A DNA stretch of 64,000 nt. It comes from Phoronis australis. Taxonomy: Eukaryota > Animalia > Phoronida. Numbering within the stretch: the stretch's first letter is position 1; each line of letters begins with the position of its first letter. Positions 1-64,000 of this stretch are shown here, piece after piece. A program made the position numbers and the translations under genes. Below the pieces are notes generated by a model. The model was not told the DNA's origin and ran no database searches. It was given only the letters and a program-made list of their open reading frames with translations. The DNA lies in contig NMRA01000199.1 in assembly GCA_002633005.1 (NCBI GenBank), positions 189,321-253,320 on the forward strand. The letters are read 5' to 3'.

Positions 1-257
1 TACGGGTTTACTTGTGTTCGGCTACAACAAAATGTTGGCGACAGCGATACTTCACTGACCTTAATAGTCAAACATTGTGCCCTTCAGGTACGGGAGAACG
101 ATGTGTCAAACAGCAACAGATTGGTTCGACGTAGGAATTCAGAAGTGGCGGAATAGTTGAAGGTTTTAGAATAAGTGAATGATCTCAGAAGAACTTCCAT
201 ATTCAAAAGATTGACCTTGAAATCAAATGAGATAGAGGGTCTGACGATCGCGAACTA

Positions 258-345
258 ATCATTATTATTATTTTTAATGTAATATTTACAATGAGGGTAG
301 CCCCATCAGTTCACACTGTTTTCCATGAGGGGCCCTTAGTAAAAA
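258..345 (-). mobile_element. Probable 3' tail of a non-LTR retrotransposon (L2/Crack/Daphne-like)
   Basis: Minus strand reads GGCCCCTCATGGAAAACAG...GATGGGGCTACCCTC, then ATTAAA and (AAT)n. A GC stem-loop plus short simple-repeat tail after a T-rich stretch is typical of LINE 3' ends. No ORF remains. Confidence 0.35.
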
Positions 346-568
346 CATACAAACACAGTAAGACAAACTTACAGAATTACGAAATGAAAGACAATATTTA
401 AATAATCAGTAAAGAATAAGAAATTAACATGGAAAGATCGATGAAACGAAATAAAAAAATAAAATATGATAAATAGAAGATAAAGAAAGTAAGACAAGAT
501 GATTAACTAAAATAGAAATATACATAATTATATACAGACGATAAATAATTAAAAAAGTAAGACATAAC

Positions 569-600
<32 letters not shown>

Positions 601-624
601 TCACGAAAACAACAACGGTTTTAA

Positions 625-672
625 AACTTGACATGTTTCGGTGTCATTTATTAAACACCATCCTCAGAAGTC
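625..672 (-). ncRNA. Second copy of the hammerhead ribozyme in the inverted 5' pseudo-LTR
   Basis: Exact reverse complement of 1481-1528. Confidence 0.85.
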
Positions 673-764
673 ATAATAAAGTGGCCACCTAGCTAGGCCC
701 AGCAACAAGTAATGAAGCACAGAAACAGTCAGTTACAGGGAGTGACAATGAACTAGACCAACCC

Positions 765-1400
765 TGTCTATATCGCATTAACAACACTTGGGCTAGATTT
801 GATTCTAATATCAAAGAACTTACAACGAATTTGCAAAAGAATGGCTATCCCCTAGAATTAGTCAATAGGGTACTGAAAGCAAGACTCCAACGTAACCCTG
901 ATGATGTTCATCCTGTAGACAAAACTAACTACAAGTACTTTAAAATACCCTATGTTGGGTTTTACGCCAAAATTGCTCAACGAAAACTCAACAAATTGGT
1001 GAATGATTACTGTGTGAACTTAAGAGTTGTATTAACATTCAAGTCTCTAAAACTGTCGAGTTTATTTAACCCTAAGGACAAAATTTCTATGGGTCTACGG
1101 TCCAAGGTTGTATACAAATTTATCTGTGCTGGATGTGGCTCCAGTTATATAGGCGAAACTGTTCGCCATTTGAAAACCAGGACCAAGGAACATCTAAATT
1201 CTGACAGTAATTCACATGTAAATATTCACCTGCAGAGCTCCAATCATTGTTATCAGCAGTGCTCTTTCAATGACTTTGCAATAATAGACCAGGCAGTAAC
1301 AACAAAGGAGCTTAAAATTCGTGAGGCTTTACATATCAGTTGGTGCAAGCCCAATCTCAATAGGCAACTGACACACCACAGGTTGTCATTGTTGGTCTAG
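765..1400 (+). CDS. C-terminal fragment of PLE polyprotein: RT thumb/linker plus GIY-YIG endonuclease (5' truncated, no true start)
   Basis: Open frame from the pLTR junction: CLYRINNTWARFDSNIKELTTNLQKNGYP...IPYVG...VVYKFICAGCGSSYIGETVRHLKTRTKEH...H...H...REALHISWCKPNLN. VVY/YIG, catalytic R, E, N and the Cys/His zinc motif are present. No internal stops. Confidence 0.9.
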   Translation, partial: CLYRINNTWARFDSNIKELTTNLQKNGYPLELVNRVLKARLQRNPDDVHPVDKTNYKYFKIPYVGFYAKIAQRKLNKLVNDYCVNLRVVLTFKSLKLSSLFNPKDKISMGLRSKVVYKFICAGCGSSYIGETVRHLKTRTKEHLNSDSNSHVNIHLQSSNHCYQQCSFNDFAIIDQAVTTKELKIREALHISWCKPNLNRQLTHHRLSLLV

Positions 1401-1480
1401 TTCATTGTCACTCCCTGTAACTGACTGTTTCTGTGCTTCATTACTTGTTGCTGGGCCTAGCTAGGTGGCCACTTTATTAT

Positions 1481-1528
1481 GACTTCTGAGGATGGTGTTT
1501 AATAAATGACACCGAAACATGTCAAGTT
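1481..1528 (+). ncRNA. Minimal type I hammerhead ribozyme in the PLE 3' pseudo-LTR
   Basis: GACTT-CTGAGGA-T-GGTGT-(ttaataaatg)-ACACC-GAAA-CATG-TC-AAGTT. Stem I GACUU/AAGUU, core CUGAGGA, stem II GGUGU/ACACC, GAAA, palindromic stem III (ACATGT), cleavage triplet GUC ending at 1523. Confidence 0.88.
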
Positions 1529-1579
1529 TTAAAGCCGTTGTTGTTTTCGTGAACATATGCTGTTACTTGCTATCATGGA

Positions 1580-2046
1580 GATATATATATATATATATAT
1601 ATACACACGCACGCATGTATACACATGCACTGTTATATACACACATATATAAACACATATATACATAAACACATACATACATAAATACATACATACATAA
1701 ATATATACATACATAAATACATACATACATAAATATATACATACATAAATACATACATACATAAATACATGTACATACATAAATATATATATATATATAT
1801 ACATATATAAATACATTCATGCATAAATACATACACACATAAACACATACATACATAAACACATACATACATAAACACATACATACATAAACACATACAT
1901 ACATAAATACATACATAAATGCATACATACATAAATACATACATACATAAATACATACATAAATACATACATACATACATACATAAATACATACATACAT
2001 AAATACATACATACATACATACATACATACATACATACATACATAA
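1580..2046. repeat. Compound microsatellite (TA)n/(TACA)n/(TAAA) array
   Basis: Visible ATAC/ATAA tetranucleotide repeats. Explains the MYVC-type spurious ORFs. Confidence 0.97.
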
Positions 2047-4484
2047 ACTAAGAATTAGTCCGTTCAGGATGAATTTGCGATAGTGTTTGCTCTATAACGA
2101 CCACAACTGAAAGTTTTATTTATCCTGATTGTGTGAACGAGTTGTCATTCCTTGAAAAGTTACCAATGTTTGCATTCCACATTAGAAGTCTTTTGTAAAT
2201 ACTTGTGTGTTATGCTTGTAAAGTACTATGGGGACGTAGTCCGTATGTACATGTATGTATTATTACCAATGTTCACACTAAATGTATAAATTAGTAACTT
2301 TGTTGGAGATACTGATTATCCAGACATGTCGTATCAGTGTTAAATGTAAGAAAGTCACCATGTTTCCACACTTTTCACAAACTCTAGGATACGTAGATTG
2401 AGGTTAAATGAACCGGTTGTAGACACTGGAATTTTAAACCGCGGAAACCGTTTTAAGCCGTATCACCTCTGCCACACTACTGACAATCTCGTTGGTTTTG
2501 CGGGGACTGCAAGCAATCTAAGTGGATCGGAAACCTTTTAAAGCGGCTATGAATCGACAATTTTTAATTTAGAACGCTTAGCGTTGTGAAATTGGAATCA
2601 AATTGTTTCTTATTCAAAATAGAAGGGGCTCTTGGGCTTGGATAGAACTAATGAATAACTGATTATTGCTTGAAACCGAGCTCTACAAGTTTAGTTGAAA
2701 CCACCATCATTTTATTCACCGAGCCTGGTCTCTAGCGTTAGTGAACTAGTATAGATCTTTGCAAGATGAAAATAACTTTTCATCCGAGCAAGGAACAAGT
2801 TGAGACCAATACTATAACGGTAAGTAATCCAAATCAAAAAATAATGCCTTCGACGGAACGCGTGTTTATAGCCGCTTTAAGTAGAATCAGTTATTACCAC
2901 TCGAATTTAAACTACAGTTGCCTCAAAAATGCTGTATTCTTGAGGACTTTTGACCTCTGCGTGCGCACGCGCGCGTGGGTTCGTGTGGGTGTGATTTTCT
3001 GTGTTAAACTGCCAATTAGCAAGTAAATGACTGCCATGCCACGCTAAGGTTTTCGTGTTTGAGTTCGGACCAGCTATTTAGTAAGCGCTACAATACAGCA
3101 TTACTACCGGATTCCTAGGTCACGGTATTTTTTTGTTTCGGCTAACAAAGGGTTGTTATCTCATAAGGTCAAGCTAGCGATTTTAAATACTTTTACGCAG
3201 TATCATACGAAAGATTGATTTAAAAATTAAGTGAACTAATCAGGTAAATACACGATGATCGTTTTATTTGCTTTCAATTGATACAGATGAATTCGAATTG
3301 CCCTTGAACTACGCTCAGCAGCTGCGCGATAACGTTTATCATATTGTGCAAATAGTCACGAAATACAAGCACCATCCTCGGCAGTATATAAGTGTACAAA
3401 CCACACGGAGTACCGCTCACACTTACTCGCAATTAGTATCTCTACGAGTGATAGGAAGTTAACGGTGGTCTACCTTGCGCAGTCACCAAAATGGTCTTGG
3501 TCTTGAAAAATTAATATGTGAAATGCAATAATTATAATTGACTACTGCACCCAAAGAACATTCAGATGTTCATGTATATGGCGGGGTGTGATGTTACTCG
3601 CAGAACATGCATATCGAGATATGATGAAGTACAGCTGTTGGATACTGCTCAGATGTAGGAGAATGTAAATTGAACTGGAATTCTTCTCTTTGTTATCAGC
3701 TGGGTTACACAATGCTTGAGTGATAATGTAACATTCAGAATAAACACCTATTCAGCATTTCAGTACTGTCCTCCCATAGGTTCCTAGGCCTGTTATTCAA
3801 TAAAATTTGGTATTGGACCTGAAATTATGGATAAAAAGTGTAAAACAATTCTACTTGGCTGGTATTGGAAATGCCTTGTACACGCACGTGTAGTTAAGCT
3901 TAAAATTTTATCGTTTTTATGTTTTCCGAAAGAAGGCGCTGGACATCTACATGATCAAGTCAAATTTCTTAATTTCATTTGCGGCGTAGAATAAACACTA
4001 ATACAAAGAGCATAAAATCGTTATTGTGTGGGATTGGTTTGAACCCGTTCTTAAATTGTTAAATGGTTAGACAAATATTGTGTATTGGTCTGAATAAAAT
4101 GTATATCCGGCGGCTTGAATACGGTTGATCGATACAGCACTTAGTTGAGTAACCTTGTAAACAGTACTCTAATTATGCTGTTAACAATGTTATTGAGACA
4201 ATGATGTCTGAGTAAATGTCTAATAAACTCCCTCAACATGTCTTTGAGGAGGGTCTATTTCATGTCAAATTTAACTGAAGTTAAAAAGATAGTAAGTTAT
4301 GTAAATAAATAAATAAATAAATTTTTGAAACTGATGTTTGTCAAACCAGCAATTCAAATACAGGCATAGCGTCTTAATGTTTTGGAATAAAAAAGAAAGG
4401 AGAAATCGCACAAATAGTCAAAATTGAAATGCAGCTGATTGTTTAAGGTTTTGTTACAGTTTCGTAAAATAAATGTTCGTTAAT

Positions 4485-4743
4485 CATGCGCCCACCCAGC
4501 CCAAAATATAAGGGGCTCGAATTTTTCAGCATGTGGACCTTTTATTGAAAAAAACGGGGACTAAAATAAAAAAACGGGGTACTGCGTTCAGACCTATGAA
4601 TTATGCATTCGCGCCGAACTCCTGTGGAATTTTGTCTCGTTTTCTCGGTCTTTTTGTTTCTCTGAGGCGGACCTTTTTGCCCACTTCACCAAATGGGGGG
4701 ATCGTTCAAGTCTTCCGAGCCCCCCCCCCTGGGTGCGCGCATA
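4485..4743. mobile_element. MITE with ~15-bp TIRs and apparent 5-bp TSD (TTAAT)
   Basis: Left end CATGCGCCCACCCAG; right end reverse-complemented TATGCGCGCACCCAG (13/15). TTAAT lies immediately outside both ends (4480-4484, 4744-4748). Confidence 0.7.
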
Positions 4744-7700
4744 TTAATGCTCATGGAATTACAACTCTGATTTTTGCCCAAATCGATTGCGAAAAGCTCT
4801 TAAACATCTAAAATCTTTTCTTATGTATCCATACGGTAGAAAACCACACAAAACAGAGATAATGATGATCGCGCTATTATATCGTTCGTTTTTAAAGTAG
4901 AAAAAACCAAATTCACTTTACTTCACTTCCATCCCTGCCGACAGGTAACCTCAGCACTGTACCATGATCTGATTAAACCATTGTTCTCCGTGAAAACATC
5001 GTTTTAAATGCTTCCTGTAAACCTAGAATTATTTTCTCAATAAATATGAAACAGGCGCGTGCATCATTCCCCATCCGTTCGAGTCCTTTCCGATTTTTTT
5101 TCTTAGTTATTCTCTTTAAACGTGTGACTAGGTCTCATTTTGGTTTGCGGTTACATTCGATGCATGTACAAGGGTTCAGTTTCAGGAATTATGTCTTTGC
5201 AACACGAAGAATGACATTTCCTATTACTACGCTTCACGCCGACGTCCAGGCCATTTTTCGTCGCAGCGTGGAATATGTGCCCACTAACAGCTTTGTATTG
5301 GTACGAAACTACCGACTTTTACACCAACATATTTCTTTTTACATGAAATTTTAGGAATAATTATATTTTTTCACACTCTTATTGACACACATTATAAAAA
5401 CAATTCAATTATTTTGTAATTTGAAGTTTCTTTACACATTGAAGTCTCGTAAGTAAAATGATACACAAATAAATTGTTTATAAGGTATCACGGTTTGCTG
5501 AATGCCGAATGTAAATGCAATCACGAGAGCATTTTTTGTTTTGAGCTCACGTCGAGTAAGGGGAGCCTTATGCGGCGTTTGTTTCGTTATGTTTTAAAGT
5601 TGCGGGCGAAATTAACTTGATTTCTATCGAACTAATCACAGGGTAGTTCGCTTTCGTTGTGGAATATTTTTTTCATAAAACACACCAACATTTTTTTAGT
5701 TGCATGTTTAAAGTTTCACGCGAAATGATGTCAGCCTTGACCAGCCTAAGTAGGAACTGATTCGAATCAAGGTTGAATTTCCTAGTTAAATCAGACTATA
5801 AGTTTAGAGAAATTCTTGAAATTTCGCAGTTCCGCATGATAAAAAGATAATCTTAGCAGAAATGTTTGTATTTCAAAGGTAAGATCTTAGAAAAATATAG
5901 TCGAATATGCGTACAGGAATTTTATGCAGAAAGGCCCATATTTAGATACGCTCAGTGGACGTATCAATACGCATATACTCATAGGGCATTTATGTTAGAA
6001 AATCCCCCTAAAACCTTCCTCAGTTTCATAGGAAATGGACACCAAAATCGTAACTAATGTAATTTTTCGACAATAAATTCCTACTTGTGGAGACAATCGT
6101 AGATCGATGTGTTGCGTAATTACTTTTGGGGTTTAACTTTGAGCGCCCTCTACAGCCGAGCGTATATTCGTCACTTCCAAATATACGCAATGGTGTATAT
6201 TTAGATTTGACATTTGGTCTCTATACTGATATTTCCAAGTAAGCGCCCTGGGCTTGTCTGCTATAAGGTGTTAGTGTTCATGTAATATATTCTGACGAAA
6301 CGTTTTGAAGTTAAACAACAAAGACAAATTCAATAACAAAATAAAATGTATCTGGAAAACACCAATGAGCTATACGAAAACACAAATTAACATCTTTCCC
6401 TGTAAAAGAAAATATTTTCTTACAGCTTTTCCCTTAATTCAGTCTCTGACGTGGCGTATTGATAAGCCGTAAATGAGTGATCAAAGAAAGTTAAAAAGAT
6501 GTCTAGGAAGCTGTAATATGATTGTACAGATTCGCTCTATTAGATGCAGACAATCGCAGCGGTAAAGGTTCCGAAACGGATATCCCGAGACCATTTTAAA
6601 TTCTAGTCAATGCAAGAGAAATAAAAGTGATGATCATTAGCCTTTATTGTTTTGGTGCGTGATGATTACAAGATTTCGTACATATTTTCTGAAGTCACAG
6701 TTTGCCTCGTTTTCAGTATTTGTTGTAGTCATACGAAAATGACGTCATCAAGTAACATCCGGTTATGGTAGGGTCCCGTGTGGCCACATATGGTCACGCG
6801 GTTATCGTGTTCATTCTTTGGATAATGCAAACATTATTAGGCTGTAAAGCGTAAAGTTGTGACTGTTCACTGTCATTCAAGAATGTAATTTTACGCAAAA
6901 ATGTTCTTCATCGCACTTTTGATGTGGCCAAGGACAAGCACCACCAAATGCATTGTGTGAATTACAATCTTAACATTGTTTGGTCATTCTGCAGTGTTCA
7001 CCTTTTAAGTGTGCAGTTTCCTCATTAATGATGATTTTATGTAAAAAACGAAATGTCTGGACTCTGGATAAAGTGTTGTAAATATGACATCGTTCGCTAA
7101 AGCACTTGCTATTTGTCTTCTTGTAATCTTTACATCCTTCTAAACTTAGGTGCTTTAGCCATTTTGCGAAATTACATAGATGACTTCCAATAATATACTC
7201 TTTTAAAAATATTGGGAATGTGTTCTATTTAAATTTCGTATATGTAGTAAAAATGCAACTATAATAAAAACAGAAAAGCAGTCAATGTTTGAAGTTGTTT
7301 TAATGGATACGCATGCGTCTACTTCAAATGATCGAGAGAACGGAAATAACATGCGCCTAAAGAGCTTTTGCGGTCTAAAACTCAAAGTGCTCAGTACTGT
7401 GAAGCAAAGTCCTCGTTTTAGTTTGAAAGACTTCACCTAACGGGTTTTTGTTATTCTCGATATATCGGACTTCCAAATAGTCCTAGCAAAGCGTTAGAAA
7501 CACAAGAAAACAGGATTTAAGCACTCAAACATAGGCACTTCAAATTGCACGGGAAGTAAGCGTTTCGCGCCATATTGTGTCACCACGAGCAAACAGCCTG
7601 AAACAAAGATAGAAGTTTTGAACATTTGCCAGTACCCGAAATAGAAGTTTGTATCTGGTGATTGTACCAGAATACTGTATATTGAATAGAACACCAACGT

Positions 7701-8749
7701 CTGCGTGCGCACGTTGTTCGTAGCTAGCTGAGGAATCTTTAGTTGACGTAGACGAAATTCAAGCAATAGGCTTAACCGTTCATTACATTTGGCAATTGAT
7801 CACTTCTATCTGTTCAGAGTGATGCTTTTAATATATTGTATGAAGCAAAATTTACATTTGTCACGGTTCAAGGTATGCATAGACAAACCGCGGTCTTAAA
7901 GTGTGATACACTGTCTTTAGAGTTCTTCAATCTCGAAAACAGTTCTTTATTAAAACTATGACACTTTTTATAAACTGCGTAAAATATTTTTAAAGTCTGT
8001 TCAGGTCAAGTTATACACTGACTATTATCTTAGGATATGTCGCTTCACACAAGTGTCGAATGTTCCGATTAAATTTTGCTACGGTTACCAAACTATTGAG
8101 TCGTTAAACAAGACAAGATGCACTTCTTGTTTTCTATAATATACTGTGATAGGAATGGTGCTCAAAGGTGTTATTTTTGGCTTGATAAACCACTTCAGTC
8201 GATCTTGTTTTGAAGTTGGCCATGTTAACCGAACCAGCGCTTAATATAACTAGAACCCACGCCCATTTTTTGGTTGATTGTTTGATGTTTCTCAGTATAC
8301 AGCTGAACGGAAAGACTTAAATGTATGTCGTTTATTTTCTTTTTATTAATTGAAAACTTATAATGGGCTTGAAAAACTCACACATAGCACTACATACTTA
8401 AACATAAAAGAGAAAATTACTATCCTCTGCGTATACTACATGTACGTCTGTAACTACCAATTTATTATGAAATTTTTAACTAATTACGACCGGTATAATA
8501 TGTATATGTTTACAAGAAGTTAACTTCAACGTCGTTGTCTTTGCTTAACATGATCACTTGTGCAGTCCGTAATTCGTTGTTTTTTATTCACTCTCAGAAA
8601 ATACAAGTGTATGTCACGTGACATATTTTCAAAGCTTTCAATAGACACTACGAGTAATTTATGAATATTTTTCGAATACAAGTGCAATAAAGTGTGATTT
8701 TTCAATATTGGTTCTTCTGCAAATATGCATGGAAATGGGAGCCACTCAC

Positions 8750-9900
8750 GCACAAATAATTTTCACTTTATCCATTTGTTTAAGTGTTCTCCCTGCTATT
8801 ACCTGTACTCGTGAAGTGGGCGCTATTAGCTCAACCCTACCGCGCCAAGTAACTTACAAAACCTCGCGGTCTGTCGTCAAAAGCAAGCCAATGGCAAGCC
8901 ACTCCGCTTGTTTAGCAAGACGTTGGAACCAACGGGCTAACGGCATTGTTCCATTAACGTAAAGTGGTTGAGAACTTACTCTTATCGAACCAGGGAGGCG
9001 TAAAGAAGTGGTGGAATGCATACGCAGCCGACCATCTCTGCTGTTTTGCGTCTGCAACAACACTCCCCGGGTGGCACGGCTGGCGCTGGCTCTAAACTGG
9101 CCGTGCAAGTCAGTAGCAAGTTAAGTGTGAATTAGGGCGGCCGAGGGGAGGAGCGGGGCGACTTGGATTTCCTATTTCGTTTGCACGTCACCCAACTTGA
9201 AGGTTGCAGATTCAAACCGCAACCGGAACAAACAAAATTCCCAACTTGGGGCCGATTAAAACGGACTGTGTCTGACAGGTGACAAGATATTAGAGTTTTA
9301 CCTACACCCATTGTCAAAGAAAGCCACGCCCCCGATGTGTAGTAGCACGAGAAAAACTTGTTCTCGCCTACGGTTGCGTTGACATTATCCTCCATAGCGT
9401 TATTTTCACATAAAGCAAGGCGAGGGAAACGTTTTCTTTATTGAGGTGAAACAAAGAAGGAGATGTGAACGCACCTCCCCTTCCGTGAACAGCAATTTCT
9501 ATTTCGCCTCCCCGAAACCAGTTTCTTTTTCAACAGATATTTCTTTTGAACGCTTTAGTGGGTGGCTATGCCCCACGATTTTATGGTTGGCGCTTGCTCT
9601 TCTCCCCTTATTCCAACCCTCATGCCTTTCAAGCACCCTATTTCTGTTATAAAAGGCAAATTGCTTTGGCCGTAAACAGCAATTCTTTTCAATCTTTGAC
9701 AACAGGAGGCACATGACGCTCAAATCTATCGGGACTTTGTTTTTATCATAGCCGTGCAATTGCGTTTGGTGAGAAAAAAGTTGGTTCATAGACACGGCAT
9801 TGCGGCACTTGCAAAAGACAGTTACTTGAAACGCCTGTGTGGTCCTTGGACATTACCTATCTTGAATTATATATTTATCAAGGTACGATACATGCATGTG
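8750..9900. promoter_or_regulatory. GC/CpG-enriched candidate promoter or enhancer island
   Basis: Locally GC-rich and free of obvious repeats. Contains GC boxes (GGGCGG ~9135, GCCACGCCCC ~9322), CCAAT (~8888), TGACAGGTGACA (~9273), TTTTATGG (~9579), TATAAAAG (9648-9655) and minus-strand GTAAGT donor-like sites at 8979 and 8857. Confidence 0.4.
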
Positions 9901-12630
9901 GTTACAGCCTCCCGTGTCAAATTTTTTTATGTAATTCGTTGTGTCATGTGTGTTAGCGTTCACAAGAATTAATCGCAAATTTGTGGTTCACGTGATGCGT
10001 AGCAGGGTTTTACAGTTGTTAGCACTGGTGGGGAAAGTTTAGAGCAAGTGTTATAAATATAAAATTTATTTGAAACGAAATTTGGCAATGCAAAGTATGG
10101 CATTCACAGTCTTTCGCCGTAACTTTTGAAAAGCGATTCACGACTAACAAGTGACTCAAATACTCTTATCTGTATATCGTTCTCAATTCATCAAAGCCAC
10201 AGCTTAAAAATCCATATTCATTTAGCTCGGATAAAATGCCAACAAAACAAATTGTGCGTTGGATTGCCGTTTCCGACTCACAGCCGAAGAAATATTACAC
10301 GCTTTTTACTCTTGACGTCTTTTGATTAATTCGACCGTCTTCATAAAAAGAAACTTTTCAATTGGGTCTGATAATAGTATATTACCATTTCAATCGAGTG
10401 TGTCACGACGCATTGTCTGTTTTACAACACTTTTGATGGGTGACACTCGGATAAGAAATGACAGCGCGGTAGCATTATTTGTCACCGGTTACGAGAAACT
10501 AATAATAAATTACCTAAGTTTTTGTACACGCTGAAGTTGTGCGGTTACCGGAGTGACACTAATGTACCACTAAAATGAATTATCGCCCCGTGTTAACATA
10601 TTCGATGTCCTAAAAGTGCCCCTTAAGTGTTATTGAGTTCGAATTAACTTTAAAAAGTTTCGAATACAACGAGGTTACAACTCTCTTCGGTTAATGGATG
10701 TTTCAGGTGGCCATCTTCATATGCAGATTGAAAAAAACGGAGCAATACGTGCTAACGGCAGCCGACGCTTGGGGTAACTTTTGACGCACAGCTGTGTCTG
10801 ACGTTACTAATATCTTGTATGCATAATATAATGGTAAGTATATAATAACAGAATTACTATAAATCAATTTCAACGCATTGGATGTACACTCTGTGTTTTG
10901 GAAAACATTTTTGGAGCGCCGTTTGGCTACTGTTTCGTGAAAAATTCGTCAACGAATTGTAATGCAAACTGCATGTACGCAGTTCAGTAGACATTTTGAA
11001 AATACGGCCTTCAAAACAAACCGATGTATCGGAAACATATTCCAGGCTGACTTCATGCGAAAATAATTAATTTCTAAAATTTCAAATAACTTGAGAGGTG
11101 GAATTAGCGAAATAATAATTGTATTGTGAGTACCTTTTAGGTGAGTATCATTGTTACAATTCAACGAAAATGTGTTAAAACAACACCTGTGTCAAGCCGA
11201 CGATGTGTCTGGGTCTCAAACTGGATATATTCGGCTGGGTGCAAAAAGTTACCGTAATTGATAGCATTCCGTAAGAGACGTCAAAAACAGGAAGCATAGG
11301 AACTTGCAAATTAAGTGCCACATAACATTTAAAAAGCATTGCACCGGTGTGAACAAATGCTACACTTGCTGTGGTCATGAAATATAAAGTTATGTCGTTA
11401 GATGAATATTATGCGTTTTAAATACAACTGCAGGTTGGCGTATACCTTAATTCCTGCATTCGTTCTTTGTATCTTTTATCGTTTTCAAGGCAGGGGTTTG
11501 TGAATGTTTCATTTCAGTCATTTTCCATTGTGATCTCCTTTTCTCTTAATTAACATTAATGTTTTGACGCTATTATTTCAAACACAACAAATTTTGCCCA
11601 ATACATTTATCTTGTCACAAGAGAGCGTGTGACGCTCTCTAGATAAATTAAGATAAAGTCGAAACATGTTTACCTTCCCTATCGTTTGCAACTCTCAGGC
11701 TTCAGATAACGAGGTGCGGAAGTGAACCCAATCAACGATACACAAGCGTATATCCTCCGTGTATTTACTCAACACAAACCGATGAACGGACGGAACCAGA
11801 AACGAGTACCCCATCTAGGGCGTAGTGAGTGAAAACGCTAACTAACAGTACAAACAATAGGTTGTCACGCTTTATTACAACAGTTAGTATCAATCAAGAT
11901 ATTAGTTTTCTTAAAAAAGACAATATGCGCCAACATATCAATTAAAGCAAACAGTCAAACTGTGGGAAAAGTTTATGTTTTATTGACTTTGTGAAACAGA
12001 TAGAGATTGTGACTTCAGGTGGATCGATAGCACTCCGCAAGTGTTGGAGGCTGGATGAGCTTTTGCAGAACGGAACATGATCGCAGATTAGAACCTTTGC
12101 AAGGTAAATTTTTGTCCCACTTTTCATGACGACGCTTTGGCACTAGGCTGGGGCGTGTTCCGTGAAACACGGCACTTACGAGGCACGTGCGGCAAGAAAT
12201 CTTGACTTACCAAACGGAAAATATTGAAATTATTCACATTTCTTCCCATTAGCCTCGCTCAGTGTGATATCAACGGAAGAGAGACAAAAAATCTGCTTCG
12301 CTACCCGATGACTAATAGTTTCATGAGTGTTGATTTTGATGGCACAGGTTCAAACCTTGGCCACCAGAGGGATGGTGTTTCGTGATGATTGGCATTTGGA
12401 GAAAGTCAAAGAAGGTGGACGGACTGCCGACCGAGTTGACCATGGTTGCCTCCTCAGTTTGGCGGTCAGTCGTAAGATAGATGGTAGGTGGTTCATTGTC
12501 TGAGCTCTCCTCCATTTAGAGAGACACAGCTTTAATCGCTGGGTCAGTATTAAAGACTACCAGCCAAATCGTGGCCAGACAATGTCCATATATAGACGCT
12601 GAGGTTGGTCAGTAGTGAAATATATCAAAT

Positions 12631-12677
12631 ATAAACACAGAAAAATCAGTTAAAGTTCCTGATTTTTCTGTGTTTAT
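12631..12677. repeat. Perfect 19-bp inverted repeat with 9-nt loop
   Basis: ATAAACACAGAAAAATCAG (12631-12649) pairs with CTGATTTTTCTGTGTTTAT (12659-12677). Confidence 0.9.
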
Positions 12678-13622
12678 TTGACAATATTCGTGTTAGACTA
12701 CATGTAATATTCTCAGTCCAGGCTCAATGTAAATCGATGGTCACCCGGCATATTGCGAACCTATAGACTGTCTTAGTGTGCTGGGTTTCTGTTCCACAGC
12801 GACCGCAATAACTATAATCGTATAAGACAACATGACCAACTACAGAGGGTATTGTTGTCGACACAGATAACACATAAATTGAGAGATGCTACCAAGTCGG
12901 TGAGCAGCGATGGTTCTCCTTAGTGCACATTATTGTTAATACGATATGTGGTCCACTCAGTCACACAATTTCAACTACGAATGACGCGATCACTCTGCCA
13001 GTACTGACGTACATCCACAGTGATTAGCCATTGAGATCCTCAATCCTGTGGCACAGATCTCACACCATCGCATCATGCCAGAATTTGAACAACTGGTCCT
13101 ACCAGTCCGAGTTTCATGGGTCCAAGTTCATGATCTACAGTTGATCGTCAGATAGACTGGTGGCCCACTATTGATATCCTGATCTCCAATAGTTGCGGGA
13201 TGTCATGAGTGTCCGACAGACCAGACGAATTATTGAACTTAAGTTAACCTAATCCTCAGTTTACTGTATCCGGCCAACGCATAACAGAGACCCTGTCATT
13301 TAGCTACATGACGAAACGTGTTGGCAATAAGAAAATGTAGACAATATTCGCTGGCGGTAGAACAATTCAAGTTATAAGGGCTCCAAACGTTCTTTAAAAT
13401 CCCTATAACCTCGATCCAGCACTGCAGTATGATGTCTTGATATGAGCACACGCAGTGCGTTGTGCTTGAAAGAACGTTATCAGAGACATGGTATTCGATT
13501 TTCCTTGGTTTCGAGTTATCTGACGAATTTTCTGGAACAAAGGGATCGAATTCTAATAAGAAGCAGAGAAAGACTTCTATTTCAACATAATGATGTGGGC
13601 TACAACTAAATCCATTTTTGTA

Positions 13623-14260
13623 CTAACCCTTTTCTAAAACTCCACAAAAACTCACGCAGCCACTGCTCAAACGGTAAAAAGAACCGCGCCTGCACGGGTA
13701 GCAGAAAGCGATGCGTGCGCATCCCAGAGCACAAATTTGTAGGAGACGAGTCTTCCAATCCAGGTGTCTGTACCATAGGCGGAATACATTCGCGAGTACT
13801 GAAGATAACGCAAGTCCGATATCGCCTTCCATATTACAAGCAAAGCCCGTGGTTCTTGCGTCTAAGCAACTCAAATCAAAATCCATCACAAAGTCATGCA
13901 GGCAAACGTCTGCTCTGTAAAGTGGTAAATAAATTTGCATAGATGCAACCTTTACTCATATCTACAAGTATGATAACTGAATTTCTGGCTCATTGAAATA
14001 TTAAAATGAAGTGATCACTACAGATCACACGTACTCTGCATCTGCTGGCGGTGCTTCTCGGGATGACTGCTATCCCACAATTCTTTGCGCATGTGACGTG
14101 CTCGCTATCCGCAAACAGGTCAATTGAACGAGTGTACAGCATCAAAGTTAAAGCTGGCGTAATTTGATGATAGACGCGCGCAATAACGTACATATCGGTG
14201 TCAATGTTCATGACTTGATCTAATGCGGAAGATGTCCATTCGTTGGCTAACCTGTCGACA
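13623..14260 (-). pseudogene. Decayed coding relic resembling a herpes-tegument-type (peptidase C76-like) deubiquitinase domain, probably TE- or virus-derived
   Basis: NEWTSSALDQVMNIDTDMY resembles the W....LD.IL..GD.LY motif. Downstream GLALSSVLANVF...LLQIC...IAF...GSFY resembles L..AL...F...LL.I...AI...FY. Catalytic Cys and DSH motifs not seen. Confidence 0.25.
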
Positions 14261-16264
14261 TCAAAGTCAACGTGATTAAGTCTAGATGTCAATTGAAATG
14301 TACACGTGAAATGAACATTACACGACTTCTATTGAAACTACAGAAAATAATAGAACGTGATAGAAAACGGAAGTCACGACTATTATTGAGAAAACTGGTC
14401 CATTTCTATTACCCGGCTTAGACGAGACACATCAAAGGATTCAAAACACGAACGTACATATTTCATAGTGTTAAAAGTGTTACGATTTACGCAAAATGAT
14501 GATAAGTTAAAAGCGATTTTTATGAACAGGAAAGAAACGCTATGACAGTGTTCTTTGTTTAACTCAAAAAGGATGTTTAGAAAATACATGAGATTAAACT
14601 TTGACATTGATAACGAGAGATAAAAAGTGCGACAACTTTAGATTGATTATCAGAAATTGTGAAACACCGATTTTTGCAGGCGAAGTTTCAAGAATAAACT
14701 GTACTATTATTCAGATAGCCAAATGCGAGAGTCGCGCAAATTGGCGGATACAAACAGAACAAGCCACCGTCAGTCGACCACGACTCGAAATCTTAATTAT
14801 TGATTCCAAAACAAATAATTCGAAGCGAAATAATTCTTGGTTTCGTTCTGCTCATTATTACTAGAGCAAACAAAATCCAAGTCTTTAACTTTTGTGTAAA
14901 TTTTCAGAACTGATACGTCAATTGTTTTATAAAATAAATGACTCCTTTAATGGGGTCTTCTTCAAGAGCGGCGTGCTTGACGAGTATAAGTAGTCAATTT
15001 GTTTGTGGCGTTTTAAGTAATAAAGGTGATTTCATGATCAACTAATTAGGTCGAAACCACTTAACTTCGTACAATAAACGTCAGATGAGATACATTGCTG
15101 CATATTAAGAAAAACAACAGTCACTCAGTTTTATTTCAACAGCTAATCAATGCAATACTTCAACTCAATAGTAGGCGGCTTTGTGCCCCTATAGCCGTGA
15201 GCAAATCGCTCTCAGCCGGGGAGAGTGGACGTCCGCTCTTATAAACTTATAAAAAGGCACAGAACACGGGTAGTTGATAGTGAGAATGAGGCATTTAACG
15301 GCTTTTGCACCAGGTTTTCCGGAACGTAATGGGTTTGTTTGTGCCGAGTAGATTGGCCGTTAAGGACACGTGTAGCGTTTGTCTCGGCTTTTTAACCTAT
15401 TATTATTCTAAGAACACAAACATTTAAAGCGAGGCTGTGCTCGCTTTGGAATCCCGAAATGCTGAAATTTTATCAAAAAGTTTGTGACAATTTCGAAATT
15501 GTTAATGTTAATACACACAAACCTAACGCTGCCTTATGCACGTGCAGGCTACAGACGCAGAACACTAGCAATGTTAACTCGACACGTTTAGAACTTGAAT
15601 CATTTTCCGACATTGATGCATGGTATGAGATCTGCAAAGAATGCTCTTTAATAATATTTCAAGCGACCGAATGTTTTACCTGTACCAAATATAAACAGGA
15701 TGCAAATAAACATGTAGTTTGTATCGAACATCAAAAGACAGCTGACCGAGCAGAGGATCGCCTACTTTACCCTTAGTCCTAGAGGCTGGCCAACTCCGGG
15801 ATCAGTCGACTCACGTACGTGTACCACCGTGCACCGGAGTGCGAACGCATTGGGTTTTTTTGCTATCCGCTAAATGGTCATTAAAATACGTGTCCCGGTT
15901 AACTTAAGTTTCCAGTCTGGGATATGCATTTCATCTTGAATAAACTGTTCAACAACGGTGTTACAAGAATTCAACCTTCATAAATGCATAAACAAGTTTA
16001 AAAATTGAGTCGACGTTTTTGTGCGTTTTCTGCTAAAAATGATATTATTCTGTGCCATTGAATGAAATACAGTAATGACAAACCCAGAAATCGCGAAGCA
16101 TTATATGTGGGTTGTAGACAATTCGTAAATGAAACTAATATACATAGAGGTATAAGTCACATTTACGTGGTATCTAGTATAAGTATTCCAATATTTAGAT
16201 ATGCTATTACGAATATATAAAAACAAAAACACGTACAGATTCATGTCTGGAAACCAGAAGCAAC

Positions 16265-16613
16265 AATATTTATAAACGGCACATAAGAATTTGCTAACGT
16301 TGCTTAGGAGGGATTCATTGAGAACGAGGTCAAGGTTAGGACTACCATTCAATAATAATGTAACTTTAGTAGGGATATTATTACAGGAATTGAGAGCTTT
16401 AACAATTGATTGGTTTTCATTGAGTGCACGAAAGAGTGAGTCTCTCAGGTATTCGATGAGGGGACATTTGAAGAAAATATGAGGATAAGATTGATGGTCA
16501 CCACATTTACAGTTTGGAGAGACATTACTAAAGTTATGCCTAAACTTGTCAGAGTTGAGGAAAAGACCACATCTTGATCTGTACAATGCTATTTCGTTAT
16601 CGCGGGGATTCAA
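16265..16613 (-). mobile_element. 5'-truncated LINE fragment: C-terminal zinc-knuckle region of ORF2 (L2/Crack/Daphne-like)
   Basis: LYRSRCGLFLNSDKFRHNFSNVSPNCKCGDHQSYPHIFFKCP...R..L...LLLNGSPNL...NESLLSNVSKFL matches the R.R.G...LN...SP.C.CG......H.F..CP...LL.G...N...V..F pattern at the end of non-LTR RT proteins. Confidence 0.8.
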
Positions 16614-17601
16614 AGTTCATGTGATAGATTGTTGTGTACCCTTCTAGTTCACTCTATTTCTTTTATTCAAGTACAAAGATAAATATTTAATGCAGAATTT
16701 TTGAGCTGATCAGTAACTGTGAACTGCACATTTTATTCTGACCAATGAGTGACCACCAACTCTTTTTCGTAGAGATTTTTGTCGTCATCAAATCATTTTG
16801 AAGCACGTACAGACATTAGGCAGCATCGCCCAGAAGGGACCGTAAATAAATTATTGAACTTGGTCAACGTTCTTGGTTAACCCAATACAGAAGTAAATGT
16901 GATTAGCATTATGCTTCTAATATCAACAATAATCCTTTTTTGAGAAATTAAGGACCAAATTTTGTAACTAATATGCCATTTCTTCAAAAATTCGAGTCGT
17001 TCGTTCTTCCGTTTCTACTTTGGCACACAATAGTTTAGATGTGTGCACCTGCATTGTACATGAAAATTAAGTCGAAATGAACATCCGTCGACTTGAGTTC
17101 ATATCTTAGAACAAAATAGGATTTTTTAATTTGACGCACGCCTGCTTGTTTGTTACGAAAATTCCCTATTCGAGCGTTATTCTTGCAACCACCACCGCGG
17201 AGATTCACATGTCCAATCGACATTAATTATGCTATAAGGCGTCGTAGACACGTGGCATTGCACGTTTCATGGGAGTACGCACGTGTGTCTAACTTTTCAA
17301 CGTTTTAAATTCGCGACCATTCAAATTTGTTCTAATTTTCATAAGATTTGTTTTTTAAAACTTCGATACTGACAGCCAAAGCATTCCCCCCTTAGTTGAA
17401 ATTATAACGAACCTGGCGTGCAGAAAATTTGTTTTAAATATCCACCAAACTAGCAATAACCTGTGTGCTTGTAAGTAGATGTTGTGTGGGTCAGAGGTGT
17501 CAGTGCAAATTCTTGTTTGCAGACAGGTTTGAACTTCAACAGAACGCGATATTTCTTACGATGCTAGCTGAGTGTTGCAAATTGGTCGGCAGTTCGTACA
17601 A

Positions 17602-18166
17602 GTACAGAACGCACATTGTTTTTCTTACGTATATATATATACATATATATATATATATACACATATATATATATATTTTTTTTTATAAATGTATACAATA
17701 TAAATGAACTCATGGTGAAAATAAGTCTACTAGGCCTGCTTGAGATTCAATTATTTTTCAGAAACAGTTGTGGAGCCCAAAACCAAATTTCTTATTTAAG
17801 TCTTAAGCCACTTGTCAAGAAACGAACTCCAGGTACTTTACCCGATATGGAAAGTTTCTGAACATTGGTGACACCAAAATATANGTACAGAACGCACATT
17901 GTTTTTCTTACGTATATATATATACATATATATATATATATACACATATATATATATATTTTTTTTTATAAATGTATACAATATAAATGAACTCATGGTG
18001 AAAATAAGTCTACTAGGCCTGCTTGAGATTCAATTATTTTTCAGAAACAGTTGTGGAACCCAAAACCAAATTTCTTATTTAAGTCTTAAGCCACTTGTCA
18101 AGAAACGAACTCCAGGTACTTTACCCGATATGGAAAGTTTCTGAACATTGGTGACACCAAAATATA
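17602..18166. repeat. 282-bp tandem duplication separated by a single N (likely assembly haplotype overlap)
   Basis: 17602-17883 equals 17885-18166 except one SNP (G17775/A18058). N at 17884. Confidence 0.9.
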
Positions 18167-19739
18167 GAACATCGTATGTTTAGACTAAACAATCACCAAC
18201 GTTGCTGTACGAAATGATATCATACACATTTTGTTTATATCCGGACTTAAGAATTGAAGACAGAAATTTGGTCTTACGCTACCACTCTATAATTGCTGAG
18301 TAAATGTTTAGCCAACTGAATGAGCACATTACAGACTAGAAGTAATTTACAGAAATTGTCTCGGTAACAAGCAATTATTTGTGTATTATCAAAATAATTA
18401 AGTGATGATTACTTATTTTTTAAAAATTGTTGTGTGGGGCGTAAGACCGAATTTCTGACTTCAGATTTAAGTCACTCTTTAAGCATAGCCCGGATATTGT
18501 TACAGTGTTTTATATCTGCGCATGTGCGAACTTCAATCGTAACAGGAAAGGCATTCGACCAAAAGACGATTAAAATCACGACTTCAATCTCTCAGTCTGC
18601 CTCATAATGTACTGTTAACTCTTGTTTAGTGGCAATAAGCCCGCTTTATATGACAAAAATTAACGCTGGGTTTAAAGGCCTTAGTGTTATGGAAGTGGTC
18701 TAAAATTGCCCTTCAAAATTGGAGTGTATGTCCGTCTTCGTAACTGAATTTGACCGTCGGGCATTGCTTGAGACTAGATTTTACAAATTGAGTTGTCACG
18801 ACTAGTCAGTTTATGTCCCTTGGGGTGATCTCGACAAAGAGTAGTAGCGAACTGTCAGTTCTTTGCAAGCCGGCCGTTATCACTTCTCATCTCAGTATAT
18901 GACAGGGATATCCCGTGGCAGTCGACGACATTCTCCATTTTGTGAGCCACATGATTTGCTGTTATGCATAGAGTCCGCACATGCGCAGAAATGAAGCACC
19001 TGCGAGGGATGAGTTGAGGCTACAAAAATATCCAAGGTGTTTCGAAAGTTACGTATGCAGCATGTACGTATCATAGGAAAATTGACGAAAATAGCAGCAA
19101 GTCGCCACAGTGTAGACGTATCTTGAGACTGATCATGAAAACCCATTAGCGATAAAACATTTCAAATTCTAAATAATTAGAAAATTTGTGTATTGAAATT
19201 ACCTAGAAACGCTGTTTCTCTGCGTTAACGGAAATCTCTACGAGATAAAGTGGGTGAAATAAAAACAAATCAGTTGTAACTGTCTTTAAGTAAAGGAGTG
19301 TTGATCCAAACCTGTCAATCGAGTCTTAATGCTAGATTAAAACGACTGTCTGGCATGCATATGGCATTTAACGTTTCAATGAATAATGCCACTTGCTAAC
19401 TCAACAAGATTGGGCAAGGTGTTGATACAGATTTACTGAACAGTACCAACAAAAAGGCAGCTTGGCAATCTGTCATGTTATGCGAGCTTTGATTCCGAAA
19501 CTTAAAATTATTTCCACGAACTCCAATTTTAAGCCAGATCGTCTGCTTGTACATGCTGCCTTATTCCAACGTTTGATCTTTCAAGAACCAACATCTGTGG
19601 CAGGGTTTGTAGTGTAAAATCTCGTAAATTTATGAATAAAATGACAAGAAAATTTTATAATTTTCTTTTTATATAAACGAAATTAGTGCCGAACTCAGGG
19701 CTTAAGGCCGAATATAAAGTTGAAAAAAAATATAGAAAG

Positions 19740-20164
19740 CAGGGGCGAGAAATGTGATGGGCGGACATTTAAATCGGACGAACAAACCCAAAATGCAAAG
19801 GACGGACGAAAAATGGGAAGGCCAGATGACGTTTTCATTTTGCTACCTCAAATGACGCACTGAATAGCGTAAAAAAATATTCACTTTGTCGTTATAGTTC
19901 TAAATTTTACTTGTTCAAAATAGTTCCAGTTCCTGAAAATGTATGATTCGATCCTCATTCGACAAGTCGCTGTGGTATTTCTAAAAATGTCTAATTCAAA
20001 AGCTGCTATTCACTGCAAATTTTAAAGACGTGTTACGTTATCAAGCAACGGCAGCACCGGCTTCCAGGAGTCGGCCTTCCTTTTACATTTCTCGTCTGTC
20101 CTCGTCATTTCTCGTCTTTCCCACTGAAACGTCCGTCCTTCCCATCACATTCGATGACATGCCT
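19740..20164. mobile_element. Degenerate MITE with long imperfect TIRs
   Basis: Left AATGTGATGGG..CGGAC...GGACGGACGAAAAATG..GGAAGGCC is mirrored by GGCCTTCC..CATTTCTCGTCTGTCC...GTCCG..CCCATCACATT on the right. Starts CAGGGG. No TSD recognised. Confidence 0.55.
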
Positions 20165-22923
20165 TTAAATCATTAATTGACCACTTTAAGATGCAGAGCT
20201 ACACTCAAATAACAAGAATTGGTGGCATACAGGACAGTGTTAGCGGTTTTGAAAACTCAGTTTGCCAATCATTTCTCCGGCAGAAGTTGGTGAGACTGCT
20301 ACTACTGTATACAATAGGCCATCTGGTAAATTTGTGTTTTTGGTCATTCATCGGTCAGCGAAAGGTTTGAAATTTCTAACTTTTTATTAACACACAAAAA
20401 AACGCTCTCCCTCACTATTTTATTTCTTTTTTTCTCTTTTAAAAGCTACACAAACGTACAGAAGCTACTTTTTGTGAGCTAATTGTCTTGGCGAACAAGC
20501 GACAATCACCTCGTTCCTCGCTTGAAACGATTAAAAACGGGTTGCAATAGGCAACTCGTGAGCGGTTTTTCCTCGCTACTACCCCCCGCCGCTCCGGCGA
20601 CATAGTTATAGTCAGTTAAAGCGCCACTGCTCAAGTGAAGTTGTAGTACGAAGTACAGAAAAGGACTACTGTCTGTTACATCAGGCACCAGGTGGCGCAA
20701 GGCTAAAATGCAGCCAAAAAAGACAAGTCCTGTCCCATTTCGACTGGCATCGGGTGACCTTTTCCAAAACTGCATTATGAATTTTCAAAAAATCCAAACA
20801 CCGGAACCAATTATCTGTTTTGGCCTTAGTAGATTGCTTTTATTTTGTTACATTGTACGTTAAATATAAAGACTCTTAAAAGTGCACGTTTATAGAAAAA
20901 CAAACGATTGTTTTGTGGCCTTGCTGTAATTCCTAATTAGGGCCCGGGGTTTCGTCTCTGTATTCGAGTTGACCAACAGCATGTCGAGCTTTGCGTAAAT
21001 CATACAAACGTGCATTCGAGTCTTGCAGCGTGATTGGCTAGTATCGAGTCTGAATCTGGGCCGAGTGAGAGTTTGGAGATCAGATCGTTGGCCGGGAATG
21101 TACGCATGCAGTGGACTTTTCACTTGAGGTAAATTTTGATGTAAATATTTGTGCCTAATGAAATGATTCTTGTGTCTGTTATATGGGAGACAGAACTTTA
21201 GTCTTCGACTTCAATTTCACACTTACTAAAAAGGTTTATCCATGTAATTGAGCGCCTACTAGTTTAAAAATGCTTTATAGAAATTAGCGCGGTAGCTTGC
21301 AGTTATGTATATATTTTCAGAGACTTTGGACTTTTGCACAAGTGATATTAAATTACAGAAATTACTGTTTGGATAGTAAGACCGAATTTCTATGTTTTAA
21401 GTATAAGGATGCTTTTGATGTGACAGACTCCACTGTATGTCAAGTGTGTGAATTTCAAATGTATGTGTTACGAACCGTGCAAAATGTCGCAATAAATTGT
21501 GAAAAAAAACTTTAGTTTATACAAATAAATACATGTATTTAAAACAAAACAGAATAAAACATCAAATATTGATGTGTGTTGACTAGCTTCGAGAAAAACA
21601 CAGATAAAAGACTCAAAATTAAACAGGTCCTTTAGCAAACATAAACTCGCATTTCACTGCAGGGATTGTGAAATGTGTGGAACCTATTTGGGGAATAGAT
21701 ACAGAAGGCTTCAGAGTTTAATTATTTGGATATTAAATCTACTCCCAAAGGTGTTTTTACGTACAGTAAGCGCAGAAAACTGTGTCTGACAACACGACAA
21801 AGGGTATTTTTTACTAAAAACACATGACTAAATGTATCGATACTTCTGTGCAAACGTGCTTAAAATGTTTGACACAAGCTCGTACGCAATGAATTTTATA
21901 ATTTTAATTGCAACTTGGTCAGCATTTCTGAAACGTTTCTGAATTAATGAGATAAAAGTTCGGCAGAGTAAATATAAATTGTTAAATACTGGTAAAGGAT
22001 TACTGACATGCCAATCCACAGATATGTTAGCGTGTGCTATAGTGTGCCATATAAAATGGCTGAACAAAACATGTGTCGCTGAGCTCTAAATGTCAAACGA
22101 ATGTTATTTGCGCATGTTCTGGGGGTTGTCTGGGTACAGTGTACCACAAGGCGTGGGTGATGCTGCCACATGTATACGTGAGTTTCAACAACGATTACTG
22201 CGATCTTGGCATCCAGGATCGGAAAAAACGATGTATTTTCGTAATCATTAGATATTTATAAAACTGTTGAAAATAACTGTGTCACTGAAAAATACATAAA
22301 TGCTTAGAAAACAGTTTTCACAGAGTAGCCCTCGCAGGATTTAGATGTTCGGCGCATTCTCAATTTATAGTTAAGGGAAGGAGGGCTAAGAGCAAAGGCT
22401 ATACGGCCCTGGTGTATTATGATGGACAGGTGGAATCAGGTATTTAAAATACTCTTGCAGATTCATGATTCAAACATATTGATAAAAATCGCTCAATATT
22501 TGATGAATACTGAAAAACGTCGAAATGAGCACTTTATTATCGGTTAATTTTGGGTTTGGATATTCTATTCTCTCTACGTATTATACATTTGTAAGGTGGG
22601 CCGCATGGCAATGTCAGATTTGCGGTGAATTATTTTAATTTACGGGCAAATAATACCTTGAACTAAACTACAACAAAACCTGTCACAAAAACAAAGACAA
22701 AATATGGCACACGTTAATGGCAGACCTCTTGTAAGTTATCTACATCTTGATATATTATCATGACGTCACAACACTTTATTTCATCCAATAATCTTCGTGA
22801 TTATTGGCGGCGGTTCCCGATACAAGCAAACTCTCTAATACTAAAGGTAAAAAAATTGGTACCTGTATTCCGGCGTTGTTTGGCAGAACCATGCCTTTCG
22901 ACAAAATAATGTTTTCGGCATGT

Positions 22924-22929
22924 TTTATT
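22924..22929 (-). other. Candidate NK2.2 polyadenylation signal (alternatives at 22775-22780 and 22533-22538)
   Basis: AATAAA on the minus strand ~670 nt after the stop codon. Confidence 0.35.
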
Positions 22930-23601
22930 ATAAAGTTATGCTAACTTAACTATTCGTGAGATTTTAAGCTTAAGATGCATAAAGTAGGGTATGCACTGGT
23001 GACATTTTCACAACATTTCTCCAACATTTTTCCAACTACTCTACAACATGTCCAATGTACACTGAGATAACAACACGACATCTTGACAACATGTTGGAAA
23101 TTTGCTGGAGAAAATGATCGAGACATTTTTGGAGGGAAAATATGTACTCTGGGAAAAATTCTACAACATGGTGTTCCAACGAGGTCTCTGGTAAATTGGC
23201 ACTAATGTACAAGACATTAAAAGAATTCGTTAAAGCAACGCGTAATTGCTCCAATTTTCACGTCTTAAAATTTATGACCAACTGTCATTTGGTTGACCAC
23301 CGACCAGGGCATCAACAGCTATTAAATACCATCTGTGTAAAAAGTCGAAAATATCGACGCCAAGGTAAGAAACTTATGCACGAGTCAGGTGCGCACGCGA
23401 ACCTTTCCTTTCCTCTCAAAAAATGTTAACGACAGTAACGTGATCTCGCGAGACCTCTCCCAAGTCGTTGGTCATACGGTAGCTTTGGCAACGCGCTCCA
23501 ACACAAACTCAGTGGTAACAATAACGATCACGCGTGATTCAACTCCACCTGGGTTCGGTTGGTTCGTGTCAATTTGAAGCACTTTGATGTTCACCTCACC
23601 A

Positions 23602-24347
23602 TCACCACCACGACGGTGTTCTTGATTGCATAAGTGGGTGACTATATGAGGGCAGGGGTACATTCATAGTGTTCATTCCCATACCCACAGATGTTAGAGA
23701 TCCCATGTTATTGTTCATGTTATAGGCACTCATGTTCATTGTATTAGGCATACTGCAGGAGGCCATGTTGTATGACGCCATGTGAGAGTTCATATGTGTT
23801 AACCCTGATGGATGGGATAGCCCTGGAGCAGACATGGCTAACTCTTGTTGCTTCATCATCCCCATATTCGGGGGTTGACACGGCTTTCCGTCCCGCACCA
23901 ACACGGGCACTGCGACACGCCTAGGAGACGGCAATGGGTTCATGTCAAGACCTTTTTCCTGTCGCGCCCTTTTCATTTTGTAGCGGTGGTTTTGAAACCA
24001 TATTTTCACTTGCACTGGTGTTAGACGAATGATACTCGCTAAATGCTCCCTTTCAGGAGCAGACAGATATCTCTGCTGGCGAAATCGCCTTTCTAGCTCG
24101 TAAGTTTGGGCTTTAGAAAATAAAACGCGGCGTTTTCGCTTTTTAGGTTGGTCGCCATTTTGATTGCCTGATTCTTGTTCGTCGTTTTGATTATCCTTTT
24201 CATCCTCCTCTTCTTCCTCGTCCTGTTCAAGATTATGTGAGATGTCACCAGGGGCGCTGCTGGTGTTAGAATGTTGACAAGGAGAGTACACATTTTGATC
24301 TGGCGAGCCTCCGTTCGATAAAGCTGTGCTGGCTAACATGGGAAGAT
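23602..24347 (-). CDS. NKX2-2: NK2.2 homeobox gene, exon 2 (homeodomain, NK2-specific domain, C-terminus)
   Basis: Homeodomain [60 protein letters not shown] (Tyr54; SKAQTY and NHRY diagnostic for NK2.2/vnd). NK2-[20 protein letters not shown] and terminal WW. Acceptor TTTATTTACAG| at 24348 is phase 1 and joins exon 1 in frame (..GMP-N-LPMLAST..). Confidence 0.97.
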
Positions 24348-27300
24348 CTGTAAATAAACAAAAAAGTTGAAATCATCAAAGGTAAAAGGTGTTAATGTCG
24401 TTAACTGTATCTAGTGATTTGCGCTGTAGCAACTGCTTGGCAGATACTTTCACAAATATTATAGTCTTGATTACTGACAAACTAAATGTTACTTTCGAAA
24501 TTCAGTAGCGGCAGAAGGAGCAAGAGCCACTTGCCCACGAAAATTTTACACAAAAATATGTAGTTTCACACAACCTATAATTTTAATTATCAAAATAATT
24601 GAAGTTTTCGGCAATTACATTTTTTCTGAAAAAAGTGAATAGTTATCATTGCGACCGATAAAATCGAATATTGCATTTTAGTCCAATTTACATGCGTCCA
24701 GAAATAAAATTTCGACATTTTGAAAACCCCTGTTCTCAATCAAGTTGAAGTTCGTTTGTTTTTACTGAGACTCCATATAAGCTACAAATTGTATCGCCGG
24801 TCAAAAGACCAATCGCGTTGATTTACGATTCCGATTAGATAACTTCGTCATATTAATAGGCGATGCTGTTAGACATAGAGCAAGATAAAGCCATTCAAAA
24901 ACAAAAATGAGGACGAACGTGATTAAAATTTGAGTTGCTTTTAGGGTAAAAGAAATTGTTTTATCATGGTAAATCTTACACATGACTTCACAAATGTTAA
25001 CCGTTATCGATCACGGGATTTTACCACGTAAAAACAATTTCTGAATAAACTTGATAAAAGCGCCTTCAAACGTTATCGACCACCGCGGTGGGTATTAGTT
25101 TGTTTTCTCTGGTTCATATCGGATGGTACAATTTAACAAACACATACTTGTCAACTGCGACCACAATCTAGATGATCTCAACTTTGAGTTAAGCTGACAA
25201 GTGTCACCTATTGGAGATAAAGCTAATCGCATAATGATAACATATTTTCCAGAACTCGAGATATTCTGACCAAATCTAAGATAAGGGATATCCTCTCTTA
25301 CTCAGGCACAGACGTCCAGATCTCAAAAGCAAATAAAATGAATTGTCTAGAAATGTCCGCGGGCGAGTGCCATGGACACTCTCTGGTCAAACACAACTTT
25401 ATTATTTAATTGATGAGTCAGTTAAAAACAGTGACCTACTGTAAGTCACAATTTTGTATCGTGCAACAGCTTCAAGCAAAGAAATTCAGCGTGTGCTAAG
25501 GGCCTGCGGTTAAGAACAAGCTCAAAATCGTTGGCGCGGGTATAATTTATATGGTCCTTATTTCAAGTACCTTTAAAAGTATACGGTACTTGAGTGTAAG
25601 CCTGGTTGTAGATATCTCTTACAAATCGTATTTGTTGTATTATGCCACCGACGTTTAATACATATTTAATCTAGTTCAATTCGAGAGCAGTTGTTGAGAA
25701 TTTATTGAACAAGGTCACGTGATCACGCACTTACGTTTTCGTTGAAATCGATATGAAAATGTTAGGGAATTCTCTTCCGTCACGCAGAACAAAATTGGGA
25801 TCAAAGATAATACATACACGTATTTTCAGATAACTTTGATGTTCAGTCTTTTGATTGTGGAAAATTTAGCATGGGAGGATTAGACACTTATGCGGGAATT
25901 TGGATTTTCGTTTTATAAAAGCTATTTTCTATATAATGACAAAATATATTTTTTATGCTCTTACATGTACAGTGATTTATGACAACAAAATATGCACAAG
26001 GATTTAAATATTTCTTACGACTACTTTATAGCCCATAACGTGTTTTTTTCACATGTTGTACTCTACCAAATCGTTCTGAGACAATCACGTTACATCAAAC
26101 TTCTTCAAAATAAGTGGTAAAAACTTAGGGTCGTGTCTTAATTTGCTAAAACGCGGTATAATGCACGTACCATGTTCAAATAATCTACGTAAGACCTTAA
26201 TTAATTGATCTATAGCTTATCTTGCGAGGTAATAATTGGATTTTTATTTGAATTTTGCTGAAGAGGTTCAAGTGAATTTGACCAAGACTTGCAATTTTCT
26301 TATTCTCGTAGGGTTAATTCTAATTTTTTACAGTTTCTTTTTAGATTCTGACAACCGCACACATTGAAGTTGATGCATTTTGTCATCCCATTCTTGTTTT
26401 CTATCATCTGGGTGATTCCGAGGTTACAAGAAAAAGTACAATGTCTTCGTCCTATTAGTTTTGTCAAGTAATCGATTCTATAGAAAACGTTGCCTTCTCC
26501 GTTATGTTGAAAACTCTAGAGTCTCCTGCTCTTGAGTAAATTTGAAGAAATTCCGGGGAACAACTGCTGTACATTCAGTTAACCTGCTCAGAAAAAGGCG
26601 ACTTAAACTCATAATAGACTCATATAAGTTGACGTGGCTGTACAGTTGACGATCAAACTACCTGTTTATTTTTTATTTGTCGCAAAATAGTCCTGAAAAA
26701 ATATTCTTGCATCGCTGCATCGTGTTTTTCAAAGCACCGTTGACGTAAGTGGTTCGCTCTTACATGTAACATATTTTCATAACTGTTTATATTTTTAGAG
26801 TGCCACGGAAGTCTTAAACTTAATTTATAGTCTATTTTAAACGACATTATCTAATTCAACTTTTTCAATAAATCGGTGTTCTTATTTAGAACAGCTGAGC
26901 TTAAAGTGCGAAATTAGACTATTCGAAATTAGACTGACTTTAAATTTCCATTATTGATATGATAAAATAATAAAAAATTCACCGAAGTTTTTGTTGGAAA
27001 ATTTTAACAGCTACCTCCCCAATGTTTAAGCTCATAAATGTTCTGTTGTTAAATTTATATTGCTCCTGAAACACGTTCGTTTTCCCAGTCAAAAATCCAG
27101 TCAATGTCATAAGAAGAGCGCCCTGGATGAGAAAATTCGTTCGTTCACTGTTCGCACAATGCTTACCAATATTAACAAACCAAAAAACGATTGAGTGGAT
27201 TTCAATAGCTAACATTCTGAAACACTTCAATTAATTTAACCAAACGAGTTCACTCATAGGCTGAGTAAATCTATGCCGTTTTCCCTTACTATCGTAATGT

Positions 27301-29856
27301 CTTCAGAACTAGATGGCTAAAGAGACACATATAGAACGGATTACTTAGATTAATGGCAACCTGAAAAACAATTGCACTAAGTAATCTCAAGTTAAAGATG
27401 CATATAACTACTGGAGACAAGCTGATTCGGTTTTTACAATATGTAATGCAACGGTTTTCATAAAATGGCTAAATACATTGGGTAAAAAAATGAACAGCTA
27501 TAAAATCGAAACGATAAACGAGATTCGAAAACAATGAAAAAGTGAAATATAGCTCTTGTTGTCTACAGCTCGGTATGCTAGCTAGTGCAGCAATACTCAT
27601 TTGATTGTATTCCATTTGAATAACACAATCAACATACCAATATCCGCCGTCACGTCGCGCATAATGTCATTAGTATACCTTTGTTTTAATTATCGATTCA
27701 TTAATGCTAGCATACTTGGAACTCATGTTATGCAAAATTGAATTTCTCCCAATTGACTTTGTCATGAAGCTAGCCCACTTAGAAAAATAAATATCGGGTT
27801 CAGGATGATAACATATAGTACTTCTGTGATAGTGTTATGATTGACTTGGGAAAACCTACGTGTATCTCGACAGTTTTTACTGGCAAATATTTCTGTTAAG
27901 AAGAGACACACAACATTTCAAGTGTGACTAAAAACGAATGAATATTGGAAAATAAAGCTAAGAAAGTAAGAATTTTAGCAGAGTCTTACATTTCCTTAGA
28001 AATCATGAATTTCAATGTTTATGGTCAAGTTTAACATTACTGAAAATCTTTTTCGCTAACAACAAATATTGCCTCACTCATCTAGGAATCATTTACTTTA
28101 TCCAATTAAGATGTGGCAGCTTAAAACCCCATAACAACACATTAGACAAAATATCCCCTCAGGAGAGCATCAATAATCATGATGTTTATTTCTGACTAAT
28201 TGATCATAAAGTGTGACTTAATTCTCCGTTCACGCCTGTCATTGCTGCGATTTCTTATTTCGCTTCGCTGTAGCAAGCGCCAACACGTGTGTAAACGTTG
28301 ATAAGAACTGTGACATTTTTTGGAATTCTATAGAGAACGAAGTCAAACAAACCGTGATTTGTCTTTAGAGAAAACTGAAATGACTAAAATCTATAGTTCA
28401 GAACCCCAAGTTTGATGCTTAAGCTAAATAACTGCATGGAGCTCTATGAAAAACAAAAGCAAATTCAACAAGGAAAACGGTGATTTTGTGGTTTATATCA
28501 ATGTTCAGAGATGTCTGCCTGTTTTACAGTCTGATGGATGACTGAATAAATATTAAATCATCTCATGGATTCACGGAATCAATTGATAAACTCTGAAATA
28601 GTTGATATTTATATTAAAAATGAAATTTTAATGAAAAGGCATGCGAAGATTGTAGTCAAACCTGAAAAATATGAATGTTATTGGAGCTCCAACGAATGCC
28701 TAAAATATGAACTACACAAGTTGACAAGTCTTAGCAGTATTTAATAACCAATGAATTGCATAGTAAGAACCAAAACAATGCAGAGATGATAATATTGAAA
28801 TGATTAACTGCAATGCCTCACTTATGAAACACTTCGCTTGTACATTAATGCAATTGTGTTTCCCCACAAGTGTGTTTATTTATTAACTTATTTGTAATAT
28901 GCACCGTGTCGACATGAACAGGGCGCGTAAATCAAGTGTAATTCAAAGTGTTTTTCCACTCTCAGTGAGTGTGATGCTCACCATTGTAAAGAAATGGGTA
29001 AACCTGCAAGAACGTTTACCGCACGACGTCAGCAATAGTCGCCGTTCGCCTGAGTGAAAGTACGGCGAAGAATATTTTACTCCGACATTTGCAAACTATT
29101 TTAACCTTATTTTACTTAGCCGGTGACTGGGGATAGAAATTATGTCGCGGTTTCGTAAATAACGGCAGGAGCAAGAGTAACAACACTCTGACGGAGTAAG
29201 TAGTGTTTGTTTTGGAAATGACCGACACCCCTGGCGTAACAGCTTGTTGATTATGTTTAAACACGGAATGGCGAGGGATTTTAGCGGACCAAACAAAACG
29301 TAATCAACAATGGCGAGAATGTTTGCCTACCTCTAAAGGGATAATGCAAAATGTGTTTACATGTTGAAAGTAAATTAGGAACAGCAAGATTTAAGGAGCA
29401 ATAGAAACCCGCCTACCTATTATCTTCATGGCTCAGCAAAAAGACAGCGAAATAAGGAAAATATTTGTGTATTGAATCATACGTTTTTTCTGTAAGACTC
29501 AATGAGTCCTTGTTTCAGTACTGGTAAAACTTACACGTCGACAATAACCGTGAAAGCTTGGAGTTGTGGTATAGTTGCCATCGCCTCACAGTCATTTTAC
29601 ATTTGAACCCAAGTTCAAACTCTTATATACAAAAACAGTAATATCATTTAGTGCAACAGTACTTTTACTAAAACATTTGAATATTTTATAATTATGCATT
29701 GTTTTGTTGTATATTTCGCTTGCATTTTTACTTTCCGTGTCTAGTTTTGGATATAGTGTACTTAGCGTTATTAAAGAAGGTATTAATAATGCCTGTAAAT
29801 TCCCAAATGAAAAGTTTAAACAAACTCGAGTGGTTTCCGTTCAGCTGAATACTTAC

Positions 29857-30073
29857 TGGGCATGCCGTCATTGTTGTGCAACCAGCGGGCGTAGGGGTTG
29901 TCTGCGATATCCGAGTAGGCGCACTGCCCCGACATTCTTGCCGGGGAACCCATCGGTAGTTTAGCCGCGGGCAACGAGCCCGTGTCTGGAGAGACTGCAA
30001 CGTCTTTATCGTGAATATCCAGGATAGTCTTCATGGAGAAGTTGCTAACTTTCATATTAATGTCTGTCTCCAT
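29857..30073 (-). CDS. NKX2-2: NK2.2 homeobox gene, exon 1 (TN/eh1 domain)
   Basis: METDINMKVSNFSMKTILD carries the TN/eh1 motif FSxxxIL. SDIADNPYARWL matches the Nkx2.2 DNPYxRWL motif. Donor A|GTAAGT at 29856. 217 nt gives phase 1; intron 5509 bp; protein 320 aa. Confidence 0.93.
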
Positions 30074-30224
30074 CTAAGTGAAAAAACGAAAGCTTGATTC
30101 GCCAACTGTATCATATACGTGCGGTGTTCTTGCTGTGGAATGTTTCACCGTAATATACTGTAGTCTAGTATGATGACGAAGATAGAGTGACATCAAGGGA
30201 AGTCAACCTGAACTGTCATTCTAC

Positions 30225-30400
30225 TGCGGTTAAAATATAATCTTATAGAAAGGGGCTGGGCTTGAGGTTGTCACGAATGTCATTCAAGCTCACTGCTAGG
30301 TGGCGCTTTCTACAAGGACAACTGTGTTTGCAAGGACGTCTTGCGAAATGCCCACTTCTGATTGGTTGATCAGATTCTCAGTTTATCGATGATAAAATAA
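30225..30400 (-). promoter_or_regulatory. Putative NK2.2 proximal promoter
   Basis: Minus-strand TATAAGA (30247-30241) ~170 nt upstream of the ATG, CCAAT (30365-30361) and a CTCF-like motif at 30293-30306. Confidence 0.5.
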
Positions 30401-32929
30401 AATTAATAGCTTGTTTGATAGACTAGTCAATGGTTTTGCTGATAGCATCGTGAATGCCACTGATAAGGGACAAAGACTCGACGAAAATCGGAAACAACCA
30501 AATATACAGCGATTTGTCAAACCTTGCCTTGGAATAGTTGTAAAACATTCGCACAACAATACGAGAAATTTGAGGTGAAAAGCATATTCCTATTATTTCC
30601 GTGATTTTCATTCACTGTGTCCCATGGAAGAAATACGCGCAAAATAGGATCGTATTCGTAATTTTGAGTAGTTCAAATCTCAATTAGTAAGCATGGCATT
30701 TTCGTACCCGCGTCTTCTCCAGCCACTCGGCAAACATTACGGCCTGTCTCTCGGACTTTAATCCGCTGATGTGAGGTGGAGCCGTATGTACCCGAGTGAT
30801 TTGATGGATTGTATTACCCATTTTAACCCTACCTGGCGGTTCCTTTGATATCATCCCAACAGCCACTCCGTAATAGCTCAAATGAGCAACGACAAAATCT
30901 CCCGTTGCCACTCGACCATCTTTTCTTTACCTCATAAAACAGAGTATCTCCAATATCAAAGATAGGCTTTTGAAAATATATCAGTAGATTTATTGGCGAA
31001 ATAAAACTACGGTGAAGGCTGCTTTTCAGGCATTTTAAATAATCGACTTCCAGACTACACGTGGGAAAATGGTTTTTAATCAAAACAGTGGGTAAGAAAC
31101 ATCAACGTTTTAACATACGATCTGGTTTAGGCTATGTTGCCTTTTTGTCCCAACTTGCCATTTCGTGTTTCTTACGGCTTAGAATTAAGTCCCAAGAATT
31201 TCTAATTTGCTCTCGCGGGATCCGCGGTCATGGTGTTGGTAAGAGACTTTTATGAAGTGGTGTCTTATCAAAATTGCACACTTGTGAATTTTTAAACAAT
31301 TATCCACTTGAGTGGGGGTCTAGGTTGACTCTCGTACAATACCAACATAGCTGAAGTGTCAGGCTAGGAGTAGTCGACCGCTGTGTATACAGACCGATAG
31401 TCTCACTACGGTGAGATTATCGTATTAGTAACACGTTTGGAGTGGGCATTGATATAGAAGATGAGGGTTGGGTTTGAGACTCTTTAACTAGAAGACTACT
31501 GTGACTTCATGTCGAGTAGTGCTCGAATGCTATGGCGACTATTGTGACCTGATTGGTTAAAAACTGAAAACGTTTTGTTTTCCGCCGCTCAAGAGTTTCG
31601 CACGCGACAGATTTATGATAGCCGAGTGAAGTTACATTTCACAAAGCGAGTTGACAGAATGAACGCATTTTCAAATTTCGAGTATCGAAATTCTCTTATC
31701 CTGGTAGAGAATACAATGGTGCTCTCGGAGTTCTGGAAAACTAGAGAAACACCTCTCTGAGTAATAGTGATAATAATCATTGCTGGACCGACATTAATTT
31801 TTCTGCACCTTTATGCGTTACGACAGTTTTTCATTCTGAATTTGGTTCAGAGATCAGATTCCGTGTCGTAAAATAGTTGGGCGCACGAGTTTGAAACAGG
31901 AACGGCGATAAATCATTTTAACAAATTGCAGAAGCTACCCTAGCCTGCACCTGGAGAAATAGACACAGTAATTTGTCAAAATTATTTCATTGAACAACGT
32001 CAACTATCCGTAGCTGAGCACGTCGGTTGAAAACCACTAGTGTATGAAATTTCGACCTTGTAGACGGCACTTAAAAACAGAACACGTGAGGATGTTGGAC
32101 AATATGCCGTTACCAACTGTAACTCTACTGCCGATTGACGCTAATAATCAGCATGGAAATTTGGTACAAAGTTGTCTTTGTAAAAGGCATTTATAAACAT
32201 ATAGATCACTAATTTTCTTTTTAACTCGCCCTAGAAATTGTGTCATTAATACTTCGATCCAAAATTCGATATTTCATTGTGAGTTTTTTTACTTCATTAG
32301 CAATCCAACAATCAATCTTTCACTATATTCAAATTTACCGGGTATAACGTGCTTTTGAACTGAATCAATAGTGTCCTGAGAAAAACAGACAGTTTAGAAA
32401 CTTCGGTACTCGAAACGTTGTTAAACCGACAAAATGTTGTTTTTTTGCAATATGTATACAGTGATAGTACTTTTAACATTTCTCATAGAATGTAGAATGA
32501 TGTTCAAGTGAAACTTTTAACCAATTTTGATTTTCATCGACTATTTGTTCACGATGTTTGGAACTTTTATCAACTTACTGGTACGTGACTCAAGTTTTAC
32601 TGAACGTGCCGTTCCCGGGTGACAGGTCAGTGCTAACAATAATGGTTTAAAAATGAGACCTTCAACTCTTTACTGATAGATGACATTTACGAATATAAAA
32701 CGAATTTAATGCCACCTTTAATTCGCACCTGTGTACTTTGTTAACCATTAAGCGCTTAAGATTGGAGAGCTAACCAACGTCGACGACATTAACGTTACAG
32801 CCACGATAGCATCTCCTCTCATTATCATTATTACTTGTTATTGCTGTTATTGTTACAGTGTAAATATTACATTTTGTCATTGCAATTATTATAATATTAA
32901 TGGTACTGTTTATAACACTAATAGTTTAG

Positions 32930-32937
32930 TCATCATC

Positions 32938-33002
<65 letters not shown>

Positions 33003-33560
33003 TATCATCATCATCANNNNNNNNNNNNNNNNNNNNNNNNNNNNNNNNNNNNNNNNNNNNNNNNNNNNNNNNNNNNNNNNNNNNNNNNNNNNNNNNNNNN
33101 NNNNNNNNNNNNNNNNNNNNNNNNNNNNNNNNNNNNNNNNNNNNNNNNNNNNNNNNNNNNNNNNNNNNNNNNNNNNNNNNNNNNNNNNNNNNNNNNNNNN
33201 NNNNNNNNNNNNNNNNNNNNNNNNNNNNNNNNNNNNNNNNNNNNNNNNNNNNNNNNNNNNNNNNNNNNNNNNNNNNNNNNNNNNNNNNNNNNNNNNNNNN
33301 NNNNNNNNNNNNNNNNNNNNNNNNNNNNNNNNNNNNNNNNNNNNNNNNNNNNNNNNNNNNNNNNNNNNNNNNNNCACCATCACCATCATCACCATCATCA
33401 TCATCACCATCATCATCATCACCATCATCATCACCATCATCATCACCATCATCACCATCATCATCATCACCATCACCATCATCATCATCACCATAATCAT
33501 CATCATCATCATCACGATCATCAATTTCTTCTTCCTCATTATCATCGTCATCGTCATCAT
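32930..33560. repeat. (CAT/CAC)n microsatellite spanning an assembly gap (N 33017-33374)
   Basis: Directly visible. Confidence 0.97.
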
Positions 33561-33860
33561 TGTCTTCACTGTTATAGTCTTACTTCTATCGATCACTGTT
33601 TTTAATATTATTATTATCAGTGGTTCTATAAGCGAAGTGTCTAATAGCAGAATAAGCTGTAAAGTGACGTTGAAAAAATAATAATTGCTATCATTGTTTA
33701 TTCCTCTGCCACTAACAATGCTTAATTTAACACCTTTAGTTATTGCTAGTTTTTGTGCTAATTCAAATATACCCTTATTGACAGCAGCTGTATTCCTATC
33801 GGCGTCACATTATACGGTTTTGACATTGAGAATAGCGTTGTTTCATGCGGGACCTGATTT

Positions 33861-34297
33861 GGCCTTGTCCACAGGAATCCTTTTTCATTACTAGAGCACG
33901 CAACTATTTTTCTATTCTGCATTCAAAAGTTTTCAACCCAAGGTATAATTGAAGTAGCGCTTTCAAAAAGTCTTTGTCCACATGAATACGACGGACAACT
34001 CAAGGTTTCCTCTGCGTTGTCTAAGAAATCCGTCCATGCGAATACATTTATACGATCGTAACGTCAGCGTTTTCAAAAAGTTTTGTATTGACTGCCCACA
34101 CGACCATGATGTCAACGTTTTCGGGAAGTTGCGTTTTTGGTTGTGGAGACATGCCGACGGAATGCACATCCATAAAAAGGTTGCGTTTTCTCATATTTGT
34201 GTTTTAAAATGTTTGTTTTTTATTATTGTGAACAGAAGCCGTATTTTTCAAGAAAATCTAACGTTTTCAAGCGATAACTAGTCATGCAGACAGGGCA
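33861..34297. mobile_element. Decayed non-autonomous DNA transposon (PIF/Harbinger-like)
   Basis: Starts GGCCTTGTCCACA and ends in degenerate GCAGACAGGGC, with internal repeated GCGTTTTC / TTTTCAAAAAG / CCACAC motifs. Confidence 0.35.
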
Positions 34298-35226
34298 TAA
34301 TTCGATCAGTGCATTTTAGTTTTGCAACGGGCTGTACTTGTAACGAGTACTCTTTGGCTTGAAGTGCGATATGTGAACTGGAATAGAAATCAATAAGAAG
34401 TTCCGTGGTGCTATTTAAACACTTTGTGCGCACGTAACATGCCAGACGATATCCATTTCGTTCAAATACCATCTTGCTTTATTCACGGTTATTTTAAATT
34501 AAATAACTGAATTGCGTATCGTTGACTAGTCGTTTGTTCGCGAAAAACTCTATAGGCATTCTTCAGAGACATTTCAAACAAGCGTTAAACATTTAACTTA
34601 ACCAAGAGCAAACACTGTCTTTTTAATCTTCAAAAACATCGCACGAAGGCAAACATAATTGTCTCCGAAAATAATCAAATTGGTCGGTGTACATGTCTCG
34701 ATATCTTCTCACTTTCGGCATGAAGAACTTGTCAACAGATCTCGCTGTTCACTCTGCGTTAAACGGTTTACCAACCTCGCACTAGTCTTTGCTTTCCGAT
34801 TAAATCTCATTAAATTTACACAGTTTTAAATCACACTAAAGCACATATTGTCACTTTACCCATAAGAGCACTTGACAATACCCTAATGCGACTATACGCA
34901 TGGCCTAAACAGCTTAATCCTACGGGCGATGAGTCAAGCACATCTCAGCTATGAACTTGCACTGCGCACGGTAGACAAGGCGCCTGTGCTCAATTTCGCA
35001 AACTATTTCACATGACGTCAGTTTCAGTAAATATGATGATGTCAAATGTACCAAAAAATGAAGCAAACGTGATAAACCAAATAATCGTCCTAATAATTAT
35101 AACGTGACAGTAATAATAATAACAATAATAATAATTATAACAACATACCATTAAGCATATCATCAAGAAAATTATTTCACAACAGTATTATCAACGACGA
35201 CAACGTCGAGGACAGGTATGAAAACA

Positions 35227-35306
35227 ATGACGATGATGACGATGATGACGATGATGACGACGATTGGTGATGAATATGATGATGGTGATGGTGATGATGG
35301 TGATGG

Positions 35307-35341
<35 letters not shown>

Positions 35342-35387
35342 GTGATGGTGAAGATTATGATGATGGTGATGGTGATGATGGTGATGG

Positions 35388-35418
<31 letters not shown>

Positions 35419-35508
35419 GGTGATGGTGAAGATTATGATGATGGTGATGGTGATGGTGTTGATTATGATGATGGCGATGGCAATGGTGATGATGATGATG
35501 ATGAGGAT
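35227..35508. repeat. (GAT/GGT)n microsatellite with ~80-bp higher-order unit
   Basis: Directly visible. The unit ending GGTGATGGTGAAGATTAT occurs twice. Confidence 0.95.
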
Positions 35509-38500
35509 GCTAATCACAAAACTAAAAGTATTCACTTGCTTAAAAGCAAATTTGCTGCCAATATATTGTATTACAACAATACACGCGCTAATATTTCGGC
35601 AATGCAAGTGCAGCTGATTGTAATTACACCAGTGACCGTAAAACAATCACGAAAAAATACAAGCGATCGTCTGCGTTAATGAGGTTTCTGGTGAAATTTA
35701 AATGGGTCCGTCATTTTATAATTCAAGTGTTAATAAAATCACTTAAGAATTTCAACAAACCTCCTCGTTTCCTATGACAAGCCGAAGAACAATGAAATGG
35801 GTAGACAATAATTAAATGCGTTTGCCGTTCTCTCGTTGGCATTTGTTTCCCAGACAACCGCATACAGGTGACTAGTTTTTAAGGAGGTTTGTTCCTGTTT
35901 TGGAGACGTCGTCGAATTCACAATAATGACTCTAATGTAATCATTTCCTCTTGAATTCATTAAAGCCGAAGGTTTCCCTCCGCATAAACAAATCGGTGAA
36001 ATTCAATATGTTCCAGAAGATTTTCGACAAACAGTTCTAAATTTGATTTTCCGATTTTAATACCGTGTTACGATGTTTGTTTAGCTTTCTTTATTCAATT
36101 TGTTTCTTTCGAAAATACACAGTACATTTTTTATGAATTGATTTTGAAATATTTTTTTTCTTTTCGCACTAAAATGGTAATTACCAAATGCGACTAAAAC
36201 TGGCTGTTGAATATCCAGCTTCCTTTGTTTAAGGAATATTTCTTAGTTTTACGGGTGCAAAATGCATTTTGGAATTATTGTTGGCTGGTATAGACTTCTT
36301 TGATCTCATGTTTTAGCTTTGACCAAAGCAATAAAACACCAAAATTCGAGTTCTATGTGCTTTTGTGGTTTTATCAAAAATCGCCAATCTCGCCGTTACT
36401 GCTCGAGCATTCCGTGAAATTAAGGCAAGTGCCTATGAAATTACGAGTTGATACGCTTAAAATGTTATGCCGTTCGCGAGTTGGGTTTTGACCCGCTAAC
36501 GAAGTGTTAAACTGCGAATTAAGCTGGGGTCGTGAGCTCGATTCCGCGTTGCAGCCGGACTCAGAAAAAAAAAAATTGTCGCAGATAACGTCACTTCTGA
36601 AATGAAAATGAATATCAAGAATTCTGCACTTTTCAAGGACCCAACCAAGATTCACTGATCGAGATTTACGTGTACTTGCTAAGAATAAAAATCAAGTTGC
36701 ACAAGAATTCGTAATACATACGACGTATTACATATGTCGATTGCTTCCCAAACCATTTTAGCAGTGTGTTATGACTACGCCGATGTTTAACACAAATTAA
36801 TCTACGGAAATTTGGTAGGAAAAGATTGAATTTCGTGAATGCGTAATTACCATTATTGCAGTCACCAACGTGCACGACAGAAGACTAGGATGACTCTGGA
36901 GAAAAATAAATTCCAGAATTAATCAATTACGTCTGGATTGATTTACTTATGTTAATACTTGACATTACAGACAGGGTTTGAGTAAACTAATTCTCTGCTG
37001 GTCGACCAAAAGGCGATTCCAGTAGTAGGGAACTTGAGCACCGCAAACCATCCTATTCGCTCTTGTTCATAAATCTGTTGATTTTTAGTTCGCGGTTAAT
37101 GTAAAATGCCGAGTTTTAATGTGTGCGCACGAGAGAACGTTTCTAAGATTTGCCCACTCACATTCGAGCAAATAGTTTTATATATGAACAAAGATGTATA
37201 TTAATTTCAAAATGGTGTTATTTTCATTCTGAACTCTGGTTGTTCCCAAACTAACTTGTTTCGTTGCTTCCACAGCGATCAGACGTGCGTTCCGTAGACG
37301 CGAGACCCTCGCGAAAACGCAAGATAGCTCAAGACTCCGCGAGCCGGGTATCGCACTGTGTTTCACGTGAAGCACGTGATCACACCAGCTTCCTTAGCGA
37401 GATGCCTGCGTCTACAAAACTCTCACCGGAAGTGATGGTGAGCACAAAAAGGACGTTTCGGTAAAGTTTTTACAAAGCTGCTTCCTGTACTTAAAGCAAC
37501 TTGAGAATTTTGTTTCACATCGACCTCATGACGATTGGAAATCTGATCAGAGTCGATCAACGAGATGATGAACTTTGATCATGTACCTAGGCATCGTCTT
37601 TGAAGTTTGGACTACTCACACCAAGTTGTGAGTTCCAATGAAATAACTGAATGAAATCACCTGCTCACCTGTGGAGTCAAGTTTCCCCCTTATACGCAGC
37701 TTGCTCACCGTTGGCGCTGCAAAAATTAGTGTTATGCGTTGTTGCTCAGGACACAATGCCTCGTTTTAGCATCAATTTTAACAACGCAAACGCGACATCG
37801 TGCGTGTTCCAAATATGCAGAACCATTGCAGTTTGGACAACACCTCGTTTTCAAGCATAATGGCAAGTAGTGAATATATTAATTGCCCAACATTTCACCT
37901 GCTCTTGAAAGCTGCGCCACTGTCTCTGAAGCACCCCTGAATTTGACAAGAAGTACGACTTATGTAACACTTCGTGTTTTCTCAACTGGCTTCCGCTAAT
38001 TTGAATAGCTGGTTGATTTATTTCAAACTATTATCTCACTTTATTAATCCTGCAATAAACGAAACAACATATCTCAAATACTTGTTGCTTGGATGTCGCG
38101 TGCGATCTTCTTGGCAACTGCGATGTCGTAAAACTATAATGGACGGTACCAAGAGTAATGCATGTCAGGTACGTTAACAATTTAGGAATTTACGTCAGAG
38201 TCATCACAAGGACAGTAGACTAATATTGGGTAAATTTTGTGTTTTTTTTTCAGGTTGTTTAAAACTGCAATAGTTTTACCTTGTTTGAAGGAAATATACT
38301 TCATTTGGCCTTCCTATAATTTCTTGTGCGAACATCTTTGTTTGGGTCGTATTCAACCATTTTGCACAGTTGTTGTTTGAAAAATTCCTTTCACATCTGA
38401 ACTGACTTCATATTTGTTCGATTCGGTAATCTCTATTATAAATACTATCTTTACATTAAGCCCGATCACAAGGTCAGAGGACGTGACGGGTATAATCGGT

Positions 38501-39597
38501 ACCACCGGGTGATTAATTGTTGTCCGATATCTTACTGACGACGCTGGAATGTTTGCCTGTTTTGCCAGGTATAGGGTACAGAAACTAGACTATAGGCGGC
38601 AGGGCGGCATTGCACATCACCAGTTCCGCTAAAACACAAGGCAGCACGTGTGCAGAAGAATTCTGTTTTCACGATGACCGTTCTTTAGCTAAACAGATGT
38701 CGGAAATACAAGATCACTGTCATTCAGTCTATACTGTAAGGACAGGCGAAATTGAGAATTTTTAATCATATTTCTTTTTATTTTCATTTTGCTTGGATTT
38801 TCGTAAGCACGGTGATACAATTTTTGTCATATATAAAAATTCTATGAAAAAATCTCCACAACGCATTGCTATTGTGACTTCGCTTTCGATCAACAGTTGG
38901 AGCAAAATTGAAAGATTAAAATAGACTAATTGCATATAGGCGCCTTCCATTCTAATTCTGCAATGACTAAAATTATTTTCCTGCAACTAAAAACATAGTT
39001 ATTACAATGCCCATTAACAAGACAGAAAGCAAGGCGAGATTTTGATCTCCCGATTTCGTGAATAGATTCATGCATTTGTTTCATACATGTAGTTAGCGAT
39101 AAGTTTTAATAAAAACTCGTATTACGTTTAATGTGATTCTATCTTCATTTTAATGTGACTATGAACCCGACTTCAAAATTTAGCTACATTCAATTACAAT
39201 TATGCAATTGGCCTCAAAATGGTTCTTGAATTAAACACAACAGACAGTTTGTCATTGCTTGACGAGGCTCAACAACTTGGTTTGCCACGACGGGTCATAT
39301 ACAATGCTGAGATCCCATGACCGTCTCATTTCAGGGCACCAAAACTGTTTTTCATCGGAGCTAAGAACAAATTAAGATGGTAATACATGTACAGTAATCG
39401 GTCTAAATCAAAGGAGAGTTTAATCAAACACGAGTTCTGTAGCCGCGTGAGGGGTCGCAGGTGCAGTTTTTGCTAAATAATGCGCCGTAAACCACGTTTT
39501 GGTGTTAAAAACATCAACTTTCTTTTTAAAAGGCAACGTCATCGTGGTCTCAATCCCTTCCTTTTACTGAAATGTGTTAGAATAAATCTCCTGGTGT

Positions 39598-39659
39598 CCC
39601 CCTGACGACGCTACTGCCTCGGCATCTGAAGCTAAACGTCGGGTGACGAAACATTAGGC
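39598..39659 (+). ncRNA. Degenerate solo hammerhead ribozyme (probable PLE pseudo-LTR relic)
   Basis: CC-CTGACGA-CGCTAC...GTGAC-GAAA-CAT-TA-GG. Core boxes are intact and stem II is imperfect. AAACATT is explicable as CpG decay of the palindrome AACGTT. Confidence 0.45.
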
Positions 39660-41925
39660 ATTGAATCGGGAATATGTTTCTTGAAAGTGGTTTAAGACAG
39701 AAAACCTATCTTTTGCTCACACTTCACGGATGCTGAATAAATGAAATTTACCAAATAATTACGAGCGCATCACATTCTGAGAATACATTATTGGAATTAT
39801 CACAGCAACTATAGCTGTTATTTGTATATTCTCGGGGATCTTACACTTTTGCTCAAGTGAGATTTAAATTCTTGTTAGAAATAGTTGTGTGAAGCGTAAT
39901 TTCTAACTTAAGTCTTAGTCACTTTTTATGAAATAGAACCCCTGATCTGAAGAGACAGCCACCTGTCGGCAACGCTCGCAATCTAGGAATAAGGTGAGAA
40001 AATGCTATGGCAGAAAGTAGACTAAATAAAAAATGGAGTGCTTCACAGGCTCATTGCACGTGAGAAAAAGCTTTTCGAAACTGAAAGTGACTTTCTCTGT
40101 ATTTGGAAGGTATTTATCATGTTAAGGTCGTGAACTAATCGAATGTAACACATACCTTGCGCTTGTACAACGCTGTTCAGACATTTGTCAATACAGTACA
40201 GAGAGTAATAGGTTTGATCGACCCAGAAACACAACAAAAAAAAACTTTTTCAGAAGAGAAAAGGCAAAAGATGTTCAAGTATGTCCACTTGGAAGATGAA
40301 CATTACCACTCTAAGACGTATTGAAATCGTGAGAAGATTATCTCCATTGAAAAGTGGGCCACTCACCTTCAATTCTGCTGAAGTTTATTTTCTCTTCAAT
40401 TTGGAGAGCGTCTTCAATAGAACCGCGGGTTTAAATCTCTAGTCTGAAGTGAGCCAATCAGATGGAACAATTAGTTTTTATACGATCAACGACGCTAAAC
40501 CTTTTACTGTGTTTGCTTGAGACCATAGATCGTTCAAGCCAGCTTTATCACGCCACTTCCGAGATATTCAAATGATCTTTCATTAAGCAAATTTAAACAT
40601 ACAATACCATATGGTTGTTTTAATAACTGACCAATAAAGGACAAGTGCGCAAGATATAATAAAGCTTTTAACAAATACGAGTCAAAATAAAACCATGTTT
40701 TATTTGACGACTGCGTTGTTTCTATGTCGATAAAAAGTCGTTGCTCAGAAGTTAAATGTCATTCGTCAATTGATCGACATCAAAAATCGTCTAATTGTCT
40801 CAGTCGCCTAAAAGGGTTCCCAGAGACAGTGTGCTAGAAAGACGTCCATTAGCTTTTGAATTTGAAAATTGATATCGACCAGTTTGGAAAGAGCTCTAAA
40901 ATGCTTAACATAAACAAATAGGCGTCGGGTGCAATCCTGAAACACAGAAGCTTATTTGAAAACATGCTGGCGTAACTGTTGCTGTTCTCTCTTCATCTGA
41001 AAACCGATATTAGTATTTCACATCTGTCTGGAACAATAAAGAACGCGTAACTATTTTTATGTAGCATTGCTATCCTGATGTGTTACTTGGCAGTTTTCAA
41101 AGTCTTGGACCCAAATGGTTGGATGGAGTAGTCACGCTATGTTAAGCAGTTTATAGACTAGCTTCCATTGAAGACACCGTGGAGACACCGAAAATGGGAT
41201 GCGGATTATGTCAGAAAGTGTACATCTATGTTTAAGGTGACGTTTTATGCCTCGCATTTCTTGTTTAAGAACAAAAAAGCCTAAAAAACTACAAAAAATA
41301 TTATAGTTGGTAGACTCGTAATGTAAACGTAAATGCAAGCTTCACGACTTCCGCTTTGGATACACTAAACGAAGGATTGATCGTTTAAGAGCATAGCAAA
41401 CAAACTGCATCACAGTTAGCGGACAAGACTTTTTAGGACGGCATCCGTTTCGCCAATCCCGTTACGCATTTCTTTTTATATGGCTTATTCAGCACACGCG
41501 TCTTTCAATGTCGCTGAGGGGAGGTCGATAGAATCCTCTTGGCAGCAGTTTGTCCCTTAGATCTCTAAGTTGAATTGCGTCACTTCACAAAAGCATGGCG
41601 CAACATAATCCGCGCATATCGCTTGCTGCAATAGGGAATATTGAAGCTTAGAATAATAGCAAAACCAAAACAAAAACAATAACATGCTCAGCAACAAAAA
41701 TAACAACAAAAGCACAAACGACGTTGACACTGAAAACGACAACAAAAAATAACACCATTACCGCGACGAAGTGACAAAATGTCAGGTAATCCAATCATAC
41801 GTAAGCACTTTGAACATTTAGAATAATAAAAGATAATCATATCAACAACACTATTAAAATGACGATGAAGATGATGATAACGGTGATGACGACATAATAA
41901 AATAATACTAATAATGATAATACTG

Positions 41926-42040
41926 ATCATGATGATGATGATGATGATGATGATGGTGGTGATGATGATGATGATGATGATGATGGTGGTGATGATGATG
42001 ATGATGATGATGATGATGAGGAGGAGGAGGACGGTGATGA
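41926..42040. repeat. (GAT)n/(GAG)n microsatellite
   Basis: Directly visible. Confidence 0.95.
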
Positions 42041-43616
42041 CACCAATGTTATATTATTACAGTATTATTATGTATCACAATAAATAAACGTAATAAAGTT
42101 TTACGTACCGTTAATGACGTACAGTTGTGTTTAAGAATCGTGTCACTTTTGAATTTATTAAGCCTGCAACAGACCGATAAAAATCAAGACAAAACAAGTT
42201 TTCGCCTTCTAAAACAATGCCATACACGAATTTGCATTTAGTAAACGGAAACAGGTTGTGATAAAACTACGTAGTGATAAGAGCCTTTAAATACATTGCT
42301 GTGTTTTACCCGTGTTTAAACATTTGCCTTATGTTAAAGTTTACCTTTGTCGTATACCTGGCTGACGTCATAATTAATAAGGCTTTCCAGGTAAATGTGT
42401 TGGTCCCATCTGCCTGTCTATAACGTAACATTGGTTTTCATATTGATGGCACGTGGAGGTGGCACTGGTTAGAGATTGTGCGTGAATAAACAGAATAAGT
42501 AGCGAGTGATGTTACGATACATTAATTCCTCAATACTTAGTGTTAGGAAAGACAAAAGTATGTGTCTGTTTGCATTTTATTAACTGTTCTTATCTCACAC
42601 CTCCCGTAGATAAATAAACCAGCATTAGTTTTCGTAACTTAATTTTGCAGACATTTCCCCGAAGGATGTTACTTAAAAAGTTGCGGCGCGATTCCGAACG
42701 CGTTTTCGTCAACACGGTCTTTGTTTTACTTGTCAAGGGCTTTCATTCAGGTCTCGTGGCCTATTTTTTAATTCTTCATTAAAAGTTTGAGAACTAATAA
42801 GGAATTCCAGACCACGACAATCTTTACTGTTGTGGCATCGTGTGACCTAAAGACGATGCATTTTGGTGAAACTAAAGACACCAACTGTTAATGAAAACCG
42901 AACTGAACCCGTTAAAAATTAATTCAATGTAAAATCGTTTTGCGTCTGCTTTGGCCTATCTTTGGTCTACTCCGTTGAGTGGCGTGGCTGGAGATGCGGT
43001 GGAGAATAATCATAGCTAAATCGCCTTTGCCCATCGTTCCTCGGACAAGGTTCTTTCACGTTAATTACGGATCTGGGGGGCATACAGCGTAAAGTAGTAA
43101 TAAAACCGTGCCGCTGAGATGCTCTCTCTCCAGCTAGTGATAAGTATGGAACTCGCATGGATAATATACGTTTTTTCTGCTGCCGAATATACACTGTATT
43201 ATTTTAGACATAAATTATGACAAGATGACGTATAAGTATGGGTCACTATTTTTTAGATTTGGAAGGTGAAAATATGGTCGCCATTTTCAAGGATCAGCGG
43301 CATCCCACCAACCAAATTTAGAGTCCAATAGTGTGTCCCCCGGGGGTTACTGGATCTCAAACATGATTTCAAGTAGCACTATTAATAAAATATCAGGAGT
43401 TGCAAGAACATCTCGTTGTTTTGGCTAACGTAATAAAAAATGCAGGATGTCTAATATTATAAACGCTTGCCTCTAATACGAAGTCCGTATGTGAGTTCCC
43501 CCAGTGGTTGGGAGCACCCATCAACTACGGATTTCTGTTAGAAATAAATAGCCGAACTGGTGTAAGTGCACCCGATTCTCCGCTATGAGTCATGCACGCC
43601 GTGCCATCCCGCAGGT

Positions 43617-44198
43617 AGCTTCGTCCCCAACCCTCAAGATGGCTCTAATCGGTTTAGCCATTTGAGGCTTGGTGAGGAGTTATTCCCTTCTGCGTGCGCT
43701 GATATTGTCGAACTTAACTGACATGAGCGACACAAGAAGCCTTCAGACACTTGAATTCTTAAATACCAGGTCTTGAAGATTCTTGTCCTTTTTTCTTTGG
43801 AGTGATGAATTTGAGAAACTAAATAAAATCCAAACGCAGATTTAAACTGTTTTCATAGGTGTTGCTGTTACTGCCATTCGTTATTCGGAAGCAGAAGGCA
43901 GTTACAATATTGGTCATAGTTTGAAATGAAATATTTTCGCGTACTTATTGTGAATTCTATTTTTAGAAAGCACCATATAAATTATCCCGCTTTGGAATTT
44001 ACCTGAATTGCTACATAAATACCGCTCATTGTGATTTCATAGTACAGGAACTTTCAAAGTTGATAAAACTTTACATCACTGGTGATATTCCGGCCATTTC
44101 CGTAAAAATACGACAAAATCCTGCCCAGAAAGTTTCTCCTTACCAAGTCTCAAATTGCTAAACCGATCAGCGCCATCTCGAGACCTGGGGACGAGGCT
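43617..44198. mobile_element. 582-bp non-autonomous DNA transposon with ~65-bp imperfect TIRs and 3-bp TSD (GGT)
   Basis: Left AGCTTCGTCCCCAACCCTCAAGATGGCTCTAATCGGTTTAGCCATTTGAGGCTTGGTGAGGAG; right reverse-complemented AGCCTCGTCCCCAGGTCTCGAGATGGCGCTGATCGGTTTAGCAATTTGAGACTTGGTAAGGAG. GGT at 43614-43616 and 44199-44201. Confidence 0.8.
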
Positions 44199-45672
44199 GG
44201 TAAATTCTCCAGCTTGAAATACTGAGACGTGGACATGTTGCGGACACCTAGATACTCGATAAATGCAGTCTATAACCAGGAACTCCCAAAATTGAACAGT
44301 CAGCACCGGAGACCACACCTTTCCTACTAATCAACTCCGTTTCTCGCCAAGCTCTCTGACGATCGCAAATATTCCAGCTTAAGCAAATCTAAACTGTTTC
44401 CTAAAGCTCACCGTCGGGTTGGTTCTGCCTCTTTAAGATTTATGAACGTCCCTAACTTTTATGAACTGTTGCATTGTTGCATGAAACGTTACCAACTAGC
44501 ATCGGCATTAGATGAGGACTCAACTTTTGGTGTTACCTAAAGTAAGTCTCTAAGTTGATTTCTTGACAGTAAACTTGCTGATAAACTGCAAGATAAATGT
44601 TGACAACTGTGTTGTGTTCCAGGGTTAACCCTGGAAGGCCCCACGTTGTGATATTGCAACACCACTTTTGACAATCTATAATTAACCCTCAAATCATTTT
44701 CCACTCCTGTTGATTCATGCAACCAGTCAGTAGTCTCTACAAACTCGACCAAGTGGACTGTTGCAACGGTTTCATAGTCAACCGAAAGAAAAATCAGCAA
44801 TTTAACGATATTCTGTTGTTGACGGTTCATCAGACAGGATACCTCGCGCTTCAACGTACGACACGGCGCACCATTGGTGTTCTTGGTTCCCACGGCAGAC
44901 AAAAACTTCTACCGCAGGTACCAGCTAACGTGCACTATAGCGTAGAAATTGCTAATTCCTGTGTTATTTGACGTGCCTGCATTTGAGTATTTAAATCACA
45001 TTATCATTTGCTGTTGTTGCTACTACTACCTGGGTTGTCCACTATATAAATAACGACATTCCATTCGGGGAAGGCTTTAAAGGCACATTGACCGTTGGTA
45101 TGTTTCTGGCGGTTGTGGTGGACATTTCCTTCTCGCGGTGGTATCCCGTTTTTTCAATTTAGAATGTTCGCAACTATCCAGGTACTGGCGATGTTCGAAA
45201 TTATTTTTGTAAACCTTTTTTGATTGCTGTTTTCTCGATGTGATGTAATATGGCGAAAATGCTAATCATGTGTCACTTGACGTGCCTGCGTTTTTGAGTG
45301 TTTCGCATTTCGTGTTTTCATTTCTTGATAAAGCACTGCAAGGACTAACTAGATATTCCAATTTATAACGACAGAATGAAAAAGAAAGGTGATTTCCCTT
45401 GAAGTGAACGGTTTTTTTGCTTTCACAAGTAAAGGATTGTTCGAAATGCGGCACCGGACTTCTTGCCAGTTCTTTCGATCCGGGTGAACGTTGGTTGAAA
45501 ATACAGACAATTTATGGCAAATTGTTTCATGCATTTTACGTTTGTACGCTTTGCAGTGTGGAAATTGGGGTGCCAGGACTACTCGTAAAACTCTCAGTTG
45601 GTTTTTATAAACTTGGAGCTTGTGACATTTCAAAATCAAAGAATAAAAGCGAATATTGCGGGTAGTTATACT

Positions 45673-45678
45673 TTTATT
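45673..45678 (-). other. Candidate polyadenylation signal of the phosphatase gene
   Basis: AATAAA on the minus strand ~90 nt after the stop. Confidence 0.45.
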
Positions 45679-45769
45679 TGAAGATATCGTGTAAAGCACA
45701 ATGGCGGTTTTTATAATTGAAACTAAACATAGAAGTAAGAAGGATTTAAAAACTTGACTTGGACTAAAT

Positions 45770-47245
45770 TTATGCCCTACGTCGAGGATTGGATTTGGTA
45801 AACTCGTAAAATGTTTTTCCATTTTTGTCAACGTACGTCACAGTTAGGGCGTTTTCTTCCATCTCAATCCCCACAAATGCATGTTCGGAAGTGAACATTT
45901 TAGAATCCACCCCTTTCGATTGCGTATCCTTCAAAGCACCTGAATTCTGCGTGCGGGTTTTCGACCCGGAACCGGAAATCACGTAATCAATGACCTTGTT
46001 AGAACGTGCTTCTAAGTGCTCCATGTCATGGTCATGACCAGCGATGTACAAGGCGACACCGTATCGCTCCATGAGAGGGCGAAAGTTTTGATACATTCCC
46101 CTGGTGGATATCCACTTCCCATGGTCCCCGGAAGAGAAGACCGGGTGATGGCCGCAGACGATAATCCAATCCCCGCGCGAGTTTTGCAGTTCCTTAGTGA
46201 ACCAGTCGAGTTGGGTCTTATCTGTTCCGTATCTCCCAATCTGCGTATCGATCATGATAAAGTGTACCGTTTTAGATCCAACCATCTTGTAAAACGAGTA
46301 GTATAAACTTGGCATGTACCATCTAGAGTCAATGCGAGATAACTTCACTTGATTGTACGCACGATTAAATCTGTGGTCGTGGTTTCCAACAATGATGTAC
46401 CACGGTTTCATCAAGGCAGGCTGGTTGTAAATCTTTCTCCAGGTATTTTCTACTTGAGAATCTGTCTCGCTTGCAATACCATTCTCATAGAAGTTATCCC
46501 CTAGAGCAATGATGAATTGTGCCGTCTTCTTCTGCGCCCATTTCGCCATCTCCAACGCCACCTCTCGTTGATCTTGACCCGGTTTGCCCCAGTCACCAAT
46601 GGCAGTGAAAGCAAGGCGGTCTTTCCCAGGCGTTGTTATCAGAGGGGTTGATGTGCGCTTATAAAACATGAGCGGTTGGTTTAAACCCTCACTAATGGTG
46701 TAAAACCCGGACCCGTCCGCATTCCAACAAATCGCCTCTCGTTGAACTTCAGCTATAGTACTTATCTCTGTAGGTTCTCTAACAAGTGTTTGGAGAATTG
46801 TTTCCCCTGCCCGGCGCTTCCAGTAGAAGTTTTTCTCGTGGTCCGTCATTAGTATTTCGTCTCCACTCGGAGAAATGTCGGCTCCTCTAGGAGCGTTGTG
46901 TTTCTTCGACAACACCTTCATGGTTGTTTCCGAAATCATATCCACCACTTGTCCATTCCACATAATGTTTGACGGTACTTGATAAATGACAGGATTGCGT
47001 GACAACGTGACCGTTTTGATGACGAATACATTGCCCAGTTCATCTACCATAATGGCTTCTGAGTGACTGAAGTGAGTCCACGTCACCTTCAATACTTCTG
47101 GTTTAATGGTCGCTGAGGAGATCGTCTTGGGTTCCGGAAAACGATAAAGCGTAATATACTTTCTCAGAAATCTTGTCATCGTGTCCACAACATAGATGTA
47201 GTTCTTGCCGTTAGGCCCTCTCCCCACTGCCAAATCTTCCCAATC
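45770..47245 (-). CDS. Exon 3 of beta-propeller-like + purple acid phosphatase (ACP5/TRAP-like) fusion gene
   Basis: Acceptor TTTTGCAG|GAT (phase 0), then 491 codons and a stop. C-terminal ~280 aa has the metallophosphoesterase motifs GDWG, GDNFY, GNHDH, VCGHH and GHDH. N-terminal ~195 aa has DWEDLAVG, YRFPEP, SEAIMVD, GADISPSG and QREAICW..DGSGFYTISEG. Confidence 0.93.
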   Translation of the reverse strand, partial: DWEDLAVGRGPNGKNYIYVVDTMTRFLRKYITLYRFPEPKTISSATIKPEVLKVTWTHFSHSEAIMVDELGNVFVIKTVTLSRNPVIYQVPSNIMWNGQVVDMISETTMKVLSKKHNAPRGADISPSGDEILMTDHEKNFYWKRRAGETILQTLVREPTEISTIAEVQREAICWNADGSGFYTISEGLNQPLMFYKRTSTPLITTPGKDRLAFTAIGDWGKPGQDQREVALEMAKWAQKKTAQFIIALGDNFYENGIASETDSQVENTWRKIYNQPALMKPWYIIVGNHDHRFNRAYNQVKLSRIDSRWYMPSLYYSFYKMVGSKTVHFIMIDTQIGRYGTDKTQLDWFTKELQNSRGDWIIVCGHHPVFSSGDHGKWISTRGMYQNFRPLMERYGVALYIAGHDHDMEHLEARSNKVIDYVISGSGSKTRTQNSGALKDTQSKGVDSKMFTSEHAFVGIEMEENALTVTYVDKNGKTFYEFTKSNPRRRA

Positions 47246-48201
47246 CTGCAAAATGATTTAGAGCTATTAACAACATACATGCAGTACCATCACGACGTGT
47301 ACCTAAACATCAGGTTTTCAAGACGTAGTAATCAACTTGAATAGTTGATTCATTTCAGAAGTGTTCTCAGTTATGATATTAAAATATTTGTGTAACATTT
47401 TAGAAAAACAATCATCAATTTTTGTAGAAAAAGCAACTTGTATGGTTGCAAATAATTTCCCATTGGTCTTACAATGGGTATGAAAGGAATTACAAGGATT
47501 TGCAAAGTAATTCCATGCTGAACTACTCGTCCAATAGGTGGCGTCAGTATGTGTAACATACATGGAGATGTGAAAACATTAATTAGGAACACGTAGACAG
47601 TAAGGGGTCTATATTTCAGGAACATCGTTACGCGTGCCCCACCAAGTGAATATCGAGTCACTCTTCGTACAAAGAAAAAGAAATTACACCGGTTGCGGGC
47701 ATTGTTTTCACTAGCAGTACAATCTTGCTATTTATTTTAACAATGTTTCTCTAGTCCCAGTTCGTTCTTCGCGAATAAGTTTGTTGTGATTACAATTAAT
47801 ATCTTAATCTTCTGCAAGCAGTTTTGAAAAGTGCACTTGCAAGTCTCCCCACTGAGCAGGGGAAGTGTGCCAAAATAGCCGTCACGTTGAATAACCTTAC
47901 CTAAGGTCTATAGCGATGCACTAAACCTCAGGCGCACTGATTCTATTGGATAGTAACAGCCTAGCAACATGACGCCAACAGCAGTGGGACAAAAAAAGTG
48001 GGGTCATGGGTCAGGACTAGTGTGGACCCCGGATATTCAGTGTGTTCGACGCATGCATGGTTTTTAAGGGTGAGAATATGGAAATTGTACCGCAGGTTTA
48101 ATGGTCCAAGACAAGGGTTTGGTTGATAATGTAGCTGGAATTTAGAGGCGCGGTCATAGAATCATTGCCGTCCGCTGTTTTGTCGCTTGTCATAAACTCA
48201 C

Positions 48202-48407
48202 CTTGTTTGAAGCGCCATCTAACGTGAATGTAGCCAATAACTGGCCACTTTTTGCACTCAACGCCTTGACAGTGGGCGATCCTCCATCGTTAGTAACGTA
48301 CAACACGTCGCTATGGCTACGACTGGCCGCCATGCCAGACGCCTCGTCCACATCGCTATGCGTGACCATGGCAACAACCTGACCATGATCAAACTGTGCT
48401 TGCGTAC
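48202..48407 (-). CDS. Exon 2 of the propeller-phosphatase fusion gene
   Basis: Acceptor CTTTCGTCCCCAG| at 48408 and donor AAG|GTGAGT at 48201. 206 nt, phase 1 to 0. Encodes TQAQFDHG...DEASGMAASRSHSDVLYVTNDGG...LDGASNK and joins exon 3 to give the N-x-DWED motif. Confidence 0.88.
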
Positions 48408-48565
48408 CTGGGGACGAAAGTTTGGAGAAACAGAATGGTATTAACAATGTCTTAGCAGGTTTGGTTTGCCTTACTTACTTGAGCAGATAGTTACGGTATT
48501 GTCCAAAATCTAAGTCTGCAAGTTGTTACCCCGTCTTTTCTCACACATGATGAATTTATGGCCAG

Positions 48566-48714
48566 GGCTGGGTTGCATAAAACTTGAAAATAATACACTG
48601 GATAAGTTTGATTGTTGCGTGTCGCTAGGTTTATTGTTCAACAATAACAACGTGACTCATGATAATGCGATGTCATTGTTGCTATACGGAGTATAACTAC
48701 TATGCAACTGGGCC
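48566..48714. mobile_element. 149-bp PIF/Harbinger-like MITE with 3-bp TSD (CAG) in intron 1
   Basis: TIRs GGCTGGGTTGCATA and reverse-complemented GGCCCAGTTGCATA (11/14). CAG at 48563-48565 and 48715-48717. Confidence 0.65.
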
Positions 48715-49549
48715 CAGATTGTTAACATCGTCTAATCACGAATCTTTGAGAGTGGGAATTCAAAGGTGCCGTGAAACCGTGTTCCGTGAAAGTCCTCTTG
48801 AGTAATCTTTTTACCGCTATGAAACTGGTCTTGATGATTCTTGATGTCAGTAGGTTTCTAGGAAAGGAAAAAATGGCCACCGTGACAATGCAACTTTTAG
48901 CCTGGTTTTGAATATTAACGAACTATTAGTAGTTCTTGAGCTCAGGAGTAGCCTCTACTCTGAGTGAAGAACATGTATATATCAAAAGGCAGAAAGCGGG
49001 CTTACGGCAGCCATGTCTAAATTATCGTTTTGCGGCCGAAAAACGCACACTGGGATTTATTGTTGGATGGGGTACACTTTTTCAAGATATTACCTCTGGT
49101 CATACCTATAACTAAATGCAACCGTTGTGTTTTTGTGATTTTGCAGCACGTTGCCATTTATCACTGCTGCATGTGTTCCAGACATTTGCTAAAATCAAGG
49201 GTGGCCACTTCACGAGTTATATGCGCTTAAACTACTCTCATAATTTTTAATGGAGTGATATTTAGCTCAGTGAGTGAGTCCATGTTAGTCGTAGGTCTTT
49301 CCGATTATGTTACTTTAACACATGATGCCATTCCGTGTTCTTGGCTATGTGCTGCATGGCTTCAAGGGTTACGTACACGTATGCAGTAGTACCCCATAGG
49401 CCACATATTTGACAATTTCGGAACATCAAGTCTCAGAAATGTCTGATTAGATTCATATAAAATTTTCATGTTATACACGGCTCTCCATACGTTGTTGCCT
49501 CGATTTTCTGTAGATAAGCCCATCGGCGTGTATCATTAAGGCGTTTTAG

Positions 49550-49909
49550 AAACACCAAATAAATGCCCGGGCGTTTATTCGGAAAAGGGGGCGTGTAAAC
49601 GGAAAGTCATAGTTTTGCTGTATTTGACATTTTTTACTTAAAACAGTGTTTTTAAATTTTATGTTAATAAATGCATAGTTCGTTTTTAACAATGATAAAT
49701 GCTCCACAAAAGTGAATTTGCGTTAAAAAGTTGACGCTGAGTTGACTGCTAAGAGAAAATTTTCCGAATAAAGGCGCCCCACTATCTGGACACTTGACAC
49801 CAGAAGTTGCAACACCAAATAAACGCCCATGGGGGTTTATTCGGCATAATTTTCCGAATAAACACCAATAGCGTTTCATAAGGGGAATTATCTCTGGAAA
49901 ATCACGGTA
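49550..49909. mobile_element. Tc1/mariner/pogo-like non-autonomous element fragment with palindromic subterminal repeats
   Basis: Repeated CC(G/A)AATAAA(C/T)GCCC and GG(C/G)GTTTATTCGG motifs in both orientations. Ends GGAAAATCACGG-TA. Confidence 0.5.
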
Positions 49910-50029
49910 GGAATTGTTTTACAAGTGCCTCACTTTTGCATGAGAGGCTATCAATTATAGGAATTTTATGATTTTCATGAAAAAGTAAAAAGTTTTATAA
50001 AACGAAATAATGATTACGAAAACTGTAAT

Positions 50030-50895
50030 ACCGTTTTTGAGATTTCATGTTGAATATTTATGTCAAATAAATTTGGTAAGTTGATACCGCTGTTTTGCTA
50101 TCTATGTACCCGTCTTCTTGTTAAACTTTCCAAAAATGACATGTCCATGTGACCAAATTAACATTATATTTGAAAAGTCAAAAATCGAATTTTATACAGG
50201 CTTTTTACTTTCAGAAATTATTTACTTTTGCGGAGTTAAATTTAAATTTTTGCAGATTGGATAAATGCACAGATATGTGGACAAAATCTTACATAACCTT
50301 AATCCATCTCCAAATGTCCGAGTTTTGTCAGCTTGCAGTCATGAAACCTTGGGCAGTTGGGAGAATTGAGTTTCCCAATGTACGGCATCCCAACACTAAC
50401 ATAATAAAGTACTAGCGTGAGCAACAAGGAAACTTAAGGTATTGTCATTGTTATAAGTGTCTGCGGTCGTTTGTTTTGATTTCTGAAGTGGATTTTACAT
50501 TTGGTTATTCGAAAACACGTTGTAACTAATGGTCTAGATCTAAACTTCAAAACCAGCCGTAAACAATGTTCCCCTTGTGCATGAGGGGTTATAATTTTCT
50601 TGCAAAATCAAAAGTTGGATAAAACATTATAAACAACTGTAACAGCATTTTTGAGATTTCATCTTCGATATTTTATCAACTGAAATTTGGTCACGTAATT
50701 GATATCATTGTTACGCTATCAATCAGCCTTTCTTTTTGCTAAGATTTTCTAAAAAAAATAGTGAAGAAACCCAGTTAACGACAGCTATGCTGGCAAGGAG
50801 CCAAACATCAAATTCTACAGGCTTTCTATTACCTGAAAACTTTTACTTAGTTAAGTCTATAAGCAGTTGTGTAGATATTTGGCTAAAGCACACTT
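50030..50895. repeat. Two diverged tandem copies of an old repeat (Kolobok-like, first copy ends CCTTAA)
   Basis: TTTTGAGATTTCAT...AAATTTGGT...GCTATC...TACAGGCTTT...TTTACTT...AGATAT.TGG occurs at ~50035-50302 and again at ~50649-50890. Confidence 0.5.
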
Positions 50896-50973
50896 GGTTT
50901 TACATGCGCTTACGAAAAGTCATTACTATCAGAAGAAAGGATGAAAAGAATATAAAATTTCAAATCCAGTTAC

Positions 50974-51025
50974 CAGTAATCGTCACCGTGAAGAAGAGTA
51001 GCAGGACGCATAGAGTCGCCGCCAT
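50974..51025 (-). CDS. Exon 1 (signal peptide) of the propeller-phosphatase fusion gene
   Basis: GCA-ATG-G start context, MAATLCVLLLFFTVTIT, donor G|GTAACT. Phase 1 matches exon 2, giving the signal peptide MAATLCVLLLFFTVTITGTQA|QF. Total 577 aa. Confidence 0.78.
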
Positions 51026-54000
51026 TGCAGGTGCTCACCTGACAATCTGTTCTAATCTTCGAACTGAATAATGGGTGCAGTGAGAGACAACATGTGTTGA
51101 CTGACCGAGTTCAGATGTCCCAACAAACGCTTTTCTTTTATTGTCACTGTTTCATCTCCCATTGCTTCATTTGTTTTGACGGGTAGTTTGTAATTTATTC
51201 TAAGATATCAACACATGTCAGAACAGATTGAACTTGAAGAGAAAGTTATTATTATGACAACATACATATGGACAGACAAACGTTCAAAAGCAGAACCCGG
51301 TAAGGTATTAATTATACTCCTCCACACGTTAGCGGTAACTAATGGGTAATTACTAAAACTGACACAAGGGGGTACAGTGTACATCATCCAGAGTAGCCCG
51401 AAACCTAGCATGTAGTGTTCTTTCTCTGAATGAGTCTTTAGTGTGCAGTTCATAAGATCCACAAGTGACCTGAGAATAGGTAAAGCATACAGAACCGGTC
51501 TTATCTAGGCCGTGGGTGGTACAGCTTCAGTTTTTTACTCCTGTGCCGTGTCAGGGCAATTTCGTTTACCCTGCGTGACTACATTATTTTCATTTAGTTT
51601 TTGAAAAGTCCTCGCATTTTAAGTTGTACATTTTTTGTAAAACAGCAGATTTCATACCCTTCGAGTACGCCATTACTGTGAGAAAGGTTGCGCTCTATGT
51701 TGTCTCCTTAGCCAAGGTGGCATAGTACATGGTTATTACAGGGTTTTGGCTGCCGACGAACACCTAAGTGGAGATGAATCCTTACCTCACGTCGTTATCA
51801 AGAGCCTAAAAAACAAAAGGTTTTGTAGCATTCCAACTCACAAGCACTACTCATGATAACTGAAATTTAATTATGCTACACATTTTAATGGTTAATTCAC
51901 AGCGAAAAAACTTGCAGCATAGAAAAATAAGACCAAAAAACCCCCAAATTTGACAGTTTTCTCCCCAAACTATGCTATCTCATCACAAGTTCAGAACAAG
52001 GTGCCTCTACGTGCGGAGACCTTTTTTTGAATGCTGGATACATTTCAAAAGTAAATTTATCTAATCAGGTGTGTTGTTTTTTTTTGCAAATAACATGGGC
52101 AGAATTTAGTGATCGCATAAAGAATGCCTTTCTTTAGAAGATAAGAGAAAGGTGCGTCACCAGTTCTTAAGAAGCTAATAATTACATGGTCGTGTCTACT
52201 GATAGCCACTGCATGCCATTGTTAGAATCAAAACGTGCACAGGAAGCACGTGAAATTCCCAAGGTGTTGTTCTACAAACCATGCTGAAATTGTACTGTTA
52301 AGCCAAAGAAACAGTATAGTTGTCTCTGATTTTTTAAAAAGTGATGACGCGTTCTTTTACTTAAGTCTTCCAGCAAGTCTATAAAACGGGTCGAGACTTT
52401 TCTGCCAGCTGAATTGGGTGGAGATTCTTTTTCCAGCATCACCCGAAGCCAGCTGAAACTCATCGATATTTTTTCCACATCGTCACCGGATGCCTGTAGA
52501 AAAGGGTGGGATCCATTTTTTCTTTTTATTAACAGAGTGGTGCTTGTATCAAAATCAGTCAGTCGCATATCGGAACTCATTGCGCTTTTTGGGGCCTTGC
52601 AAATGAGCTAGTCACTTGCATTAATGTCGTTCTTTTAACATTACGAAATTGTCAAGGCGTCATAGACAATGTCGTAATGATCTCCTTTTGGGTAGTAAAC
52701 AAATCTGGTAAGGTTTTGTGTTGCTAACCCTTTAGTCTCCTTTTTTCAATCATTAAATCTTTTGAATGAGACTTTACATACAGAACTTATTTGCTTAAGG
52801 TAAAACTGCGTGATTAATTAGGGAAATTCTTATGTTCAGTTAAAGGAAATTCGCACTTGCCTCTCTTTCATTGCAATCAAACTTGTGTTGGTGCATCTGA
52901 ACATGCAAACATGGCTACAAAGAATAACACTTCTGTGGATCATAATTTTGCTATCTGAAAATGAATTCATAGGTACATCTTCCTTGGAATAATAGTTCTG
53001 TTTTTAGAACAAATCAATACAAGAATACAAATCCCGCGATTTATGCTACATACACAATGTTGTAGATAAGACATCTTTGGCTAAACGGTTTCTTACTTGT
53101 TTTCTTCCAATAACAGTGACAGAAAAAAATTCTTTCTATTTAAATAAGTGTGTACCCCAAACTAGTTGTAATTTAGTCAAACACCACGTTATTGTGTTAT
53201 TTTTAAAACTATATTACATTTGTGTTCACAAAATTAAGTTATTCTCTTCAGCTAAATGCCAAGTCTTTGTAGGAGAATGTCATGCCTGCTACCCAATGTC
53301 TACTTCGTTTTCAAGACAGTTTCTTTTGCTAAATTACTGATAGTGAACAAATTGAGTTTTCTGGTTTTTGTAATATCCAACCTTCCTAAAACTAAAACTT
53401 TTGCCACTCACAAAAAAATATGACGTAACATATGTTACAGTCCAACTAATATCAAAATCAATTTGGATGTTGTCAAGTGCCTTGAGTTATAATGTCCTTC
53501 CTAACGCTATGCCACGGCCATTACCTGTCATCTACGCAAACACCATTCGGGCGAAGTTGGCCGGATACGATCCGATGATTACGTGAAGCGCTTTGTATTA
53601 GAATCAAATTCAAAATTACGACTAACTTAGCTACCATTGTAGTTAGTAGCACCAGTGGCTGCAACAATTTTGTTGTTGTTGNTTGTTGTTGTAGTCCATC
53701 TATATCCGATCTGTTGGTACTGCTAATTCCAGAAATCGATTCTAATCTGAATGAAGAAAAGTTTGAGACTTCCTGTGCACGGGCAAAAGGAGTAAACCGA
53801 AAGGCAGTTTTTGATAGAAATCAGATATGCGGCAGTTTTAGATTCATTCTACGATAAATCAAGTACAAATGATGCTCCTGCTATTGTGTGTCACGAATTG
53901 GCTTGTGCTACATCGTGGCACCTATATGCTTCTGCTTCTTGAAGTAACAAAGTTATTGAAAACAATTTTGGGAAGAATTTGGCATCATTCACATTGTTTT

Positions 54001-54630
54001 CCAGCTCAAGCTTAGCAATGTAACTTTTTTCTGAGTCCTCTCTTCTTACCGCAGTCTGAACCTGTAAAACAGAAACAACTTTTGCTGTGATTACGAAAAA
54101 TATTATCACACAGACATTTATCAATGTTGAGCAAATTAGAAAGCAAAGCAGTTGGATCCCTAGCCGAAAGTTAAATCAGCAACGAACCCTGTTTCCACCA
54201 CAAAACCAGACTTTTCATTTGGACAACTTATCATCATGAAATTGGTCTCGATTTTTTCCTCAGTGAAAATGCAGATAATTTCAGAAATAACTGCCACTTC
54301 TTCGCAAATCCAGAAGCCACTTTTCACCTGTGTAAGGAGCAGGCCGAGACCAATTTTTGTATCTCAGTAAGTGGAGTGAATCAAAAGCTAGCTTCTTGAA
54401 TAGGATACCCCTTAAAAGCCGCTTAACAAGAAAATCGTAAGTAAGCCTTATCGGCTCTCACAAAACAGTCTGAAAATCCTTCCTATTATAGAAAATGATA
54501 ACAACAAACCTGTCGAATTCATATGTTTTTGACAACTTTTATTCGCCGATATCAAGAACGGTCTATTTGTAGTAGGGCTCGTAATCATTTGTGGACAGTA
54601 TTGGGAATATTCTCTGTGGTAGTGTAACCT

Positions 54631-54771
54631 GGCGTGCGTTCAGTAACGCTAGGACCTAGCTAAAATCTAGCCAAAGTCACGTGCTCTCATTTGAAATACA
54701 CGGCAATTTCTCGCGTAATCTCACGAAGTCTTGCTTTTTAGCGAGGTCCTAGCCTTACTGAACGGGAGGCT
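54631..54771. mobile_element. ~140-bp palindromic MITE, copy 1
   Basis: CGTTCAGTAACGCTAGGACCTAGCTAAAA pairs with TTTTAGCGAGGTCCTAGCCTTACTGAACG (27/29). Homologous copies at 60083 and 60382. Confidence 0.8.
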
Positions 54772-57313
54772 GGTTTACAATTTGCTGGTTTGGTGAGGAT
54801 AAAAAAGAAATGCCTCTCAAACAATCTGGTCCATTATATTTATTTATCAATCTATTTACTTATAGCCAATAAAATGTCTAGACACAGCTACTTGAGGGCA
54901 ACAGTACAGTTTGAAAACATTTTGTTGAACCTACGTGTACCGTTACGATCAAGAGTCCGGACACTGATGATATAGGAGACACCGAGGGGAGTCTGGGGTA
55001 CATTCAGGATTTCAAAAATAGGGCGTCCAACATGAGTTTCCTAATTTCTCAAAGCATCCATGACTGATGACGCATGACTTCATTTTGATGAACCCAAGTC
55101 AAATTGCTGCTATAGTGTGGTGTGTTACTGTAGAAACATGGGTCTGCAATAGTTCTTGTATGTCATATATCTGAACTAACTTTTGTGTTGACCTCCAGGT
55201 GGTGCTGTTAGCAACTTAAAAGCGACACCAATGCTTTCTGTTCTTGGGCATCCTTAATGCTTATCCGGGCGTGTTAAAAGGATACCTTTCCATGGTTGAC
55301 ACTTTAGATTTAAAAGATCATTTAAGGTAGGAGGCGTGACTCCTCATTGTGAGAGAATATTGGTATTCAAGTTCGTCTACTTTTTCATCGCGGTCAATGT
55401 TTTAACATGATCGCGTTTTGGGTTGTTCAGGTCACATGTTTTGATGCTTCGTATGAGCGTATTATCCTGATTTTGTGACCAATTTGAATTTTGTGAACAA
55501 TTTACAGTGCCGGATTAATTGTAAGGAAAACGGTCAGTCGCGCCGGGGCAACCCTTCCAAAGAGGAGTTCCAAGGAGTGGACTTTAATTTGAAAGAACGT
55601 TACTCTAATACGAAAGGTTACGTCACTTACAAGAAAAGAGTGATAGTTGATCATCGGGTCGCTCTCCTTAATTTCGATACCTTCCCTGACATAAAAAGGT
55701 GACGTACGATTTTACAAAAAAGGAAGAGAATCTCTTTCTGGGAGTCGCCCTATTAGAAAAAGGATATAAAGAACAGAAACAGGAAACGTTTGCCATGCAC
55801 ACCATCTTCAACCTCCAAAACCTGAGATTTGTATCAAGTAACATACAATTTAAAAAATAGACAGCCTCAGTTAAATTACTCTATTATCCCTTAACAAAAA
55901 GGGGTCTGGAGAGATATGCAGATTTGCAATCTCTAAAAATTGTTTTCTTGAAATTCTAGGCTTTTAACGTAACGAGAAATCAAAGAACAGTCGCCATAGT
56001 TAAAATCTCCATAACGTGTCACTTTATTTCTAAAACTATCAGATGGTAAAGCACACATCTATATTACAGTCGCATTAAAATTGAGTGAGAGCAATTTTTT
56101 CTACTGCTGGGCCATTCAGCAAGACGGAGCTTACACTTCGCAGAATAAACAGGAATCTTCATTCAACCATAGAACAGAGTTCTATGACTAAGCCTAGTCG
56201 GTGAACCAGCCCTTAAATTTAAGAACTGAGTGGCTACATCCAAGCTACGTACAACTGCGGGTAGGAAATCAGTGCGCCCATGTCGTCTACCGCAGTCGCC
56301 GCCGCCTCTAACTCCACCACCACTTCCATCTCCACCACCAACACCACCACTCTGTTACGTCTCTTAAACCGCCTTTCGGTGTATGGCGTGTTGGGCGGTG
56401 TGCGAGCCGTGTTTGTGTTTTGCCGGGTGAAGTCCAGTTTCCACCAGCCCATAATGCACAAAGTGTGATGGGTGATGCCATATCGAATTTAAGTCGCTTT
56501 ATAGTTGCGAAGATCCATTTTTGAAATGCGTAAAGCGTAATCCATACTGCGTTTACTTGAAACGGGTGTTTGAATACGAGAAGGTCTAGCGGGGAGGGAG
56601 AATTTTGTTTTGATGACGTCACGGTCGTGTTTTCCCAATATGGAACTGCCAAGAAACCCACTACAGTGGCAAGTTAACGAGTCAGGTGTCTAAATGGTAA
56701 TTGCCTACCCCCTGCTCTTCGTACGAGGCAAATTTGAGTTTTCCCATATAAATAAAGCGTCAGCTATACGTCATTTGCTGCCTGCACCCTGAAATTGCTT
56801 TGAGAGCAACAATGCTTAGATGTGGACCGTTGGATTTTGTCTACCTGCTGAGTTGTATCTTAGAACTACACGTAATAGCGCGCCAAATTATTGTTCCTCG
56901 AAAGCGCATAATTTTGTACGGACATAGTGCAACCATATCACATAGGCTATCGCAACAGGTACATACGTCACTCATCACGCCTCATGGAAGCTTCGCCCCA
57001 AATCCTAAAGATGGCGTTATTGCCGCCATTCTTGAAGCAGAAGGCATTGTTTTGGTTATTGTTTGAAAGAAAGGTTGTTCGCCCTCTTTTTACAATTCTT
57101 TTAGAGATTAATAGCTTCATAGAGAAAATTGATCTGTTTTCGAATCAAAATACACCATTTTTTCAATAATTTAGACCTAAATTGTTGTAATAAACCGTTA
57201 GTTTTCATTTTTGTTTAATACTGCAGAAAATTTTTAATTTATTATAATACTCATGGTATTCCAGCGATTTCCGTGAAATCGTGTCAAAATTCTGACTCAT
57301 TTGATTGTCTATA

Positions 57314-57369
57314 ACCAAGCCTCAAATGGCTAAACCGTTCAGGGCATCTTGAGGCTTGTGGACGAGGCT
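57314..57369 (+). mobile_element. Solo TIR of the 43617-44198 transposon family
   Basis: ACCAAGCCTCAAATGGCTAAACCGTTCAGGGCATCTTGAGGCTTGTGGACGAGGCT aligns with both TIRs of 43617-44198. Confidence 0.75.
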
Positions 57370-59231
57370 GGCCACATGGAAACACGGCTTCAGACGACAT
57401 GTTTAGCAGCCGGTGAGCTGTGTGCGTAAGCCGTGTTTAGGTAAAGGAATTCTATTTAGGAGTACAGCAGCCGTGTTCTGTGGAAAATCTGCACATGTAC
57501 GTGTGTATGTTTAATTAAAAATATGAAAAATGTATCATTTTGGATAGAGAAATGACCCAAATACGCATAAATACAAGGAATTATATCTACAGGTTTTAAA
57601 AACGATGCGATTAATATTCCGCTTAGGTCAAGTTTCGTATTTTCTACGATTTTTTAAATTCAGAATAGCACATTGTTAAGCAGTTAGTGCAACTAAGGCA
57701 AGTAAAACAAATGACGTCATTTGGTTCACATCATTCCATGACTACGTTTTTTCCTTAACTTCTCATATTACATAAAAATGGCCAACTAGTTAAATAGAAT
57801 ATCACGCAGGAACATTCTTGTAAACGTGGGTCTTAATGTTTTGATTTATGGATTTGAGCATTTGATGCTCGTCTGGCACGACATAACTTTAACCCAGCTT
57901 ACAGCGACAATTTTCAAGCTCTACATGTACGTTCTACACATCCTGTACGTAGTTCTCAAAAATGCAGCCATCGTGACGTCATGCAAAGTTTCCAATGCAC
58001 AGTATGAATCCTTGGGCATGAATGTTGTAGCAAAATAAGATCACAATATTGTACGCGTGTTTAAGTTTGTATCCATCACTATTAGTGATCACGTGAGAAA
58101 CGTTAGCCATATCTGTCCCTGTCTCAGTGTTACGTATTCACTTTCTGTTTTTCCAATTGACGACTCATTACAAATTCAATGTAGTCAATTAGTCCATCGT
58201 TGTTCTTGTCGGACTGTTGTAGAACTGTGTTGATGACCTCTGTAAAACAACAAAAAATTCAACCGAAATGCCCTGCACTGGAATATTAGCTTGCCATGCA
58301 TTTATTTCAAATTGCAAAATTGTAATTAGTAATTGGTCTCGAAAATTCACGATAACAGAAACCTTCTTAAGGCTTATTTCCCTTGTCTATAAAGAACAAT
58401 CAACAAAGTAAAAATCGAAAAGATATCGTAACTTCGAAAATTTTATCCCCGTATGAATTCGCGTTTTTACTAACAACTGAATTTTGATGACCAAATACAC
58501 TTTAACGCTTTTTTAATCACATTTGCTGTGAACATACGTTGAAGTTCAATTTCAACCCATGAAAATGTTTGCTGTGTCAGACGTTTAACACTTCGCACAA
58601 GTGAAATCTCTATGGCAGATTACTGGACAGGTCAAAATTTCAAACGCAATAGTTGAGTCGGAAAATGCGCACCCCCCACCCCTCCGTGCACACCCCTGAC
58701 ATCAACTTCTCAATTTCGTTTCAGTAAAGGAAATTTGGCGGGAAATGAAAAATTGAAGCGCAAGTTTACATTATTCTAACCGCGTTCGTTTCCTTTCGCC
58801 AAACTTTCGTCATACAACTCTTCATTTTCCCTTTCATCCAATTCAAAGACATCAGAGATTATGAAATCAATCACTGAGTTTGATGTGATAAAGTAATATA
58901 AACAAACTGGATCGGATCTAACAATCCTTCCTCTTTCACCATAAGGTTGTGACGTCAGGTGCCCGCAGTATGCCACCAGTTCACCATCATGCTTCTACAT
59001 GTATAGATTTTAAGGCAACACGATGATTTTCTCATTGATGATGTATAGCTTTTGTACAAACAGGTATGGGGGTAGTAGAACAAAGTCAATTTTAGACTTG
59101 TGAGTAAGATTTCCTCCTAACCCGTTGTGCAAGTCATTGGCACGATACTGACTTACGACTCTGGTCATGCAACAGGCAGAAGGACAGTTCCAACTCTTTC
59201 TTTACTTGAGTAGTCGCATCAGAACAGATAC

Positions 59232-59385
59232 CAGTGGTGGAGGCGCGTAGGCGCGCGTAAGCGAAGCCAACCACCTTTTGGCATTTGAACGTGACGCCTA
59301 CGCACCGCAAGTAACGTACAGTCCTCAAGGCGATACGGTGGGCTTTTGGCGCCAACTTACCTCTAATGTTACCACTACAGCACTG
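59232..59385. mobile_element. 154-bp hAT-type MITE with perfect 8-bp TSD (ACAGATAC)
   Basis: Ends CAGTGGTGGAG and reverse-complemented CAGTGCTGTAG (9/11). ACAGATAC at 59224-59231 and 59386-59393. Confidence 0.88.
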
Positions 59386-60082
59386 ACAGATACTAGTCTT
59401 AAACTTGAGATCTATTCGTTACAAGTATTTCAAAGGCCCACTACATTACCCTTAAATGGACTGGAGCAAGATGCTCCTGTGAATACTCAAAACCTCGAGT
59501 AATAGAGCTTCGCACGAATAATAGTGATTAGAGAAATTTTGGTCTAGAACAAATGGACGTAAACCTTTTCATACGTGTAAATATGCGATGAGTCGATAGG
59601 CTTTTCCCTCTACAATGGTCATTCAAGATTTCTTCTCCCTGAAATATTTGCTTTCTCACTACTCCAGTCTTGTAGTTATCTTAAAATTGGCATTCGGTGC
59701 TGTTTCTTTTTTAAGATTTCATGAAAAAAACGTTTTGAAAATCGCACAGCATTCTCACACTTGGTGCACCCAAAATAATTTATGATCCGGCACTTCCTAA
59801 AGGCTCTGATAGATTTTGGGTAACAAGAAGTGTTTTTTTCCACACCATCTTACCGAGTACTTGTAAACCTACTTCATGCTGGAGCTTACGTTACTGGAAA
59901 CTAAAAGTACGTACCCAGTGCTCTACCAACTTAGATGTATGAAGTTCCCCAGAATGTTGAAAATCTGCTGGTGTAATATCATCCACAAGTTTGCGAAGAC
60001 TTGAAACTCAGTTGGTGGCCGTAAAGAAGATACCTGGGGGTAGCAAATCTGATGGATGCGGGCTTTAGGCAGTACTTTGCCC

Positions 60083-60232
60083 GGCGTGCGTTCAGTAGCG
60101 CCAGGACCTACGCTAGGACCTAGCTAAAATCTAGCCAGTCACGTGTTCTCATTTAAAAAACACGGCAATATCTCACGCAATCTCGCGAAAGCTTGCTTTT
60201 TAGCGAGGTCCTAGCGTTACTGAAAGGGAGGT
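60083..60232. mobile_element. Palindromic MITE, copy 2 (with a short internal duplication in the left TIR)
   Basis: Colinear with 54631-54771. CGC(C/T)AGGACCTA is tandemly duplicated. Confidence 0.8.
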
Positions 60233-60381
60233 TGTTCTTGCCTGTCTAACTATGGTTCATACTCTGTGTATGTGTGTGATTTAACGAGGAACAAGAACTC
60301 TAGTGCTCTTCGCCTAATACTAGATTGCATCAGTGCATTTAAAGATAAATTAGTATAGTTCAGAAGCTGTCGCGCTGCGAG

Positions 60382-60459
60382 AAAAGTCTAGCCAGAATCA
60401 CGTGCTCTCATTGAAAATACACGCCAATATTTCACGTAATCACGCGAAGTCTTGTTTTT
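60382..60459. mobile_element. Palindromic MITE, partial copy 3 (core only)
   Basis: TCTAGCCAGAATCACGTGCTCTCATTGAAAATACACGCCAATATTTCACGTAATCACGCGAAGTCTTG matches the core of copies 1 and 2. Confidence 0.7.
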
Positions 60460-62068
60460 TTTATTTTCCCCACCAAAATTTCTTAACAGAAATGTAATTT
60501 GGAAATTGATATCCGGCGATGCACGGAACCCATTTCCGACTAGTAGACTACAAAAGTGAAAATTCCGCTGTTATGATTGTATCTCAGGGCTATAATGCCA
60601 AGAAAGCCACTTTGATTGTGACCAATTTGGGGTGGTGACTATCATAGCCTAAAAGGTGCACATCTACGTTCGTGAAGCTCATCGACCACTATAGCGCTTT
60701 TGTAATTTCATTTGTGCCAACAGGGAGCGCTGTTAGCTACCACTCGCCTTCGTTTTCTTTTAGCTCAGTCGCCACTTGTTTCTTTATTTCTGTCCAGGAG
60801 AGATTATTGTCCTCATGATGATGGTGACTCAGAGCGGACAATAACTCAAGACCGTCTAACTGCGTGTCGTTGTTGTAATCATGAAGTCTGTAATAAATAA
60901 CGCGCTAAACATCAATATCAAAGGAGCTACACTGTGTAGAATGCGGCAACGGTGGCGTCGATGGTGGCGGCATTACCAACAGACTGGGGCATTCAATTTG
61001 AAATGCATGATTCTCACTACTTCGTTATCCAGTTCATCCTAAGACATTTTTGTTAGCGTGGTACGAAGAGCGTGTGAGCGCACCTGTCCCGGATGCCGTC
61101 AGTTTCGTTCCCTCCTCGCCAACTTTTCACACCACGCCCTGTTATCATTACTTCCGATCCCGTTCGCCACCACTTTCGACCAGTGGCCAGCACTTTCGCG
61201 CTCCCTCAACCCCTCGCCCCAGCACATTGGTTCGGTTATCGGGAAGTTTCGTTGCCTCTAAAGCTTCATTACCTTCAAGGCATGGTTGTCAGTCTGTTGC
61301 AGAAACTCACCCCCACCCCGTTTCCTACGCCTGCATACATGTAGTTATCCTCGACACATATTTTTAAGAAAATCCATTGGTGCTTTTACGGACATTGTTA
61401 TGATGTGAATTTTAACCTGTCGTTTTGTCTGTACATTTTAAAGTTTACAGAATATCCACTTCAAATCGAATGCTATGATAAAGGACAGCATTTGATTTAA
61501 CGCATAAGCAAACCAAATACAAAACAAGATCACACAAGCAGTGAAGTGAAATACGTACTTAAAATAATGCCATTCCAGCTCATCTTCAGTCATCTTTGAG
61601 GGATCAAAGTCTGCTACACCGTCGTAATGATCTTTGATATGGCTGAAATACCAAACACGTGGACTTAAAAGGAATTATCGAGGTTCACATATTTTAATAT
61701 TAAAATCGTTATACGTTGATGTATATTTCAACATTTTTATTTTGAAGACTAAAACACCGAAAACAGTCATTGGTCATTTGCTGAAACACGCTCTTTACTT
61801 AATAATCATTCGACAACAGACATTTTTTTGGAAAATTCCAAAACTTAGGTACAATTAATTTACTAATTTGACTGGCAAATATCACAACCGGAACGATTCT
61901 CCCGCAATCGAAATTTTCATGAAGAGTGTGTTCGAGTACATGTATATTCAAATGTCTTTCAGAAATTATGAATGTGAAAAAATTAACAGCAGGTGATCCT
62001 CTCTGGCCCTTTTGTTTTCTTTGGTACTCAAGGGTTCTAATAATTTTGTCAGGTCTCGAAATGGGTGT

Positions 62069-62069
<1 letters not shown>

Positions 62070-62116
<47 letters not shown>
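62070..62116. repeat. (TG)n microsatellite
   Basis: Directly visible. Confidence 0.97.
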
Positions 62117-62117
<1 letters not shown>

Positions 62118-62605
62118 TATACCGTCTATTGTACACTGTTTTTGTGTTTTCAATAAATTCTTCAATAGCCGGAAAATTATTGAAAAAAATGGTAATTTTG
62201 GTTTCATGTACGTACATCATTTAACTTTTCCAGGTTTCCGACAAATATGTCCCGTAATCAAAAGCCCTTTATAAGAAGCTCGTCTTATAGATTTTACCCG
62301 AAATAAAATGAATGGTACGATTAGATGTGCACTCACAGAAAGCAAACACAAACACAAACGCAAATTTACACACAAGTCACTACCACAAGAATATATTTCC
62401 GCTAAACTTACTATCTTCAATAGGTGTTTTTTATTATTGGTTACGACTTCATGAACCGCCTATTTCTTGAACAGTGCATTAAAAGAACCATAAATCACCA
62501 ACAGCAGTATTCCCTCTGGGCAGTTTTTGAAAGTATTGAATGAACAACGTGAATGGTTTTTGCCAGAATTCAATATTTTCGGACAGTCTCATGCAAGAAC
62601 TTGTC

Positions 62606-62764
62606 TAAAAATCATGCGCACGAACCACAAAAGTAATACACAAGAGCACCGAGTCACACGCACGAAACCTTATCGTTTGGTGCTTCGTGCGTGTGGTTCG
62701 GATCCTCGTGAGTGTGATTTGTGTTTGTATGTGCGATTTTTGTGGCTTGTGAGCATGATTTTTA
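62606..62764. repeat. Long imperfect inverted repeat (foldback/MITE-like)
   Basis: TAAAAATCATGCGCACGAACCACAAAA pairs with TTTTGTGGCTTGTGAGCATGATTTTTA. Inner CACACGCACGAA pairs with TTCGTGCGTGTG. Confidence 0.75.
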
Positions 62765-63669
62765 TTTGTATGCTCGATTTTGGGTTTTTTTATGATCCAT
62801 TGGTTCGTATACGTTATCCATAAGTTCATAGGTGGTTCGTGCGTATGATTCTATGGTAGCCCTGTAATGAGGACAGACTCGAATGGCTAGAGCACGGTGT
62901 GAACACATAAAAGCGACTCTATTATACATGTACGATCCCATGATGCTCTAGTGGAACTAAGATTTCGCGCAAGCGCATATAGATTTGCACAAGGGGTGTT
63001 GATGCATAAGTTGAAGTGCCATTGAAATTTGAATTTGATATAGTAGGGGAATCGATAATGTAATCATGTAAAATCCATAAGTGTGTGTGGAACATAGATT
63101 TGTGCCAGGAAGTTTCCGGGTAGCCTCAGACCCGCTCGTGAGCCCGCGCTACTCACGCTGGCTCGCCGGTCGCATACCGAGGAGTGCGAACTTTATTGAC
63201 GTACATACTCTTTATCCAGTGCATGCTTTGAGTCATGTAACCCGTGATATTCGTCCCCACACACAGCCGTGCACATCAAAATGACCAGAATCGAGATGGC
63301 GTGTCCATGCATTGCTATACTACAAGAAAAAGAAACTGGCTTGGTATTACGTGTGTTATTCTTTGATTGGTCCTAGGATATCGGTCGTCATATAAGTTCA
63401 TTGAAATAGCGCACATGAAAAAATTCACAAGGGGTGGGTAAATTGAAGATAAACGGATAAAAAGTTTAAACAAACTTAAACAAGCAAGATAGATACTGAG
63501 ATACATACATGAAGCATTAGACATTTGGAAACTTTAACATGTAAAATTACAAGTCAAAGCTATGCATATATATAAATAGTAACTAAACATTATTTGAATT
63601 AACTATTCAGTGATAGATAAGTATCTTGAGTAGCTTCAGGCAGTCGACGGTAGCGACCCCAGGTGGTCT

Positions 63670-64000
63670 ACATGTGTAACATTGATGAACTAACCTGATG
63701 ATGCGGTGAGGGTGTATCTCCCGATACACAGAGAGCGGGATTCAGTTTGATACTATACCCCGTGCTGGGTGTACACAAGTTAGTCTTGTGACTGAACTCA
63801 GTGTTACATGAGACCATCCTGAATGAATAGAATCTAGCTTGTGACCCAGGTCGCCATAGGTGTCCTGCAGCCAGTTTGCCAGAAATAGTTTCAACACCTG
63901 TGCGTGCTGAGACAATATATAGGTAATGAAAGTCGGAAACACAATCGGGATGTCGGTATATCGTTCGTGTAAGGTTTCCAGACTGCTGACCAAGCGCACC
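63670..64000 (-). other. Possible coding exon or relic truncated by the window edge
   Basis: More GC-rich than flanks, with two overlapping minus-strand frames open from the edge (one reads ...RYTDIPIVFPTFITYILSQHAQVLKLFLANWLQDTYGDLGHKL...). No family recognised. Confidence 0.25.

What the first reader, a model, noticed from the sequence alone, without database searches (positions are those of the whole stretch)
45770..51025. Predicted secreted fusion protein: bacterial-like beta-propeller domain joined to a purple acid phosphatase
Seen: three exons splice in frame to 577 aa, made of a signal peptide, a ~260-aa domain, a Thr/Pro linker (TSTPLITTPGKD) and a phosphatase with all seven PAP metal ligands (D, D, Y, N, H, H, H in GDWG, GDNFY, GNHD, GHH, GHDH). 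Established: animal ACP5/TRAP is a stand-alone catalytic domain, and ACP7 has an FN3-like N-terminus rather than a propeller. Inference: the N-terminal motifs (EASG..ASR, ND.G, N.DWED.A.G, YR.PEP, EA.MVD, G.DISP.G, Q.EA....DG.GFYT.SEG) match, from memory, an uncharacterised mostly bacterial propeller family near SdiA-regulated/esterase-like-phytase proteins, with an acidic residue per blade that could bind Ca or phosphate esters. The fusion may be an undescribed two-module extracellular organophosphate-scavenging or biomineralisation enzyme.
Basis: partly seen in the sequence, partly recalled or inferred. Interest (0 to 1): 0.85.

Follow-up and report, generated by a model that had tools for sequence, protein, structure and literature searches.

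The report
Propeller-fused secreted purple acid phosphatase
This animal gene is spliced and expressed, and joins an iron-type acid phosphatase to an unnamed five-bladed propeller domain otherwise found on its own in bacteria, molluscs and a brachiopod; the propeller likely acts as a calcium-dependent anchor for the predicted secreted enzyme, a pairing we found in no other animal.

Summary
The gene is real. Three exons give 577 aa, both junctions are seen in stranded RNA reads, and 197 aa of the N-terminal domain share one exon with the phosphatase, so the fusion is no prediction artefact. The C-terminal half is an ACP5/TRAP-type purple acid phosphatase with all seven ligand residues; its closest relative is a Lingula enzyme (57%) that carries WSC domains in the same slot. 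The N-terminal half is a five-bladed propeller, remotely related to YjiK/SdiA-regulated proteins (Z 21.7; profile probability 96%). It is not bacteria-only: stand-alone copies are common in molluscs and Lingula, and this copy groups with them. None of 89 animal-type propeller proteins held carries a phosphatase; 3 of 307 propeller proteins do (one named bacterial, two unnamed bacterial-type), by separate fusion. The propeller keeps all 13 conserved acidic residues. Best reading: a secreted phosphatase with a swappable targeting module (0.45); a two-enzyme fusion is close behind (0.35). Biomineralisation has no support. The scan earlier noted a bacterial phosphatase fused to a different (FG-GAP) propeller, not this one. 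New architecture of a known enzyme; interest 0.45.

The parts
50974..51025 (-). Coding exon 1: start codon and most of the predicted signal peptide (residues 1-17)
   Evidence: GT donor, phase 1; junction reads 11+21; five reads each end at 51030 and 51031 in X3
50293..50395 (-). Minor 103-nt cassette exon; shifts the frame, stop at codon 40; likely an unproductive isoform
   Evidence: 6 and 4 junction reads; AG/GT borders and stop
48202..48407 (-). Coding exon 2: end of signal peptide, closing strand and blade 1 of the propeller (residues 18-86)
   Evidence: 50-58% identity to Lingula, Haliotis and an unnamed animal-type propeller
46655..47245 (-). Exon 3, first part: propeller blades 2-5 (residues 87-283)
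   Evidence: AlphaFold2 mean pLDDT 92.3; all 50 listed fold matches are propeller-type proteins, Z 10-12; 2,285 clusters at E<=0.001
46619..46654 (-). Thr/Ser/Pro-rich linker (residues 284-295)
   Evidence: similar S/T-rich linkers precede the phosphatase in the WSC-bearing relatives
45770..46618 (-). Exon 3, second part: ACP5/TRAP-type purple acid phosphatase domain (residues 296-577) and stop; no intron
   Evidence: PF00149 E 1.9e-19; best solved structures are mammalian ACP5, E 2.7e-44; 57% to Lingula WSC-phosphatase
45661..45769 (-). 3' UTR with AATAAA at 45678-45673
   Evidence: signal found; X1 contig ends at 45661 and read depth falls to about zero below 45707

Best explanation
The gene encodes a predicted secreted purple acid phosphatase whose N-terminal five-bladed propeller likely binds calcium and an extracellular ligand, and so likely tethers the phosphatase to its substrate or surface. 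Shown: transcript, splicing, domain order, intact dimetal-site residues, family relations of both halves. Predicted: the propeller fold. From knowledge of ACP5 (recalled): an Fe(III)-M(II) centre with a tyrosine ligand hydrolyses phosphomonoesters such as nucleotides and phosphoproteins. Inferred: secretion; activity without proteolytic activation, since about 16 residues of the mammalian repression-loop region are missing; origin by shuffling two genes already present in a lophotrochozoan, the propeller taking the slot that WSC domains fill in Lingula. The propeller family itself probably entered the mollusc-brachiopod lineage from bacteria long before.
For: Phosphatase groups with the Lingula and JGI WSC-phosphatases (SH-aLRT 97), then Owenia; these carry 3-4, 1 and 0 WSC domains before an S/T-rich linker, so the slot is swappable. 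WSC-propeller proteins exist in abalone, so the three modules are shuffled in one pool. Propeller groups with mollusc and Lingula copies (98 in 91 rows; 97 in 41 rows). All 13 acidic positions kept in at least 80% of both 79 animal-type and 192 other sequences are kept here. Nearest folds are YjiK (Z 21.7, rmsd 3.0, 224 aligned) and type II glutaminyl cyclases (Z 20.5, 19.4); their central calcium is recalled, not tested. A review table lists the SdiA-regulated-like propeller CarP as affecting calcium homeostasis (PMC10574481, passages). The window's propeller has a long branch (1.23, median 0.54) and has lost the 98%-conserved Gly at 109. No N-glycosylation sequon, which argues against mannose-6-phosphate sorting to lysosomes. 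Loop gap: alignment.
Against: No binding or activity data exist for this propeller family. Most members stand alone or carry only accessory modules (PKD, CBM96, lectin, sorting tails), which is the pattern of a catalytic domain, and the acidic set is intact. The animal grouping is not airtight: 6 of 13 diagnostic columns show the animal state, 4 the bacterial state, 3 neither, and AU tests could not reject pairing the propeller with any of four bacterial rows (p 0.14-0.52). Tissue and substrate are unknown.
Confidence: 0.45

Rival explanations
1. Two enzymes in one chain: the propeller is itself a calcium-dependent hydrolase, most likely of phosphate esters (phytate-, nucleotide- or diester-type substrates), and the two domains strip phosphate in sequence or over a wider pH range.
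For: 13 of 13 conserved acidic residues plus S41, N57 and W88 kept. Most relatives are stand-alone secreted proteins or have only accessory domains. Of five catalytic partner domains seen among the 59 longer hits scanned, four are phosphoesterases (3 PF00149, 1 PF04185) and one a GDSL hydrolase. 2 of 80 bacterial loci have a phosphatase gene upstream on the same strand. Weak, below-cut-off PF13449 matches in three abalone members. Ca-dependent propeller phosphatases exist: SCAN nucleotidase (Z 14.3), PhoX and Psip1 (PMC11098088, passages). The domain also appears as the cargo of PE_PGRS-type proteins (Atlas cluster), where C-terminal domains can be enzymes (PMC9436101, passages).
Against: Only 3 of 307 propeller proteins held carry a metallophosphoesterase and I have no baseline for modular secreted proteins. 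78 of 80 bacterial loci show no such neighbour and no conserved operon partner (the set is dominated by Bacteroidota). PhoX and beta-propeller phytase were not among the 50 listed fold matches. The bacterial D110 and Gly109 are lost here.
Confidence: 0.35
2. A biomineralisation enzyme that releases phosphate or dephosphorylates matrix proteins in shell-forming tissue.
For: The propeller family's named animal members are molluscs and a brachiopod; vertebrate ACP5 acts on bone matrix (recalled); expression differs strongly between samples (exon-3 depth 36-77 in X2 and X3, 0-1.4 in X4).
Against: The Lingula WSC-phosphatases and the Lingula propeller are not among the 54 Lingula shell matrix proteins in sheet S1 of PMC13425148; neither that paper's main text nor PMC4453069 mentions a phosphatase. 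The tissues of the runs are not given, and the upstream neighbour gene is also low in X4. One PF00149 row occurs in another sheet of that supplement, species not checked.
Confidence: 0.1
3. A recent accident: an intronless phosphatase copy landed in the last exon of a propeller gene, and the propeller is a passenger or stabiliser with no role of its own.
For: The phosphatase domain has no intron here, while an unnamed relative is split into five pieces (L120) and others into several, two of them with WSC upstream (L122, L123). All three listed amino-acid differences fall in the propeller (6 synonymous, 3 not; phosphatase 5 and 0). Long branch.
Against: All 13 conserved acidic residues and the fold are kept despite about 60% divergence from the nearest relative. 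Retroposition may explain the origin without making the domain idle.
Confidence: 0.07
4. The whole two-domain gene came from a bacterium as one piece.
For: P0217 has the same order with a short linker; the propeller tree does not reject window + P0217 (p 0.52).
Against: The phosphatase is 58% identical to Lingula and 24-26% to the three bacterial-type fusions; AU rejects window + P0217 (p 2e-5), the animal group + P0217 (p 0.002) and window + the L034 neighbour phosphatase (p 1e-4). The propeller AU test has no power.
Confidence: 0.03

Closest known systems
Mammalian ACP5 / TRAP (purple acid phosphatase, PDB 1qhw, 1war, 1ute)
   Same: Small-type PAP domain, all seven ligand residues and both active-site histidines; E 2.7e-44.
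   Different: About 31% identity to fish ACP5 and a separate branch; extra 262-aa propeller; repression-loop region about 16 residues shorter; no N-glycosylation sequon.
Lingula anatina WSC-phosphatases (XP_013393429, XP_013393421)
   Same: 57-58% identical catalytic domain, N-terminal accessory slot, S/T-rich linker, hydrophobic N-terminus.
   Different: Three or four WSC domains instead of the propeller; uncharacterised.
Stand-alone mollusc and Lingula 'uncharacterized' propeller proteins (e.g. LOC106178750, XP_053406359, XP_046575903)
   Same: Same domain, 36-41% identity, same acidic set, same tree group.
   Different: No phosphatase in 89 of 89 held; most have a Cys pair that the window protein lacks.
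YjiK / SdiA-regulated family (PF06977; PDB 3qqz) and CarP
   Same: Five-bladed fold, Z 21.7; profile-profile probability 96%, E 4e-9, shared blade-entry acidic motifs.
   Different: No PF06977 match in 13 of 13 animal-type members at E<=0.1; 15-19% identity.
Type II glutaminyl cyclases (PDB 3mbr, 3nok)
   Same: Fold, Z 20.5 and 19.4.
   Different: No sequence-profile match (probability 0.2%).
Bacterial-type propeller-metallophosphoesterase fusions (P0217, P0256, MGA9347955)
   Same: Same propeller family N-terminal to a PF00149 domain.
   Different: Their phosphoesterases are other subtypes (24-26% identity; AU rejects grouping with P0217): convergent fusions, themselves uncharacterised.

Membership tests
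Purple acid phosphatase, ACP5/TRAP type | Five motifs with seven metal ligands, including the tyrosine that gives the colour | tested here: met
   D304, D336, Y339, N374, H452, H490, H492
Purple acid phosphatase, ACP5/TRAP type | Small-type catalytic domain, nearer ACP5 than plant FN3-bearing PAPs | tested here: met
   PDB ACP5 E 1e-37 to 1e-44 against 1e-13 for plant PAPs
Purple acid phosphatase, ACP5/TRAP type | Purple Fe(III)-M(II) centre, acid optimum, tartrate resistance | not testable with these tools
   needs purified protein
Vertebrate ACP5 orthologue | Groups with vertebrate ACP5 and is a stand-alone domain with a repression loop | tested here: not met
   Separate starred group from the two fish ACP5 rows, deep nodes unresolved; extra domain; loop region shorter
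SdiA-regulated / YjiK (PF06977) | Five-bladed propeller fold | tested here: met
   Lingula member pLDDT 94.6, five blades, Z 21.7 to 3qqz; window blades 2-5 pLDDT 92.3
SdiA-regulated / YjiK (PF06977) | Pfam HMM match over the cut-off | tested here: not met
   no match; remote homology only
SdiA-regulated / YjiK (PF06977) | Bound calcium | not testable with these tools
   acidic residues conserved; binding not measured
Type II glutaminyl cyclase (PF05096) | Sequence profile and active-site motifs | tested here: not met
   hhalign probability 0.2% against two cyclases; no PF05096 match
Esterase-like activity of phytase (PF13449) / beta-propeller phytase / PhoX | Profile over cut-off or structural match | tested here: inconclusive
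   PF13449 below cut-off (21-22 bits against 27.6) in abalone members, none for the window protein
Horizontally acquired gene family | Animal copies form one group inside bacterial diversity and are missing from other animals | tested here: inconclusive
   one group (98) but unrooted; only 120 of 3,789 hits listed, so other animals may lie lower; Atlas cluster 94% eukaryote, commonest Mollusca

The most novel reading that the evidence does not exclude
The unnamed five-bladed propeller is an undescribed class of calcium-dependent phosphoesterase that a mollusc-brachiopod ancestor took from bacteria and expanded into a secreted gene family; it has been fused to purple-acid-phosphatase-type domains independently in bacteria and in this animal, making a two-active-site phosphate-scavenging enzyme.
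Probability: 0.22. Interest if true: 0.75.

Novelty: new variant of a known kind. Interest (0 to 1): 0.45.

Why it matters
It gives the first functional handle found here on a propeller family with more than 2,000 sequence clusters, no Pfam model and no solved structure, which is expanded in oysters, mussels, scallops and abalone. It also shows that animal TRAP-type phosphatases are not always single-domain: one lophotrochozoan lineage swaps WSC, propeller or nothing in front of the same catalytic domain. If the propeller has its own phosphoesterase activity, a whole mollusc gene family of probable bacterial origin would gain a function; a single domain-deletion assay can decide this.

Tried and rejected
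No whole genome is held for the window, so paralogues could be sought only inside it: none. Pfam and NCBIfam give no family for the propeller; no solved structure matches by sequence (best E 0.074). Foldseek on the model returned generic WD40-type propellers, with YjiK the best TM-score listed, 0.58. A mixed two-domain alignment misaligned the propellers onto the phosphatase and was dropped, so the two-domain protein was never folded; the window's blade 1 was not modelled with blades 2-5. AU tests on the propeller lacked power. Bacterial gene neighbourhoods gave no conserved partner. 0 of 36 metagenome loci with a related phosphatase held a propeller; 3 held WSC. No phage carries the domain; 5 plasmid records do. 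PhoX and beta-propeller phytase were not in the 50 listed fold rows. Literature searches found nothing on this architecture: 4 unrelated papers; 0; no mention of the Lottia model number; listings and abstracts only, except the papers cited; most subscription papers and bioRxiv supplements were not searchable. The CarP primary paper was not held. An apparent 3-nt micro-exon in the upstream gene is explained by one allele difference. No complex prediction was run.
Full report
Observation. Exon 3 alone is one 491-aa open frame that holds residues 87-283 of the N-terminal domain, the linker and the whole phosphatase, so the fusion does not depend on a splice model. Public RNA of the same species label confirms both junctions (24+21 and 11+21 reads in X2 and X3, none in X4), with first mates almost all on +, and one 1,629-nt contig runs from the 3' end across exon 3 into exon 2. 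Exon-3 depth is 36-77 in X2 and X3 and 0-1.4 in X4; the upstream gene is also lower in X4, and tissues are not given. The 16 listed coding differences are 13 synonymous and 3 non-synonymous (one search left out 158 weaker rows). The gene lies between a spliced EF-hand gene and a homeobox exon, in intron- and repeat-rich DNA, so it is part of an animal chromosome.

Phosphatase half. Residues 296-577 match PF00149 and, among solved structures, mammalian ACP5 best (E 2.7e-44). All seven ligand residues and H375 and H461 are present. The alignment to rat ACP5 shows about 16 residues fewer in the region that I recall as the repression loop. There is no N-glycosylation sequon. The nearest of 76 hits are Lingula proteins with 3-4 WSC domains (57%), an unnamed WSC-phosphatase (49%) and a stand-alone Owenia enzyme (44%). 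In a 79-row tree the window, Lingula and unnamed WSC rows form a group (97), inside an 8-row group with Owenia and Dimorphilus, apart from two fish ACP5 rows; deeper nodes are open. The animal is therefore most likely a lophotrochozoan near brachiopods (inference).

Propeller half. No Pfam or NCBIfam family covers it, yet 2,285 clusters at 50% identity match it. The first search gave 21 mostly unnamed, bacterial-looking hits, but the exhaustive one put mollusc proteins near the top. A profile of the animal-type rows found 3,789 proteins; of the 120 listed, the first 77 are animal-type, and every eukaryote name among them is a mollusc (bivalves, gastropods, a chiton) except one Lingula. AlphaFold2 on the Lingula member with 148 rows gave pLDDT 94.6 and five four-stranded blades. 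Against 48,161 chains the best matches were YjiK (Z 21.7, rmsd 3.0, 224 aligned) and two type II glutaminyl cyclases (20.5, 19.4), then a drop to 15. The window's own blades 2-5 fold with pLDDT 92.3 and match propellers generally. Profile comparison supports remote homology to four SdiA-regulated proteins (96%; 28% against YjiK alone) and none to cyclases. In a 91-row tree (4 of 88 proteins dropped: three fragments and P0020) the window domain is the first branch of a 35-row animal-type group (98), again 97 in a 41-row tree. Against this, 4 of 13 diagnostic columns keep the bacterial state (6 animal, 3 neither), and AU tests rejected none of four pairings with bacterial rows. Transfer from bacteria into a mollusc-brachiopod ancestor is plausible, not shown.

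How common is the fusion? Of 388 proteins held, 307 carry the propeller; 3 also carry a metallophosphoesterase, and none of the 89 animal-type ones does (near-copies are counted separately). The three are P0217, P0256 (unnamed, bacterial-type) and an Anaerolineae protein. Their catalytic domains are 24-26% identical to the window's, and AU tests reject grouping with P0217, so the pairing arose separately. The searches covered 270-860 aa, 37-613 aa and all lengths but only the best 150 rows; lophophorate proteomes are thinly sampled, so sister-species fusions are not excluded. WSC-propeller proteins occur in abalone and WSC-phosphatases in Lingula and in 3 of 36 metagenome loci: three modules are being shuffled. 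The phosphatase is intronless here but split in unnamed relatives L120-L123, which suggests retroposition or intron loss (inference; Lingula and mollusc gene structures were not seen).

Mechanism. The phosphatase domain very likely hydrolyses extracellular phosphomonoesters. For the propeller, all 13 acidic residues conserved across 79 animal-type and 192 other sequences are kept (E39, D58, D87, E89, D90, D107, E124, E149, D154, D209, E252, E256, E272), several at the start of a blade's first strand, where related propellers line their central pocket (recalled). I favour a calcium-dependent binding module because it fills a slot that holds WSC domains, which I recall as carbohydrate-binding, in the nearest relatives, behind a similar linker (0.45). 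A second active site is nearly as likely (0.35): most family members stand alone, four of five catalytic partners seen are phosphoesterases, and Ca-dependent propeller phosphatases are known (PMC11098088, passages). But only 2 of 80 bacterial loci have a phosphatase neighbour and none shows a conserved operon. Biomineralisation lacks support: the Lingula relatives of both halves are missing from the 54-entry Lingula shell list (PMC13425148, abstract, term search and supplement sheet S1), and PMC4453069 (term search) names no phosphatase.

Comparison and novelty. It works like ACP5/TRAP and meets the sequence tests of that type, but is not the vertebrate orthologue. The propeller is a remote relative, not a member, of PF06977. 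The 'PE-PGRS family protein' label on bacterial copies probably spreads from actinobacterial PE_PGRS proteins that carry the same fold (inference). Ten literature searches found no description of this architecture or of the mollusc family within an open-access library. One earlier scan note describes a bacterial phosphatase with an FG-GAP propeller, a different family, not checked here. Verdict: a real, expressed, so far single-lineage architecture of a known enzyme; new variant of a known kind, interest 0.45.

Noticed in passing
P0131, P0286, P0296, P0310, P0315, P0346 and other rows: The stand-alone propeller family is expanded in molluscs, with six copies on one 130-kb Saccostrea cucullata contig and clusters in Mactra, Dreissena, Mya and Haliotis; all are named 'uncharacterized' or 'hypothetical' and have no Pfam domain. 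Possibly an old transfer from bacteria worth its own study.
   Followed up: partly
window 58043-63321, minus strand: Spliced four-exon gene with a hydrophobic N-terminus and two EF-hand-like motifs; resembles MCFD2 (name recalled, not searched). Higher in X2 and X3 than in X4, like the phosphatase gene.
   Followed up: partly
window 23602-24372 and about 29819-30073, minus strand: Homeobox exon (PF00046) that reads like Nkx2.2 (recalled), with a probable first exon near 30 kb.
   Followed up: partly
window 48565-48725, 49500-49980, 54630-54776, 60083-60166: Short dispersed repeats that attract reads from both strands with many loose ends and opposite-strand joints; probably small transposable elements.
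   Followed up: no
window 693-1400, plus strand: 235-aa frame that looks like the end of a GIY-YIG-type retrotransposon (recalled; no Pfam match at E<=0.001).
   Followed up: no
L034:2846-4843 and L026:984-4843: In a Fulvivirga genome a TRAP-type phosphatase gene lies directly upstream of the propeller gene; in another bacterium a PhoD gene lies upstream. Only 2 of 80 loci.
   Followed up: yes
L120, L121, L122, L123: Unnamed contigs with intron-split phosphatases of a related type, two with WSC exons upstream.
   Followed up: partly
P0118 cluster, P0017, P0020: Dinoflagellate (Symbiodinium, Effrenium) tandem propellers and other eukaryote-looking copies branch among the bacterial-type rows, apart from the animal group, suggesting separate acquisitions.
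   Followed up: partly
window 51031-52500, minus strand: Low-depth same-strand reads upstream of the start codon, with one joint 51805/52365 in 6 reads: possibly a longer minor 5' UTR or a separate transcript.
   Followed up: no
window about 33000-33400: Assembly gap (run of N) inside trinucleotide repeats.
   Followed up: no
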